Shown here in pieces: positions 1 through 24,000 of a stretch of 24,000 nt of DNA; the stretch's first letter is position 1, and the number at the start of each line of letters is the position of its first letter. Made by a program: the position numbers and the translations under genes. Under the pieces are notes generated by a model. It did not search any database, was not told where the DNA came from, and saw nothing but the letters and a program-made list of their open reading frames with translations. The DNA is from Vibrio pectenicida. GTDB lineage: Bacteria > Pseudomonadota > Gammaproteobacteria > Enterobacterales > Vibrionaceae. The stretch lies in NCBI RefSeq assembly GCF_003937805.1, contig NZ_RSFA01000009.1, one strand, 5' to 3'.

Positions 1-1
1 C

Positions 2-577
2 CAACGCATAGTATTTGCCTTACAGGACGAAAATAAAACAAAGTACACAATCATTTGGGTAAACAAAGGCGCACCGAGTCAACCCTTATCTAGTATCCCA
101 GGTCATGGGGTTATAAAATATTTAGAATCATCGCCCGATGGTAAGTTTACCGTTGCAGTTACGGCAAAAAATATCTACTTGCTAAATAACCAAACACAGC
201 AAATATCAAGAACAATTGATTTTGATTCAGCTGGCATAACGAACCTATTTGTCCAAAATGATAAAGCCATTGCAGTGGGTAACGGAAAAATTGATTATTT
301 CCAATTTGCTAATCTTTCGGGGCCAAAATTGCTGGTCGCCACTCATCTAATAACAGAAGAATTAGTTAAAGAATGGGGCAAAGCGCAAGAAGGTTCCACC
401 ACTTTGTACCAAATGCTGAGCCAGACTCCCCAGTACACTACGTTGGAAGCCCACCAAACCATTTCTCCATTCGAAAGCATTAATTTGGATTGGAATATAT
501 TACAAGGTGATGTGAAAAGTGTGGACATCAGTGGTACCTATCGAGGAGAAAAGATTACTATTACCAAGCCTCTATAA
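2..577 (+). CDS. Hypothetical protein, C-terminal fragment (gene starts upstream of the window)
   Basis: The frame of the listed 179..577 ORF stays open back to nt 2 (QRIVFALQDENKTKYTIIWVNKGAPSQ...), so the TTG at 179 is probably internal. No motif I recognise. Stop codon at 575-577. Confidence 0.55.
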   Translation, partial: QRIVFALQDENKTKYTIIWVNKGAPSQPLSSIPGHGVIKYLESSPDGKFTVAVTAKNIYLLNNQTQQISRTIDFDSAGITNLFVQNDKAIAVGNGKIDYFQFANLSGPKLLVATHLITEELVKEWGKAQEGSTTLYQMLSQTPQYTTLEAHQTISPFESINLDWNILQGDVKSVDISGTYRGEKITITKPL

Positions 578-586
578 TTAATGAGT

Positions 587-619
587 GTGTTGACCTGTCC
601 CTAAGTCGAACGTCAACAC
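587..619 (+). terminator. Candidate hairpin downstream of the truncated ORF
   Basis: 8-bp inverted repeat gtgttgac (587-594) / gtcaacac (612-619) with a 17-nt loop. Only a weak T-rich tail follows. Confidence 0.3.
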
Positions 620-758
620 TACTTCCTTTACCAAATGTTAGTAGCAATAAGATCAATTTATTCTATAAAATAATCCAAATTCCAGCATGCAATTACTCGA
701 CATTAGGGTTCACTACCGATATGTTTCTCAAGCATAAATATGATAACAGGACATTCTT

Positions 759-1481
759 ATGACCCCAACCATAGAGACTATCTTATCCCACCGTTCTATT
801 CGAAAATTTACTGAGCAGACGATTGAGCCAAAACAGCTCGATACCATTATTCAATCTGGGCTCGCAGCCTCCTCATCGAGCATGCTCCAAGTCGTTTCCA
901 TTATTAGAGTGACAGACCAAAGCAAACGCAAAACCTTAGCAAAATTGGCAGGAAACCAACCCTATGTGGCAAACTCAGCAGAGTTTTTAGTATTTTGTAT
1001 CGATTACCACAGACACTTTGCTATCAACCCTAAAATCAATACTGAGTATACAGAACTTACTATTATAGGTGCAGTAGACTGTGGAATAATGGCGCAAAAC
1101 TGCCTTTTAGCAGCTGAGTCACTTGGGTTAGGTGGTGTATATATTGGTGGTCTTCGAAATGCGGCAACTGAGGTTGATAAGCTCCTTGGCTTGCCCAAAC
1201 ATTGCGCCGTGTTGTTTGGTTTATGTCTTGGCTACCCTGCTCAAGATCCACAAACAAAACCCCGCTTACCAGCGAAAGTGATCATGCATGAAAACAGCTA
1301 CCAAACTTTAAATTTATCCAACATTGATAGTTACGATAAAAGGATGCAAGACTACTTCGCTAGCCGTAGCTCCAACCAAAAACAAAGCACTTGGTCTCAA
1401 GAAGTCACCACAAAGCTTGTTGGTGAGTCTCGTCCCCACATTAAAAACTACCTAAATAGTAAAGGGCTAACCAAGCGCTAA
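759..1481 (+). CDS. nfsA: Oxygen-insensitive NADPH nitroreductase, NfsA/Frp family
   Basis: 240 aa, essentially collinear with E. coli NfsA as I recall it: MTPTIE..HRSIRKFT, SSSS.LQ, AEF.VFC.D..RH, AAESLGLGGVYIGGLRN, KPRLPA, HENSYQ, ESRP. AGGA lies about 11 nt upstream of the ATG. Confidence 0.93.
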   Translation: MTPTIETILSHRSIRKFTEQTIEPKQLDTIIQSGLAASSSSMLQVVSIIRVTDQSKRKTLAKLAGNQPYVANSAEFLVFCIDYHRHFAINPKINTEYTELTIIGAVDCGIMAQNCLLAAESLGLGGVYIGGLRNAATEVDKLLGLPKHCAVLFGLCLGYPAQDPQTKPRLPAKVIMHENSYQTLNLSNIDSYDKRMQDYFASRSSNQKQSTWSQEVTTKLVGESRPHIKNYLNSKGLTKR

Positions 1482-1499
1482 TATCAATTTAGGTGAGAT

Positions 1500-1563
1500 A
1501 AAAAGCAGCACTGACTTTCATGTTCTTGGGGGTGTCAGGAGCATGTTTTTTTGACAGTGCTGC
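1500..1563 (-). terminator. Hairpin with flanking T/A runs, possibly a bidirectional terminator (nfsA on +, candidate small transcript on -)
   Basis: 9-bp GC-rich arms gcagcactg (1505-1513) / cagtgctgc (1555-1563). On the minus strand the hairpin is followed by TTTTT (complement of 1500-1504). On the plus strand a T7 run sits inside the structure and ttctttt follows it. The loop is large (41 nt) and has alternative inner pairings (ctgac/gtcag). Confidence 0.45.
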
Positions 1564-1629
1564 ATGGTTCTTTTAATCCTTGGAGTTTTTGACCTTAAAC
1601 ATTCTTCACTTCTTTTGGAGAAATTCTTC

Positions 1630-1746
1630 CTACCATTGACACAGATTAATTAAGTTAAAAATAGCAGAGCGCTCCCACTCGGATTGAGCCAGCTCTAGTC
1701 TAGCGTAATAATACGCTGTCATGTCATTATGCTTGTTCATGTACAT
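1630..1746 (-). CDS. Candidate unannotated small ORF (38 aa), divergent from the SgrR-family gene
   Basis: My own translation of the minus strand: MYMNKHNDMTAYYYARLELAQSEWERSAIFNLINLCQW*. GAGGG ends 7 nt upstream of the ATG at 1746. It is followed about 65 nt later by the 1563..1500 hairpin plus T-run. Below the ORF-track length cutoff and could be chance. Confidence 0.2.
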   Translation of the reverse strand: MYMNKHNDMTAYYYARLELAQSEWERSAIFNLINLCQW

Positions 1747-1935
1747 CGCTTTACCCTCGTTGGTTGTCTAAGCCATTATCAGGCTATATTAGGAAGGATA
1801 AAACTGAGCAATAAGAATAATATCTTTCCTATTTTTGCTTAAAATAACAATATTAAGCATTTTATTAGCTCTAATTTGGTAAAATGCGGAAAATAAAATC
1901 TAAACCAATGCTGTATTTAGTGATTTGGAGTGTTT

Positions 1936-3687
1936 ATGTCTGATCTTAATTTGCTACGCTACTATGTTCGACTTGAACCATTAGGTGTGGGTACAACCAT
2001 AAGAACGGCTCTGCCACATGTTGCTGAACGCCTATTCACGAGTCATCGCCACGCAAGAAACTTGCTTAACCAAATGCAACAGCTAGGGTGGCTTTCTTGG
2101 TTACCCAAAGTGGGAAGGCACCAAAAATCTTCTCTAGTACTAAACCTGACAACCTCAGAACTAAAATTTCAATTAGCAGGTAAGCGTGTACTGCAAGGTA
2201 AATATGAGCTTGCACTGAGTATTCTCGATAATGACACAAAAGCCTTTGGTCGCTTATTACAAAATACTTCTGGGGCCACTATGCGTGAAGGTCTGTTACA
2301 TATACAGCTGACCTATAAACGCTCCTTTGAACGTTTGGTACCGCACCAATTGCAACGCTCAAGTGAACGCTATTTACTTAGGCAAATATATTGTTGTTTG
2401 GTAAGTAGCAGCGACGAAGGCCACATAAATCCTCAGCTTGCCCACCACTGGGAGTGTGATAAAAATGGTTATCAGTGGACCTTTTATCTCAGGCCTGCAT
2501 TGACCTTTCACAATGGAGCCTCAATTGATGCCGATAGTATCGTTAGCCTATTTGCCAAGCTGTCAACTCTACCAAATTACCAAGATGAACTTGCCCATTT
2601 AGTCAGTGTCAATTCTCCGCTCCCAAATAAAGTGGTGTTTGAATTTTCAAAACCGGACCTAGGCTTTGGCGGCTTGATCTCTGGTGTAAAGTACGCCATA
2701 CAGCCAACCAGCCAAGTCAACAACTCTAACCATCTTACTGTGGTCGGTTCAGGACCATTTGAGGTCAGTGAACAATTAGAGGATCGTCTTTGCCTGCAAG
2801 CGTTTGAGCGCTACTATGGCTGCCGAGCCCTCACCGATCAAGTCACTATCTGGAAACTGGATGAAAAAGAACTCGCTAATAGACAGATTCAAACCAATCA
2901 ACCTGGCGTGCAAACCAATAATGAGTGTGAATATCACCTTTCTCACACAGATGATGCACAACATAACAGTAACAGTCAGAAATCACGCCTAGAAGATGGA
3001 TGTATGCTGGTGTTATTCAATAAATCCGCTCCCTCTGCGCTTGATAATAACCAAAAGCGCTATTTATCATGCATACTCAATCCACAGCGTGTTTATGACC
3101 AGCTCAAACTTAACCAGACACTTTTTGGTTGCAGCCACGCATACAACATACTCCCTGGATGGCCACCAGTGCTAAGACCACCAATGCCAGAAGCCAACCT
3201 GCCACCACATATCGACATTGCTGTCTATGACTACAGAGCGCTAATAGACTGTGCTCAAGCAATTAAGAGCATATTAGATAAACTGGGTATTAAAACTAAG
3301 GTCAGCATCTATTCTTATCGCAAGCTTTATGAAATGGCGCAAAACAAACAGTTAACCGAAGCGCTAGTAGTGACCAATATTAACTTGGATGACAACAAAC
3401 ATTCTTCAGCTTTTTACAATTTATATCATAACCCCGTTCTTCACTATTGTATCGGCGAGCAAGCGAAATGTTGGCTAATCGCTTCACTTGAGAGTATTCG
3501 CGAACAGACTCCTCTGGATAAATACCTTGATGCCATAGAACCCATTGCATCGACATTGATCCATCAGTACTGGCTAACGCCCCTATTTCACCATCGTCAG
3601 ACACTTCGCTTTCATGGTGTTCTTAAAAATGTTGAGCTGACCAATTGGGGCTGGCCAGACATTAAAAACGTGTGGTCAACAGACTAA
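1936..3687 (+). CDS. SgrR-family transcriptional regulator (SgrR_N winged-helix plus family-5 solute-binding-protein-like domain)
   Basis: The N-terminus (LFTSHRHARNLLNQMQQLGWLSWLPKVGRHQKSSL) resembles the E. coli SgrR N-domain as I recall it (..[30 protein letters not shown]..). The roughly 450-aa remainder has the size and feel of a periplasmic-binding-protein family-5 fold. GGAG lies 7 nt upstream of ATG 1936; the ORF track starts at GTG 1930. Confidence 0.82.
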   Translation: MSDLNLLRYYVRLEPLGVGTTIRTALPHVAERLFTSHRHARNLLNQMQQLGWLSWLPKVGRHQKSSLVLNLTTSELKFQLAGKRVLQGKYELALSILDNDTKAFGRLLQNTSGATMREGLLHIQLTYKRSFERLVPHQLQRSSERYLLRQIYCCLVSSSDEGHINPQLAHHWECDKNGYQWTFYLRPALTFHNGASIDADSIVSLFAKLSTLPNYQDELAHLVSVNSPLPNKVVFEFSKPDLGFGGLISGVKYAIQPTSQVNNSNHLTVVGSGPFEVSEQLEDRLCLQAFERYYGCRALTDQVTIWKLDEKELANRQIQTNQPGVQTNNECEYHLSHTDDAQHNSNSQKSRLEDGCMLVLFNKSAPSALDNNQKRYLSCILNPQRVYDQLKLNQTLFGCSHAYNILPGWPPVLRPPMPEANLPPHIDIAVYDYRALIDCAQAIKSILDKLGIKTKVSIYSYRKLYEMAQNKQLTEALVVTNINLDDNKHSSAFYNLYHNPVLHYCIGEQAKCWLIASLESIREQTPLDKYLDAIEPIASTLIHQYWLTPLFHHRQTLRFHGVLKNVELTNWGWPDIKNVWSTD

Positions 3688-3804
3688 AACGACTAAACGA
3701 AGTTATGTGTTTTTGGCTCAAATAATGTTTTAACACTCATCAATAAAAGGCTAATTTAAGTCAGATATCACGTAATATGAACAAACGTTTTATCTTGAGC
3801 TGGG

Positions 3805-3845
3805 AGTTTGAAATCTGTCACAAGACATTGCTTGAATTTCAAACT
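3805..3845. promoter_or_regulatory. Perfect 10-bp inverted repeat upstream of the orphan gene (operator or RNA hairpin candidate)
   Basis: agtttgaaat (3805-3814) and atttcaaact (3836-3845) are separated by 21 nt that contain a nested tgtc..gaca palindrome. The repeat sits 33 nt upstream of ATG 3878. Confidence 0.4.
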
Positions 3846-3877
3846 TGATTACGTATCTTTACACAATAAACCACTGT

Positions 3878-4825
3878 ATGGATGAACAGTTGAAGGGAAC
3901 TAAATTACAATTTCACTACTATTTTAATGATAATTCTCATGCTATGGATGCCATTATACGCAACCAGTGCGAAATTGAGATCCTTTCAATACTTTATGAA
4001 ATCGCAAATATACTCGATGCTCCTATCAAGATAGAAAGTGAAGCACATCAAGAAGGAGGATTACGTGATATTTGGAAGTTAGCCAATGCTAACGCTGGGG
4101 TTTTATCTGTCATTGTCGCAGTCGCTTCGATTGCCATACCCTTATTACCCAAATCAGATGCAGAATTAGAACGGCTGCAAAAAGAAGATTTACACCTTAG
4201 CATCCAAGAAAGAAAACTGAGAATACAAGTTCTTAAACAACAGGTTAACACCAAAGAAGTAGAGGCAGAAACGATTGAAAAAATGGTCGACTTGGTTAAT
4301 GGTAATTATAAAATTATTACACGTCGCTCCAATCTCTTTAAACACTTATGTGCTTACCCCAAAGTTACCAAAATCGGCATTAATGAGCTTAACTGTAATG
4401 GTATACCTGCAACTCCTGAGTCTCTAATTTTACGCTCTGCGTTTAAAAAATTTGTACTACCTTCTCATAAACTTCCAATACGAACCGTTGATAACGCCAT
4501 AATTGAAATCATCGCTCCCGTAATCGGCCAAGGTACATATAAGTGGAAAGGAATATGGCAAGGCCAAAATATCAATTTTTCTATGCGTGATAAATGCTTC
4601 ATACCAGATGTCTTAAACCAGAAAATGAGCTTTACAAGTGGTTCGAATATCCGATGTATCCTAAGTGTGCGATCTAAGCTGGATCACATCGGAGATATTG
4701 TTATTACAGGTTACTCTGTAGAGACTGTTCTTTCCTTTGGCATTGATGAAACACCACAAAGTAGAGTGCATCGCCATCAAAGTAACTTAGAAAAAGCGCA
4801 GGGCGATCTCTTTGCAAGTAGTTGA
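3878..4825 (+). CDS. Hypothetical single-pass membrane protein (orphan, AT-rich)
   Basis: A 315-aa open frame from ATG 3878; the track's TTG at 3845 lies inside the inverted repeat. It has one hydrophobic helix (GVLSVIVAVASIAIPLLP), a charged coiled-coil-like stretch (AELERLQKEDLHLSIQERKLRIQVLKQQV) and a beta-rich C-terminal half. No family recognised. A long ORF in visibly AT-rich DNA is unlikely to be chance. Confidence 0.65.
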   Translation: MDEQLKGTKLQFHYYFNDNSHAMDAIIRNQCEIEILSILYEIANILDAPIKIESEAHQEGGLRDIWKLANANAGVLSVIVAVASIAIPLLPKSDAELERLQKEDLHLSIQERKLRIQVLKQQVNTKEVEAETIEKMVDLVNGNYKIITRRSNLFKHLCAYPKVTKIGINELNCNGIPATPESLILRSAFKKFVLPSHKLPIRTVDNAIIEIIAPVIGQGTYKWKGIWQGQNINFSMRDKCFIPDVLNQKMSFTSGSNIRCILSVRSKLDHIGDIVITGYSVETVLSFGIDETPQSRVHRHQSNLEKAQGDLFASS

Positions 4826-4831
4826 ACTCTT

Positions 4832-5209
4832 TTATAACTCAGCTACTTTTGGGCTAAAGACTCGAATACGATGACCATCAGGATCTATTGCCACAAAATT
4901 AACGCCAAACGACAATTGTATTGGATGCTGAGCAAATTCAACCAATTGACCTTTCCAGCTTTGATAGAGTTGCTGAAGCTCTATCAAGTCTGAAACTACA
5001 ACAGATAATTCACTACCGCCCCCTATAATACTGCTTACGGGCGTTAAGTCTGTATTTTGTTTTAGTGTCACTGTGATATTATTTGCAAAATTAATCGCAA
5101 CAAAAGTGGGGGATAAGATTGTCGACTCACACCCAAGCACTTGGGTGTAAAACCGTTGGCTAACCTCAATATCTTTAACATAAAGAACTACAGAATCAAT
5201 AGTAAGCAT
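4832..5209 (-). CDS. VOC-family (glyoxalase/bleomycin-resistance/dioxygenase fold) protein
   Basis: 125 aa. The N-terminal beta-alpha-beta-beta-beta signature (IDSVVLYVKDIEVSQRFYTQVLG) and the C-terminal F.DPDGHRIRVF are typical of small VOC proteins. Confidence 0.78.
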   Translation of the reverse strand: MLTIDSVVLYVKDIEVSQRFYTQVLGCESTILSPTFVAINFANNITVTLKQNTDLTPVSSIIGGGSELSVVVSDLIELQQLYQSWKGQLVEFAQHPIQLSFGVNFVAIDPDGHRIRVFSPKVAEL

Positions 5210-5398
5210 TTCATTTCCTTGAACTGGTAAAGTAAGTGAACAATGGCATTAATATAATCCATACCATTGTCAAAACCTGTCAGGAGAGTTGTATTAAATG
5301 TTAAACAAAAACAGTTGAGGCTATATTAAGTACATAAGGCAACACATACTTTAAAGCCGATATGTAATGATTAAAAGCTTAGTTAGAAGCATAAAGAT

Positions 5399-6400
5399 CT
5401 ACTCAATAGAATTTTCATCTTTAAGGCTCCATTTGTGGTAGATTTCCCTGATCTCATCCTCTAGGCCTAAAAAAATCTCTACTAAATCTGGATCAAAGTG
5501 TGAACCAGAATTATTTTTAATTTCAATCAGCGCTTCTTCTATTGACCAAGCTTTTTTGTAAGGTCGCTCCATAGTCAGAGCATCAAACACATCGCAAATC
5601 GCTACAATCCTTGCACCTTGTGGTATCTGTTGACCCACTAAACCTTCAGGATATCCGGTACCATCCCAACGTTCATGATGCGATTTTGCGACGTCTGCGC
5701 CTAATTGGAATACAGGGTTAGAAGACATAGATAATATTTCGTGTCCAATCTCTGAATGTTTCTTCATAACCACCCATTCATCATCATCCAACCCTCTTGG
5801 GGCTTTTAGAATCGCATCAGGTATGCCGATTTTACCAGTGTCATGTAATGGTGCGGCTAGCTCCAACCGGTTATAATTTTCATAATCCCAACCCACAGCT
5901 TTAGCTAATAATTTACAATACTCCGCCATACGCCAAATATGGCTGCCAGTATCGGTATCGTTATAGTGACCAGCGACACCCAGCATTCGAATTGCTGATA
6001 GCGCCAAGGAATCGACTTCAGCCAACCGTGTCAGTGAGAGGTGAGTCGCCACACGTCGAAGTACAATAGCTGGAGAGAATGGCTTCGTAATATAATCGAC
6101 GGCTCCTAGGTCAAAACCCATTGACTGATCGTCGGTATCATCCTTGGCAGAAATAAAAATAACAGGAATATGAGAGGTCTCAGGGTTACGCTTTAGCCTG
6201 CGGCAGACTTCAAAGCCATCCATATCTGGCATCATGATATCGAGTAAAATAATATTAGGTTGAGGAGATGTACTGGCCAGCTTTAACGCTTTCTCACCAT
6301 TTGTTGCAGCTCTGACCGAGTAATTTCCTTTCTCCAGTACACTTTTTAGAATACGGATGTTATCCGGCACATCGTCAACAACTAAGATAGTTTTGTCCAT
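5399..6400 (-). CDS. Response regulator with HD-GYP output domain (RpfG-type c-di-GMP phosphodiesterase)
   Basis: REC domain: ILVVDDVPDN, phospho-acceptor context LLDIMMPDMDG, ITKPF. HD-GYP domain: LHDTGKIGIPD, HHERWDGTGYPEGL. The start lies 14 nt after the kinase stop. Confidence 0.93.
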   Translation of the reverse strand: MDKTILVVDDVPDNIRILKSVLEKGNYSVRAATNGEKALKLASTSPQPNIILLDIMMPDMDGFEVCRRLKRNPETSHIPVIFISAKDDTDDQSMGFDLGAVDYITKPFSPAIVLRRVATHLSLTRLAEVDSLALSAIRMLGVAGHYNDTDTGSHIWRMAEYCKLLAKAVGWDYENYNRLELAAPLHDTGKIGIPDAILKAPRGLDDDEWVVMKKHSEIGHEILSMSSNPVFQLGADVAKSHHERWDGTGYPEGLVGQQIPQGARIVAICDVFDALTMERPYKKAWSIEEALIEIKNNSGSHFDPDLVEIFLGLEDEIREIYHKWSLKDENSIE

Positions 6401-6414
6401 ACTTATCTCTTACT

Positions 6415-9159
6415 TTATCCTTGTAGGCTGGATAACATTGTATCCAAGCATTCTAGCGCTTCATCACTGTCATATATTTCAACAGCGTCATTCAAACGGT
6501 CAATTTGATCAGCTTTTACATGTCCTTGTATCATTGCGATTAGATTAGCTATGCTATCCTCTTCAAATTCCCCCAATTCAAGTTGCTCCCTAATCTCTGC
6601 ACTAAGAGCTATCACAACTTTACAGTCAAATTCCTGAGCTTGTACAAGCGACACTTCTGGCTGAAGACCGATTAAAGCAATCGACTCTAGTACTTGCTGT
6701 AATGCCGATGAGAGTTCGTTCCATGATTCAGAAATATCTTGGTCCTGTAACTTAAAAGCTTGCTCAAAAGTAAAGGCAACTTGAGATAAACGATGCGCGC
6801 CTAAAGAGGCAGAAGCTCCCTTCAAGGTATGGGCTGTAATTTCACCTTGTGAATAGTCTTTATCTGCCCATGAGGTTTTCAAATCGCTGAATGTACTTTG
6901 GTTATTTTTCGAAAAGCTATTGAGAAGTTTGGTGAACAGTATTCTATCATCATTGACTCTGGAGAGCCCTTCTTCAACATCAATACCAGGTAACTCCGGA
7001 AATGCCACATTATCTGCAACGTCATCACTTTGCTGTGGAGATGCAAACTCAAAATTGTCATCTTTGAATTTCGGATCGATCCACTTAAGTAACTTACTGT
7101 AAAGCTCACTGGTATCTATCGGTTTAGCGATATGGTCATTCATACCTGCTTCAGCGCATCGCTCTCGATCCTGTTGCATCGCATTAGCCGTCATAGCAAT
7201 GATAGGAAGCTCTCTTTGAGTGGGTTGTTCCCGAAGTACTCTTGCAGCCTCCAAACCATCCATCACTGGCATTTGTAAATCCATTAAGATGATGGCAAAC
7301 TTCCCATCAAGTGCCTTATCTACCCCTTCTTTTCCGTTGTTGGCTACTTCAACATTAAGGCCAACACTTTCAAGGAGCTCTATAGCGATAATTTGGTTAA
7401 CTTCATTATCCTCCACCAAAAGTACTGGTGCCCCACGAACTGTAGCAAAACTATCGTATAAGGCTTCACTCTCATTATTCTGACTTGAACTGTCAGAAAC
7501 CACAGCCTTACCCATAACCTCCATAACAGTATCCAGCAGCGCTGAAGCACTAACAGGTTTCACCAAGAAACCATCAATTTTTGCTTCAGACGCTTGGAGA
7601 ACGACTTCTTCTCTTCCATATGCGGTCATTAAAATAATTTTCGGGGGGCAATCAAGTGTCTTAATAATTTCAGATGCCTTAATACCATTCATTTCTGGCA
7701 TTTGCCAGTCCATTAAAACAAGCTCATAAGGACTGTCCTCAGCCATTGCTTTCTTAACCATATCAATGGCTTCAAATCCATTCACTGCGGTTGATATTTC
7801 AAGAGAGTAGGAATTAAGGAGTTCTTGGTTAATATCGCGGGCGCTTTTATTGTCATCAACGACGAGCGCTTTCATACCTTTGAGCTTTTTCCAATTGTAG
7901 ACACGCTCTTGCTGGTTCTCGATTTCTTTATCAAGAACACCAAACTCAGCGGTAAAGATAAAGCTACTCCCTTCTTGATAAACACTTTCTACCCAGATAT
8001 CACCATTCATCAGGTGCACCAAGTTCTGACAAATACTTAGGCCTAAACCAGTACCTCCATATTTACGAGTAGTTGAAGTATCGGCCTGGCTAAACGCACT
8101 AAATAGCTTTTGTATCTGTTCTGGCTTTAAACCTATACCTGTATCTTTGATCTCAAACTTTAATTTAACCCATTCGTTTAACTGCTCACAATTTGTGACT
8201 TTAACAATGATATCTCCTTGCTCAGTAAACTTGATTGCGTTATTGCAAAGGTTAGTGAGTATTTGACCAAGACGTAAAGGATCCCCAACCAACGAGTTGG
8301 GCAACTCTGGAGGAGTCGAGAAAATGACTTCCAATCCCTTTTCTTGTGCTTTTAGGGTAATTATTGTACATAAATCATCAAATACCTTATCAAGTTGAAA
8401 CGGTATTGACTCCATTTCCATTTTACCCGCTTCAATTTTAGAGATATCAAGAATGTCATTAATAATGCCCAACAATGCACGACCTGCTGAGTTTATTTTG
8501 CTAATGTAATCATGCTGCTTTGACGTCAATTGAGTCTTTAAAACAAGTTCACTCAGACCAATAACCGCATTCATCGGGGTACGTATTTCATGGCTCATAT
8601 TGGCCAAGAAATCACCTTTTGCCACATCTGCTTCTTTGGTTTTTTCTAAAGATATCTCTAATTCACGCATCAATTCTTGCTGCGAGAGCTGATTAAGCTT
8701 ATTACGTTGAATATCAACGTGTTCTTTAGGATAAAAGTTAGGATTGGGAAAACGTTTAAATGCCGTCAGCTTGTGTGAATGGTTACTCGCCGTCTCGACC
8801 GTAAAATAATCAAAAATGTAATCGTAATTCATTGACGTAACAGAACCGACTGCACTGTTAAGCTCAAGTTCAATTCCCCAGAGGTCAGCATTGCGAGAAA
8901 AAAAAAGTGCAACATTAAAACTGTCACAAGTGGATAAAAAGTTGTGACAAACTTCCGAAACAGCAGTCGCCAATCGCACTGAATTTACCCTAGAAAACTG
9001 ACAGTCTAGCGCAAGCCTTTTTACCTTATTTCTAAAATCAACAATAGATGGGCTATCTTCAATGCTGTATTCAGCAAGCTTAATGCTGCCTTCCTTAGAC
9101 GCTTGCTCCATTTCTTTTATGACGGTTTCGAGATTCATAGTCCATGTCCGAGTTCTCAA
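6415..9159 (-). CDS. Soluble hybrid sensor histidine kinase: RsbT-like degenerate N-domain, coiled coil, HisKA, HATPase_c, REC, REC, Hpt
   Basis: H-box SHEIRTPMNAVIG. N, G1 and G2 boxes NLCNNAIKFT, DTGIGL, GGTGLGLSI. REC1: VVDDN..LMDWQMPEMNG..VKP. REC2: LVEDNEVN..LMDLQMPVMDG..AKP. Hpt: HTLKGASASLG. No transmembrane segment is evident. TTG 9159 overlaps the rsbX stop (TTGA); the first ATG is at 9138 (MNLETV). Confidence 0.92.
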   Translation of the reverse strand: MRTRTWTMNLETVIKEMEQASKEGSIKLAEYSIEDSPSIVDFRNKVKRLALDCQFSRVNSVRLATAVSEVCHNFLSTCDSFNVALFFSRNADLWGIELELNSAVGSVTSMNYDYIFDYFTVETASNHSHKLTAFKRFPNPNFYPKEHVDIQRNKLNQLSQQELMRELEISLEKTKEADVAKGDFLANMSHEIRTPMNAVIGLSELVLKTQLTSKQHDYISKINSAGRALLGIINDILDISKIEAGKMEMESIPFQLDKVFDDLCTIITLKAQEKGLEVIFSTPPELPNSLVGDPLRLGQILTNLCNNAIKFTEQGDIIVKVTNCEQLNEWVKLKFEIKDTGIGLKPEQIQKLFSAFSQADTSTTRKYGGTGLGLSICQNLVHLMNGDIWVESVYQEGSSFIFTAEFGVLDKEIENQQERVYNWKKLKGMKALVVDDNKSARDINQELLNSYSLEISTAVNGFEAIDMVKKAMAEDSPYELVLMDWQMPEMNGIKASEIIKTLDCPPKIILMTAYGREEVVLQASEAKIDGFLVKPVSASALLDTVMEVMGKAVVSDSSSQNNESEALYDSFATVRGAPVLLVEDNEVNQIIAIELLESVGLNVEVANNGKEGVDKALDGKFAIILMDLQMPVMDGLEAARVLREQPTQRELPIIAMTANAMQQDRERCAEAGMNDHIAKPIDTSELYSKLLKWIDPKFKDDNFEFASPQQSDDVADNVAFPELPGIDVEEGLSRVNDDRILFTKLLNSFSKNNQSTFSDLKTSWADKDYSQGEITAHTLKGASASLGAHRLSQVAFTFEQAFKLQDQDISESWNELSSALQQVLESIALIGLQPEVSLVQAQEFDCKVVIALSAEIREQLELGEFEEDSIANLIAMIQGHVKADQIDRLNDAVEIYDSDEALECLDTMLSSLQG

Positions 9160-9734
9160 TTAACTCGGATGACTAGGCAAGTTGCATCATCTGATGCTTT
9201 TGCAAATTTCCGAGTAATATTTTGGGCGATAGTTTCAGCATTATCAGTATAGATGCTCGGGTAATCTTTTGGATCAAAATTACTCATGATTCCATCAGAA
9301 TAAAGGATCAATATTTCTCCAGGTACAAGTTGAACTGTATTTTTGACTGGTGTCCGTATTTGATAACCAAGTACACCTTGCTGGCAGATAAACCTTTGAA
9401 CTTCCTTACCAACTTTGCACATGAATATATTGCCAATACCCACGTAATCAAAACGCAATGAATTTATATCTAAATTAGCAATAATGGCAACGCCACCATT
9501 CGTGCTGCGCAAATTGTTGTGTAATTGTTCCATTAGCACGGGCAGATCTGTCTGGTACGATTGTTTCAAAAAGCTTCTTGTTGTACTGGCAATACTATGA
9601 GCACTTTTCCCATGACCAGCACCATCGAACAAGCTAATAAAATAGTCATTTCCATTCTGCTGATAAAAAGCATCATCCCCATTGACTTCTTCAAGTGGTT
9701 TTTCACCTATCGCTATCTCAATTTTTTCAGCCAT
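9156..9734 (-). CDS. rsbX: RsbX-like PP2C/SpoIIE-family serine phosphatase
   Basis: About 192 aa, similar in length and motif order to B. subtilis RsbX: GDDAF, FDGAGHGKSA, ILYSDGI, DDATCLVI. ATG 9734 overlaps the rsbT stop (TAATG) with AGGAAA upstream. An alternative in-frame ATG is at 9746. Confidence 0.85.
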   Translation of the reverse strand: MAEKIEIAIGEKPLEEVNGDDAFYQQNGNDYFISLFDGAGHGKSAHSIASTTRSFLKQSYQTDLPVLMEQLHNNLRSTNGGVAIIANLDINSLRFDYVGIGNIFMCKVGKEVQRFICQQGVLGYQIRTPVKNTVQLVPGEILILYSDGIMSNFDPKDYPSIYTDNAETIAQNITRKFAKASDDATCLVIRVN

Positions 9735-10135
9735 TATCTGCGCCATTTCCTTACCGTCACTTCAGTGCCAACACCAATTTCTGTTTCTATTTGCAGTGAA
9801 TCCATTAATCTCTGAGTGCCCGGTAAGCCAACCCCCATAGTACCGTGTGTACTGTAATTATCACTCAACGCTTTTTGCACATCATGTATACCGCCACCAC
9901 TATCTTTGGCAACGATTTCAACTCCAGTTCTGGTCTCATCTTCTAGATATTTTAAATACAACACTCCATGACCAGCATGATTAAGAATATTACGTGTCAG
10001 CTCACTAACTGCTATTGAAATCATGTATTGATCGACTGTCGAAAACCCAAGTTTTAGAGCAAACTTTTTCGCGTCTAAGCTAGCGTATCCAACGTCAGAG
10101 TCAGTCGCTATGTCTATTTTAATAATATTATCCAC
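9734..10135 (-). CDS. rsbT: RsbT-like stressosome serine kinase (anti-sigma-factor-type HATPase_c_2)
   Basis: 133 aa, the same length as B. subtilis RsbT and collinear with it: LGFSTVDQ, N-box IAVSELTRNIL, G1 DSGGGI, G2 GVGLPG, C-terminal VRKWRR. The GTG start has GGAGG 11 nt upstream. Confidence 0.9.
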   Translation of the reverse strand: MDNIIKIDIATDSDVGYASLDAKKFALKLGFSTVDQYMISIAVSELTRNILNHAGHGVLYLKYLEDETRTGVEIVAKDSGGGIHDVQKALSDNYSTHGTMGVGLPGTQRLMDSLQIETEIGVGTEVTVRKWRR

Positions 10136-10193
10136 TCCTGAGCCAACCTCCGATTCAGAAATAAAAGGGACTCACTCTACATTCTTAATAGTT

Positions 10194-10571
10194 TTATTTC
10201 TGATAATTGAGTAGGTAATCTAAAGCCTCCTCCATATTCCTTTTAGTCTTTAGATTGCTGGTATCCATATTGGAATCTATCATCGAAGCAATAATACCAG
10301 GACTTAAGCCAGTTACTGCGGTATGAGAGCCCATAACTTGAATCATATTGGCCGATTTGGTGAAAACATCCCACAGAGAGCTATCAACAATATCTACCCC
10401 AGAAAAATCAATAATCACACCAGCCACATGACGAGAACCTAGTGTATCCAAAATAACTTCTTGAACTCTTTTAGCATCCTCAATAGACAATTCATCTTGT
10501 ATAGGGACAATCAAGCAACGACTCATGTTATGAGTCACCACTTTGATCATGTTTTCTGCGGTGCTACTCAT
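10194..10571 (-). CDS. rsbS: RsbS-like single-domain STAS scaffold protein
   Basis: STAS fold signature with the phosphorylatable Ser context GVDIVDSS (cf. B. subtilis RsbS VDMIDSF) and TGLSPGIIASM. ATG 10571 has AGGA 8 nt upstream and overlaps the rsbR stop (ATGAGTAG). The ORF track extends to 10595. Confidence 0.87.
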   Translation of the reverse strand: MSSTAENMIKVVTHNMSRCLIVPIQDELSIEDAKRVQEVILDTLGSRHVAGVIIDFSGVDIVDSSLWDVFTKSANMIQVMGSHTAVTGLSPGIIASMIDSNMDTSNLKTKRNMEEALDYLLNYQK

Positions 10572-12135
10572 GCCATGATTCCTGATGTTCATCACTTTGG
10601 ATCAGTGTATAACCGGCAATTTTGAACGAGTTGTTAACTCCCTCTTTTAGGGTAGACTGAGTGACAACATCATTTAACTCAATGCCAAGATTAACTATCG
10701 CTTGAGCAACCACGGGAGAAATACCTGTCACTATACAAACACATCCCATAAGCCGCGTTGCTTTAGCAACCTTCAAAAGGTGATTTGCTACAGCACTGTC
10801 TACTGTAGGGACACCTTGTATATCTATCACTATCACCCGCGCTTCATAGTCGATAACTTTTTGTAATACGGCTTCCATAATCATCTGGATCCGGTTTGAA
10901 TCAATTAAGCCAATCACTGGTAACATCAATACTTTATCCCATAGCTGCATCACTGGAGTCGACATCTCCATTATCATCGATGCCTGCTTAGCTCGTTCTT
11001 CAGACATTTTTTTTCTATCAGTAATATCTGAAGCCACTTTGAGTACTTTGTATGGCTCACCTTTGAGATCTAACACTGGATTATAAGTTGCTTGAATAAA
11101 GACCTCGCGGCCATTTTTGGCAATACGTTTAAATTCTCCTGAAATAAACTGGCCTGCGCCGAGTTCACGCCAAAATTCTCTGTATTGCTCTGTTTCACTG
11201 TATTCTCGCTCACAAAATAGCCTATGGTGCTTACCTTGAATTTCTGCAAGGTTGTATCCCATAAGATCCAAAAAGTTTTGGTTGGCGGAAATAATGGTCC
11301 CGTCGAGATTAAATTCTATTGTGCCAAGCGATTTATCAATAGCATCAGCTTTAGCCTGCGCTTCATTACTAACCGTTTTATATTCTGTGATGTCTGAGGC
11401 AACCTTCAGTACTTTAACTAACTTGCCCTGCTCGTTGAATACAGGATTGTACGTTGCTTGAATAAATACTGTTTCTCCATCTTTGGTAACACGAATATAT
11501 TCACCGGAACTAAATTCACCTTTGCCAAGGCTATCCCAGAATTGGCTGTACTCCACACTCTGTCGGTATTGATCTTCACAAAAAATCCTATGATGCTTTC
11601 CTTTGATTTCATCAAGAGAATAATGCATTAAATCGAGAAAATTTTGATTGGCCGTGATAATGGTACCGTCTAAATTAAATTCAATGGTAGCTAATGATTT
11701 GTTTATAGCTTCAGTATGAGCTTTTGCCTTTAGACTGATAAGTTTGTTCTCAGTAATATCTGTCGCTACCTTGATTACTCGAATGGGCTTACCATTGCCA
11801 TCAAATACAGGGTTGTAAGTCGCTTGAAGGTAAATTTCATTACCACTTTTGGTCACTCGTTTGTACTCACCAGAATCAAATTCACCAGCACCTAAATTAT
11901 TCCAAAAATCTTTATAAGCACGACTTCGAGCATAGGTTGGTTGAACAAAAATCCTATGATGCTTTCCTTTGATTTCATCAAGCGTGTAACCAACAACATT
12001 TAGGAAGTTCTGATTCGCGTTAAAGATGGTCCCATCGAGCTCAAATTCTATTACTCCCTGAGACCTGTGAATTGCGTTGTACACGCTCTCGTATAATGCT
12101 GACTCATTATCAAAACCTTTGTTTGTTTTCTTCAT
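10564..12135 (-). CDS. rsbR: RsbR-like stressosome sensor: three tandem PAS domains plus a C-terminal STAS domain
   Basis: AAGGAG lies 5 nt upstream of ATG 12135 (MKKTNKG); the track's upstream extension to 12198 is probably non-coding. Three 122-aa units each carry IEF.LDGTI..AN.NFL...GY.L.EI.GKHHR.F...Y and ATYNPV....G......KVA.DIT. The C-terminal STAS resembles the RsbR C-terminus: VIDIQGVPTVDSAVANHLL, IVTGISPVVAQAIVNLGIEL. Confidence 0.88.
   Translation of the reverse strand: MKKTNKGFDNESALYESVYNAIHRSQGVIEFELDGTIFNANQNFLNVVGYTLDEIKGKHHRIFVQPTYARSRAYKDFWNNLGAGEFDSGEYKRVTKSGNEIYLQATYNPVFDGNGKPIRVIKVATDITENKLISLKAKAHTEAINKSLATIEFNLDGTIITANQNFLDLMHYSLDEIKGKHHRIFCEDQYRQSVEYSQFWDSLGKGEFSSGEYIRVTKDGETVFIQATYNPVFNEQGKLVKVLKVASDITEYKTVSNEAQAKADAIDKSLGTIEFNLDGTIISANQNFLDLMGYNLAEIQGKHHRLFCEREYSETEQYREFWRELGAGQFISGEFKRIAKNGREVFIQATYNPVLDLKGEPYKVLKVASDITDRKKMSEERAKQASMIMEMSTPVMQLWDKVLMLPVIGLIDSNRIQMIMEAVLQKVIDYEARVIVIDIQGVPTVDSAVANHLLKVAKATRLMGCVCIVTGISPVVAQAIVNLGIELNDVVTQSTLKEGVNNSFKIAGYTLIQSDEHQESWHE
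10999..12099 (-). repeat. Intragenic tandem triplication, 366-nt period (the three PAS modules of rsbR)
   Basis: The protein repeat period is exactly 122 aa. The 36-nt string aaaaatcctatgatgctttcctttgatttcatcaag is identical at 11581-11616 and 11947-11982 (offset 366). The third copy at 11215-11250 matches 28/36. Confidence 0.85.
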
Positions 12136-12411
12136 GACCACTCCTTGGATTGATTTCACCCAACAAAAATACCTAAACAACTCGATGGTAATAATCAATC
12201 AACTATAGAAGAAGGTCGCAAAAACAGCCCACCTAAAATCTAATCATCAGTAAATAAAAATAAATATCTTCGCGCATTACTTAGTGCACAAATTACAACT
12301 TTTCTTTTGTTTAAGTACTTGATACACCAATAAGTTACTACTGTATTTTGGCAAAATTGACTATTCTTAAAGTAAACCAGTGCGATGCGAAAGAATAATA
12401 GGAATAATTCA

Positions 12412-13803
12412 ATGGCTCAGGATAACTACAACAAGCTTTCTGACGGTGAACTTGAGTATGTGGATGATAAAACTGCCGCGCTATTATTAAATACTCCCAG
12501 TAGTGCACGTATAATGCTTTGGGTGATGGTACTCTTTTTAATCCTAGCGGCAGTCTGGGCTTCATGGGCAAAAATAGATAAAGTTACTGTTGGAGAAGGC
12601 AAAGTGGTCCCCTCTTCTCAAGTACAAATAGTGCAAAACCTTGAGGGGGGACTTGTTAAGGAAATCTTAGTTCGTGAAGGTCAATCAGTTCAAAAAGGCC
12701 AGCAACTACTTTTAATTGATGACACGCGTTTTCGGTCCGACTTTCGCGAACGTGAACAACAAATAGCTAACCTAACCGCAAGCGTTTTACAGTTGTCTGC
12801 TTCCATGACCAGCGTCACCGTCAATGAAAAAAATGACCAAAAATCTTGGAAAAAAAGAGTCGAAATCAACTTCAACAAGCTAGCCTTCCCTCCTTCTTTG
12901 GCTGAAAGACAACCGCGGCTGGTCGCCAGACAACGCGCCGAGTACCAACAAGACCTTAATAATTTAAGTAATCGTCTCTCAGTGATTGACCAGCAAGTAA
13001 AACAAAAACAACAAGACTTGGTTGAAATCCAAGCTCGTGTGGAAAACTTACGTGATAGTTATAACTTTGCCCGCAAAGAGCTTGAAATAACTCAACCGCT
13101 CGCAGACGAAGGGGTAGTACCGCAAATAGAACTATTGAAATTACAAAGACAGGTTAATGACACACAAAGAGAAATGACCTCAAGTGAACTTAAAATACCA
13201 GTATTAAAGTCGGCCATTCAAGAGGCCATGCTAAATCGTATTGATGCTGCCCAGAAATTTCGCTCAGAGCAACAGGAAAAGCTCAACCAAGCTCAGGATA
13301 AACTCTCTTCACTTACTGAATCCAGTGTAGGCTTAGAAGATAGAGTAAACCGAACCATCGTCATTTCACCCGTGATGGGAACCGTTAAAACACTCAATGT
13401 TAATACCGTAGGTGGCGTAATACAGCCAGGTATGGATATAGTAGAAATAGTGCCTAGCGAAGACACTCTGCTCGTTGAAGCAAAAATTGCCCCACAGGAC
13501 ATTGCTTTTTTGCGGCCAAACTTAAATGCCATTGTTAAATTTAGTGCTTACGACTTTACTAAATATGGTGGACTAGAAGGCAGTCTCGAACACATTAGTG
13601 CTGATACCACAACAGATGAAGAAGGAAATAGCTTTTATCTTGTAAGAGTAAGGACCAAAGAAACTAGTCTTAACAATGATGCATTGTTACCCATCATACC
13701 TGGTATGACAGCATCAGTGGATATAATTACAGGCAAGAGAACGGTTATGGAATATTTACTTAAGCCGATTCTCGGTGCCAAAAATAACGCATTAAAGGAA
13801 TAA
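12412..13803 (+). CDS. lapC: Type I secretion membrane-fusion (periplasmic adaptor) protein, HlyD family, LapC-like
   Basis: Short cytoplasmic N-tail, one TM helix (IMLWVMVLFLILAAVWASWA), a long coiled-coil middle and a C-terminal barrel with typical HlyD strings (VISPVMGTVKTLNV, GGVIQPG, IVEIVPSEDTLLVEAKI.PQDI, PGMTASVDIITGKRTVMEYLLKP). AGGA lies upstream of ATG 12412; an alternative ATG is at 12385. Confidence 0.9.
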   Translation: MAQDNYNKLSDGELEYVDDKTAALLLNTPSSARIMLWVMVLFLILAAVWASWAKIDKVTVGEGKVVPSSQVQIVQNLEGGLVKEILVREGQSVQKGQQLLLIDDTRFRSDFREREQQIANLTASVLQLSASMTSVTVNEKNDQKSWKKRVEINFNKLAFPPSLAERQPRLVARQRAEYQQDLNNLSNRLSVIDQQVKQKQQDLVEIQARVENLRDSYNFARKELEITQPLADEGVVPQIELLKLQRQVNDTQREMTSSELKIPVLKSAIQEAMLNRIDAAQKFRSEQQEKLNQAQDKLSSLTESSVGLEDRVNRTIVISPVMGTVKTLNVNTVGGVIQPGMDIVEIVPSEDTLLVEAKIAPQDIAFLRPNLNAIVKFSAYDFTKYGGLEGSLEHISADTTTDEEGNSFYLVRVRTKETSLNNDALLPIIPGMTASVDIITGKRTVMEYLLKPILGAKNNALKE

Positions 13804-13848
13804 ATATGCTCAATACTCGACTCAAACATTCGTCTAAAATGTAGCGCA

Positions 13849-14511
13849 ATGAAGTTCTGGCTTTCTATCCTCGTGATAATTTTAGTTTCAACGGCTTCAA
13901 AAGCACTCAACACCCAAGAGCAGCGTTGGGTAGAAGCAGTTCGCAAAACTTATGGAGAGCGAGCAGGAAAGAGGGTAGAAACTTGGCGTCGAGAAATGGT
14001 GCAATTTAAAGCAATTTCAGAAAAAGAAAAGTTGGTCAAAGTAAACCGTTTCTTCAATCAACTAAACTTCGTTAATGACGATCGCCTCTGGGGCAAAAAG
14101 GATTATTGGGCCACACCACTTGAATTTCTTGGCAGTAATGGTGGAGATTGTGAAGATTTTACGATTGCAAAATATTTTTCATTACTTGAGCTTGGGGTCT
14201 CGGACAGAAAGCTGAGGCTGGTTTACGTTAAAGCAATCTCATTAAACCAGTTCCATATGGTATTAGCTTACTACTCGAAACCAAGCGCAGAACCCATTTT
14301 GCTCGATAATATTGACCCACAAATAAAAAGAGCCTCAAAACGCAGAGATTTATTACCAATTTACAGCTTCAATGGTAAAAACTTGTGGCTAATGAAGTCG
14401 AAAAAAGGACAGCTGGCAGGGAAGTCATCAAGACTTAGTTTATGGAATGATCTCAGAGCCAGAGAAAAATCACTCAAATTGAATAAACCAATTTTAAATT
14501 ACGATGAGTAA
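13849..14511 (+). CDS. lapG: LapG-like periplasmic transglutaminase-like cysteine protease (BTLCP/DUF920)
   Basis: Signal peptide MKFWLSILVIILVSTASKA. Nucleophile context GGDCEDFTIAKY, then His (FHMVLAYY) and Asp (LLDNID), matching the C-H-D triad order of the LapG family. It sits next to a LapD-type receptor. Confidence 0.88.
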   Translation: MKFWLSILVIILVSTASKALNTQEQRWVEAVRKTYGERAGKRVETWRREMVQFKAISEKEKLVKVNRFFNQLNFVNDDRLWGKKDYWATPLEFLGSNGGDCEDFTIAKYFSLLELGVSDRKLRLVYVKAISLNQFHMVLAYYSKPSAEPILLDNIDPQIKRASKRRDLLPIYSFNGKNLWLMKSKKGQLAGKSSRLSLWNDLRAREKSLKLNKPILNYDE

Positions 14512-14516
14512 GCAAT

Positions 14517-16427
14517 ATGACTTTATATAAACAACTTGTCGCGGGAATGATAGCAGTATTTCTGATGCTGATGGTCTCCGTCTTCATCATCGAATTTAAC
14601 ACAACGCGAAATAGCTTGATTCAACAGCAGCGTTCAGAAATGAACAATACTATTAACACCGTTGGCCTTGCCTTAGCCCCCTACCTTGAGAGCAAAGATC
14701 AAGTCGCCGTAGAATCTGTGGTTAATGCTCTATTTGATGGCAGTACCTACTCCATTGTTCGATTGATTTTTTTAGATAATGGTGAAGAAATCATACGCTC
14801 CTATCCCGTTAAACCACTCGACGTACCGGACTGGTTCACCAATCTTAATTTATTTGAACGCATTCACGATCGCCGAGTCGTCACCAGTGGTTGGATGCAA
14901 CTCGCAGAGGTTGAGATAGTCAGCCACACTGGGGAAGCCTACGCCCAGTTGTGGAATGCCTTCTTACGGCTACTTGTTGCGTTTAGCATCATTTTTTCCA
15001 TTGGTTTATTATCGATTGCTTTTATTCTCAAGCGCGCATTACGTCCGTTATTGCTGATAGTAACCAAGATGGAACAAGTCGCTAAGAATCAATTCGGCGA
15101 CCCATTACCTATGCCAAAAACCCTAGATCTTATTGCAGTGGTTGAAGGAATAAATAGTATGTCAACGCAAGTTGAGCAGTCTTTCAAAGCTCAAGCAAAG
15201 GAAGCTCAACAACTTAGAGAACGCGCCTATATTGATCCAGTATCTGGGCTTGGTAACCGCGCTTACTACATGAACCAACTCAATGCATGGCTTGGAGAAA
15301 GTGGAGTAGGAGGCGTCGCTATCCTTGAAGCACATTTTCTTACTGAAATTTATGAGGAGAAAGGATACAAAGAAGGAGACAGTTTAGTAAAAGAACTTGC
15401 TAACCAACTCAGCGTTGCACTCAACTCATCTGAAATGACTATTGCGCGAATTTCTAATGAAGAATTTGGCTTCATTATGCCTAATATGGATGAGGGAGAA
15501 CTAAAATCGATTTCGGAGGGCATTGTTAATTATGCTCATGGGACCAATGCAGATCCGACAGGAATGGCCAAATCAAATTTAGCTCTAGGCGTGGTGTATA
15601 ACGAAAGTAATAAGAGCACCTCTGATATTCTGACGATGCTGGACAACGCTCTTGCAACCGCAAAATCTGATCCAGAAATCAATTATGGCTATGTCACTAG
15701 CGATAACTCAGAGAATCTAATGGGTAAGCAGCAGTGGAAAACACTGGTTGAAGAAGCGATGAGCAATGATTGGTTTAAATTCCGTTATCAAGCAGCTAAT
15801 GATGGCTCAGGCAAGACTTATCATCGCGAAGTTTTCTCCGCAATAGAAAGGGATGGGGAGAGGTTCAGCGCCAATCAATATATGTTTGCATTAGAACAAC
15901 TTCATGCCAGCCATATATTTGATGAGTACGTAATAGAAATCATGGTATCTCAACTTGAAAATGGCGTATTCTCAGACCCAGTCGCTATCAATATTTCTCA
16001 AAGCAGCATTGCTGAACCAAGCTTTATCCGCTGGATCGGCCAAGTCTTAGGCAAACATAAATCTGCTGCAGCTCTTTTACATTTTGAAATACCTGAAAAC
16101 TGCTTTGTCAATACACCACACCATACTGCTCTTTTCTGTAATGCCGTCAGGAGTGCAGGGGCTGATTTTGGTGTAGATAATTACGGTCGAAATTTCCAGT
16201 CTTTGGACTATATCAACGAATTCAGACCTGCTTATGTTAAAGTTGATTACTTGTATACACATCATTTAGATGATGAAAATCAGAAGTTTACCTTAACTTC
16301 CATTTCACGAACTGCACACAACCTTGGTATAAAGACCATTGCATCGCGAGTTGAAACACAAGCCCAACTTGATTTCTTGGCTGAACATTTTATCGATGTA
16401 TTCCAAGGTTTTATTGTAGATAAGTAA
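14517..16427 (+). CDS. lapD: LapD-like inner-membrane c-di-GMP receptor (periplasmic LapD_N domain, HAMP, degenerate GGDEF, degenerate EAL)
   Basis: Two TM helices flank a roughly 125-aa periplasmic domain carrying the GW loop (TSGWMQ, W126). A HAMP-like segment follows. The GGDEF-domain start is DPVSGLGNRAYY, but the signature is SNEEF rather than GG(D/E)EF. EAL-domain signatures are degenerate: EVF for EAL, DNYG for DDFG, ASRVE for EGVE; QGF is retained. Confidence 0.87.
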   Translation: MTLYKQLVAGMIAVFLMLMVSVFIIEFNTTRNSLIQQQRSEMNNTINTVGLALAPYLESKDQVAVESVVNALFDGSTYSIVRLIFLDNGEEIIRSYPVKPLDVPDWFTNLNLFERIHDRRVVTSGWMQLAEVEIVSHTGEAYAQLWNAFLRLLVAFSIIFSIGLLSIAFILKRALRPLLLIVTKMEQVAKNQFGDPLPMPKTLDLIAVVEGINSMSTQVEQSFKAQAKEAQQLRERAYIDPVSGLGNRAYYMNQLNAWLGESGVGGVAILEAHFLTEIYEEKGYKEGDSLVKELANQLSVALNSSEMTIARISNEEFGFIMPNMDEGELKSISEGIVNYAHGTNADPTGMAKSNLALGVVYNESNKSTSDILTMLDNALATAKSDPEINYGYVTSDNSENLMGKQQWKTLVEEAMSNDWFKFRYQAANDGSGKTYHREVFSAIERDGERFSANQYMFALEQLHASHIFDEYVIEIMVSQLENGVFSDPVAINISQSSIAEPSFIRWIGQVLGKHKSAAALLHFEIPENCFVNTPHHTALFCNAVRSAGADFGVDNYGRNFQSLDYINEFRPAYVKVDYLYTHHLDDENQKFTLTSISRTAHNLGIKTIASRVETQAQLDFLAEHFIDVFQGFIVDK

Positions 16428-16444
16428 CAAGGTTATAGCCGTAC

Positions 16445-18559
16445 ATGCAAGATCCTTTACTCAATTCACTCATATACATCAGTCGATATTTTGGTTTAGC
16501 TAATTCGCCTGAAGCACTAATTAATGGTTTACCATTGTCCTCAGGGAAACTAACACCATTTCTTTTCCCTCGAGCAACCGAACGTGCAGGTTTAATCGCT
16601 AAGGAAAACCGTTCTAACTTGACAGACATCTCAGAGTTAGTATTACCGGTCGTCTTACTCCTTAAGGATGGAGATGCCTGTGTATTAAACACCATTAACT
16701 TAGAGAAGCAGGAAGCTGAAATTGTGACTGGGGAATCAGGCCTAGTGCCTACTGCTGTATCATTGGAAGAACTCAATGAGCTCTATATTGGCCGTTATTT
16801 CCTAGTTAAAAAGCAGTTCCGATATGATGAACGCTCGCCCGAGATACTAAAGACCCGAGAAGGGCATTGGTTCTGGAGCACGTTGTGGCAGTCAAGAAAT
16901 ATCTACAGAGATGTATTTATTGCCTCGATACTGATTAACATGTTCGCAGTTGCTGCCCCCATGTTTACCCGCTTAGTCTATGACAAAGTTGTTCCAAATT
17001 TAGCTTTTGAAACACTTTGGGTGCTGGCTAGCGGTATCTTTGCAATTTTTATATTTGAACTGACACTAAAAATTCTTCGTAGCTACTTTATCGATGTCGC
17101 TGGCAAGAAATCTGACATTTTAATCTCATCAAAAATATTTAGTAAAGTACTAGGAATTCGAATGGAAGCAAGGCCTCCATCTGTTGGCGCTTTTGCTAAA
17201 CATTTACAAGAATTCGAATCAATTCGAGAATTTTTTGCTTCCGCGACAATTGGCTCCTTAATAGATTTACCATTCGCTCTTCTATTTCTTTTATTAATCT
17301 GGTTGATGGCAGGCAGCTTAGTCATTATACCGATTATAGGTGTATTGATTTTAGTGATTTACTCAATAATCATACAAGGGCCACTGAAACGTTCCATTGA
17401 AGAAGGCTCACGTTTAGCATCACAAAAATATGCCAATCTCATTGAGAGCTTATCTGGCCTAGAAACTCTCAAACTTTTCGGTGCACAAAGCCAATTTCAA
17501 TATAAATGGGAAGAAGCTGTTGCTCATATGTCCAAATGGAGTATTAAAAGCAAACGTATTACAGATGGAATCCACAATACCGCCGGCTTTGTTCAACAAG
17601 CATCCAACATTGGCATGATCATTCTCGGTGTCTATTTAATTGCTGATGGCGAGCTAACAATGGGCGGACTCATTGCAGCAACCATGCTTAGTAATCGTGC
17701 CATTGGCCCTATGGTTCAGCTCTCATTGCTTTCTACACGTTACAATCAAGCAAAATCCTCTTTGGCTATTATTGAACAAATCATGGCAATGCCAGATGAA
17801 CAAGAAGAAGGTAAACGTTATATACATCGCCCCATTGTTAAAGGTAAAATTGAATTAGATAAAGTTACCTTTAACTACCCAGATGCCCCTATCGCTTCAA
17901 TACGAGATTTAAGTCTCACAATCAATCCCGGTGAAAAAGTCGCGATCATTGGCAGAATAGGATCTGGTAAAACCACACTTGAGCGTCTAATACTTGGGCT
18001 TTATAAACCTACTGAAGGCCATGTTCGTATCGATGACACTGATATCCAGCAACTGCACCATATCGATATCAGGCGTAATATCGGCTGTGTGCCTCAAGAC
18101 AGTCAGCTGTTTTATGGGTCCATACGAGACAATATCACGCTTGGACGACCTCTCGCCGACGACCGAGATATTATGGATGCAGCCAATCGTGCTGGAGTCA
18201 CTGTCTTTACTCAACAAGATCCAGCAGGATTGGAACGACAAGTTGGCGAGGGAGGTTTACTTCTTTCTGGAGGTCAGCGCCAGGCAGTTACTATCGCACG
18301 TGCATTTTTACATAGACCACCTGTTTTACTGATGGACGAACCTACCAGTGCAATGGATAATCGCTCTGAGATGCAAATTAAACAGCAACTTTCTCAGCTA
18401 AAAAAATCTGAAACTTTGGTTTTGATAACCCATAAAACGTCCATGTTGGAAGTGGTTGATCGAATAATAGTTATGGAAAAAGGCACTATTATTACCGATG
18501 GTCCAAAAGCTGAAGTTCTCAATAACCTTAGGCAAGGCAACATTCGCGCTGTAAATTAG
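16445..18559 (+). CDS. lapB: Type I secretion ABC transporter (ATPase/permease) with N-terminal C39-like domain, LapB/HlyB-type
   Basis: The N-terminal ~130 aa resemble a C39 peptidase-like domain but lack a catalytic Cys near the N-terminus. A six-helix ABC membrane domain follows. Walker A GRIGSGKTT, signature LSGGQRQ, Walker B LLMDEPTS, H-loop ITHK. Confidence 0.92.
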   Translation: MQDPLLNSLIYISRYFGLANSPEALINGLPLSSGKLTPFLFPRATERAGLIAKENRSNLTDISELVLPVVLLLKDGDACVLNTINLEKQEAEIVTGESGLVPTAVSLEELNELYIGRYFLVKKQFRYDERSPEILKTREGHWFWSTLWQSRNIYRDVFIASILINMFAVAAPMFTRLVYDKVVPNLAFETLWVLASGIFAIFIFELTLKILRSYFIDVAGKKSDILISSKIFSKVLGIRMEARPPSVGAFAKHLQEFESIREFFASATIGSLIDLPFALLFLLLIWLMAGSLVIIPIIGVLILVIYSIIIQGPLKRSIEEGSRLASQKYANLIESLSGLETLKLFGAQSQFQYKWEEAVAHMSKWSIKSKRITDGIHNTAGFVQQASNIGMIILGVYLIADGELTMGGLIAATMLSNRAIGPMVQLSLLSTRYNQAKSSLAIIEQIMAMPDEQEEGKRYIHRPIVKGKIELDKVTFNYPDAPIASIRDLSLTINPGEKVAIIGRIGSGKTTLERLILGLYKPTEGHVRIDDTDIQQLHHIDIRRNIGCVPQDSQLFYGSIRDNITLGRPLADDRDIMDAANRAGVTVFTQQDPAGLERQVGEGGLLLSGGQRQAVTIARAFLHRPPVLLMDEPTSAMDNRSEMQIKQQLSQLKKSETLVLITHKTSMLEVVDRIIVMEKGTIITDGPKAEVLNNLRQGNIRAVN

Positions 18560-18595
18560 TTAGATAAACCGATCAATTTGAGTAGCGGGTGTTTA

Positions 18596-18639
18596 CAAAA
18601 ATAGGTTCAGCATCAATGTGTTGTTTAACGTGCTGAACC
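18596..18639 (-). terminator. Rho-independent terminator candidate for ribA (shared hairpin between convergent lapB and ribA)
   Basis: 9-bp arms ggttcagca (18604-18612) / tgctgaacc (18631-18639) with an 18-nt loop. On the minus strand the hairpin is followed by TATTTTTG. The plus-strand tail is only weakly T-rich. Confidence 0.55.
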
Positions 18640-18653
18640 CTTAATACCTCTTC

Positions 18654-19250
18654 TTACACTGTCAGTGAGTGATTTCCATGACATACTTTTGCTTTGAGGT
18701 AATTTTCATTTCCATCTTTAACGTGAGCAGATGTATTTACAACCTCAATAATCTCAATACCGTAATTAGATAGTTCACTGATTTTTTTAGGGTTATTTGT
18801 CACTAGTCGAACCTGAGTAATACCAAGTGCATTTAACATCTGGGCAGCCTCAGTGAAATCACGTAAATCATCATCAAAGCCTAGATGATTATTTGCCTCA
18901 TAGGTATTCATGCCTTGGCTTTGTAAGCGATAAGCATCAATTTTATTATATAAGCCGATACCACGCCCTTCTTGGCGCAAATACAGGATAATACCGCCCG
19001 ACTCTCCCATACGATTGATTGTTTCTTCAAGCTGCTCCCCACAATCACATCGAGAAGAGTGAAACACATCACCAGTAAGGCATTCAGAATGCATACGTAC
19101 TAAAGGCACAGCCTGTATCTTGTCGGCTTGTTTAAAGATGACGGCTACATGCTCTTTATCTGTCTTAAGGCCATGAAAAGATAATATTTCCGCATCAATA
19201 TTACTTTCTAGCCCGACCTTAAAATCTACTCGTGTACGTACTTTAGACAT
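18654..19250 (-). CDS. ribA: GTP cyclohydrolase II (riboflavin biosynthesis), monofunctional
   Basis: Collinear with E. coli RibA: [24 protein letters not shown] (zinc Cys cluster), [45 protein letters not shown] 19250 (MSKVRTR) is preferred over the track start at 19277. Confidence 0.93.
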
Positions 19251-19590
19251 ATGTATACTCACTTTCATGTTTAACATAATTGACTACCACACTCCCTTAT
19301 CAATAAAGCTTTCAGGGCTGTAATAATACTTCTATTTATAATTGTCATTATTAAGACTAGGAGAATACCATCAAAATACAAAACTTGTTTCATATTAAAA
19401 AATCGATTACATTGTGAATATTTTTTGTTAAAAAATAAACATCTTAAATAACAATCAATTCGAGTAAATCTAATATCCTAGTTTAAATGTTACTTCCGTC
19501 ACATAAACTGCAGCTGCTCACAGCACTTAGAAGGAAGAATAAATGAAGATTTTCCAGAGCAATTTGTGGCTATCAAGAAAAGACAAATAT

Positions 19591-19626
19591 AAAAACGTAC
19601 ACACTATCGTCAGTAGTGTGTACGTT
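19591..19626 (-). terminator. Rho-independent terminator of chiA
   Basis: Perfect 12-bp stem aacgtacacact (19594-19605) / agtgtgtacgtt (19615-19626) with a 9-nt loop. On the minus strand it is followed by a T run (complement of the A run starting at 19591, whose last two A overlap the stem base). It lies about 95 nt downstream of the chiA stop. Confidence 0.72.
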
Positions 19627-19721
19627 GGGACTCTCCATGGGGATGGTGAATTATCGCAAAAAAATAACTGTTTATTTCAATGAAGATCTTCGTATTTATC
19701 TTAAAACCTGCGGCATACTAA

Positions 19722-22259
19722 TTAGTTAATTGAACAGTTAGCTGGACCAATGTCCTCCCACACGCCCCAAGGGCCAGATTGCGAAGGGTTATCTCCTTTT
19801 GTCCACCATCTTGCTTGCCACTCTCTTCTATCCCAAGTCACTTTATCACCACTGTTGTAAATACTATTGGCATCCCAGGCGTTGTCACATTGCCCTCCTC
19901 CAGAACCTTTCTTGTCTACAACGATAGTTACAGATGCTAAAGAACTGGCTTTAAGATCACTGACACTCACAGTAAATAATAAAGAGGTATCTTGATTATA
20001 TTCAGAAGCAATGAAACTTACCCGCGCACCATCAATGTCCACTTTCAAACCAGATGGAATATCCCAGTTATAAGTTAATGGATCATTATCTGCATCAGTC
20101 GAACCAGACGCATCAACAACCACTACCTCGCCAGCTTTCACTCTATCTGGAGCCGATACTCTCGCAATAGGTGCTGAATTCCCTGGCTTTACATCTTTAG
20201 GTTGTACCGTCACGACAACAACATCTGTCCCCGTAGCGCCATCATTATCCGTTACCTTCAGATTGAAAGTTAGCTTTTCAACTTTTGGCACCTCTGAAAC
20301 ACTGAAAGTCACTTTAGATGTGTTCGCACCTGTGAGTGAAACTGGTATTCCTGCAACCTGCTCCCATTGGTAACTTACAATAGTGCCATCAAGGTCACTG
20401 GAACGAGAACCATCCATATTGATAGACGCAGATCCAATTACCGTAACATCAGGTCCTGCATTGGCCATTGGCGCTCGGTTAACCGGCGTCCCACCAGCCA
20501 AACCTTCATGCATGGCATTAAGTATATCGCCATTATCAGCATCGATTTCCCACGAAAATAAACCTGCCAAGCCTAAGCTACGAACGTAAGCTCCCTTAAC
20601 TTTTACCGAGCGGTCATCGTCAAAGGTAACCAATTGACCAGTACTAGGATTCCAAACCCAAGGTGCTTCAGCTTGGCTATCATAACCATATTCAAAGCCA
20701 TTAACGCCCGTTTTATTTGGCCCAAGCATATAAGTTTTGACACCTTTATAATCAATCACACCAGCTTCCCAAATACCTTGCTGTGTTGAGCCTTTAAGTT
20801 TACCCGTTGCTGTGCCTGTCATAGGGTCATTTGGATCAGTTAAGGTCTCTGGCGTGACACCTTCCCAGCCGCGCCCATACATAGCGGTACCAAGCACCAA
20901 TTTATTTGCCGGAACACCCTGATCAATAATCAGTTTTATACCATTATCTCCTGTGTAGGCTGGACCTTTATAAGGAACGCCATCACCATCCACACCTGAA
21001 CCATCACACTGACCAGGGCGCATAAAAGTACCGCAATAAAGAGCCGTCTGATGACCAGGCACGTTGTTCCAACCACCATAAAAGTCATATGTCATAGCAA
21101 AGATGTAATCCATATACTGAACTGCTTCGGCATAATTCACATCTTCAATTTTGTCGTAACCAACGCCTATAGCGGATGTCAGCTCATAAGTCCGGCCAGA
21201 ATCTCGCTCAAGTTGATCTAGCATGATACGTAATTCGCTCATTAAATTCACATACGCAGGACCATCATTGACTGGATCGCCTAAATCAGGAGCAGCGCCG
21301 CCTCCACCAGGGAATTCCCAGTCAATATCAACGCCATCATAAAATTTCCATGTCGTTAAGAATCGCTTAACGGACGCGACAAAAATGTCTCGGTTAGCCT
21401 TAATGGTAAAATCGTAAAAGGGATCAGAGAGCGTCCAACCGCCAATGGAAGGAATAACCTTAAGCTCAGGATAACGCTGTTTAAGCGCCATCAACATAGC
21501 GTAGTTACCTTTGATGGGCGAGTTGAACGAATGCCCTGCCTGAGAAAAGCTTTTTTGATATGCAGCCCATGGATCATGAATCACCACCTCATAATCTGGT
21601 ACTCCAGTACAAGCCGTTTTTAGGGCTTGATAGCTATTACCACCGACAGATTTGAGCGATTCATTAGGTCCACATATAGGAATAAAGCCGTACAGAATGT
21701 GAGTCAAATTATGAGCAGGGATGTTATCCACCGTAAAATCGCGCCCGTATATGCCCCACTCAACAAAATATGTACCCATAACCGTATTGGGATCCAAGTT
21801 GTACTGGTTGTTATTAGGGTCAACATTCATTGGCAGGGGTTCTAAATGAATGCCATCTGTATCGGCAATAACCAAAGTCGCGGGTGAACTGGCGCTACAT
21901 CCAGATACATCACATGCCTCAACGATTAACTGATAGCGTCCCCCTTGTTCATATTTAAAGTTAGCCGTAGTTTGACTTCCTGAAATACCACCATTGGCCA
22001 CTTCAATTCCATCAAAGTAAACCTTGTATATATTTCCTGTCGTACCACTCCATTGATTAAACTTGATGCTAATATCTGCTTTTTCAAAATATTTCACCAT
22101 CTGGTTGTATCCAGAAGTCGTATCCATCGCCAGTTCAATCTTGGAGAACTGAAGATTATTCGAACCATTAACATCAATAGTTGGGGTTGTGGGCAATGCC
22201 ATTACTGAACTCGATGATGCTAAAGCGATACTCGCAGCATACAAAGTTATACGATTCAT
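19722..22259 (-). CDS. chiA: Secreted chitinase A (GH18) with ChiA N-terminal Ig-like domain, two PKD/Ig-like domains and a C-terminal ChtBD3 chitin-binding domain
   Basis: Signal peptide MNRITLYAASIALASSSSVMA. The sequence is highly similar along its length to Vibrio ChiA as I recall it: NNLQFSKIELAM.TTSGYN.MVKY, YFVEWGIYGRD.TVDN, SIGGWTLSDPFYDF. Catalytic motif DGVDIDWEFPGGGG. Two ~90-aa repeats (ANAGPDVTV...YQWEQV and SAPDRVKAG...YNWDIP). C-terminal AWDANSIYNSGDKVTW..REWQARWWTKGDNP. Start at ATG 22259, not the track's 22331. Confidence 0.95.
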   Translation of the reverse strand: MNRITLYAASIALASSSSVMALPTTPTIDVNGSNNLQFSKIELAMDTTSGYNQMVKYFEKADISIKFNQWSGTTGNIYKVYFDGIEVANGGISGSQTTANFKYEQGGRYQLIVEACDVSGCSASSPATLVIADTDGIHLEPLPMNVDPNNNQYNLDPNTVMGTYFVEWGIYGRDFTVDNIPAHNLTHILYGFIPICGPNESLKSVGGNSYQALKTACTGVPDYEVVIHDPWAAYQKSFSQAGHSFNSPIKGNYAMLMALKQRYPELKVIPSIGGWTLSDPFYDFTIKANRDIFVASVKRFLTTWKFYDGVDIDWEFPGGGGAAPDLGDPVNDGPAYVNLMSELRIMLDQLERDSGRTYELTSAIGVGYDKIEDVNYAEAVQYMDYIFAMTYDFYGGWNNVPGHQTALYCGTFMRPGQCDGSGVDGDGVPYKGPAYTGDNGIKLIIDQGVPANKLVLGTAMYGRGWEGVTPETLTDPNDPMTGTATGKLKGSTQQGIWEAGVIDYKGVKTYMLGPNKTGVNGFEYGYDSQAEAPWVWNPSTGQLVTFDDDRSVKVKGAYVRSLGLAGLFSWEIDADNGDILNAMHEGLAGGTPVNRAPMANAGPDVTVIGSASINMDGSRSSDLDGTIVSYQWEQVAGIPVSLTGANTSKVTFSVSEVPKVEKLTFNLKVTDNDGATGTDVVVVTVQPKDVKPGNSAPIARVSAPDRVKAGEVVVVDASGSTDADNDPLTYNWDIPSGLKVDIDGARVSFIASEYNQDTSLLFTVSVSDLKASSLASVTIVVDKKGSGGGQCDNAWDANSIYNSGDKVTWDRREWQARWWTKGDNPSQSGPWGVWEDIGPANCSIN

Positions 22260-22675
22260 AACTGTCTCTCTCATTCCTATGACTTTCCCTAAGGTGGGCA
22301 AGTCTTGTCTATTCTTATCAACAAAGGCCACTCAGAGGCGCGCTCTGTGATAAGTAGGCTCTATTCTTCGATTACCATCCGATGTACATATTTCCGAAGA
22401 ACCTATTTTGAGTATTTAAGAGACTTTTTTTTTGATGAAAAAAATAAACATTGTTTTCGAGGCAAGCTTAAAAATTCGCAGAGCAAATTTACTTTGTTAC
22501 ACTGTAAACTGGATATCGACCCAAATTTTATAAAATATTAGCCAAGGTTAATGTTTCAACTATTAACTATAAAAGTTAACTTTCCGTGAAATCTTATCAC
22601 TTTGACATTCATCTAATTGAAATATTCCGATTCACTAGGCAAAGTGTACGCTAACCAAAATAAGTGGATCGAGTC

Positions 22676-23323
22676 ATGAACATCAAAACAACATTCTTGG
22701 CTGCAGCAGCTCTGACGATAAGCAACATGGCTGTAGCTGACGTGACAATAACAATACCGGACACAGTTGATGTCTTGGTTGTAAATGATGATAAGCCAGA
22801 ACTGTCTGGAAGTTTTTTCTCCAAAACAAAAAAGTTAACCCTACCCGACGGAGAGAACCAAATTTTGTTCCGTTACCAGCCTTATTTCACGCAAGGTAAT
22901 GACCGTATCATCCTCGAAAGTGACCCGATTATTACAAAATTCGACGCCAGTGAAACCGAGCTTACTTTTGATATGCCAAAATACCGAGACCGACATGAAG
23001 GTGAAAAGGAAATCAAAAACTTTAAGTGGCAATTAACCACGGCTAGCGGTTCCGCTTTAGCAATAACACAAGATAAACTCGTCAAAGATGGAATGCAGAT
23101 TGGCCGAAATTTCAAGCTAGAATTAGCTGACTATAATCGCCGAGGCGGTGTTGCTGCTATAGCACCTATGGCAGCAACTGCCGTACTGCCAACCAAAAAA
23201 GTCGCAAGTGGCAACCTAGGTACAGATTCAACCGCAGAAGAAATGTTACATTTTTGGTACAAAAAAGCCGATGCAGAAACTCAATCTCGCTTTAAAGAAT
23301 TCTTGCTAAGCAACGGCTCATAA
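22676..23323 (+). CDS. yccT: UPF0319/DUF2057 family periplasmic protein (YccT-like)
   Basis: Signal peptide MNIKTTFLAAAALTISNMAVA. The overall layout and the C-terminal motif (EEMLHFWYKKADAETQSRFKEFLL) match the YccT/UPF0319 family as I recall it. ATG 22676 is preferred over GTG 22664. Confidence 0.8.
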   Translation: MNIKTTFLAAAALTISNMAVADVTITIPDTVDVLVVNDDKPELSGSFFSKTKKLTLPDGENQILFRYQPYFTQGNDRIILESDPIITKFDASETELTFDMPKYRDRHEGEKEIKNFKWQLTTASGSALAITQDKLVKDGMQIGRNFKLELADYNRRGGVAAIAPMAATAVLPTKKVASGNLGTDSTAEEMLHFWYKKADAETQSRFKEFLLSNGS

Positions 23324-23328
23324 CACTA

Positions 23329-23357
23329 AACAGCCAGTGTATTAAGCGCTGGCTGTT
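23329..23357. terminator. Hairpin between convergent yccT-like and HD-GYP genes
   Basis: Perfect 9-bp arms aacagccag (23329-23337) / ctggctgtt (23349-23357) with an 11-nt loop. The right arm overlaps the last codons of the minus-strand gene. There is no clear T-run on either side. Confidence 0.35.
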
Positions 23358-24000
23358 GCTTGCTCTGCTGTTGAAATAAAATAGCATTCTTGGCTATTTT
23401 CTTGTAAGCAATCGAATACTAGCTGGTCTAATTTACCATCCTCAACCAAAGCACGTATAATTTGTAGAGCCTCATTAATAGTTAGACCCTGACGATATGG
23501 TCGAGATTGAGTCAAAGCTTGAAAAACATCGCCAATCGCAATAATTCGGCTCGGAAGATCAATATCATTCGCCGACTTTCCTAGCGGGTATCCAGAACCA
23601 TCAAGTCTTTCATGATGATTCGCAGCCCATTCAACAATCTGGCTTGACTGAAAAATATTCATCAAGGTATGCCGAGTATCTGTGGCATGACGTTTAATAC
23701 ACGCATATTCCTGTTTGGTTAAATCTGTCGGTTTATGAAGCACAACTGACGGGGTTTTCAATTTACCTATGTCGTGAACTAACCCAGCTAAATACAACAT
23801 ACGTTGTGCTTTAGCTGAAAAGCCGAGCTTTTTGCCAATAAAGGCGCTGAGGCGAGCGACTTTACGTGAGTGCTGGCAGGTGAAAGGGCTTTTGGTATCG
23901 ACAATCTCTGCAAAAAGTTCGGCGACTGAAATCGAGTTTTCTAACCCCATTCGCGCAGCAAAAAAAGGCACACTCGGGAAGCGACTCGCCATAGTCTCAA
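23342..24000 (-). CDS. HD-GYP domain protein (c-di-GMP phosphodiesterase family), probably truncated at its 5' end by the window edge
   Basis: HD motif VHDIGKLKTP and HHERLDGSGYPLG. The frame remains open upstream of the ATG at 23992 to nt 24000, so an N-terminal sensor or REC domain may lie outside the window. Confidence 0.85.
   Translation of the reverse strand, partial: ETMASRFPSVPFFAARMGLENSISVAELFAEIVDTKSPFTCQHSRKVARLSAFIGKKLGFSAKAQRMLYLAGLVHDIGKLKTPSVVLHKPTDLTKQEYACIKRHATDTRHTLMNIFQSSQIVEWAANHHERLDGSGYPLGKSANDIDLPSRIIAIGDVFQALTQSRPYRQGLTINEALQIIRALVEDGKLDQLVFDCLQENSQECYFISTAEQATASA

Follow-up and report, generated by a model that had tools for sequence, protein, structure and literature searches.

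The closest described relatives of the locus studied here are the stressosome loci of Vibrio vulnificus and V. brasiliensis (Jia 2016, Heinz 2022, Cutugno 2023). They have the same order of rsbR, rsbS, rsbT and rsbX followed by genes for a HisKA-HATPase-REC-REC-Hpt kinase and a REC-HD-GYP regulator, they likewise lack a sigma factor, and they offer the closest solved relative of the RsbR STAS domain (7o0i). The VvD1/VvD2 two-component system of V. vulnificus is predicted to degrade c-di-GMP (PMC10014275). V. vulnificus is the best-studied Gram-negative stressosome and gave no RsbT-kinase interaction: binding of RsbT to VvD1 could not be shown, and most stressosome-linked outputs have no RsbU_N domain (PMC9237108). 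The question of stressosome output beyond SigB of Bacillus and Listeria has stood since about 2005, and a first, sequence-only reading of our locus was right to call the signalling from stressosomes to two-component genes unresolved in the literature (PMC9237108).

In this study we describe a locus on chromosome 2 of Vibrio pectenicida. Globin-type Vibrio loci combine a Protoglobin-STAS RsbR with a PAS-containing kinase, whereas V. pectenicida has an RsbR with three PAS domains and no Protoglobin, and a kinase in which Pfam detects no PAS domain; the RsbT proteins of the two types are only 42% identical. The same output is found in the globin-type locus of Vibrio sp. THAF64 (L018), whose kinase core is 43.5% identical and whose regulator is 39.7% identical over full length. 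The sequence-only reading had presented both the PAS sensor and the HD-GYP output as marks of a distinct variant. The PAS sensor in place of globin is a genuine difference, to which the kinase without PAS adds another, but the same HD-GYP output occurs in THAF64 and is published for VvD1/VvD2. Since a REC-HD-GYP output is common to globin-type Vibrio loci, it is the PAS sensor and not HD-GYP that is distinctive. The whole cassette is found in the same order in at least seven further genomes, an arrangement far beyond chance. It is carried by V. hepatarius, V. tetraodonis, V. aquimaris, Vibrio sp. Of14-4, a Vibrio MAG and a second V. pectenicida strain, and in a different neighbourhood by Psychromonas aquimarina. 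The RsbR of our locus (UniProt A0A3R9E1U2) is contained in Supplementary Data 5 of the stressosome survey by Heinz et al. 2022; the operon, like its predicted c-di-GMP-lowering output, is nothing unusual for this group of Vibrio and has been catalogued before. The new point of the locus is an undescribed domain at the N-terminus of the kinase, which we call pseudo-RsbT.

The window, i.e. the whole stretch of 24,000 nucleotides that was analysed, contains six co-directional genes on the minus strand (12135..5399): rsbR (10564..12135, 523 aa), rsbS (10194..10571, 125 aa), rsbT (9734..10135, 133 aa, GTG start), rsbX (9156..9734, 192 aa, or 196 aa if the ATG at 9746 is used), the hybrid kinase gene (6415..9138, 907 aa, or 914 aa if the TTG at 9159 is used) and the gene of the REC-HD-GYP response regulator (5399..6400, 333 aa). 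By gene order, Pfam assigned three PAS and STAS; STAS; HATPase_c_2; SpoIIE; HisKA, HATPase_c, two REC and Hpt; and REC with HD_5/HD, every one above the gathering threshold. All six ORFs that had been proposed are present with the domains and motifs expected of them, and the profile search placed the four small proteins in the RsbR, RsbS, RsbT and RsbX families. rsbR and rsbS overlap by 8 nt, which read ATGAGTAG; rsbS and rsbT are separated by 58 nt; TAATG is common to the rsbT stop and the rsbX start; and the regulator gene follows the kinase gene after 14 nt. At the rsbX/kinase junction TTGA is shared if the TTG start is used, and with the ATG start a gap of 17 nt results. The latter had been given as 18 nt, while the other junctions had been read correctly. 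The six genes are probably co-transcribed. A divergent intergenic region of 249 bp between rsbR and a lapC-like gene (12136..12384) presumably holds both divergent promoters; a scan for sigma-70 consensus sites gave nothing convincing in this region, and promoter and terminator scans of the locus were uninformative. No RsbV, RsbW, RsbU or sigma factor is encoded nearby, as had been noted before: in none of the 19 large ORFs that the window contains did Pfam find a sigma-factor domain or an extra STAS or HATPase_c_2.

A stressosome module is encoded, with an RsbR sensor carrying STAS and a Ser, and with RsbS, RsbT and RsbX. RsbR (PAS_3 3.6e-50, STAS 1.9e-12) consists of three tandem PAS blocks (12105-11746, 11745-11374 and 11373-11002) followed by a linker and STAS (about 11004-10603). 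Pairwise identity among the PAS repeats is 53-57%, and their nearest solved relatives are the flavin-binding PAS domains of MmoS, Aer, NifL and LOV proteins. The STAS part (residues 378-511) is closest to the stressosome RsbR chain 7o0i_B (5e-40) and also matches Listeria RsbR (1e-29). Ser447 within VPTVDS is a candidate phospho-site, which we take to be equivalent to B. subtilis T171; it is presumably the only one, with an Ala at what we assume to be the second site of B. subtilis RsbRA. RsbS is a single STAS domain (4.4e-10), for which RsbS chains 6jhk of B. subtilis (6.7e-12) and 6qcm are the best solved matches. Its Ser64 in VDIVDSS, singled out already from the sequence, aligns with the phospho-Ser of VDMIDS in 6jhk (Ser59 in B. 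subtilis). RsbT, a GHKL serine kinase (HATPase_c_2 1.1e-9), has the intact boxes ascribed to it (N-box SELTRN, G1 KDSGGG, G2 GVGLPG); E45, N49, G80, G82 and G103 are invariant or near-invariant columns in an alignment of 14 sequences, and a relative with 47% identity carries the JGI name RsbT. RsbX is a single-domain PP2C phosphatase (SpoIIE 7.8e-13, residues 32-195 of 196 aa, no further domain) with the metal-binding motifs FDGAGHG, YSDGI and SDDATC. In such a module RsbR, with its three flavin-type PAS domains, and RsbS would form a STAS core sequestering RsbT. Upon a signal that is probably redox- or metabolite-related, RsbT would phosphorylate RsbS Ser64 and RsbR Ser447, and RsbX would reset the stressosome.

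The kinase comprises HisKA (8622-8425, His183), HATPase_c (8286-7948), REC1 (7872-7504, Asp477), REC2 (7425-7093, Asp620) and Hpt (6927-6685, His770), and its C-terminal ~85 residues have no domain assigned. The motifs are SHEIRTP in the H-box, LMDWQMP and LMDLQMP around the REC Asp residues and HTLKG in Hpt. No transmembrane segment was found in the kinase (maximum Kyte-Doolittle value 1.27), which points to a soluble protein. The regulator (Response_reg 2.1e-29, HD_5 1.2e-32) has Asp54 in LLDIMMP, HD at 186-187 and HHERWDGTGYP at 241-251. At the sequence level it is an HD-GYP protein of the RpfG type, with REC, an HD domain and the HD and HHExxDGxGYP motifs, and relatives that share its 90% cluster carry the UniProt name RpfG-type c-di-GMP phosphodiesterase. 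The description of the downstream genes as a soluble hybrid kinase and a REC-HD-GYP regulator is hence well founded. Phosphate would flow from His183 to a REC Asp, to His770 of Hpt and on to Asp54 of the regulator, which would hydrolyse c-di-GMP; here we infer both the enzymatic activity of the predicted components and the direction of regulation.

The pseudo-RsbT domain (8656..9084, minus strand) covers kinase residues 19-161 (~145 residues); between it and HisKA lie the conserved motif PDPxFxP and a helical linker. The earlier reading of the locus had missed this domain, the most interesting part. No Pfam or NCBIfam model covers these residues, the sole Pfam match at E<=1 being a chance hit to LUC7, and the RsbU_N four-helix bundle is absent from the kinase N-terminus both in Pfam and in the AlphaFold model, which is alpha/beta with six strands (pLDDT 88.7). 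The domain matches RsbT in BLASTP (E 2e-5), and in hhalign it aligns to the whole of RsbT (96.5% probability, E 8.7e-10), except that 18 residues at the ATP lid are deleted. An HMM of the family weakly matches the neighbouring RsbT at every locus. When the model was compared with the PDB by Foldseek, the top 16 matches were all SpoIIAB, RsbW or UsfX (probability 1.0, E 4e-4 to 5e-3). The family has not kept the N-box Asn, the G1 DxGxG or the G2 motif: in the ATP-binding columns of 49 members the N-box Asn is replaced by S/I/A/L and the G1 Asp by S/G/C, Gly is not conserved and the lid is deleted. R36, K38, S61, E62, F109 and D110 are conserved. Given the loss of the N-box, G1 and G2 and the deleted lid, the domain would by function be a pseudokinase and not a GHKL kinase. 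Taken together, the alignments and the model show kinase residues 19-161 as a predicted degenerate, catalytically dead RsbT paralogue with a Bergerat-type, degenerate GHKL fold.

An exhaustive phmmer search yielded 68 cluster representatives of this family at E<=1e-3. The domain is almost always found at the start (residues 2-145) of signalling proteins whose outputs vary: HisKA follows in 51 of 64, and SpoIIE, GGDEF, EAL, cyclase and HD_5 also occur. Nine distant members (24-36% identity) were sampled, and for eight of them the gene immediately upstream is rsbX-like, with the full rsbR-S-T-X set on seven of these eight contigs and a start overlapping the rsbX stop in five; on the eighth contig, which is 2.3 kb long, only an RsbX-like C-terminal fragment is visible. 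The RsbR partners of the distant members are of both the globin type and the PAS type. The neighbourhood of one family member, P0033, contains no rsbRSTX. The pseudo-RsbT domain is tightly associated in genomes with rsbRSTX.

We propose that pseudo-RsbT receives the stressosome signal in outputs that lack RsbU_N. For the V. pectenicida locus we consider it fairly probable that a sigma-factor-independent Vibrio-type stressosome feeds the kinase via a pseudo-RsbT docking domain and, through it, the REC-HD-GYP regulator. The stressosome signal would enter the soluble kinase at its N-terminal pseudo-RsbT domain, a candidate docking site for a stressosome component that is linked by a helix to the DHp. 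Homology and gene neighbourhood suggest as its partner either RsbT after its release, in a pseudo-dimer of the kind formed by SpoIIAB and RsbW, or else the STAS core. Docking might then change the linker and shift the balance between kinase and phosphatase. The second of these partners leads to a different scheme, which we regard as rather unlikely, in which the kinase docks on the STAS core by pseudo-RsbT in an RsbT-like manner and is freed or activated once RsbT phosphorylates RsbS and RsbR, RsbT never touching the output protein. GHKL anti-sigma kinases do bind STAS domains, as in the solved SpoIIAB-SpoIIAA, RsbW-RsbV and UsfX-RsfB complexes, and the undetected RsbT-VvD1 interaction would be explained if VvD1 is related to the pseudo-RsbT family. 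A lead is provided by the invariant Arg36 in helix 1, which in a hand-made alignment stands without gaps against Arg20 of SpoIIAB and the DIVAAR Arg of B. subtilis RsbT. However, the ATP lid contributes to STAS binding in SpoIIAB-SpoIIAA structures, and the 18-residue deletion removes this region, which lies opposite the STAS phospho-site when kinase and STAS are in complex, so that STAS docking by pseudo-RsbT may be impaired.

Released RsbT might also act on the kinase directly, e.g. by transient Ser/Thr phosphorylation, with no dedicated receiver and with the N-terminal domain serving merely for dimerisation or as an independent sensor, as in the sequence-only reading and a suggestion by Heinz et al. 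In favour of this, a domain without nucleotide-binding motifs has no obvious enzymatic role, but an RsbT paralogue is unexpected as a generic sensor or dimerisation domain, and it would be equally unexpected for a generic domain to follow rsbX directly in eight of the nine distant members, whose outputs differ; we judge direct action to be distinctly unlikely. That the two-component genes lie beside rsbRSTX but work independently of it, with no signalling link, is highly improbable: the mutant phenotypes of V. vulnificus RSTX and D1 do overlap only partly (PMC10014275), but the six genes are kept together in Vibrio and Psychromonas in different neighbourhoods, the intergenic gaps are 14-17 nt, and an RsbT-derived domain is found on the first downstream gene across many phyla-level metagenomic loci.

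Docking through pseudo-RsbT remains our preferred reading, and it might extend beyond Vibrio. More tentatively, with chances that we put a little short of even, pseudo-RsbT would be a general adaptor from rsbRSTX to outputs without RsbU_N (histidine kinases, PP2C phosphatases, GGDEF/EAL) that works by partner switching, either capturing released RsbT in a pseudo-dimer or occupying RsbT-type sites on the STAS core. For the globin-type Vibrio kinase, the N-terminal part gave no significant match to the pseudo-RsbT family (5.9 bits; hhalign 18%), and pseudo-RsbT may therefore not explain signalling in V. vulnificus. A pseudo-RsbT domain on the first gene past rsbX, in many lineages and with many output types, offers a concrete and directly testable hypothesis. 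As such it may be the missing link from stressosomes to non-sigma-factor outputs, and if true, a general adaptor would resolve Gram-negative stressosome signalling.

Divergent from rsbR, on the plus strand, lies a LapCGDB-like cluster (12385..18559) that had been overlooked before. It encodes HlyD/LapC (12385-13803, HlyD_3), a LapG BTLCP protease (13849-14511, Peptidase_C93 5e-13, 47% identical to annotated P. aeruginosa LapG), a LapD c-di-GMP receptor (14517-16427, LapD_MoxY_N 2.4e-36 with GGDEF and EAL) and a LapB ABC exporter (16445-18559, ABC_membrane and ABC_tran), and the window contains no adhesin or TolC-like gene. The cluster is adjacent to the cassette only in the V. pectenicida/hepatarius/aquimaris/tetraodonis group; in Psychromonas it is absent next to the cassette, and in Vibrio sp. 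THAF64 the two are 855 kb apart. It might conceivably be a local target of the HD-GYP output.

Compared with the RsbRST-RsbU-RsbVW-SigB systems of B. subtilis and Listeria, the locus shares the RsbR/RsbS core, the N, G1 and G2 boxes of RsbT, the feedback PP2C phosphatase RsbX and the phospho-Ser of RsbS, whereas RsbU, RsbV, RsbW and SigB are missing, rsbX directly follows rsbT and the output has no RsbU_N. A REC/Hpt hybrid kinase with a REC-HD-GYP phosphodiesterase is also known from Xanthomonas RpfC/RpfG, and UniProt calls the proteins of our locus RpfC-like and RpfG-like; RpfC, however, is a membrane DSF sensor, while the V. pectenicida kinase is soluble and would be fed by the stressosome. 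SpoIIAB, RsbW and UsfX, the best structural matches of pseudo-RsbT, share with it helix 1 and a Ser-Glu remnant of the N-box. They stand alone, in contrast to pseudo-RsbT, which is fused to an effector and has lost the N-box Asn, G1/G2 and ~18 lid residues; it would add a bacterial case in which a pseudo-GHKL domain has been turned into a signalling adaptor. Outputs with RsbU_N (the MtG diguanylate cyclase of Moorella thermoacetica and proteobacterial RsbU_N histidine kinases; Baral et al. 2025) are built, as we propose for the kinase, from an N-terminal partner-binding domain, a helical linker and a dimeric effector and follow stressosome genes. In both families outputs are exchanged in the same modular way (kinase, PP2C, GGDEF), but RsbU_N is a helical bundle, whereas the fold of pseudo-RsbT is predicted to be an alpha/beta, degenerate GHKL fold derived from RsbT.

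Six co-directional minus-strand genes, running from 12135 to 5399 in the order rsbR, rsbS, rsbT, rsbX, hybrid kinase and regulator, make up the operon that the sequence-only reading had described as a stressosome/two-component module with tight junctions, and both the ORFs and the junction sequence confirm it. The rsbR and rsbS genes overlap by 8 nt (ATGAGTAG), the GTG start of rsbT is preceded by a 58-nt gap, the end of rsbT and the start of rsbX have TAATG in common, and kinase and regulator are spaced by 14 nt. With a possible TTG start the kinase would overlap the rsbX stop (TTGA), and the kinase ATG used in the public gene call lies 17 nt downstream of that stop; this gap had been given as 18 nt, the junctions otherwise being as claimed. 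Pfam places all six proteins, above gathering thresholds, in the families proposed for them: RsbR (three PAS and STAS), RsbS (STAS), RsbT (HATPase_c_2), RsbX (SpoIIE/PP2C), the hybrid kinase (HisKA, HATPase_c, two REC and Hpt) and the regulator (REC and HD_5/HD). Catalytic and phospho-acceptor motifs are intact in the cassette proteins, and no transmembrane segment was found in the hybrid kinase. Its Hpt domain is followed by about 85 acidic, probably helical residues (about 819-907; 6415-6684, minus strand) that have no domain assignment. The absence of a sigma factor is borne out as well: no other ORF of the 24-kb window carries a sigma-factor, STAS or anti-sigma kinase domain. Promoter and terminator scans of the window were uninformative, with fewer sigma-70-like sites than in shuffles, and Rfam and tRNA scans of it returned no matches. 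The operon lies on chromosome 2 of V. pectenicida (1.195 Mb). It is real and was correctly read, yet it is of a known kind; what our analysis adds is a family of pseudo-RsbT domains, to which the N-terminal part of the hybrid kinase belongs.

No Pfam or NCBIfam model matches residues 1-170 of the kinase. By eye, the consensus of its N-domain (residues 19-161; 8656-9084, minus strand), SIVEARNKIRxLAxDLxF...ATRLATxxSE..., resembles the start of RsbT, and BLASTP aligns the domain with the RsbT of the window at E 2e-5. Compared profile to profile, 49 N-domains and 14 RsbT sequences gave 96.5% probability (E 8.7e-10, 128 columns); the alignment runs the full length of RsbT, 18 residues being deleted at the G1-lid-G2 segment, and at each locus the neighbouring RsbT is a weak hit of the N-domain family HMM. 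A single-sequence AlphaFold prediction of the kinase N-terminus was unusable (pLDDT 41), and the AlphaFold2 model of the N-domain from the 49-sequence alignment reached pLDDT 88.7 and pTM 0.79. In Foldseek, each of the 16 best PDB matches of this model is a SpoIIAB, RsbW or UsfX structure (E 4e-4 to 5e-3, probability 1.0), with no other PDB fold close to it, and as modelled the domain shares the fold of these anti-sigma GHKL serine kinases. Used as a profile against PDB sequences, the N-domain alignment had no match, and hence the homology rests on the profile-profile comparison and the fold. The Mg-ATP-binding residues (Asn of the N-box, Asp and Gly of G1) are not conserved across the family; conserved are R36, K38, S61, E62, F109, D110 and a C-terminal FxP motif, and a conserved helix (LSRxELxxEL) joins the domain to its effector. 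Because the N-box and G1 residues are lost, the domain is, judged by sequence and model, a degenerate and presumably non-catalytic paralogue of RsbT. An identity with RsbU_N, the known RsbT-receiving domain, is ruled out, there being no Pfam match and an alpha/beta fold rather than a helical bundle. The family turned up neither in Pfam or NCBIfam nor in the literature that could be searched, where queries on an RsbT-like or pseudokinase domain of stressosome outputs gave nothing relevant; an earlier mention in the 2005/2017 Pane-Farre papers is possible.

Searched exhaustively with phmmer, 1.84 billion cluster representatives yielded 68 proteins at the threshold E<=1e-3, of which 20 also pass E<=1e-10; a word-indexed protein search with the N-domain had returned one fragment only. 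The matches occupy a nearly constant span (target residues 2-145) and are joined to signalling proteins, with HisKA in 51 of 64 and SpoIIE, GGDEF, EAL, nucleotide cyclase or HD_5 in others; in some members a PAS domain lies between N-domain and effector. One metagenomic histidine kinase (P0003, 552 aa) carries the domain in two tandem copies, residues 1-128 and 129-266. We then sampled the gene neighbourhoods of nine distant members, 24-36% identical. An rsbX-like gene lies immediately upstream in eight of them, seven of which have the complete rsbR-rsbS-rsbT-rsbX set on the contig and five of which have a start overlapping the rsbX stop; the ninth is an orphan. PAS-type and Protoglobin-type RsbR partners both occur at these loci, and the outputs comprise a plain kinase, hybrid kinases, PP2C-HATPase_c_2, PAS-PP2C and GGDEF-EAL, the last on a 2.3-kb contig where only a C-terminal fragment of an RsbX-like protein is visible upstream. 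In a further arrangement (locus L015, 7001-8655) a gene of 183 aa directly 3' of rsbX in a Protoglobin-type stressosome encodes the pseudo-RsbT domain by itself, and its stop is overlapped by a 369-aa gene; the arrangement represents either a gene that has been split or an adaptor that stands alone. At locus L022 (5438-11362) the stressosome and a pseudo-RsbT-PAS-PP2C gene are followed by a second partner-switching set of SBP-PP2C, two SiaC, DUF6272, a nucleotide cyclase and two hemerythrins. A metagenomic PAS-type cassette (L007, 5980-6399) has a REC-only regulator of 139 aa after the hybrid kinase, so that HD-GYP output is not universal among pseudo-RsbT-coupled kinases.

The V. pectenicida genes comprise a complete stressosome, a complete phosphorelay and an HD-GYP regulator. 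Going by established knowledge of these families, RsbT would be sequestered by RsbR and RsbS and would phosphorylate Ser64 of RsbS and Ser447 of RsbR, RsbX would reset the system, and phosphate would pass from His183 over a REC Asp and Hpt His770 to Asp54 of the regulator, which in its phosphorylated form would hydrolyse c-di-GMP. The input might, as a reasonable guess from sequence, be a flavin or redox signal: the three PAS repeats of RsbR share 53-57% identity among themselves, the solved structures nearest to them are PAS domains that bind flavin (MmoS at 8e-10, then Aer, NifL and LOV), and GKHHRIF stands at the position of the LOV photo-Cys. We propose that the stressosome signal is received by the pseudo-RsbT domain. 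It might bind released RsbT, as in SpoIIAB and RsbW dimers, or it might bind the STAS core directly. Canonical STAS docking is counted against somewhat by the lost ATP lid; the invariant Arg of helix 1 argues for a partner-binding surface that may have been kept. This Arg is presumably the equivalent of SpoIIAB Arg20, a lead only, taken from a hand alignment. From either binding event a coiled-coil linker, as in the model of signal transmission of Baral et al. 2025 (PMC12143880), would be a plausible route to the DHp helix.

Synteny across the whole 20-kb neighbourhood extends to a second strain of V. pectenicida and to V. hepatarius, V. tetraodonis, V. aquimaris, Vibrio sp. Of14-4 and a Vibrio MAG, and a scan of genome contigs for RsbT gave four loci only, all close. 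Two ORFs without Pfam match, at 3845-4825 (plus strand, 326 aa) and 179-577 (plus strand, 132 aa), are kept in place at every related Vibrio locus, with 69-99% identity. Psychromonas aquimarina has the same six genes, with a 3xPAS RsbR and an RsbT 54% identical, in an unrelated neighbourhood, and therefore the conserved unit is the cassette. Divergent from rsbR and 249 bp away lies a plus-strand cluster (12385-18559) of type I secretion and c-di-GMP effector genes, assigned by Pfam as LapC (HlyD), LapG (BTLCP protease), LapD (LapD_MoxY_N-GGDEF-EAL) and LapB (ABC); no adhesin substrate or TolC-like gene was found within the window. Genes of this type form a c-di-GMP-controlled machinery for adhesin retention, and the placing of an HD-GYP output beside a c-di-GMP receptor hints at biofilm release. 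The adjacency is, however, confined to the Vibrio clade of V. pectenicida, being absent in Psychromonas, and the orthologous cluster of Vibrio sp. THAF64 lies 855 kb from its stressosome cassette. We have therefore downgraded the functional link between HD-GYP output and Lap cluster to circumstantial; a literature search on stressosome and LapD found nothing relevant. A 216-aa stand-alone protein with HD_5 (HD-GYP-like; 23342-23992, minus strand), whose ORF reaches to within 8 nt of the window edge, adjoins a DUF2057 gene, and the pair is kept (70% and 75% identity) beside a Lap-chitinase cluster in Vibrio sp. THAF64 (L020).

The V. pectenicida stressosome module is already catalogued: a Vibrio proteome screen lists the species as one of four with a complete RsbR/S/T/X set, and the RsbR of the window (A0A3R9E1U2) appears in its Supplementary Data 5 (Heinz et al. 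2022, PMC9237108). In V. vulnificus, VvD1/VvD2 are a two-component system predicted to degrade c-di-GMP (PMC9237108; Cutugno et al. 2023, PMC10014275). As a proxy for it we used the globin-type cassette of Vibrio sp. THAF64, on a chromosome 2 filed as plasmid in PLSDB; the 'plasmids' pTHAF100_a and pTHAF64_a (L017, L018, L020; 1.3-1.85 Mb) are Vibrio second chromosomes, almost unannotated there. Another record, CP031730.1 ('Stenotrophomonas rhizophila plasmid', L019), holds a Gram-positive-style rsbT-rsbU-rsbV-rsbW-sigB operon and looks like a mislabelled or contaminant replicon. The THAF64 cassette encodes a Protoglobin-STAS RsbR, RsbS, RsbT, RsbX, a 1057-aa hybrid kinase with PAS and a REC-HD_5 regulator. 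Its kinase core is 43.5% identical to that of the window and its regulator 39.7% over the full length; the HD-GYP output, which had been taken as the mark of a distinct variant, is thus common to both Vibrio cassette types and does not distinguish them. The PAS sensor in place of globin is a real difference (3xPAS in the window against Protoglobin-STAS), as is the N-terminal part of the kinase. The pseudo-RsbT family makes the question of how stressosomes are coupled to their outputs directly testable. The N-terminus of the THAF64 kinase is collinear with the N-domain family, although the match is non-significant (hhalign probability 18%), and an N-domain-PAS-HisKA architecture exists among family members; VvD1 of V. 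vulnificus may use the same pseudo-RsbT device.

Follow-up and report, generated by a model that had tools for sequence, protein, structure and literature searches.

A stressosome-HD-GYP cassette stands back to back with the lapCGDB operon in one narrow clade of Vibrio

The stressosome of Vibrio vulnificus, RsbRSTX, feeds the two-component system D1/D2, for which c-di-GMP degradation is predicted and which affects motility (PMC10014275). The Lap system of V. cholerae comprises lapC, lapG, lapD and lapB (VCA1080-1084), with the adhesins and LapE encoded elsewhere. In the established model a fall in c-di-GMP makes LapD release LapG, and a specific phosphodiesterase that reverses LapD activation is part of that model (PMC6890996). 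In the literature searched, no paper connects a stressosome with LapD or LapG, in agreement with the first-pass annotation of the DNA analysed here, which was aware of no such link. Both halves of the locus are of kinds already described. In particular, the stressosome half cannot be called new, as a V. vulnificus stressosome leading to a predicted c-di-GMP-degrading two-component system is on record (PMC10014275).

The window, a stretch of 24,000 nucleotides, originates from chromosome 2 of Vibrio pectenicida. All ten genes lie where the first-pass annotation had placed them and carry the domains it had named, as judged by Pfam (Table 1). The minus-strand side consists of rsbR (three PAS domains and STAS), rsbS, rsbT, rsbX, the gene of a hybrid kinase and that of a REC-HD-GYP regulator, and is divergent from lapC-lapG-lapD-lapB. 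In the public annotation (V. pectenicida AP024890.1), rsbR begins at 12135 and lapC at 12412, so that the divergent spacer measures 276 bp, within the 250-280 bp estimated earlier. The AT-richness that had also been ascribed to the spacer is ordinary, because its GC content is no different from that of intergenic DNA elsewhere in the window (0.307-0.372). The stressosome-HD-GYP cassette and the lap operon really do adjoin, as had been claimed; whether they do so more often than by chance is a separate question.

Table 1. Features of the rsb-lap locus, with positions in the window
Feature	Position	Strand	Evidence
Replaceable six-gene stressosome-kinase-HD-GYP cassette	5311-12180		V. zhanjiangensis homology lost inside, resumes outside (blastn, intergenic alignment)
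Response regulator, receiver + HD-GYP	5399-6400	-	Pfam Response_reg 2e-29, HD_5 1e-32
Cytoplasmic hybrid histidine kinase	6415-9159	-	Pfam HisKA-HATPase-REC-REC-Hpt
RsbX-like PP2C phosphatase	9156-9746	-	Pfam SpoIIE 8e-13
RsbT-like GHKL serine kinase	9734-10135	-	Pfam HATPase_c_2
RsbS	10194-10571 (or to 10595)	-	Pfam, single STAS domain
RsbR	10564-12135	-	Pfam PAS_3 x3 + C-terminal STAS; annotated length 523 aa
Divergent intergenic spacer, 276 bp	12136-12411		GC 0.319
LapC, type I secretion membrane-fusion protein (HlyD-type)	12412-13803	+	TIGR01843, 444 bits, above cut-off
LapG, periplasmic BTLCP cysteine protease	13849-14511	+	Pfam Peptidase_C93; best NCBIfam match LapG
LapD, inner-membrane c-di-GMP receptor	14517-16427	+	Pfam LapD_MoxY_N, GGDEF, EAL
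LapB, type I secretion ABC permease/ATPase	16445-18559	+	TIGR03375, 962 bits, above cut-off

The rsb genes are predicted from their content to encode a stressosome, the pseudo-icosahedral assembly of ~1.8 MDa in which RsbT is sequestered: an RsbR with sensor and STAS domains and an RsbS with its serine are followed directly downstream by RsbT and RsbX, in the order R-S-T-X. RsbS aligns to the proteins of B. subtilis and Listeria (6JHK, 6QCM) and keeps the phospho-serine motif VDxxDS, its VDIVDS corresponding to VDMIDS and IDFIDS of the aligned RsbS proteins. Homologs of RsbT go by the name of anti-sigma regulatory factor or of RsbT itself, and rsbX is placed after rsbT as in other stressosome loci. 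Pfam finds no Protoglobin domain on RsbR; the three PAS domains stand where a heme globin would be expected in the globin type. The third PAS domain and STAS together resemble the YtvA family. A LOV photoreceptor function of RsbR was considered and rejected: each of the three PAS domains has GKHHR[IL]F, and the NCRFL cysteine motif of LOV domains is missing from all of them.

The annotated start of the kinase gene, 9138, gives a protein of 907 amino acids, in which the HTLKG motif of Hpt and the receiver Asp residues are present. The N-terminal 174 residues, a domain of about 175 residues, hit no Pfam family at a threshold as loose as E = 10, and an AF2 single-sequence model of this domain (mean pLDDT 36) is unusable. 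Residues 1-175 could be the part of the kinase that receives RsbT. The regulator has intact HD and HHERWDGTGYP motifs, with the receiver Asp within LLDIMMPDMDG, and over residues 137-328 it aligns with PmGH (4MCW), an active HD-GYP enzyme, with E = 1e-52. It is a predicted c-di-GMP phosphodiesterase, as the first-pass annotation had it, RpfG-like and equivalent to D2 of V. vulnificus; the V. aquimaris ortholog is called RpfG in one database.

The lap genes have the attributes of a Lap system, namely the LapG catalytic triad, the LapD architecture and a dedicated ABC transporter with its membrane-fusion protein. LapC, the ortholog of V. cholerae VCA1080, shares 80-86% identity with its counterparts in many Vibrio species. 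A signal peptide and the Cys-His-Asp triad (Cys101, His137, Asp153) are present in LapG, which matches Legionella LapG 4U65 (1e-49) and 4FGO (1e-44). LapD is degenerate, as had been claimed, with SNEEF for GGDEF and EVF for EAL. Its cytoplasmic GGDEF-EAL module (residues 222-636) matches the V. cholerae LapD structure 6PWJ with E = 1e-206, its periplasmic domain matches 3PJV and 4U64, and the full-length protein shares 77% identity with its ortholog in V. cholerae. From this orthology LapD would be expected to bind c-di-GMP and to sequester LapG in a c-di-GMP-dependent manner. LapD and LapG score under the NCBIfam equivalog cut-offs, which are based on Pseudomonas. Neither a TolC-like LapE nor a giant RTX adhesin with N-terminal retention module and LapG cleavage site is encoded within the 24-kb window.

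The adjacency is found in one clade only, consisting of two V. pectenicida genomes, Vibrio sp. Of14-4, V. tetraodonis, V. aquimaris and V. zhanjiangensis. The gene upstream of lapCGDB is pdxH, not a stressosome gene, in V. cholerae, a V. brasiliensis-like contig, V. atypicus and two further contigs, and other Vibrio lineages have either pdxH or a dCache kinase with an NtrC-type regulator at this position. Of the metagenomic lapC loci, 62 extend at least 1.5 kb upstream, and none of these carries a stressosome gene. In the converse search, lap genes occur within 10 kb of RsbT in only two clade members among the 80 reference-genome RsbT loci listed; the matches listed by the alignment-based genome scan come mostly from distant phyla and include two informative Vibrio loci, and further RsbT contexts were gathered protein by protein. 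There is no lap neighbour beside the Psychromonas aquimarina cassette, which is of the same six-gene PAS type, or beside the related stressosome cassette of Luminiphilus, whose downstream regulator lay outside the comparison. The globin-type cassettes of V. vulnificus, V. atypicus, V. coralliilyticus and V. mimicus are located elsewhere and adjoin a PAS chemoreceptor gene. Recurrence beyond one close clade was thus not seen in either search direction, which goes largely against the conservation in relatives that the first-pass annotation had made its check; conservation is confined to the sampled clade genomes, where it extends to every one of them, even after non-orthologous replacement of the cassette.

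The two sides of the locus have not been inherited together. Relative to a second V. pectenicida strain, the identity profile falls from 96-100% to 65-86% within the limits of the cassette. LapC, LapG, LapD and LapB of these strains are 98-100% identical as proteins, whereas identity is 77% for the kinase, 79% for RsbT, 76% for RsbS and 86% for RsbR. V. zhanjiangensis has a globin-type cassette in the same slot, 92% identical in DNA to that of V. vulnificus over 6.7 kb and with flanks typical of the clade; proteins of PAS-type and globin-type cassettes are 27-42% identical. The slot is occupied in all sampled genomes of the clade, by three or more PAS-type alleles that have diverged deeply and by the one 27-42%-identical replacement. 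The left flank is a mosaic between conspecific strains, with DNA identities of 85% for the nitroreductase, 92% for the SgrR-like and 89% for the glyoxalase gene, while the lap genes stand at 96-99%. The boundaries of the cassette, both in the window and in V. zhanjiangensis, show no repeats, direct or inverted, of at least 13 bp, and neither an integrase nor a tRNA lies near the cassette in the window. Carriage of the cassette on a plasmid was rejected, as the sole full-length match in PLSDB is chromosome 2 of V. aquimaris, filed there as 'plasmid'. These comparisons indicate that the stressosome-kinase-HD-GYP cassette is horizontally mobile and occupies a recombination-active slot.

The most probable reading, to which a probability of roughly 0.7 is given, is that two self-contained modules of described kinds stand back to back through a lineage-specific genome arrangement, and that their position is no proof of a dedicated circuit. 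A signal sensed by the PAS domains would cause the cytoplasmic stressosome, composed of the three-PAS RsbR, RsbS and RsbT, to release RsbT, with RsbX acting as the reset phosphatase. The released RsbT would switch on the soluble hybrid kinase, and a His-Asp-His(Hpt)-Asp phosphorelay would lead from the kinase to the REC-HD-GYP regulator, which, activated by phosphorylation, would hydrolyse c-di-GMP as in RpfC/RpfG. On the other side of the spacer, c-di-GMP-bound LapD would hold the LapG protease at the inner membrane, and LapG would cleave type-I-secreted adhesins encoded elsewhere in the genome. On this reading it is by chance that the cassette slot of the V. pectenicida clade borders lapC, and any coupling to LapD would most likely go by way of the c-di-GMP pool common to the whole cell, as with other phosphodiesterases. 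Since HD-GYP activity lowers c-di-GMP, LapD should be affected at least through this global pool, so that full independence of the two modules is unlikely. A link from the stressosome through c-di-GMP to LapD is mechanistically possible and receives weak support from gene position. In the complete circuit drawn by the first-pass annotation the gene identities hold and each logical step is sound, but the support expected from synteny has largely fallen away. Because the adjacency is restricted to one small Vibrio group, direct wiring, though plausible, is not supported by position.

A stronger form of coupling, which we consider unlikely, is that the stressosome-run HD-GYP regulator acts specifically on the c-di-GMP sensed by LapD, either by local depletion or by direct contact with LapD. 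Adhesins would then be shed through LapG in response to a cytoplasmic signal sensed by PAS (to O2 in V. zhanjiangensis), and selection for coupling would keep the genes adjacent. All components of such a circuit are intact and the order of its steps is mechanistically coherent. A specific phosphodiesterase would also have its place in the established Lap model (PMC6890996). A further argument for it is the slot beside lapC, always filled in the sampled clade despite repeated swaps, even when the newcomer was a non-orthologous cassette alike in architecture; occupancy in spite of such turnover could be explained by selection for position. However, neither direction of search found the adjacency outside the clade, the lap and rsb genes have different histories within one species, and the V. 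vulnificus-type cassette functions at another genomic position, beside a chemoreceptor gene. Vibrio genomes, moreover, contain dozens of c-di-GMP-related genes each, so that such a neighbour is not rare by chance; the window has three, the third after the regulator and LapD being a second HD-GYP gene (23342-23992).

It is improbable that the link is one of expression and not of c-di-GMP flow, with sites in the divergent region co-regulating the rsb operon and lapCGDB. About 45 bp of the spacer, adjoining rsbR, are part of the cassette. The remaining ~230 bp on the lapC side (~12180-12411) are conserved across the clade with either cassette type, so that shared regulation would be allowed; among the conserved parts are an invariant TCAACTATAGA block and, closer to lapC, one of ~95 bp. 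The kept part, however, may be just the regulatory region of lapC itself. The consensus scan of the spacer found no sigma-70 promoter, and the spacer is not alignable with the regions upstream of lapC in V. cholerae, V. brasiliensis-like and V. atypicus genomes. Rfam gives no match, c-di-GMP riboswitches included, in the spacer or in the whole window. Finally, a plasticity zone left of lapC that takes up any DNA, with stressosome cassettes as neutral passengers, would fit the mosaic left flank and the other genes found upstream of lapC in other Vibrio lineages, but has very little to commend it, as every sampled clade genome holds the same functional cassette type and not assorted cargo, and no integrase, tRNA or boundary repeat marks an integration site.

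If the coupling proved true, surface detachment would be the first defined physiological output of a Gram-negative stressosome, and the inputs of the LapD/LapG switch would gain an HD-GYP two-component branch. The stressosome-kinase-HD-GYP unit of Vibrio is itself shown to be a mobile, fast-exchanged six-gene cassette, with sensors of at least two types (PAS and globin). Culturable species suited to a clean test of coupling are V. pectenicida, V. tetraodonis, V. aquimaris and V. zhanjiangensis.

Among known systems, the stressosome locus of V. vulnificus and V. brasiliensis has the same six-gene order as the cassette in the window (PMC10014275, PMC4976288). In V. vulnificus as in the window, the output is an Hpt-bearing hybrid kinase followed by a REC-HD-GYP regulator, SigB is absent, and the predicted role is to lower c-di-GMP. 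The RsbR sensor differs, three PAS domains in the window standing against a heme globin in the V. vulnificus-type locus. The kinase and regulator have the architecture of the globin-type D1/D2 at 40-42% identity, except at the N-terminus of the kinase, where D1 has a PAS domain and the kinase of the window has a domain of its own. The neighbouring gene is lapC in the window and the PAS chemoreceptor gene at the V. vulnificus-type locus. The lap side, a standard lapCGDB operon for Vibrio, is orthologous to V. cholerae VCA1080-VCA1084 and shares its gene order lapC-lapG-lapD-lapB (Kitts et al. 2019, PMC6890996). The Lap proteins of the two are 77-86% identical and both keep the adhesin and the TolC-like LapE outside the operon, but to the left of lapC V. 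cholerae has pdxH where the window has the stressosome cassette. The phosphodiesterase input of the Pseudomonas fluorescens Lap system is RapA, an EAL enzyme under Pho control, whereas the window offers an HD-GYP regulator in a stressosome cassette. The P. fluorescens system follows the same logic, in which c-di-GMP is lowered by a phosphodiesterase that a signal activates, LapD frees LapG and the adhesin is cut (PMC6890996). In Xanthomonas, the hybrid kinase RpfC (HisKA-HATPase-REC-Hpt) phosphorylates the c-di-GMP-degrading REC-HD-GYP regulator RpfG, as proposed for the window; RpfC, however, is a membrane sensor of DSF, while the kinase of the window is soluble, has two receivers and would be coupled to a stressosome.

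The stressosome cassette and the lap operon lie on chromosome 2 of V. pectenicida (GCA_024347015.1, AP024890.1). All genes named in the first-pass annotation are present according to the ORF listing and Pfam, and the back-to-back juxtaposition of the two known modules, the minus-strand cassette and the plus-strand lapC-lapG-lapD-lapB (lapCGDB), is real. The starts of rsbR and lapC, which are also those used by the public annotation, define a 276-bp divergent spacer. The spacer was described as AT-rich, and its GC content is indeed low (0.319), but AT-richness is uninformative here because the window's other intergenic regions have the same composition (0.307-0.372).

Features of the cassette, the lap operon and nearby genes (window coordinates)
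Feature	Position	Strand	Basis
ORF of 315/326 aa	3845-4825	plus	no Pfam family
REC-HD-GYP regulator	5399-6400	minus	Pfam
Hybrid kinase (HisKA-HATPase-REC-REC-Hpt)	6415-9159	minus	Pfam
RsbX (PP2C), RsbT (GHKL), RsbS (STAS)	between kinase and rsbR	minus	Pfam
RsbR (3xPAS-STAS)	10564-12135, ATG at 12135	minus	Pfam
LapC	from 12412	plus	Pfam
LapG	13849-14511	plus	Pfam
LapD, LapB	to 18559	plus	Pfam
DUF2057 gene	22664-23323	plus	
Stand-alone HD-GYP protein (216-aa ORF)	23342-23992	minus	

Judged from their sequences, the parts of both modules look functional. The regulator retains the receiver aspartate, the HD dyad and HHERWDGTGYP, and its whole catalytic domain aligns with the active HD-GYP enzyme PmGH (4MCW, E = 1e-52). 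The kinase contains the Hpt motif HxxKG and both receiver aspartates; no family was matched by its N-terminal ~175 residues. RsbS keeps the VDxxDS serine, which is phosphorylated by RsbT in B. subtilis. The three tandem PAS domains of RsbR are DNA-level repeats, the copies being 64-69% identical to one another. All three have a GKHHR[I/L]F motif, and their assignment as LOV domains was rejected.

The cytoplasmic GGDEF-EAL module of LapD matches the V. cholerae LapD structure 6PWJ (E = 1e-206), and is degenerate, as had been proposed: SNEEF replaces GGDEF and EVF replaces EAL. The periplasmic domain has matches in the LapD output domains of P. fluorescens and Legionella. For LapG, the matches are structures of Legionella LapG; a signal peptide and a Cys101/His137/Asp153 triad are also present. 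LapB and LapC pass type I secretion NCBIfam models; the best NCBIfam matches of LapD and LapG are LapD and LapG, with scores under the equivalog cut-offs. Some NCBI and UniRef entries name the exact LapG protein 'sulfate adenylyltransferase', evidently a misannotation of this BTLCP protease.

The adjacency was checked directly in six genomes, and is found in two strains of V. pectenicida, Vibrio sp. Of14-4, V. tetraodonis, V. aquimaris and V. zhanjiangensis, which represent the clade in which the cassette adjoins lapC. The window's entire 20-kb layout is common to Vibrio sp. Of14-4 and V. tetraodonis. In ten assemblies, LapC matches of at least 91% identity and members of the regulator's 90% cluster are on contigs of matching length, which suggests that both modules share one contig in every sampled clade genome. 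About 230 bp of the spacer, on the lapC side, is kept across the clade with either type of cassette, with conserved blocks at about 12183-12225 and 12290-12385; no such conservation was found against the lapC upstream regions of V. cholerae, a V. brasiliensis-like contig and V. atypicus. The 315/326-aa ORF occupies the same position throughout the clade, with 69-97% identity. Chromosome 2 of V. aquimaris (NZ_CP045351.1, 1.32 Mb), whose rsb-lap layout is like that of the window, has been entered in PLSDB under the plasmid name pTHAF100_a, without gene annotation. An assembly labelled V. hepatarius encodes, on a 185,356-bp contig, RsbT and LapC (protein matches P0001 and P0046) that are 98% and 94% identical to those of V. 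pectenicida. It is probably a species mislabel, because other V. hepatarius LapC proteins are 83-84% identical.

Conservation of the adjacency across relatives, raised in the first-pass annotation, was not seen outside the clade in searches from the lap side or from the stressosome side. LapC is 80-86% identical among dozens of Vibrio species. The lapCGDB operon is intact in V. cholerae, the V. brasiliensis-like contig, V. atypicus and two further contigs, and in all five pdxH lies to its left, after a PAS-LuxR gene and PEGA/sulfatase genes. A metagenome scan gave 80 lapC loci (48-88% identity), 62 of them with at least 1.5 kb of upstream sequence; none of these 62 has stressosome genes, even at a relaxed threshold. 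Upstream of lapC in most Vibrio-like metagenomic loci is again pdxH, and the more distant loci have the order lapB-lapC-lapG-lapD.

From the stressosome side, lap genes occur within 10 kb of two of the 80 listed reference-genome RsbT loci, those of Vibrio sp. Of14-4 and V. tetraodonis. Psychromonas aquimarina has a PAS-type six-gene cassette like the window's among unrelated neighbours, and a Luminiphilus genome has a related RsbRSTX-kinase cluster without lap genes. V. vulnificus, V. atypicus, V. coralliilyticus and V. mimicus carry a globin-type cassette away from lap; V. atypicus serves as a direct control, with both modules present in separate places. In these four species (L087-L090, ~7300-9800 of each locus) the globin cassette neighbours a conserved gene for a 518/519-aa PAS methyl-accepting chemotaxis protein, from which it is divergent in the first three and separated by one gene in V. 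mimicus. This pairing of cassette and chemoreceptor is more widespread than that of cassette and lap.

The cassette has also changed within the clade. The flanks of the V. zhanjiangensis locus are of clade type, with Lap proteins 86-94% and DNA 73-79% identical to the window. Between the glyoxalase gene and lapC, the slot (L083:2863-9776) is occupied by a globin-RsbR stressosome-kinase-HD-GYP cassette, whose proteins are 27-42% identical to those of the equivalent window span (~5311-12180); homology is lost at ~5310 and returns at ~12180-12279. The same cassette and the V. vulnificus locus share 92% DNA identity over 6,695 bp. To judge from these alignments, this is an in-place replacement by a non-orthologous cassette, and the comparison indicates a recent horizontal acquisition.

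Between the window and the second V. pectenicida strain (L174), lap DNA is 96-99% identical when averaged per gene, with 92-100% in most 200-bp blocks, and identity is 65-86% over ~5210-12200, save for a 96-100% patch in rsbX. LapC/G/D/B are 98-100% identical, as against 77% for the kinase, 79% for RsbT, 76% for RsbS and 86% for RsbR, so that the two sides do not share a history. The cassette proteins of the two strains are as distant from each other as those of either strain are from V. tetraodonis. In DNA, divergence is greatest in rsbT, at the two ends of the kinase gene and in portions of rsbS and rsbR. The pattern is suggestive of allelic replacement, or of diversifying selection acting on the sensory module. 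DNA identity is 68-71% in rsbT and the kinase N-terminal segment (8808-9159), a divergence that would fit co-evolving partners; this is only a hint, and the C-terminal (Hpt) end (6408-7007) is as diverged. No boundary repeats, integrase or tRNA accounting for the swaps were found; the most probable mechanism is recombination through flanking sequence.

Other signalling genes adjoin the lap operon elsewhere. Some metagenomic Vibrio-like loci (L112:5772-8889, L138:5674-8886 and L103:859-2163) have genes for a dCache histidine kinase and for an NtrC-type regulator (REC-AAA-Fis) directly upstream of lapC and in its orientation, which suggests a different, possibly transcriptional, sensory input to the operon in those lineages. 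Signalling modules of different kinds have thus come to lie next to the lap operon more than once. In the window, the stand-alone HD-GYP gene, ~5 kb from lapB, is a second HD-GYP gene and the third c-di-GMP-related gene in 24 kb. It adjoins the DUF2057 gene, which is also found near lapCGDB in V. cholerae, V. atypicus and V. zhanjiangensis.

A chain from kinase through Hpt and REC-HD-GYP to c-di-GMP hydrolysis is predicted by the domain content of the hybrid kinase and regulator and by the RpfC/RpfG precedent. RsbT would act on the kinase, by analogy with the V. vulnificus literature. If c-di-GMP fell, LapD would be expected to shift toward the state in which it releases LapG (PMC6890996). The circuit proposed in the first-pass annotation is coherent and its parts look intact, but gene position supports it weakly, since the adjacency is clade-confined and the histories are discordant. 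The reading we prefer, with a probability of roughly 0.7, is a lineage-specific adjacency with, at most, coupling via the shared c-di-GMP pool. A dedicated link from the stressosome and HD-GYP regulator to LapD is improbable. In its favour, the slot was not seen empty or with unrelated contents in any sampled genome of the clade, and a non-orthologous cassette of like architecture landed in it; against it, the cassette is mobile independently of lap and functions in other genomic settings. Slot occupancy and the conserved spacer hint weakly, and not decisively, at a positional or regulatory advantage of some kind.

In V. vulnificus, RsbR-S-T-X is followed by a two-component system, D1 and D2, with predicted c-di-GMP degradation, whose deletion reduces motility (PMC10014275). 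In V. brasiliensis the stressosome is of globin type and senses O2 (PMC4976288). In V. cholerae, lapC is VCA1080, lapG 1081, lapD 1082-3 and lapB 1084, and the genes for the adhesins FrhA and CraA and for a LapE-like protein lie away from the operon (PMC6890996); the gene order in the window is alike, and adhesins and a LapE-like protein are likewise absent from it. A link between a stressosome and Lap-type dispersal had been thought undescribed, in agreement with the literature searched, where no mention of a stressosome together with LapD or LapG was found. Both modules are of known kind, and what is new is a PAS-sensor type added to the known Vibrio stressosome-two-component cassettes.

Follow-up and report, generated by a model that had tools for sequence, protein, structure and literature searches.

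How a stressosome passes on its signal when RsbU, RsbV, RsbW and SigB are missing is a question stated to be open in the literature. VvD1, the V. vulnificus hybrid kinase encoded behind rsbRSTX, was found to have no RsbU_N domain (Heinz et al. 2022; PMC9237108). The window analysed here, a stretch of 24,000 nucleotides from Vibrio pectenicida (contig NZ_RSFA01000009.1), raises the same question. It has the Vibrio-type minimal stressosome layout, in which a hybrid kinase and a c-di-GMP response regulator come directly after rsbR-rsbS-rsbT-rsbX, without a sigma factor (Table 1). The loci of V. hepatarius, V. tetraodonis and a Vibrio sp. showed an identical layout. The initial annotation of the window had placed a degenerate RsbT-like domain, probably unable to bind ATP, at the head of the kinase in the position of RsbU-N. 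Profile-profile comparison, the predicted fold, motif counts and gene context all supported this proposal.

Table 1. Features of the stressosome locus, in positions of the window
Feature	Position	Strand	Remarks	Basis
Response regulator with HD-GYP domain	5399..6400	(-)	Presumed end of the phosphorelay (c-di-GMP hydrolysis)	Pfam scan
Hybrid histidine kinase	6415..9138	(-)	907 aa; dead-RsbT domain, HisKA, HATPase_c, two receiver domains, Hpt	Pfam scan
Two linker helices of the kinase	8623..8733	(-)	Residues 136-172	Alignment, AF2 model, motif counts
Core of the lid-less RsbT-like (dead GHKL) domain	8734..9084	(-)	Kinase residues 19-135, numbered from ATG 9138	
N-terminal helix of the kinase	9085..9138	(-)	Residues 1-18	Family alignment and AF2 secondary structure
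RsbX	9156..9746	(-)	Single-domain PP2C feedback phosphatase	Pfam scan
RsbT	9734..10135	(-)	Active Ser/Thr kinase; N-box, G1 and G2 intact	
RsbS (STAS)	10194..10571	(-)	Phospho-acceptor loop D-I-V-D-S-S; predicted partner of the dead-RsbT domain	
Further listed part of the locus	10564..12135	(-)		Pfam scan

Kinase residues are counted here from the ATG at 9138, the start common to all database relatives of the kinase, so that positions 8740-9138 (-) of the window correspond to residues 1-133. An in-frame TTG at 9159 gives seven extra residues, and the residue numbers of the initial annotation follow this TTG. The core of the domain consists of beta1, alpha1 (with Arg36-Asn37-Lys38), alpha2 and four strands. 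Helix alpha2 holds Arg55, Ser61-Glu62 and a remnant N-box, and a short loop lies at the place expected for the ATP lid. The N-terminal helix is present in close Vibrio relatives only; other family members begin at the first strand. The linker helices carry conserved P-x-x-F-x-P and L-S-R-x-E-L-x-x-E-L motifs and continue directly into the HisKA/DHp helix, HisKA starting at residue 173 (180 in TTG numbering).

The relationship between the kinase N-terminus and RsbT was analyzed at several levels. When kinase residues 1-190 were compared by BLASTP with the RsbT of the window, encoded two genes upstream, residues 47-107 were aligned with RsbT residues 23-83 without gaps (16/61 identical, pairwise E of 3e-5). 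The best ungapped diagonal scored 59, against 25.7 +/- 3.7 for shuffled RsbT, and none of 2000 shuffles scored as high. The ungapped likeness described in the initial annotation is therefore real, although its register was two residues off: the offset is 24, not 22, and 5 of 57 residues are identical at the register quoted. By hhalign, the profile of the 59-member family of the dead domain was aligned with RsbT over 119 columns (probability 95.9%, E of 5e-9), spanning the whole of RsbT except for a gap of about 19 residues at the lid. The same profile retrieved genuine RsbT genes of other genomes with E-values of 1e-9 to 1e-13.

No significant match was obtained in Pfam, NCBIfam or PDB sequences, whether the query was the single domain or the family profile. 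The weak NCBIfam matches were solely to the RsbA anti-sigma factor (E of 0.006-0.11). The family profile retrieved no SpoIIAB or RsbW chain from the PDB, and neither this domain nor any of the 59 family members had a Pfam match, to HATPase_c_2 (PF13581) or otherwise, at E<=1. Judged by sequence, the dead domain defines an unannotated family that merits an entry in the domain databases. Literature searches found no description of a dead-RsbT domain.

The AF2 model of the kinase N-domain (pLDDT 88) is a mixed alpha/beta sandwich of the Bergerat type. In a Foldseek search against the PDB, the top 17 matches were all SpoIIAB, RsbW or UsfX with a probability of 1.0, followed by a sharp break. The relation to the HATPase_c_2 fold, on whose absence the initial annotation would have given up its proposal, was thus found both by hhalign and by Foldseek. 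It is almost certain that the N-domain of the kinase is a dead RsbT-type domain. A docking domain of the RsbU_N type was considered and rejected because of the alpha/beta sandwich fold and because the kinase N-domain did not match the RsbU_N model of Pfam. The ESM Atlas provided two leads, namely Bergerat-fold features and kinases with an N-terminal HATPase_c_2 domain, and both were then tested independently.

The loss of the G1 and G2 boxes claimed earlier was confirmed. The dead domain lacks the ATP lid, a stretch of about 19 residues from G1 to G2, and the G1 Asp is kept in 2 of the 59 family members. The N-box Glu is kept in 52 of 59. The initial annotation had also pointed to a preserved N-box context (AVSE...N). 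This is true of the present kinase, but the family shows no conservation of the Mg-ligand Asn, most often having Ser, Ile, Ala, Lys or Arg at that position, and even the nearest Vibrio relatives do not conserve it. The Asn is hence incidental, and its reading as a sign of residual nucleotide binding was rejected. With no lid and no conserved Mg-binding Asn, the domain should not bind ATP and is predicted to be a pseudokinase.

Other positions are strongly conserved. Arg36, which aligns with Arg20 of SpoIIAB, is found in 57 of 59 members, and the surface residues Arg36, Lys38, Arg55 and Glu62 are 86-98% conserved across phyla despite an overall identity of about 30%. Ser61 and Thr58 are nearly invariant. 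The RsbT of the window has Ser, not Arg, at position 19.

Carriers of the dead domain were found in Vibrio, Psychromonas, Nitrospinota, Fibrobacterales and Flavobacteriaceae. In the first 13 distinct loci retrieved for the family, rsbR-S-T-X is in every case followed directly by the gene whose product begins with the domain, and further carriers fetched in a phylum scan showed the same layout. The proteins headed by it are histidine kinases, PP2C phosphatases, GGDEF proteins, a cyclase and an HD-GYP protein. A locus search with a 14-sequence sub-alignment of the family gave 8 loci. In four modules (L004, L050, L052 and L053), RsbT is fused to RsbX and there is no free RsbT, while the output protein with the dead domain is retained. 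The same N-domain was also found in other Vibrio stressosome kinases, as the initial annotation had thought worth checking. Its version in the D1 kinases of V. brasiliensis and V. mimicus is homologous and more decayed (hhalign probability of 95.8% to the dead-domain family; RsbW-like AF2 fold). Direct hhalign comparison of the V. brasiliensis-type N-domain with RsbT showed no relation (0.2%), and the two are linked solely via the intermediate dead-domain family. It is very probable that the dead domain is an input domain that couples its protein to the stressosome.

Two kinds of partner had been suggested for the domain: RsbT itself, by heterodimerisation or docking, and the STAS sites for which it would compete with RsbT. 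Complex modelling supported the latter as a prediction. The N-domain with RsbS gave a median score of 0.65 against 0.27 for the best control, the score being the model's own confidence for monomers of a presumably dimeric kinase. Of 80 solved complexes, 58 attained the mark of 0.32, as did 2 of 110 mismatched pairs; this calibration holds only roughly because unpaired, self-supplied alignments were used. The modelled interface involves N-domain residues 36-37, 55, 57-58 and 61-62. These 7 residues all belong to the 17 most conserved positions, an enrichment not independent of the alignment used in the modelling. On the RsbS side it involves loop 68-73 with the phospho-acceptor Ser, upon which the model places the conserved Arg36/Arg55/Ser61/Glu62 face of the family.

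It is worth noting that a pair akin to solved complexes (SpoIIAB-SpoIIAA and RsbW-RsbV) can score high because the predictor has memorised them, and that the RsbS result may thus only restate the likeness in fold. In SpoIIAB the lid is part of the STAS interface, and its loss from the dead domain is a point against RsbS as the partner. The chances of a STAS domain as the partner, as against RsbT, appear to be about even.

Our favoured explanation, to which we assign a probability of roughly 0.5, is that a dead RsbT paralogue at the head of the kinase binds the STAS domain of RsbS and couples it to the phosphorelay. The N-domain, which lacks the ATP lid (G1 to G2) and a conserved Mg-binding Asn, would be a pseudokinase that retains the alpha1/alpha2 face by which RsbT, RsbW and SpoIIAB hold their STAS partners. 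It would most likely bind the STAS domain of RsbS directly, and possibly that of RsbR as well. The phosphorylation state of the STAS domains, set by RsbT and reset by RsbX, would then decide whether or not the histidine kinase is bound, be it to the stressosome or to RsbS. As to the direction of regulation and the output of the kinase, we infer that binding or release would be relayed via the conserved L-S-R-x-E-L linker helix to the DHp helix. The signal would there switch the phosphorelay (HK to receiver to Hpt to REC-HD-GYP) and alter c-di-GMP levels.

It is also conceivable, though rather doubtful, that the dead domain or the linker helix behind it is a functional analogue of RsbU-N that receives RsbT once the stressosome has set it free, the bound RsbT ordering the linker and activating the kinase dimer. 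Anti-sigma kinases of the RsbT-like fold dimerise, and this habit would allow a heterodimer of RsbT and its dead copy. The dead domain also occupies the position of RsbU-N, being N-terminal on varied outputs directly after rsbRST(X). In all three modelling runs with RsbT, its alpha1/alpha2 face came to lie against the conserved linker helix 150-167; the runs agreed to 94%, and the best of them scored 0.24. Activation by RsbT plus a linker has a precedent in RsbU, for which this mechanism is established (PMC12143880). The median of the RsbT runs, however, was 0.06, under the mark of 0.32, and gave no support to docking or heterodimerisation, although a low score is no evidence against binding. 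An interaction between VvRsbT and VvD1 was not found by Heinz et al. 2022 (PMC9237108), and the conserved surface of the dead domain is the STAS-binding face and no known dimer face. The modules with an RsbT-RsbX fusion and no free RsbT fit a reader of the phosphorylation state better than a messenger in the form of released RsbT.

Heinz et al. (PMC9237108) suggested that RsbT phosphorylates the N-terminal region of VvD1, and the dead domain could accordingly be a substrate or a transient docking site, with the nearly invariant Ser61 and Thr58 available in it. The counterpart of Ser61 in RsbT, however, is the invariant N-box Ser, so that structure explains the conservation of Ser61. The dead domain has a kinase fold and not a STAS fold, and no result of the analysis supported phosphorylation. 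Known substrates of RsbT are, to our knowledge, STAS domains, and this role of the dead domain is improbable. Equally improbable is an evolutionary relic that serves for dimerisation or as a scaffold only, without an Rsb partner and linked to the stressosome by co-expression only: the domain plainly arose by decay from Pseudomonas-type kinases with a motif-intact N-terminal RsbT-like domain, but its Arg36, Lys38, Arg55 and Glu62 surface has stayed conserved across phyla, and it has moved onto five kinds of output, always adjoining rsbRSTX.

The reading of the domain as a dead RsbT paralogue that binds RsbS would have wider consequences. A conserved RsbT-derived pseudokinase domain heading the outputs would be a concrete physical link to the stressosome, and direct binding to RsbS, as the modelling suggests, would account for how outputs are reached by stressosomes that lack a sigma-factor cascade. 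It would also be a clear bacterial example of a pseudokinase put to new use as a docking module. More tentatively, stressosomes without RsbU-type outputs may not signal by released RsbT at all; dead copies of RsbT may instead compete for the STAS sites of RsbS and RsbR and read their phosphorylation, RsbT being purely the writer, RsbX the eraser and the pseudokinase the reader. If this were true, the loss of the SpoIIAB-Arg20-like Arg from the cognate RsbT and its retention in the reader domain would mark a division of labour between writer and reader.

Comparison with known systems places the domain as follows. It is homologous to RsbT (PF13581, HATPase_c_2) across the whole domain and shares with it the alpha/beta sandwich, the N-box Ser-Glu, the alpha1/alpha2 surface and the operon. 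It differs in having no G1, G2 or ATP lid, in the unconserved Mg-ligand Asn, in its fusion to the N-terminus of an output enzyme and in keeping the equivalent of SpoIIAB Arg20 that the cognate RsbT has lost. RsbU_N is a four-helix bundle that docks RsbT and occurs in RsbU, in MtG of M. thermoacetica and in some proteobacterial kinases. Like the dead domain, it is N-terminal, is followed by a helical linker and heads phosphatases, cyclases and kinases whose genes follow rsbRST. The folds, however, are unrelated (four-helix bundle versus GHKL sandwich), and the predicted partner of the dead domain is RsbS, not RsbT.

The best structural matches are SpoIIAB, RsbW and UsfX in their complexes with STAS antagonists (PDB 1TH8, 1TID, 6M36 and 8IH8), and the interface predicted with RsbS involves the corresponding face together with the phospho-acceptor loop of the STAS domain. 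These proteins, however, are active, free-standing kinases that also bind a sigma factor, and no sigma factor is present at this locus. VvD1 of V. vulnificus and VbD1 of V. brasiliensis, both hybrid kinases encoded behind rsbRSTX (Heinz 2022; Jia 2016), follow the same operon logic, but their systems have a globin-type RsbR and an extra PAS domain, and the D1 N-domain of V. brasiliensis and V. mimicus has decayed beyond detectable similarity to RsbT itself. In Pseudomonas-type cassettes, RsbR-RsbS-RsbT is followed by HATPase_c_2-PP2C and then by HATPase_c_2-HisKA-HATPase_c-REC. The N-terminal domain of that kinase is likewise of the RsbT type and has the T-R-(I/L)-A-T-x-x-S-E motif in common with the dead domain. 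There the N-box, G1 and G2 are retained and Pfam detects the domain, whereas the dead domain represents the lid-less, unannotated end of the series.

The hybrid histidine kinase belongs to a set of six co-directional genes on the minus strand of the window, and its closest named relatives are the kinases of V. hepatarius, V. tetraodonis and V. pectenicida. The three PAS domains of the RsbR occupy the place where the studied Vibrio stressosomes have a haem globin. Two start codons of the kinase gene were considered, an in-frame TTG at 9159 overlapping the rsbX stop and an ATG at 9138, 18 nt downstream. The ATG is favoured by the relatives and by database records, and residues are counted from it here; the numbers of the initial annotation run 7 higher.

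Features discussed, with locations in the window or in the comparison loci (L numbers)
Feature	Location	Strand	Description
RsbR	window 10564-12135	minus	three PAS domains and a STAS domain
RsbS		minus	STAS protein
RsbT	window 9734-10135	minus	HATPase_c_2 kinase
RsbX		minus	single-domain PP2C phosphatase
Hybrid histidine kinase	window 6415-9138	minus	907 aa; HisKA, HATPase_c, two receiver domains, Hpt
Response regulator		minus	REC-HD-GYP
RsbT-RsbX fusion	L004:5955-7004		~335-350 aa
RsbT-RsbX fusion	L050:461-1501		~335-350 aa
RsbT-RsbX fusion	L052:458-1501		~335-350 aa
RsbT-RsbX fusion	L053:1674-2720		~335-350 aa
Three-RsbT-domain cassettes	L044, L055, L039, L038, L029		Pseudomonas and other Pseudomonadota
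1590-aa protein	L001:89-4861		SBP_bac_3, PAS, SpoIIE, HATPase_c_2
Small STAS protein	L001:4867-5205		beside the 1590-aa protein

The N-terminus of the kinase and the RsbT of the window share a 61-residue ungapped alignment with 16 identities (BLASTP, E of 3e-5 for the pair). The top ungapped diagonal scored 59; for shuffled RsbT the scores were 25.7 +/- 3.7 and rose no higher than 47, and none of 2000 shuffles attained 59. The motifs named in the initial annotation are the truly aligned ones. The register quoted there (n-22) gives 5 matches in 57 and had to be replaced: kinase residue n, in the TTG numbering, corresponds to RsbT residue n-24, the discrepancy being a numbering slip. An alignment of 59 members of the domain family matched an RsbT alignment with a probability of 95.9% and an E of 5e-9 over 119 columns (hhalign). 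The match spans RsbT end to end except for a gap of about 19 residues, which takes out G1, the lid helix and the first part of G2. In an independent test among 401 Pseudomonadota genomes, the family profile found genuine RsbT genes of 134-142 aa in an rsbR-rsbS-rsbT context (E 1e-9 to 1e-13), and in Vibrio its next-best matches were RsbT genes from stressosome loci of the globin type; among PDB sequences, it did not reach SpoIIAB or RsbW. RsbT, not the anti-sigma kinases, is therefore the nearer relative of the lid-less domain.

When 1.8 billion representatives were scanned in full with phmmer, 69 proteins came up at E<=1e-3, and in nearly all of them the domain lies at residues ~2-145. No family member matched a Pfam model, NCBIfam gave non-significant matches only, to the RsbA anti-sigma factor, and no PDB chain was found by sequence with either the single sequence or the family profile. 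The AlphaFold2 model built with the family alignment (pLDDT 88, pTM 0.78) has the predicted order of a strand, two long helices, four strands and then two linker helices. Its best 17 Foldseek matches in the PDB were SpoIIAB, RsbW and UsfX (probability 1.0, target TM 0.56-0.76), followed by an abrupt drop to unrelated folds at probabilities below 0.1. One metagenomic kinase of 552 aa (P0012) carries a tandem pair of lid-less domains ahead of HisKA. Strongly matching kinases are rare within Vibrio (5 of 251 species genomes sampled).

GHKL kinases bind Mg-ATP through the N-box Asn and the G1, lid and G2 residues. The N-box Ser and Glu are kept in 57 and 52 of the 59 family members, respectively, while the position of the Mg-ligand Asn is variable, most commonly Ser, Ile, Ala, Lys or Arg. 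The Asn to which the initial annotation had pointed is present in the window kinase, but its retention is incidental, since the closest relatives have Lys. The loss of G1 and G2, claimed at the same time, was borne out: the G1 Asp occurs in 2 of 59 members, and neither the lid nor the G2 glycines remain. Since the Mg-ATP-binding residues are missing, no ATP binding is expected, and we firmly conclude that the domain is a dead (pseudo)kinase.

The genomic context was uniform. The genes rsbR-rsbS-rsbT-rsbX lie immediately upstream of the domain-bearing gene in all 13 distinct loci first fetched, and in further carriers from the phylum scan the genes immediately upstream are again rsbS, rsbT and rsbX, in some cases with the last two fused. 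The carriers include Vibrio, Psychromonas, Nitrospinota, Fibrobacterales and Flavobacteriaceae, as well as several metagenomic contigs. Among 52 representatives, the outputs headed by the domain are HisKA (46), PP2C (3), GGDEF (2), class III cyclase (1) and HD-GYP (1), and additional short GGDEF proteins bear it. We firmly conclude that the lid-less domain is a stressosome coupling domain. At L001, where the output is dead-domain-PP2C-HATPase_c_2, the 1590-aa protein and the small STAS protein lie immediately upstream of the rsbRSTX module, an arrangement that looks like a second partner-switch layer.

Less and more degenerate forms were also found. Pseudomonas-type cassettes have the order RsbR, RsbS, RsbT, HATPase_c_2-PP2C and then a HATPase_c_2-HisKA-HATPase_c-REC kinase, whose N-domain is full-length, RsbT-like and Pfam-recognised, with N-box, G1 and G2 intact. 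This N-domain has the signature T-R-(I/L)-A-T-x-x-S-E in common with the window's family, which differs in having no lid. The three-RsbT-domain cassettes have catalytic motifs in all three RsbT-type domains of the operon. The D1 kinases, hybrid kinases of about 1050 aa with a PAS domain, occur in V. brasiliensis, V. orientalis, V. xuii and V. mimicus. Their N-domain is a further step in the decay series; its profile matched the lid-less family (95.8%, E 7e-9) and gave no match to RsbT (0.2%). Its AlphaFold2 model (pLDDT 92), from an alignment dominated by the lid-less family, matches only RsbW, UsfX and SpoIIAB. At the canonical D-S phospho-acceptor site, no Ser is present in the RsbS of L021-L024 (V. 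mimicus-/V. brasiliensis-type, globin-type); most other RsbS, including that of the window, retain this Ser.

Two partners were weighed. The lid-less domain may bind RsbS and read its phosphorylation state; alternatively, released RsbT may dock in an RsbU-like manner and act through the linker helix. Complex modelling with RsbS gave 0.69, 0.64 and 0.65 (best control 0.27), passing a mark of 0.32. In the tool's calibration, 58 of 80 solved complexes attained this mark, as did 2 of 110 mismatched pairs; these counts are only roughly valid for self-supplied alignments. The modelled interface joins N-domain residues 28-40, 50-65 and 107-108 to RsbS residues 35-39, 68-73 and 98-108, and the RsbS loop 68-73 (D-I-V-D-S-S) contains the conserved phospho-acceptor Ser. 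Arg36, Lys38, Arg55, Ala57, Thr58, Ser61 and Glu62 on alpha1/alpha2 are nearly invariant, as are core residues, and the interface holds 7 of the 17 most conserved positions (Mann-Whitney p 0.001), a measure not independent of the modelling alignment. The pass may only echo SpoIIAB-SpoIIAA-like complexes already familiar to the model. With RsbT, three runs gave 0.01, 0.06 and 0.24, all below the mark, and docking of RsbT found no support there; consistent with the RsbU-like mechanism, these runs repeatedly placed RsbT, at low confidence, on the conserved linker helix 150-167.

By two chained alignments, Arg36 falls at the position of SpoIIAB Arg20, a contact for SpoIIAA and sigma-F. The lid-less domain keeps this Arg in 57 of 59 members. 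Position 19 of RsbT is the equivalent one. It carries Ser, Ala, Thr, Val, Met or Leu in 18 distinct free-standing RsbT from lid-less or D1-output modules (for 13 of them the output was scored within the fetched stretch, L013 and L020-L023 make up the rest, and the window's RsbT is counted). It carries Arg in 28 further distinct RsbT-like ORFs shorter than 200 aa, which come from Pseudomonas-type cassettes or from cassettes without a scored output. Since both groups are clades, this correlation may stem from very few independent events.

In the operons with RsbT-RsbX fusions, free RsbT is absent and the output carries the dead domain; the fusion, with kinase motifs intact, sits directly between rsbS and that output. 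An RsbT tethered to its reset phosphatase would be odd as a released messenger and fits naturally as a writer and eraser of STAS phosphorylation. RsbT-type domains of Pseudomonas-type cassettes are fused also to a phosphatase that acts on STAS proteins, and this suggests that the RsbT-type domain serves as a STAS-targeting module. Taken as a mechanism for the lid-less domain, STAS reading has about even odds.

The VvD1 kinase of V. vulnificus is, by description, in the size class of these D1 kinases and likewise has a PAS domain, and a negative interaction result for VvRsbT-VvD1 has been published (PMC9237108), which is what the STAS-partner model expects. Modular placement on varied outputs has been described for RsbU_N (PMC12143880; PMC9237108), to which no protein in the window gave a match in the Pfam scan. 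The lid-less domain resembles RsbU_N in its modular use on different outputs and differs from it in fold, RsbU_N being an unrelated helical bundle.

Follow-up and report, generated by a model that had tools for sequence, protein, structure and literature searches.

Introduction

To our knowledge, the inputs of stressosomes are mostly unknown, and only blue light, sensed by YtvA, and O2, sensed via a haem globin in Vibrio, are established. Blue light is sensed in Bacillus and Listeria by the LOV-STAS stressosome paralogues YtvA and RsbL, in which a flavin-PAS-fold sensor is joined by a helix to the stressosome STAS domain. In V. vulnificus and V. brasiliensis, the stressosome RsbR (PDB 7o0i) carries one haem globin, and its gene is part of an rsbR-rsbS-rsbT-rsbX module that is followed by two-component proteins and lacks a sigma factor. 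Earlier work has already listed V. pectenicida as one of four Vibrio species with a full stressosome module (PMC9237108, PMC4976288).

Tandem PAS domains with a period of ~122 aa are found in the cytoplasmic proteins AerC of Azospirillum and BdlA and McpS of Pseudomonas aeruginosa, which combine two PAS domains with a chemoreceptor signalling domain. The title of a 2012 article by Petrova and Sauer, as cited in PMC10468136, speaks of a BdlA "prosthetic group". In Aer, N85 is the Asn that is hydrogen-bonded to flavin N3/O4 and R115 is the Arg above N5. A conserved Trp and a conserved His have been reported as determinants of the AerC and Aer FAD-PAS clusters (Xing et al. 2023, PMC10468136); in Aer, the Trp on F-alpha stacks on the adenine, the His on E-alpha stacks on the isoalloxazine, and the His, H53, was aligned with the LOV cysteine (PMC10468136). 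The PAS domains of BdlA and McpS are predicted FAD binders (PMC8694187).

Here, we analysed a window of 24,000 nucleotides from V. pectenicida (contig NZ_RSFA01000009.1). We consider it likely that its rsbR-type gene encodes the RsbR-type sensor of a sigma-factor-independent Vibrio stressosome and that this sensor contains an old array of three FAD-type PAS units in which one young, silent micro-conversion has taken place. The locus resembles those of V. vulnificus and V. brasiliensis in its homologous STAS domain, in the rsbR-rsbS-rsbT-rsbX module followed by two-component proteins and in having no sigma factor. It differs from them in that the sensor consists of three PAS domains, in that the output regulator is of the REC-HD-GYP type and in that the operon lies beside a LapD/LapG system.

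Results

The rsbR-type gene lies on the minus strand at 10564..12135 and, as delineated by its ORF, translation and Pfam matches (three PAS stretches and STAS), encodes a protein of 523 aa composed of an N-cap, three PAS units, a helical linker and a STAS domain. The MKK start is kept in orthologues and in the relative P0121, and an alternative upstream TTG at 12198 is without conservation in orthologues. On the same strand, unit 1 (U1, residues 15-136) is encoded at 11728..12093 with the candidate FAD residues H60 (11956-11958) and W78 (11902-11904), unit 2 (U2, residues 137-258) at 11362..11727 with H182 (11590-11592) and W200 (11536-11538), and unit 3 (U3, residues 259-380) at 10996..11361 with H304 (11224-11226) and W322 (11170-11172). 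The linker helix (residues ~372-391) and the RsbR-type STAS domain, assigned by secondary structure and the STAS match, follow at 10564..10995. A sequence-only reading of this DNA had described three consecutive units of 122 aa with a common set of motifs, and indeed all three are exactly 122 aa long, have no indels and contain every motif. The 366-nt period was recovered by a repeat search of the DNA; Tandem Repeats Finder did not detect it in the DNA because the unit copies are only 59-65% identical at this level (53-63% in protein).

Pfam, AlphaFold and Foldseek all bear out the proposal of that reading that a single PAS module, repeated three times in tandem, makes up the sensor region. 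PAS_3 matches the sensor with 168.6 bits (cut-off 25.6; E 3.6e-50) in three stretches, as do PAS_9 (135.1 bits) and PAS_4 (133.3 bits). The AlphaFold model of unit 2 (pLDDT 93.7) has the canonical PAS topology, with the elements in the order A-beta, B-beta, C/D/E/F-alpha and G/H/I-beta and a five-stranded antiparallel sheet with flanking helices, and in the full-length model the three PAS cores are connected by helices 128-147, 250-269 and 372-391. With the unit model, Foldseek returned the solved PAS/LOV domains NifL, MmoS, LOV and Aer with a probability of 1.00 and TM values of 0.72-0.84. Profile searches and the AlphaFold model of the unit agree on a PAS fold, with the FAD-binding PAS redox sensors MmoS, Aer and NifL (PDB 3ewk, 8dik, 2gj3) as the nearest solved relatives and best sequence/profile matches among solved structures; a profile built from 29 units matches MmoS 3ewk (4e-18), Aer 8dik (1e-12) and NifL.

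STAS homology, Ser positions and gene neighbourhood identify the gene product as an RsbR-type stressosome sensor subunit. Matches to the STAS domain include RsbR of the V. vulnificus stressosome (7o0i_B; E 5.5e-41) and Listeria RsbR (6qcm and 7b0u; about 1e-30), and Ser413 and Ser447 occupy the two RsbT phospho-acceptor positions, at which Listeria RsbR has Thr and the deposited variants 9o3o and 9o3z have Ala. Downstream on the minus strand are rsbS (10194..10571), the ATG of which overlaps the rsbR stop by 8 nt and which encodes a single-STAS-domain protein of 125 aa, the length also given by the orthologue gene calls, with the phospho-acceptor Ser conserved in VDIVDSS; an rsbT-type serine kinase gene (9734..10135; HATPase_c_2 in Pfam); and an rsbX-type PP2C/SpoIIE phosphatase gene (9156..9746; Pfam). 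These are followed by genes for a hybrid histidine kinase (6415..9159; HisKA-HATPase-REC-REC-Hpt), the presumed output partner judging from its domains and its synteny in orthologues, and for a REC-HD-GYP response regulator (5399..6400) that is predicted from domains and synteny to be a c-di-GMP phosphodiesterase. The synteny of rsbS, rsbT, rsbX and the kinase and HD-GYP genes is conserved in orthologues, and rsbR stands in the same order with rsbS, rsbT and a PP2C phosphatase gene in orthologues and in the two-unit relative P0121. Divergently, on the plus strand at 12385..18559, domain matches identify a HlyD-type fusion protein, a LapG-type protease (Peptidase_C93), a LapD-type c-di-GMP receptor and an ABC exporter; this Lap-type neighbourhood of the operon is shared by V. 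pectenicida and Vibrio sp. Gene order alone leads us to presume that RsbT is coupled to the kinase and the HD-GYP regulator to LapD.

The sequence-only reading regarded the duplication as recent, and the comparison of the units refutes this on several counts. Synonymous sites between units are saturated rather than little diverged (pS 0.70-0.93; dS undefined or >2 by NG86, for which we used our own implementation reporting pS for saturated unit pairs), and dN is 0.23-0.45 between units versus 0.04-0.17 between orthologues. Outside a 36-nt block the sharing of codons is at random expectation (observed/expected: 20/22.7, 28/26.0 and 37/30.3, in a model that holds the amino acids constant and samples codons according to their usage in the window), which also argues against conversion of entire units as a continuing process. 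The three units recur in unchanged order in five other Vibrio species, and in the four orthologues placed in trees the units group by position with starred support. The reading had taken three units with saturated synonymous divergence in distant taxa as the mark of an old architecture; what we found comes near to this, in sister species rather than in distant taxa. Together, these comparisons indicate that the triplication is ancient and occurred long before the present small Vibrio clade, which comprises 6 of 285 species genomes, diversified. The dN/dS between V. pectenicida and sister species is ~0.03-0.06 in every unit, indicating that all three units have been maintained by purifying selection since the triplication; unit 1 evolves fastest relative to the nearest sister species (dN 0.071 vs 0.033 and 0.030 for the other units).

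The 36-nt block itself is as had been described: the sequence at 11947..11982 in unit 1 is identical in 36/36 positions to that at 11581..11616 in unit 2, and 28/36 positions match at the equivalent block in unit 3 (11215..11250), all on the minus strand. The block encodes LDEIKGKHHRIF, the most conserved motif of the units. Its identity is beyond chance, since a run of at least 36 identical nt arose in 1 of 20000 simulations with fixed amino acids and window codon usage (P ~5e-5) and the analytic probability of 12 identical codons is 3.6e-5. U1 and U2 match in 36/36 positions in V. pectenicida, in 35/36 in a 98.7%-identical strain and in 26-30/36 in eight other orthologue loci, and at block sites 18, 30 and 33 unit 1 shows the unit-2 states. 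For this block, then, the suggestion of gene conversion stands: beyond chance, absent from orthologues and with acceptor sites shifted to donor states, it records a genuine, silent and species-specific micro gene conversion of 16-36 nt from unit 2 as the donor to unit 1 as the acceptor, with unit 3 unconverted and the direction-showing sites spanning 11950-11965. Its distribution dates the conversion to the time between the separation from the nearest sister species and the divergence of the two V. pectenicida strains.

Public data contain ~100 clusters of PAS-STAS proteins in which 1-5 units of this type occur. The suggestion that a three-PAS array is unusual for RsbR therefore holds to the extent that no characterised RsbR has one, but not in the sense of rarity as such: an RsbR with three PAS domains, though uncharacterised, is not a singular case. 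Two units are the commonest state (85/119 proteins), and three, four or five are found in a few lineages. Among 400 sampled genomes of the class there was no other PAS+STAS match, and the wider distribution for this reason rests on metagenome proteins. Uncharacterised marine PAS-STAS proteins (for example from gammaproteobacterium HTCC2080, Pseudohongiellaceae, Nitrospina, Crocinitomicaceae) have the same PAS type and the same STAS type (62-87% identical), mostly with two units as opposed to the three of V. pectenicida RsbR. In P0121, the one closest relative examined, rsbS, rsbT and a SpoIIE-type phosphatase gene lie downstream as in V. pectenicida; it is 76% identical to the units and has two of them, as does the next outgroup, P0122. 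U3 is the orthologue of the second unit in two-PAS relatives, and unit 2 is possibly a mosaic, its first ~40 residues being of second-unit type and the remainder of first-unit type; AU tests for this mosaic origin, on trees computed from a MAFFT alignment, were not significant (p 0.06-0.14). Either a tandem duplication out of register or a recombination event inside an older array gave rise to the three units.

The V. pectenicida genome also encodes two paralogues with a BdlA/McpS-like architecture of two PAS domains and an MCP-signalling domain, likened to BdlA and McpS by architecture and not by sequence. A derivation of the units from these chemoreceptors was rejected, as they are 42-45% identical to the RsbR units compared with 76% for P0121. 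Among chemoreceptor relatives, 3-6 units occur at the identical 122-aa period.

The invariant GKHHR motif and the conserved aromatic residues had been proposed to mark a cofactor pocket, and alignment to solved structures supports this idea. The second His of GKHHR (H46 of the unit), conserved in at least 90% of 29 units, aligns with Aer H53, and the Trp of the FW motif (W64), invariant among the 29 units, corresponds to Aer W70 and to the MmoS Trp; every orthologue has both determinants in each of its three units. In addition to H53 and W70, G28 and M69 of Aer have kept equivalents (Phe in the units for M69). Other flavin contacts of Aer and MmoS are not: Aer N85 corresponds to Arg79 of the unit and Aer R115 to its invariant Ala110. 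We therefore did not file the protein under the Aer/MmoS clusters and, with Arg and Ala at the positions of Aer N85/R115 (MmoS N164/R195), the flavin environment, if present, differs. Co-folding with three FAD scored 0.08 with a best control of 0.24 and was used neither for nor against FAD binding. We suggest that the units are probably FAD-binding PAS domains of the AerC/BdlA type. Compared with AerC, BdlA and McpS, V. pectenicida RsbR shares the Trp and His that define the AerC-type cluster, the tandem ~122-aa period and the cytoplasmic location but has three units, a STAS output and a stressosome operon. It is similar to YtvA and RsbL in the helical connection of a flavin-PAS-type sensor to a stressosome STAS domain, with LOV among the best structural matches, and differs from them in having three domains instead of one and FAD instead of FMN as the predicted cofactor; with a His at the position of the photoactive LOV Cys, no light adduct is expected.

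Discussion

Several features of the array invite readings other than an old triplication with one young conversion tract. The exact 122-aa period without indels, the shared motifs and the 36-nt identical block might point to a recent triplication, or to whole-unit similarity upheld by ongoing conversion, and such events do occur in relatives, given that two units with at least 80% identity, in some cases 100%, are present in 24% of the 211 multi-unit proteins. However, the period is a family-wide structural constant, being the most frequent value among 426 unit spacings from 120 proteins, and the modest identity of the units in protein and DNA, the saturated synonymous sites, the codon sharing without excess outside the block, the position-wise clustering in trees and the presence of three units in all five sister species make this explanation extremely improbable. 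The block could also owe its identity to chance or to selection on nucleotides, acting on codon preference or on an RNA element within the most conserved motif. Units 1 and 2 of the nearest sister species are already identical in amino acids at this motif, and runs of 17-23 nt exist in other orthologues. Yet the simulated probability is very small, 35-36/36 matches are found only in V. pectenicida among ten related sequences, no such constraint is visible in sister species, and the shift of three unit-1 sites to unit-2 states is directional, unlike codon preference, so that we regard conversion as the far better explanation and chance or nucleotide selection as improbable.

The alternatives for the origin of the array and for its ligand are weightier. 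Three units may be ancestral, with P0121 having lost one by recombination between units 1 and 2 and no gain in Vibrio: the first 30 residues of P0121 unit 1 are more similar to U1 than to U2 (0.60 vs 0.51), the remainder is more similar to U2 than to U1 (0.70/0.62/0.63 vs 0.58/0.60/0.51), and the opening residues of U3 match P0121 unit 2 better (0.86) than U2 (0.72). Against this, two units greatly predominate in the family and are also the state of P0122, and the trees do not settle the order of events; we give the loss of a unit a little less than an even chance. As for the ligand, the units might function without FAD, binding haem or a small ligand, or merely forming a dimerising spacer by which one active unit is held at a set distance from the STAS core. 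The "prosthetic group" named for BdlA makes a non-flavin cofactor conceivable, and FAD-free units would be compatible with the missing equivalents of Aer N85 and R115, the uninformative FAD co-folding and the faster evolution of units 1 and 2 relative to unit 3. Against it are the Trp and His determinants, FAD-PAS domains as the closest solved relatives by sequence and the strong purifying selection on all units. FAD-free units thus seem rather unlikely, and FAD-type units remain our preferred reading.

On the basis of FAD-type units, we outline how the system might function. A helix of ~20 residues follows each PAS domain and gives the strict 122-aa period, and each unit would hold a flavin through its conserved His and Trp. 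A change in the redox or energy state of the cell would be transmitted via the linker helices to the STAS core, altering the sequestration of the RsbT kinase and the phosphorylation of RsbS and RsbR, and RsbX would reset the system. The signal would then pass through the hybrid kinase and the REC-HD-GYP regulator to c-di-GMP and from there to the adjacent LapD/LapG system. More tentatively, and with the balance of probability against the scheme as a whole, we propose a redox/energy-sensing stressosome with a three-flavin PAS "antenna" that may act as a metabolic switch for biofilm dispersal, in which HD-GYP activity lowers c-di-GMP, LapG releases a surface adhesin and the number of units (1-5) tunes sensitivity or reach.

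If a family of RsbR proteins uses AerC-type FAD-PAS domains, redox/energy state would be a testable third stressosome input, for which the conserved His and Trp are clear mutagenesis targets. The variation from 1 to 5 units across the family provides a natural series for addressing what tandem PAS domains contribute. The evolutionary side is ordinary: an old domain triplication kept by selection and one silent micro-conversion tract. PAS antennae of a comparable kind are otherwise found in receptors for energy taxis and biofilm dispersal (AerC, BdlA).

Architecture of the RsbR-type protein

The rsbR-type gene occupies positions 10564-12135 of the minus strand and, counted from its MKK start, encodes 523 aa, arranged as an N-cap, three PAS units (U1, 12093-11728; U2, 11727-11362; U3, 11361-10996; all minus strand), a helical linker and a STAS domain. 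U1, U2 and U3 are exactly 122 aa each with no indels between them, and all of the motif sets listed in the sequence-only reading recur in the three units; the identity of its 36-nt blocks at 11947-11982 and 11581-11616, with 28/36 matches in the U3 counterpart, was likewise reproduced. The MKK start is kept in all orthologues and the TTG at 12198 is not conserved. Because the orthologue open frames are only 528-542 aa long and have the MKK start in common, the 21 open codons between this start and the TTG (12136-12198) are probably an untranslated leader.

The STAS domain matches RsbR of the Vibrio vulnificus stressosome (7o0i_B, 5.5e-41) and Listeria RsbR, and Ser413 and Ser447 occupy both phospho-acceptor positions. 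The protein is thus an RsbR whose sensor is a tandem array of PAS domains of the AerC type.

Age of the triplication and the 36-nt block

The shared block had been read as a sign of recent duplication of the 122-aa units or of ongoing gene conversion. Across 120 proteins the most frequent unit spacing is 122 aa, and in the full-length model connector helices lie at residues 128-147, 250-269 and 372-391; the exact period is thus a constant of the structure (a PAS core followed by a connector helix of about 20 residues) and no sign of youth. The units share only 53-63% of their residues and 59-65% of their nucleotides in pairwise comparisons, the synonymous differences between them are saturated (pS 0.70-0.93), and dN between units, 0.23-0.45, exceeds the 0.04-0.17 found for the most distant orthologues. 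Outside the 36-nt block, codon sharing at identical residues is not above that predicted by codon usage (observed versus expected, 20 versus 22.7, 28 versus 26.0 and 37 versus 30.3). Orthologues of 523 aa with the same three units and 86-93% identity are present in five other Vibrio species (6/285 species genomes of the genus, that of V. pectenicida included), and in unit trees covering four of these five each unit falls into a highly supported cluster with the units at its own position in the other species. Saturated divergence, random-level codon sharing and position-wise clustering refute a recent duplication. The three shared units and the saturation come close to what the sequence-only reading had set as its own refutation, for which it asked orthologues in distant taxa; the taxa found here are sister Vibrio species. 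Comparison of the V. pectenicida gene with that of the nearest sister species gives a dS of about 1.0 and dN values of 0.071 for U1, 0.033 for U2, 0.030 for U3 and 0 for the STAS domain; all three units are under purifying selection.

The 36-nt block is a separate matter. With amino acids fixed and codons randomised, an identical run of at least 36 nt arose in 1 of 20000 simulated trials. U1 and U2 match at 36/36 positions here and at 35/36 in a conspecific metagenome contig (gene 98.7% identical). In the nearest sister species (87% nucleotide identity) they match at 30/36, and in seven further orthologue loci examined at 26-28/36. At block sites 18, 30 and 33 U1 of the relatives has C, A, and A or G, whereas U1 of V. 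pectenicida has the U2 states A, G and T. This is most simply explained by a single U2-to-U1 conversion tract of 16-36 nt that arose after the lineage had parted from the sister species but before the two sampled strains diverged. Because the block already encodes identical 12-residue stretches in U1 and U2 of the sister species, the change is silent. The proposed ongoing gene conversion thus holds for this patch and not beyond it.

Origin of the third unit and the PAS-STAS family

The closest relative outside the Vibrio clade is P0121, a two-unit metagenome protein of 398 aa encoded in one operon with rsbS, rsbT and a gene for a SpoIIE-type phosphatase; its residues 18-398 are 76% identical to residues 138-518 of the V. 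pectenicida protein. U3 is the orthologue of the second unit of P0121 (support 98/89). The first ~40 residues of U2 fall inside the second-unit clade (99/94) and its remainder groups weakly with the first unit of P0121 (74/41), so that U2 looks like a mosaic of a second-unit-type start and a first-unit-type remainder; AU tests on this mosaic were not significant (p 0.06-0.14). Tandem duplication out of register could have added a unit in the Vibrio lineage, but the mosaic is also compatible with the reverse recombination, by which one unit was lost in the P0121 lineage. Given that two units are the common state (85/119 proteins), parsimony mildly favours the gain in Vibrio.

A search with the STAS part recovered about 100 PAS-STAS protein clusters, whose proteins carry no unit (15), one (4), two (85), three (11), four (1) or five (3); chemoreceptor relatives have 3-6. 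The architecture is rare among complete genomes: 400 genomes sampled from the class yielded no other PAS plus STAS match. Recent duplication or concerted evolution of the module does happen elsewhere in the family: 24% of 211 proteins have a unit pair that is at least 80% identical (100% in some), and the two units are about 90% identical in many 391-aa PAS-STAS proteins (P0161, P0159 and others). In chemoreceptors with 5-6 units (P0086, P0071, P0074, P0003 and P0067, a V. caribbeanicus protein among them) the identity of unit pairs reaches 93-100%. Open frames of 955-1240 aa with many copies of the module and 51-55% identity to the query occur in three other species of the genus (loci L024-L027 on G069:C105, G194:C1 and G136:C2) and may be its longest PAS arrays.

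PAS identity and a candidate cofactor pocket

Pfam assigns PAS_3 (E 3.6e-50), PAS_9 and PAS_4 to three stretches each, and an AlphaFold model of U2 computed from a 29-unit alignment has canonical PAS topology (pLDDT 93.7). In Foldseek the model's neighbours (TM 0.72-0.84) belong to the flavin-binding branch of PAS domains: NifL, MmoS, Aer and many LOV domains. These data support the original PAS assignment. The top solved structures in a sequence-profile search, MmoS PAS-A (4e-18), Aer (1e-12) and NifL, are all FAD binders. Across the alignment W64 never varies and H46 (the second His in GKHHR) hardly does; their Aer counterparts are W70, stacked on adenine, and H53, stacked on isoalloxazine at the position of the LOV Cys. 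Precisely this Trp and this His are, according to Xing et al. (PMC10468136), what determines the AerC and Aer clusters of FAD-PAS domains. Given that Arg and an invariant Ala replace Aer N85 and R115, the candidate pocket is of the AerC and not the Aer/MmoS type. Homology therefore bears out the suggested cofactor pocket of GKHHR and the aromatic residues, and from it we infer that the units bind FAD.

The same genome encodes two cytoplasmic proteins of 432 and 435 aa (L040, G000:C247:21939-23237; L041, G000:C112:13884-15191) with two PAS domains, an MCP signalling domain, AerC/BdlA architecture and 42-45% identity to the RsbR units. They share their two-PAS plus MCP architecture with BdlA and McpS of Pseudomonas aeruginosa, the PAS domains of which are predicted FAD binders (PMC8694187).

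The stressosome operon

Downstream follow genes for RsbS, an RsbT-type kinase, an RsbX-type PP2C, a hybrid HisKA-REC-REC-Hpt kinase and a REC-HD-GYP regulator. RsbS keeps its phospho-acceptor Ser; of its possible starts, the ATG at 10571 (125 aa), which overlaps the rsbR stop by 8 nt (10564-10571), agrees best with the gene calls in orthologues, and the longer ORF that opens with a GTG at 10595 is probably unused. V. pectenicida has already been listed among the four Vibrio species that have a complete stressosome module (PMC9237108); we found no description of its PAS-type sensor in the literature. Judging sensing chemistry and wiring from homology and gene order, we suggest that this is most likely a redox/energy-sensing stressosome, the output of which would pass via the hybrid kinase and the HD-GYP protein onto c-di-GMP.

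Divergent from the operon and upstream of it lies a LapC-LapG-LapD-LapB-like cluster, so that within 5399-18559 an operon ending in a REC-HD-GYP regulator stands back to back with genes for a LapD-type c-di-GMP receptor, a LapG-type protease and type I secretion. The window contains neither an adhesin substrate nor an outer-membrane component. The whole stressosome and Lap arrangement is kept in V. pectenicida and one Vibrio sp.
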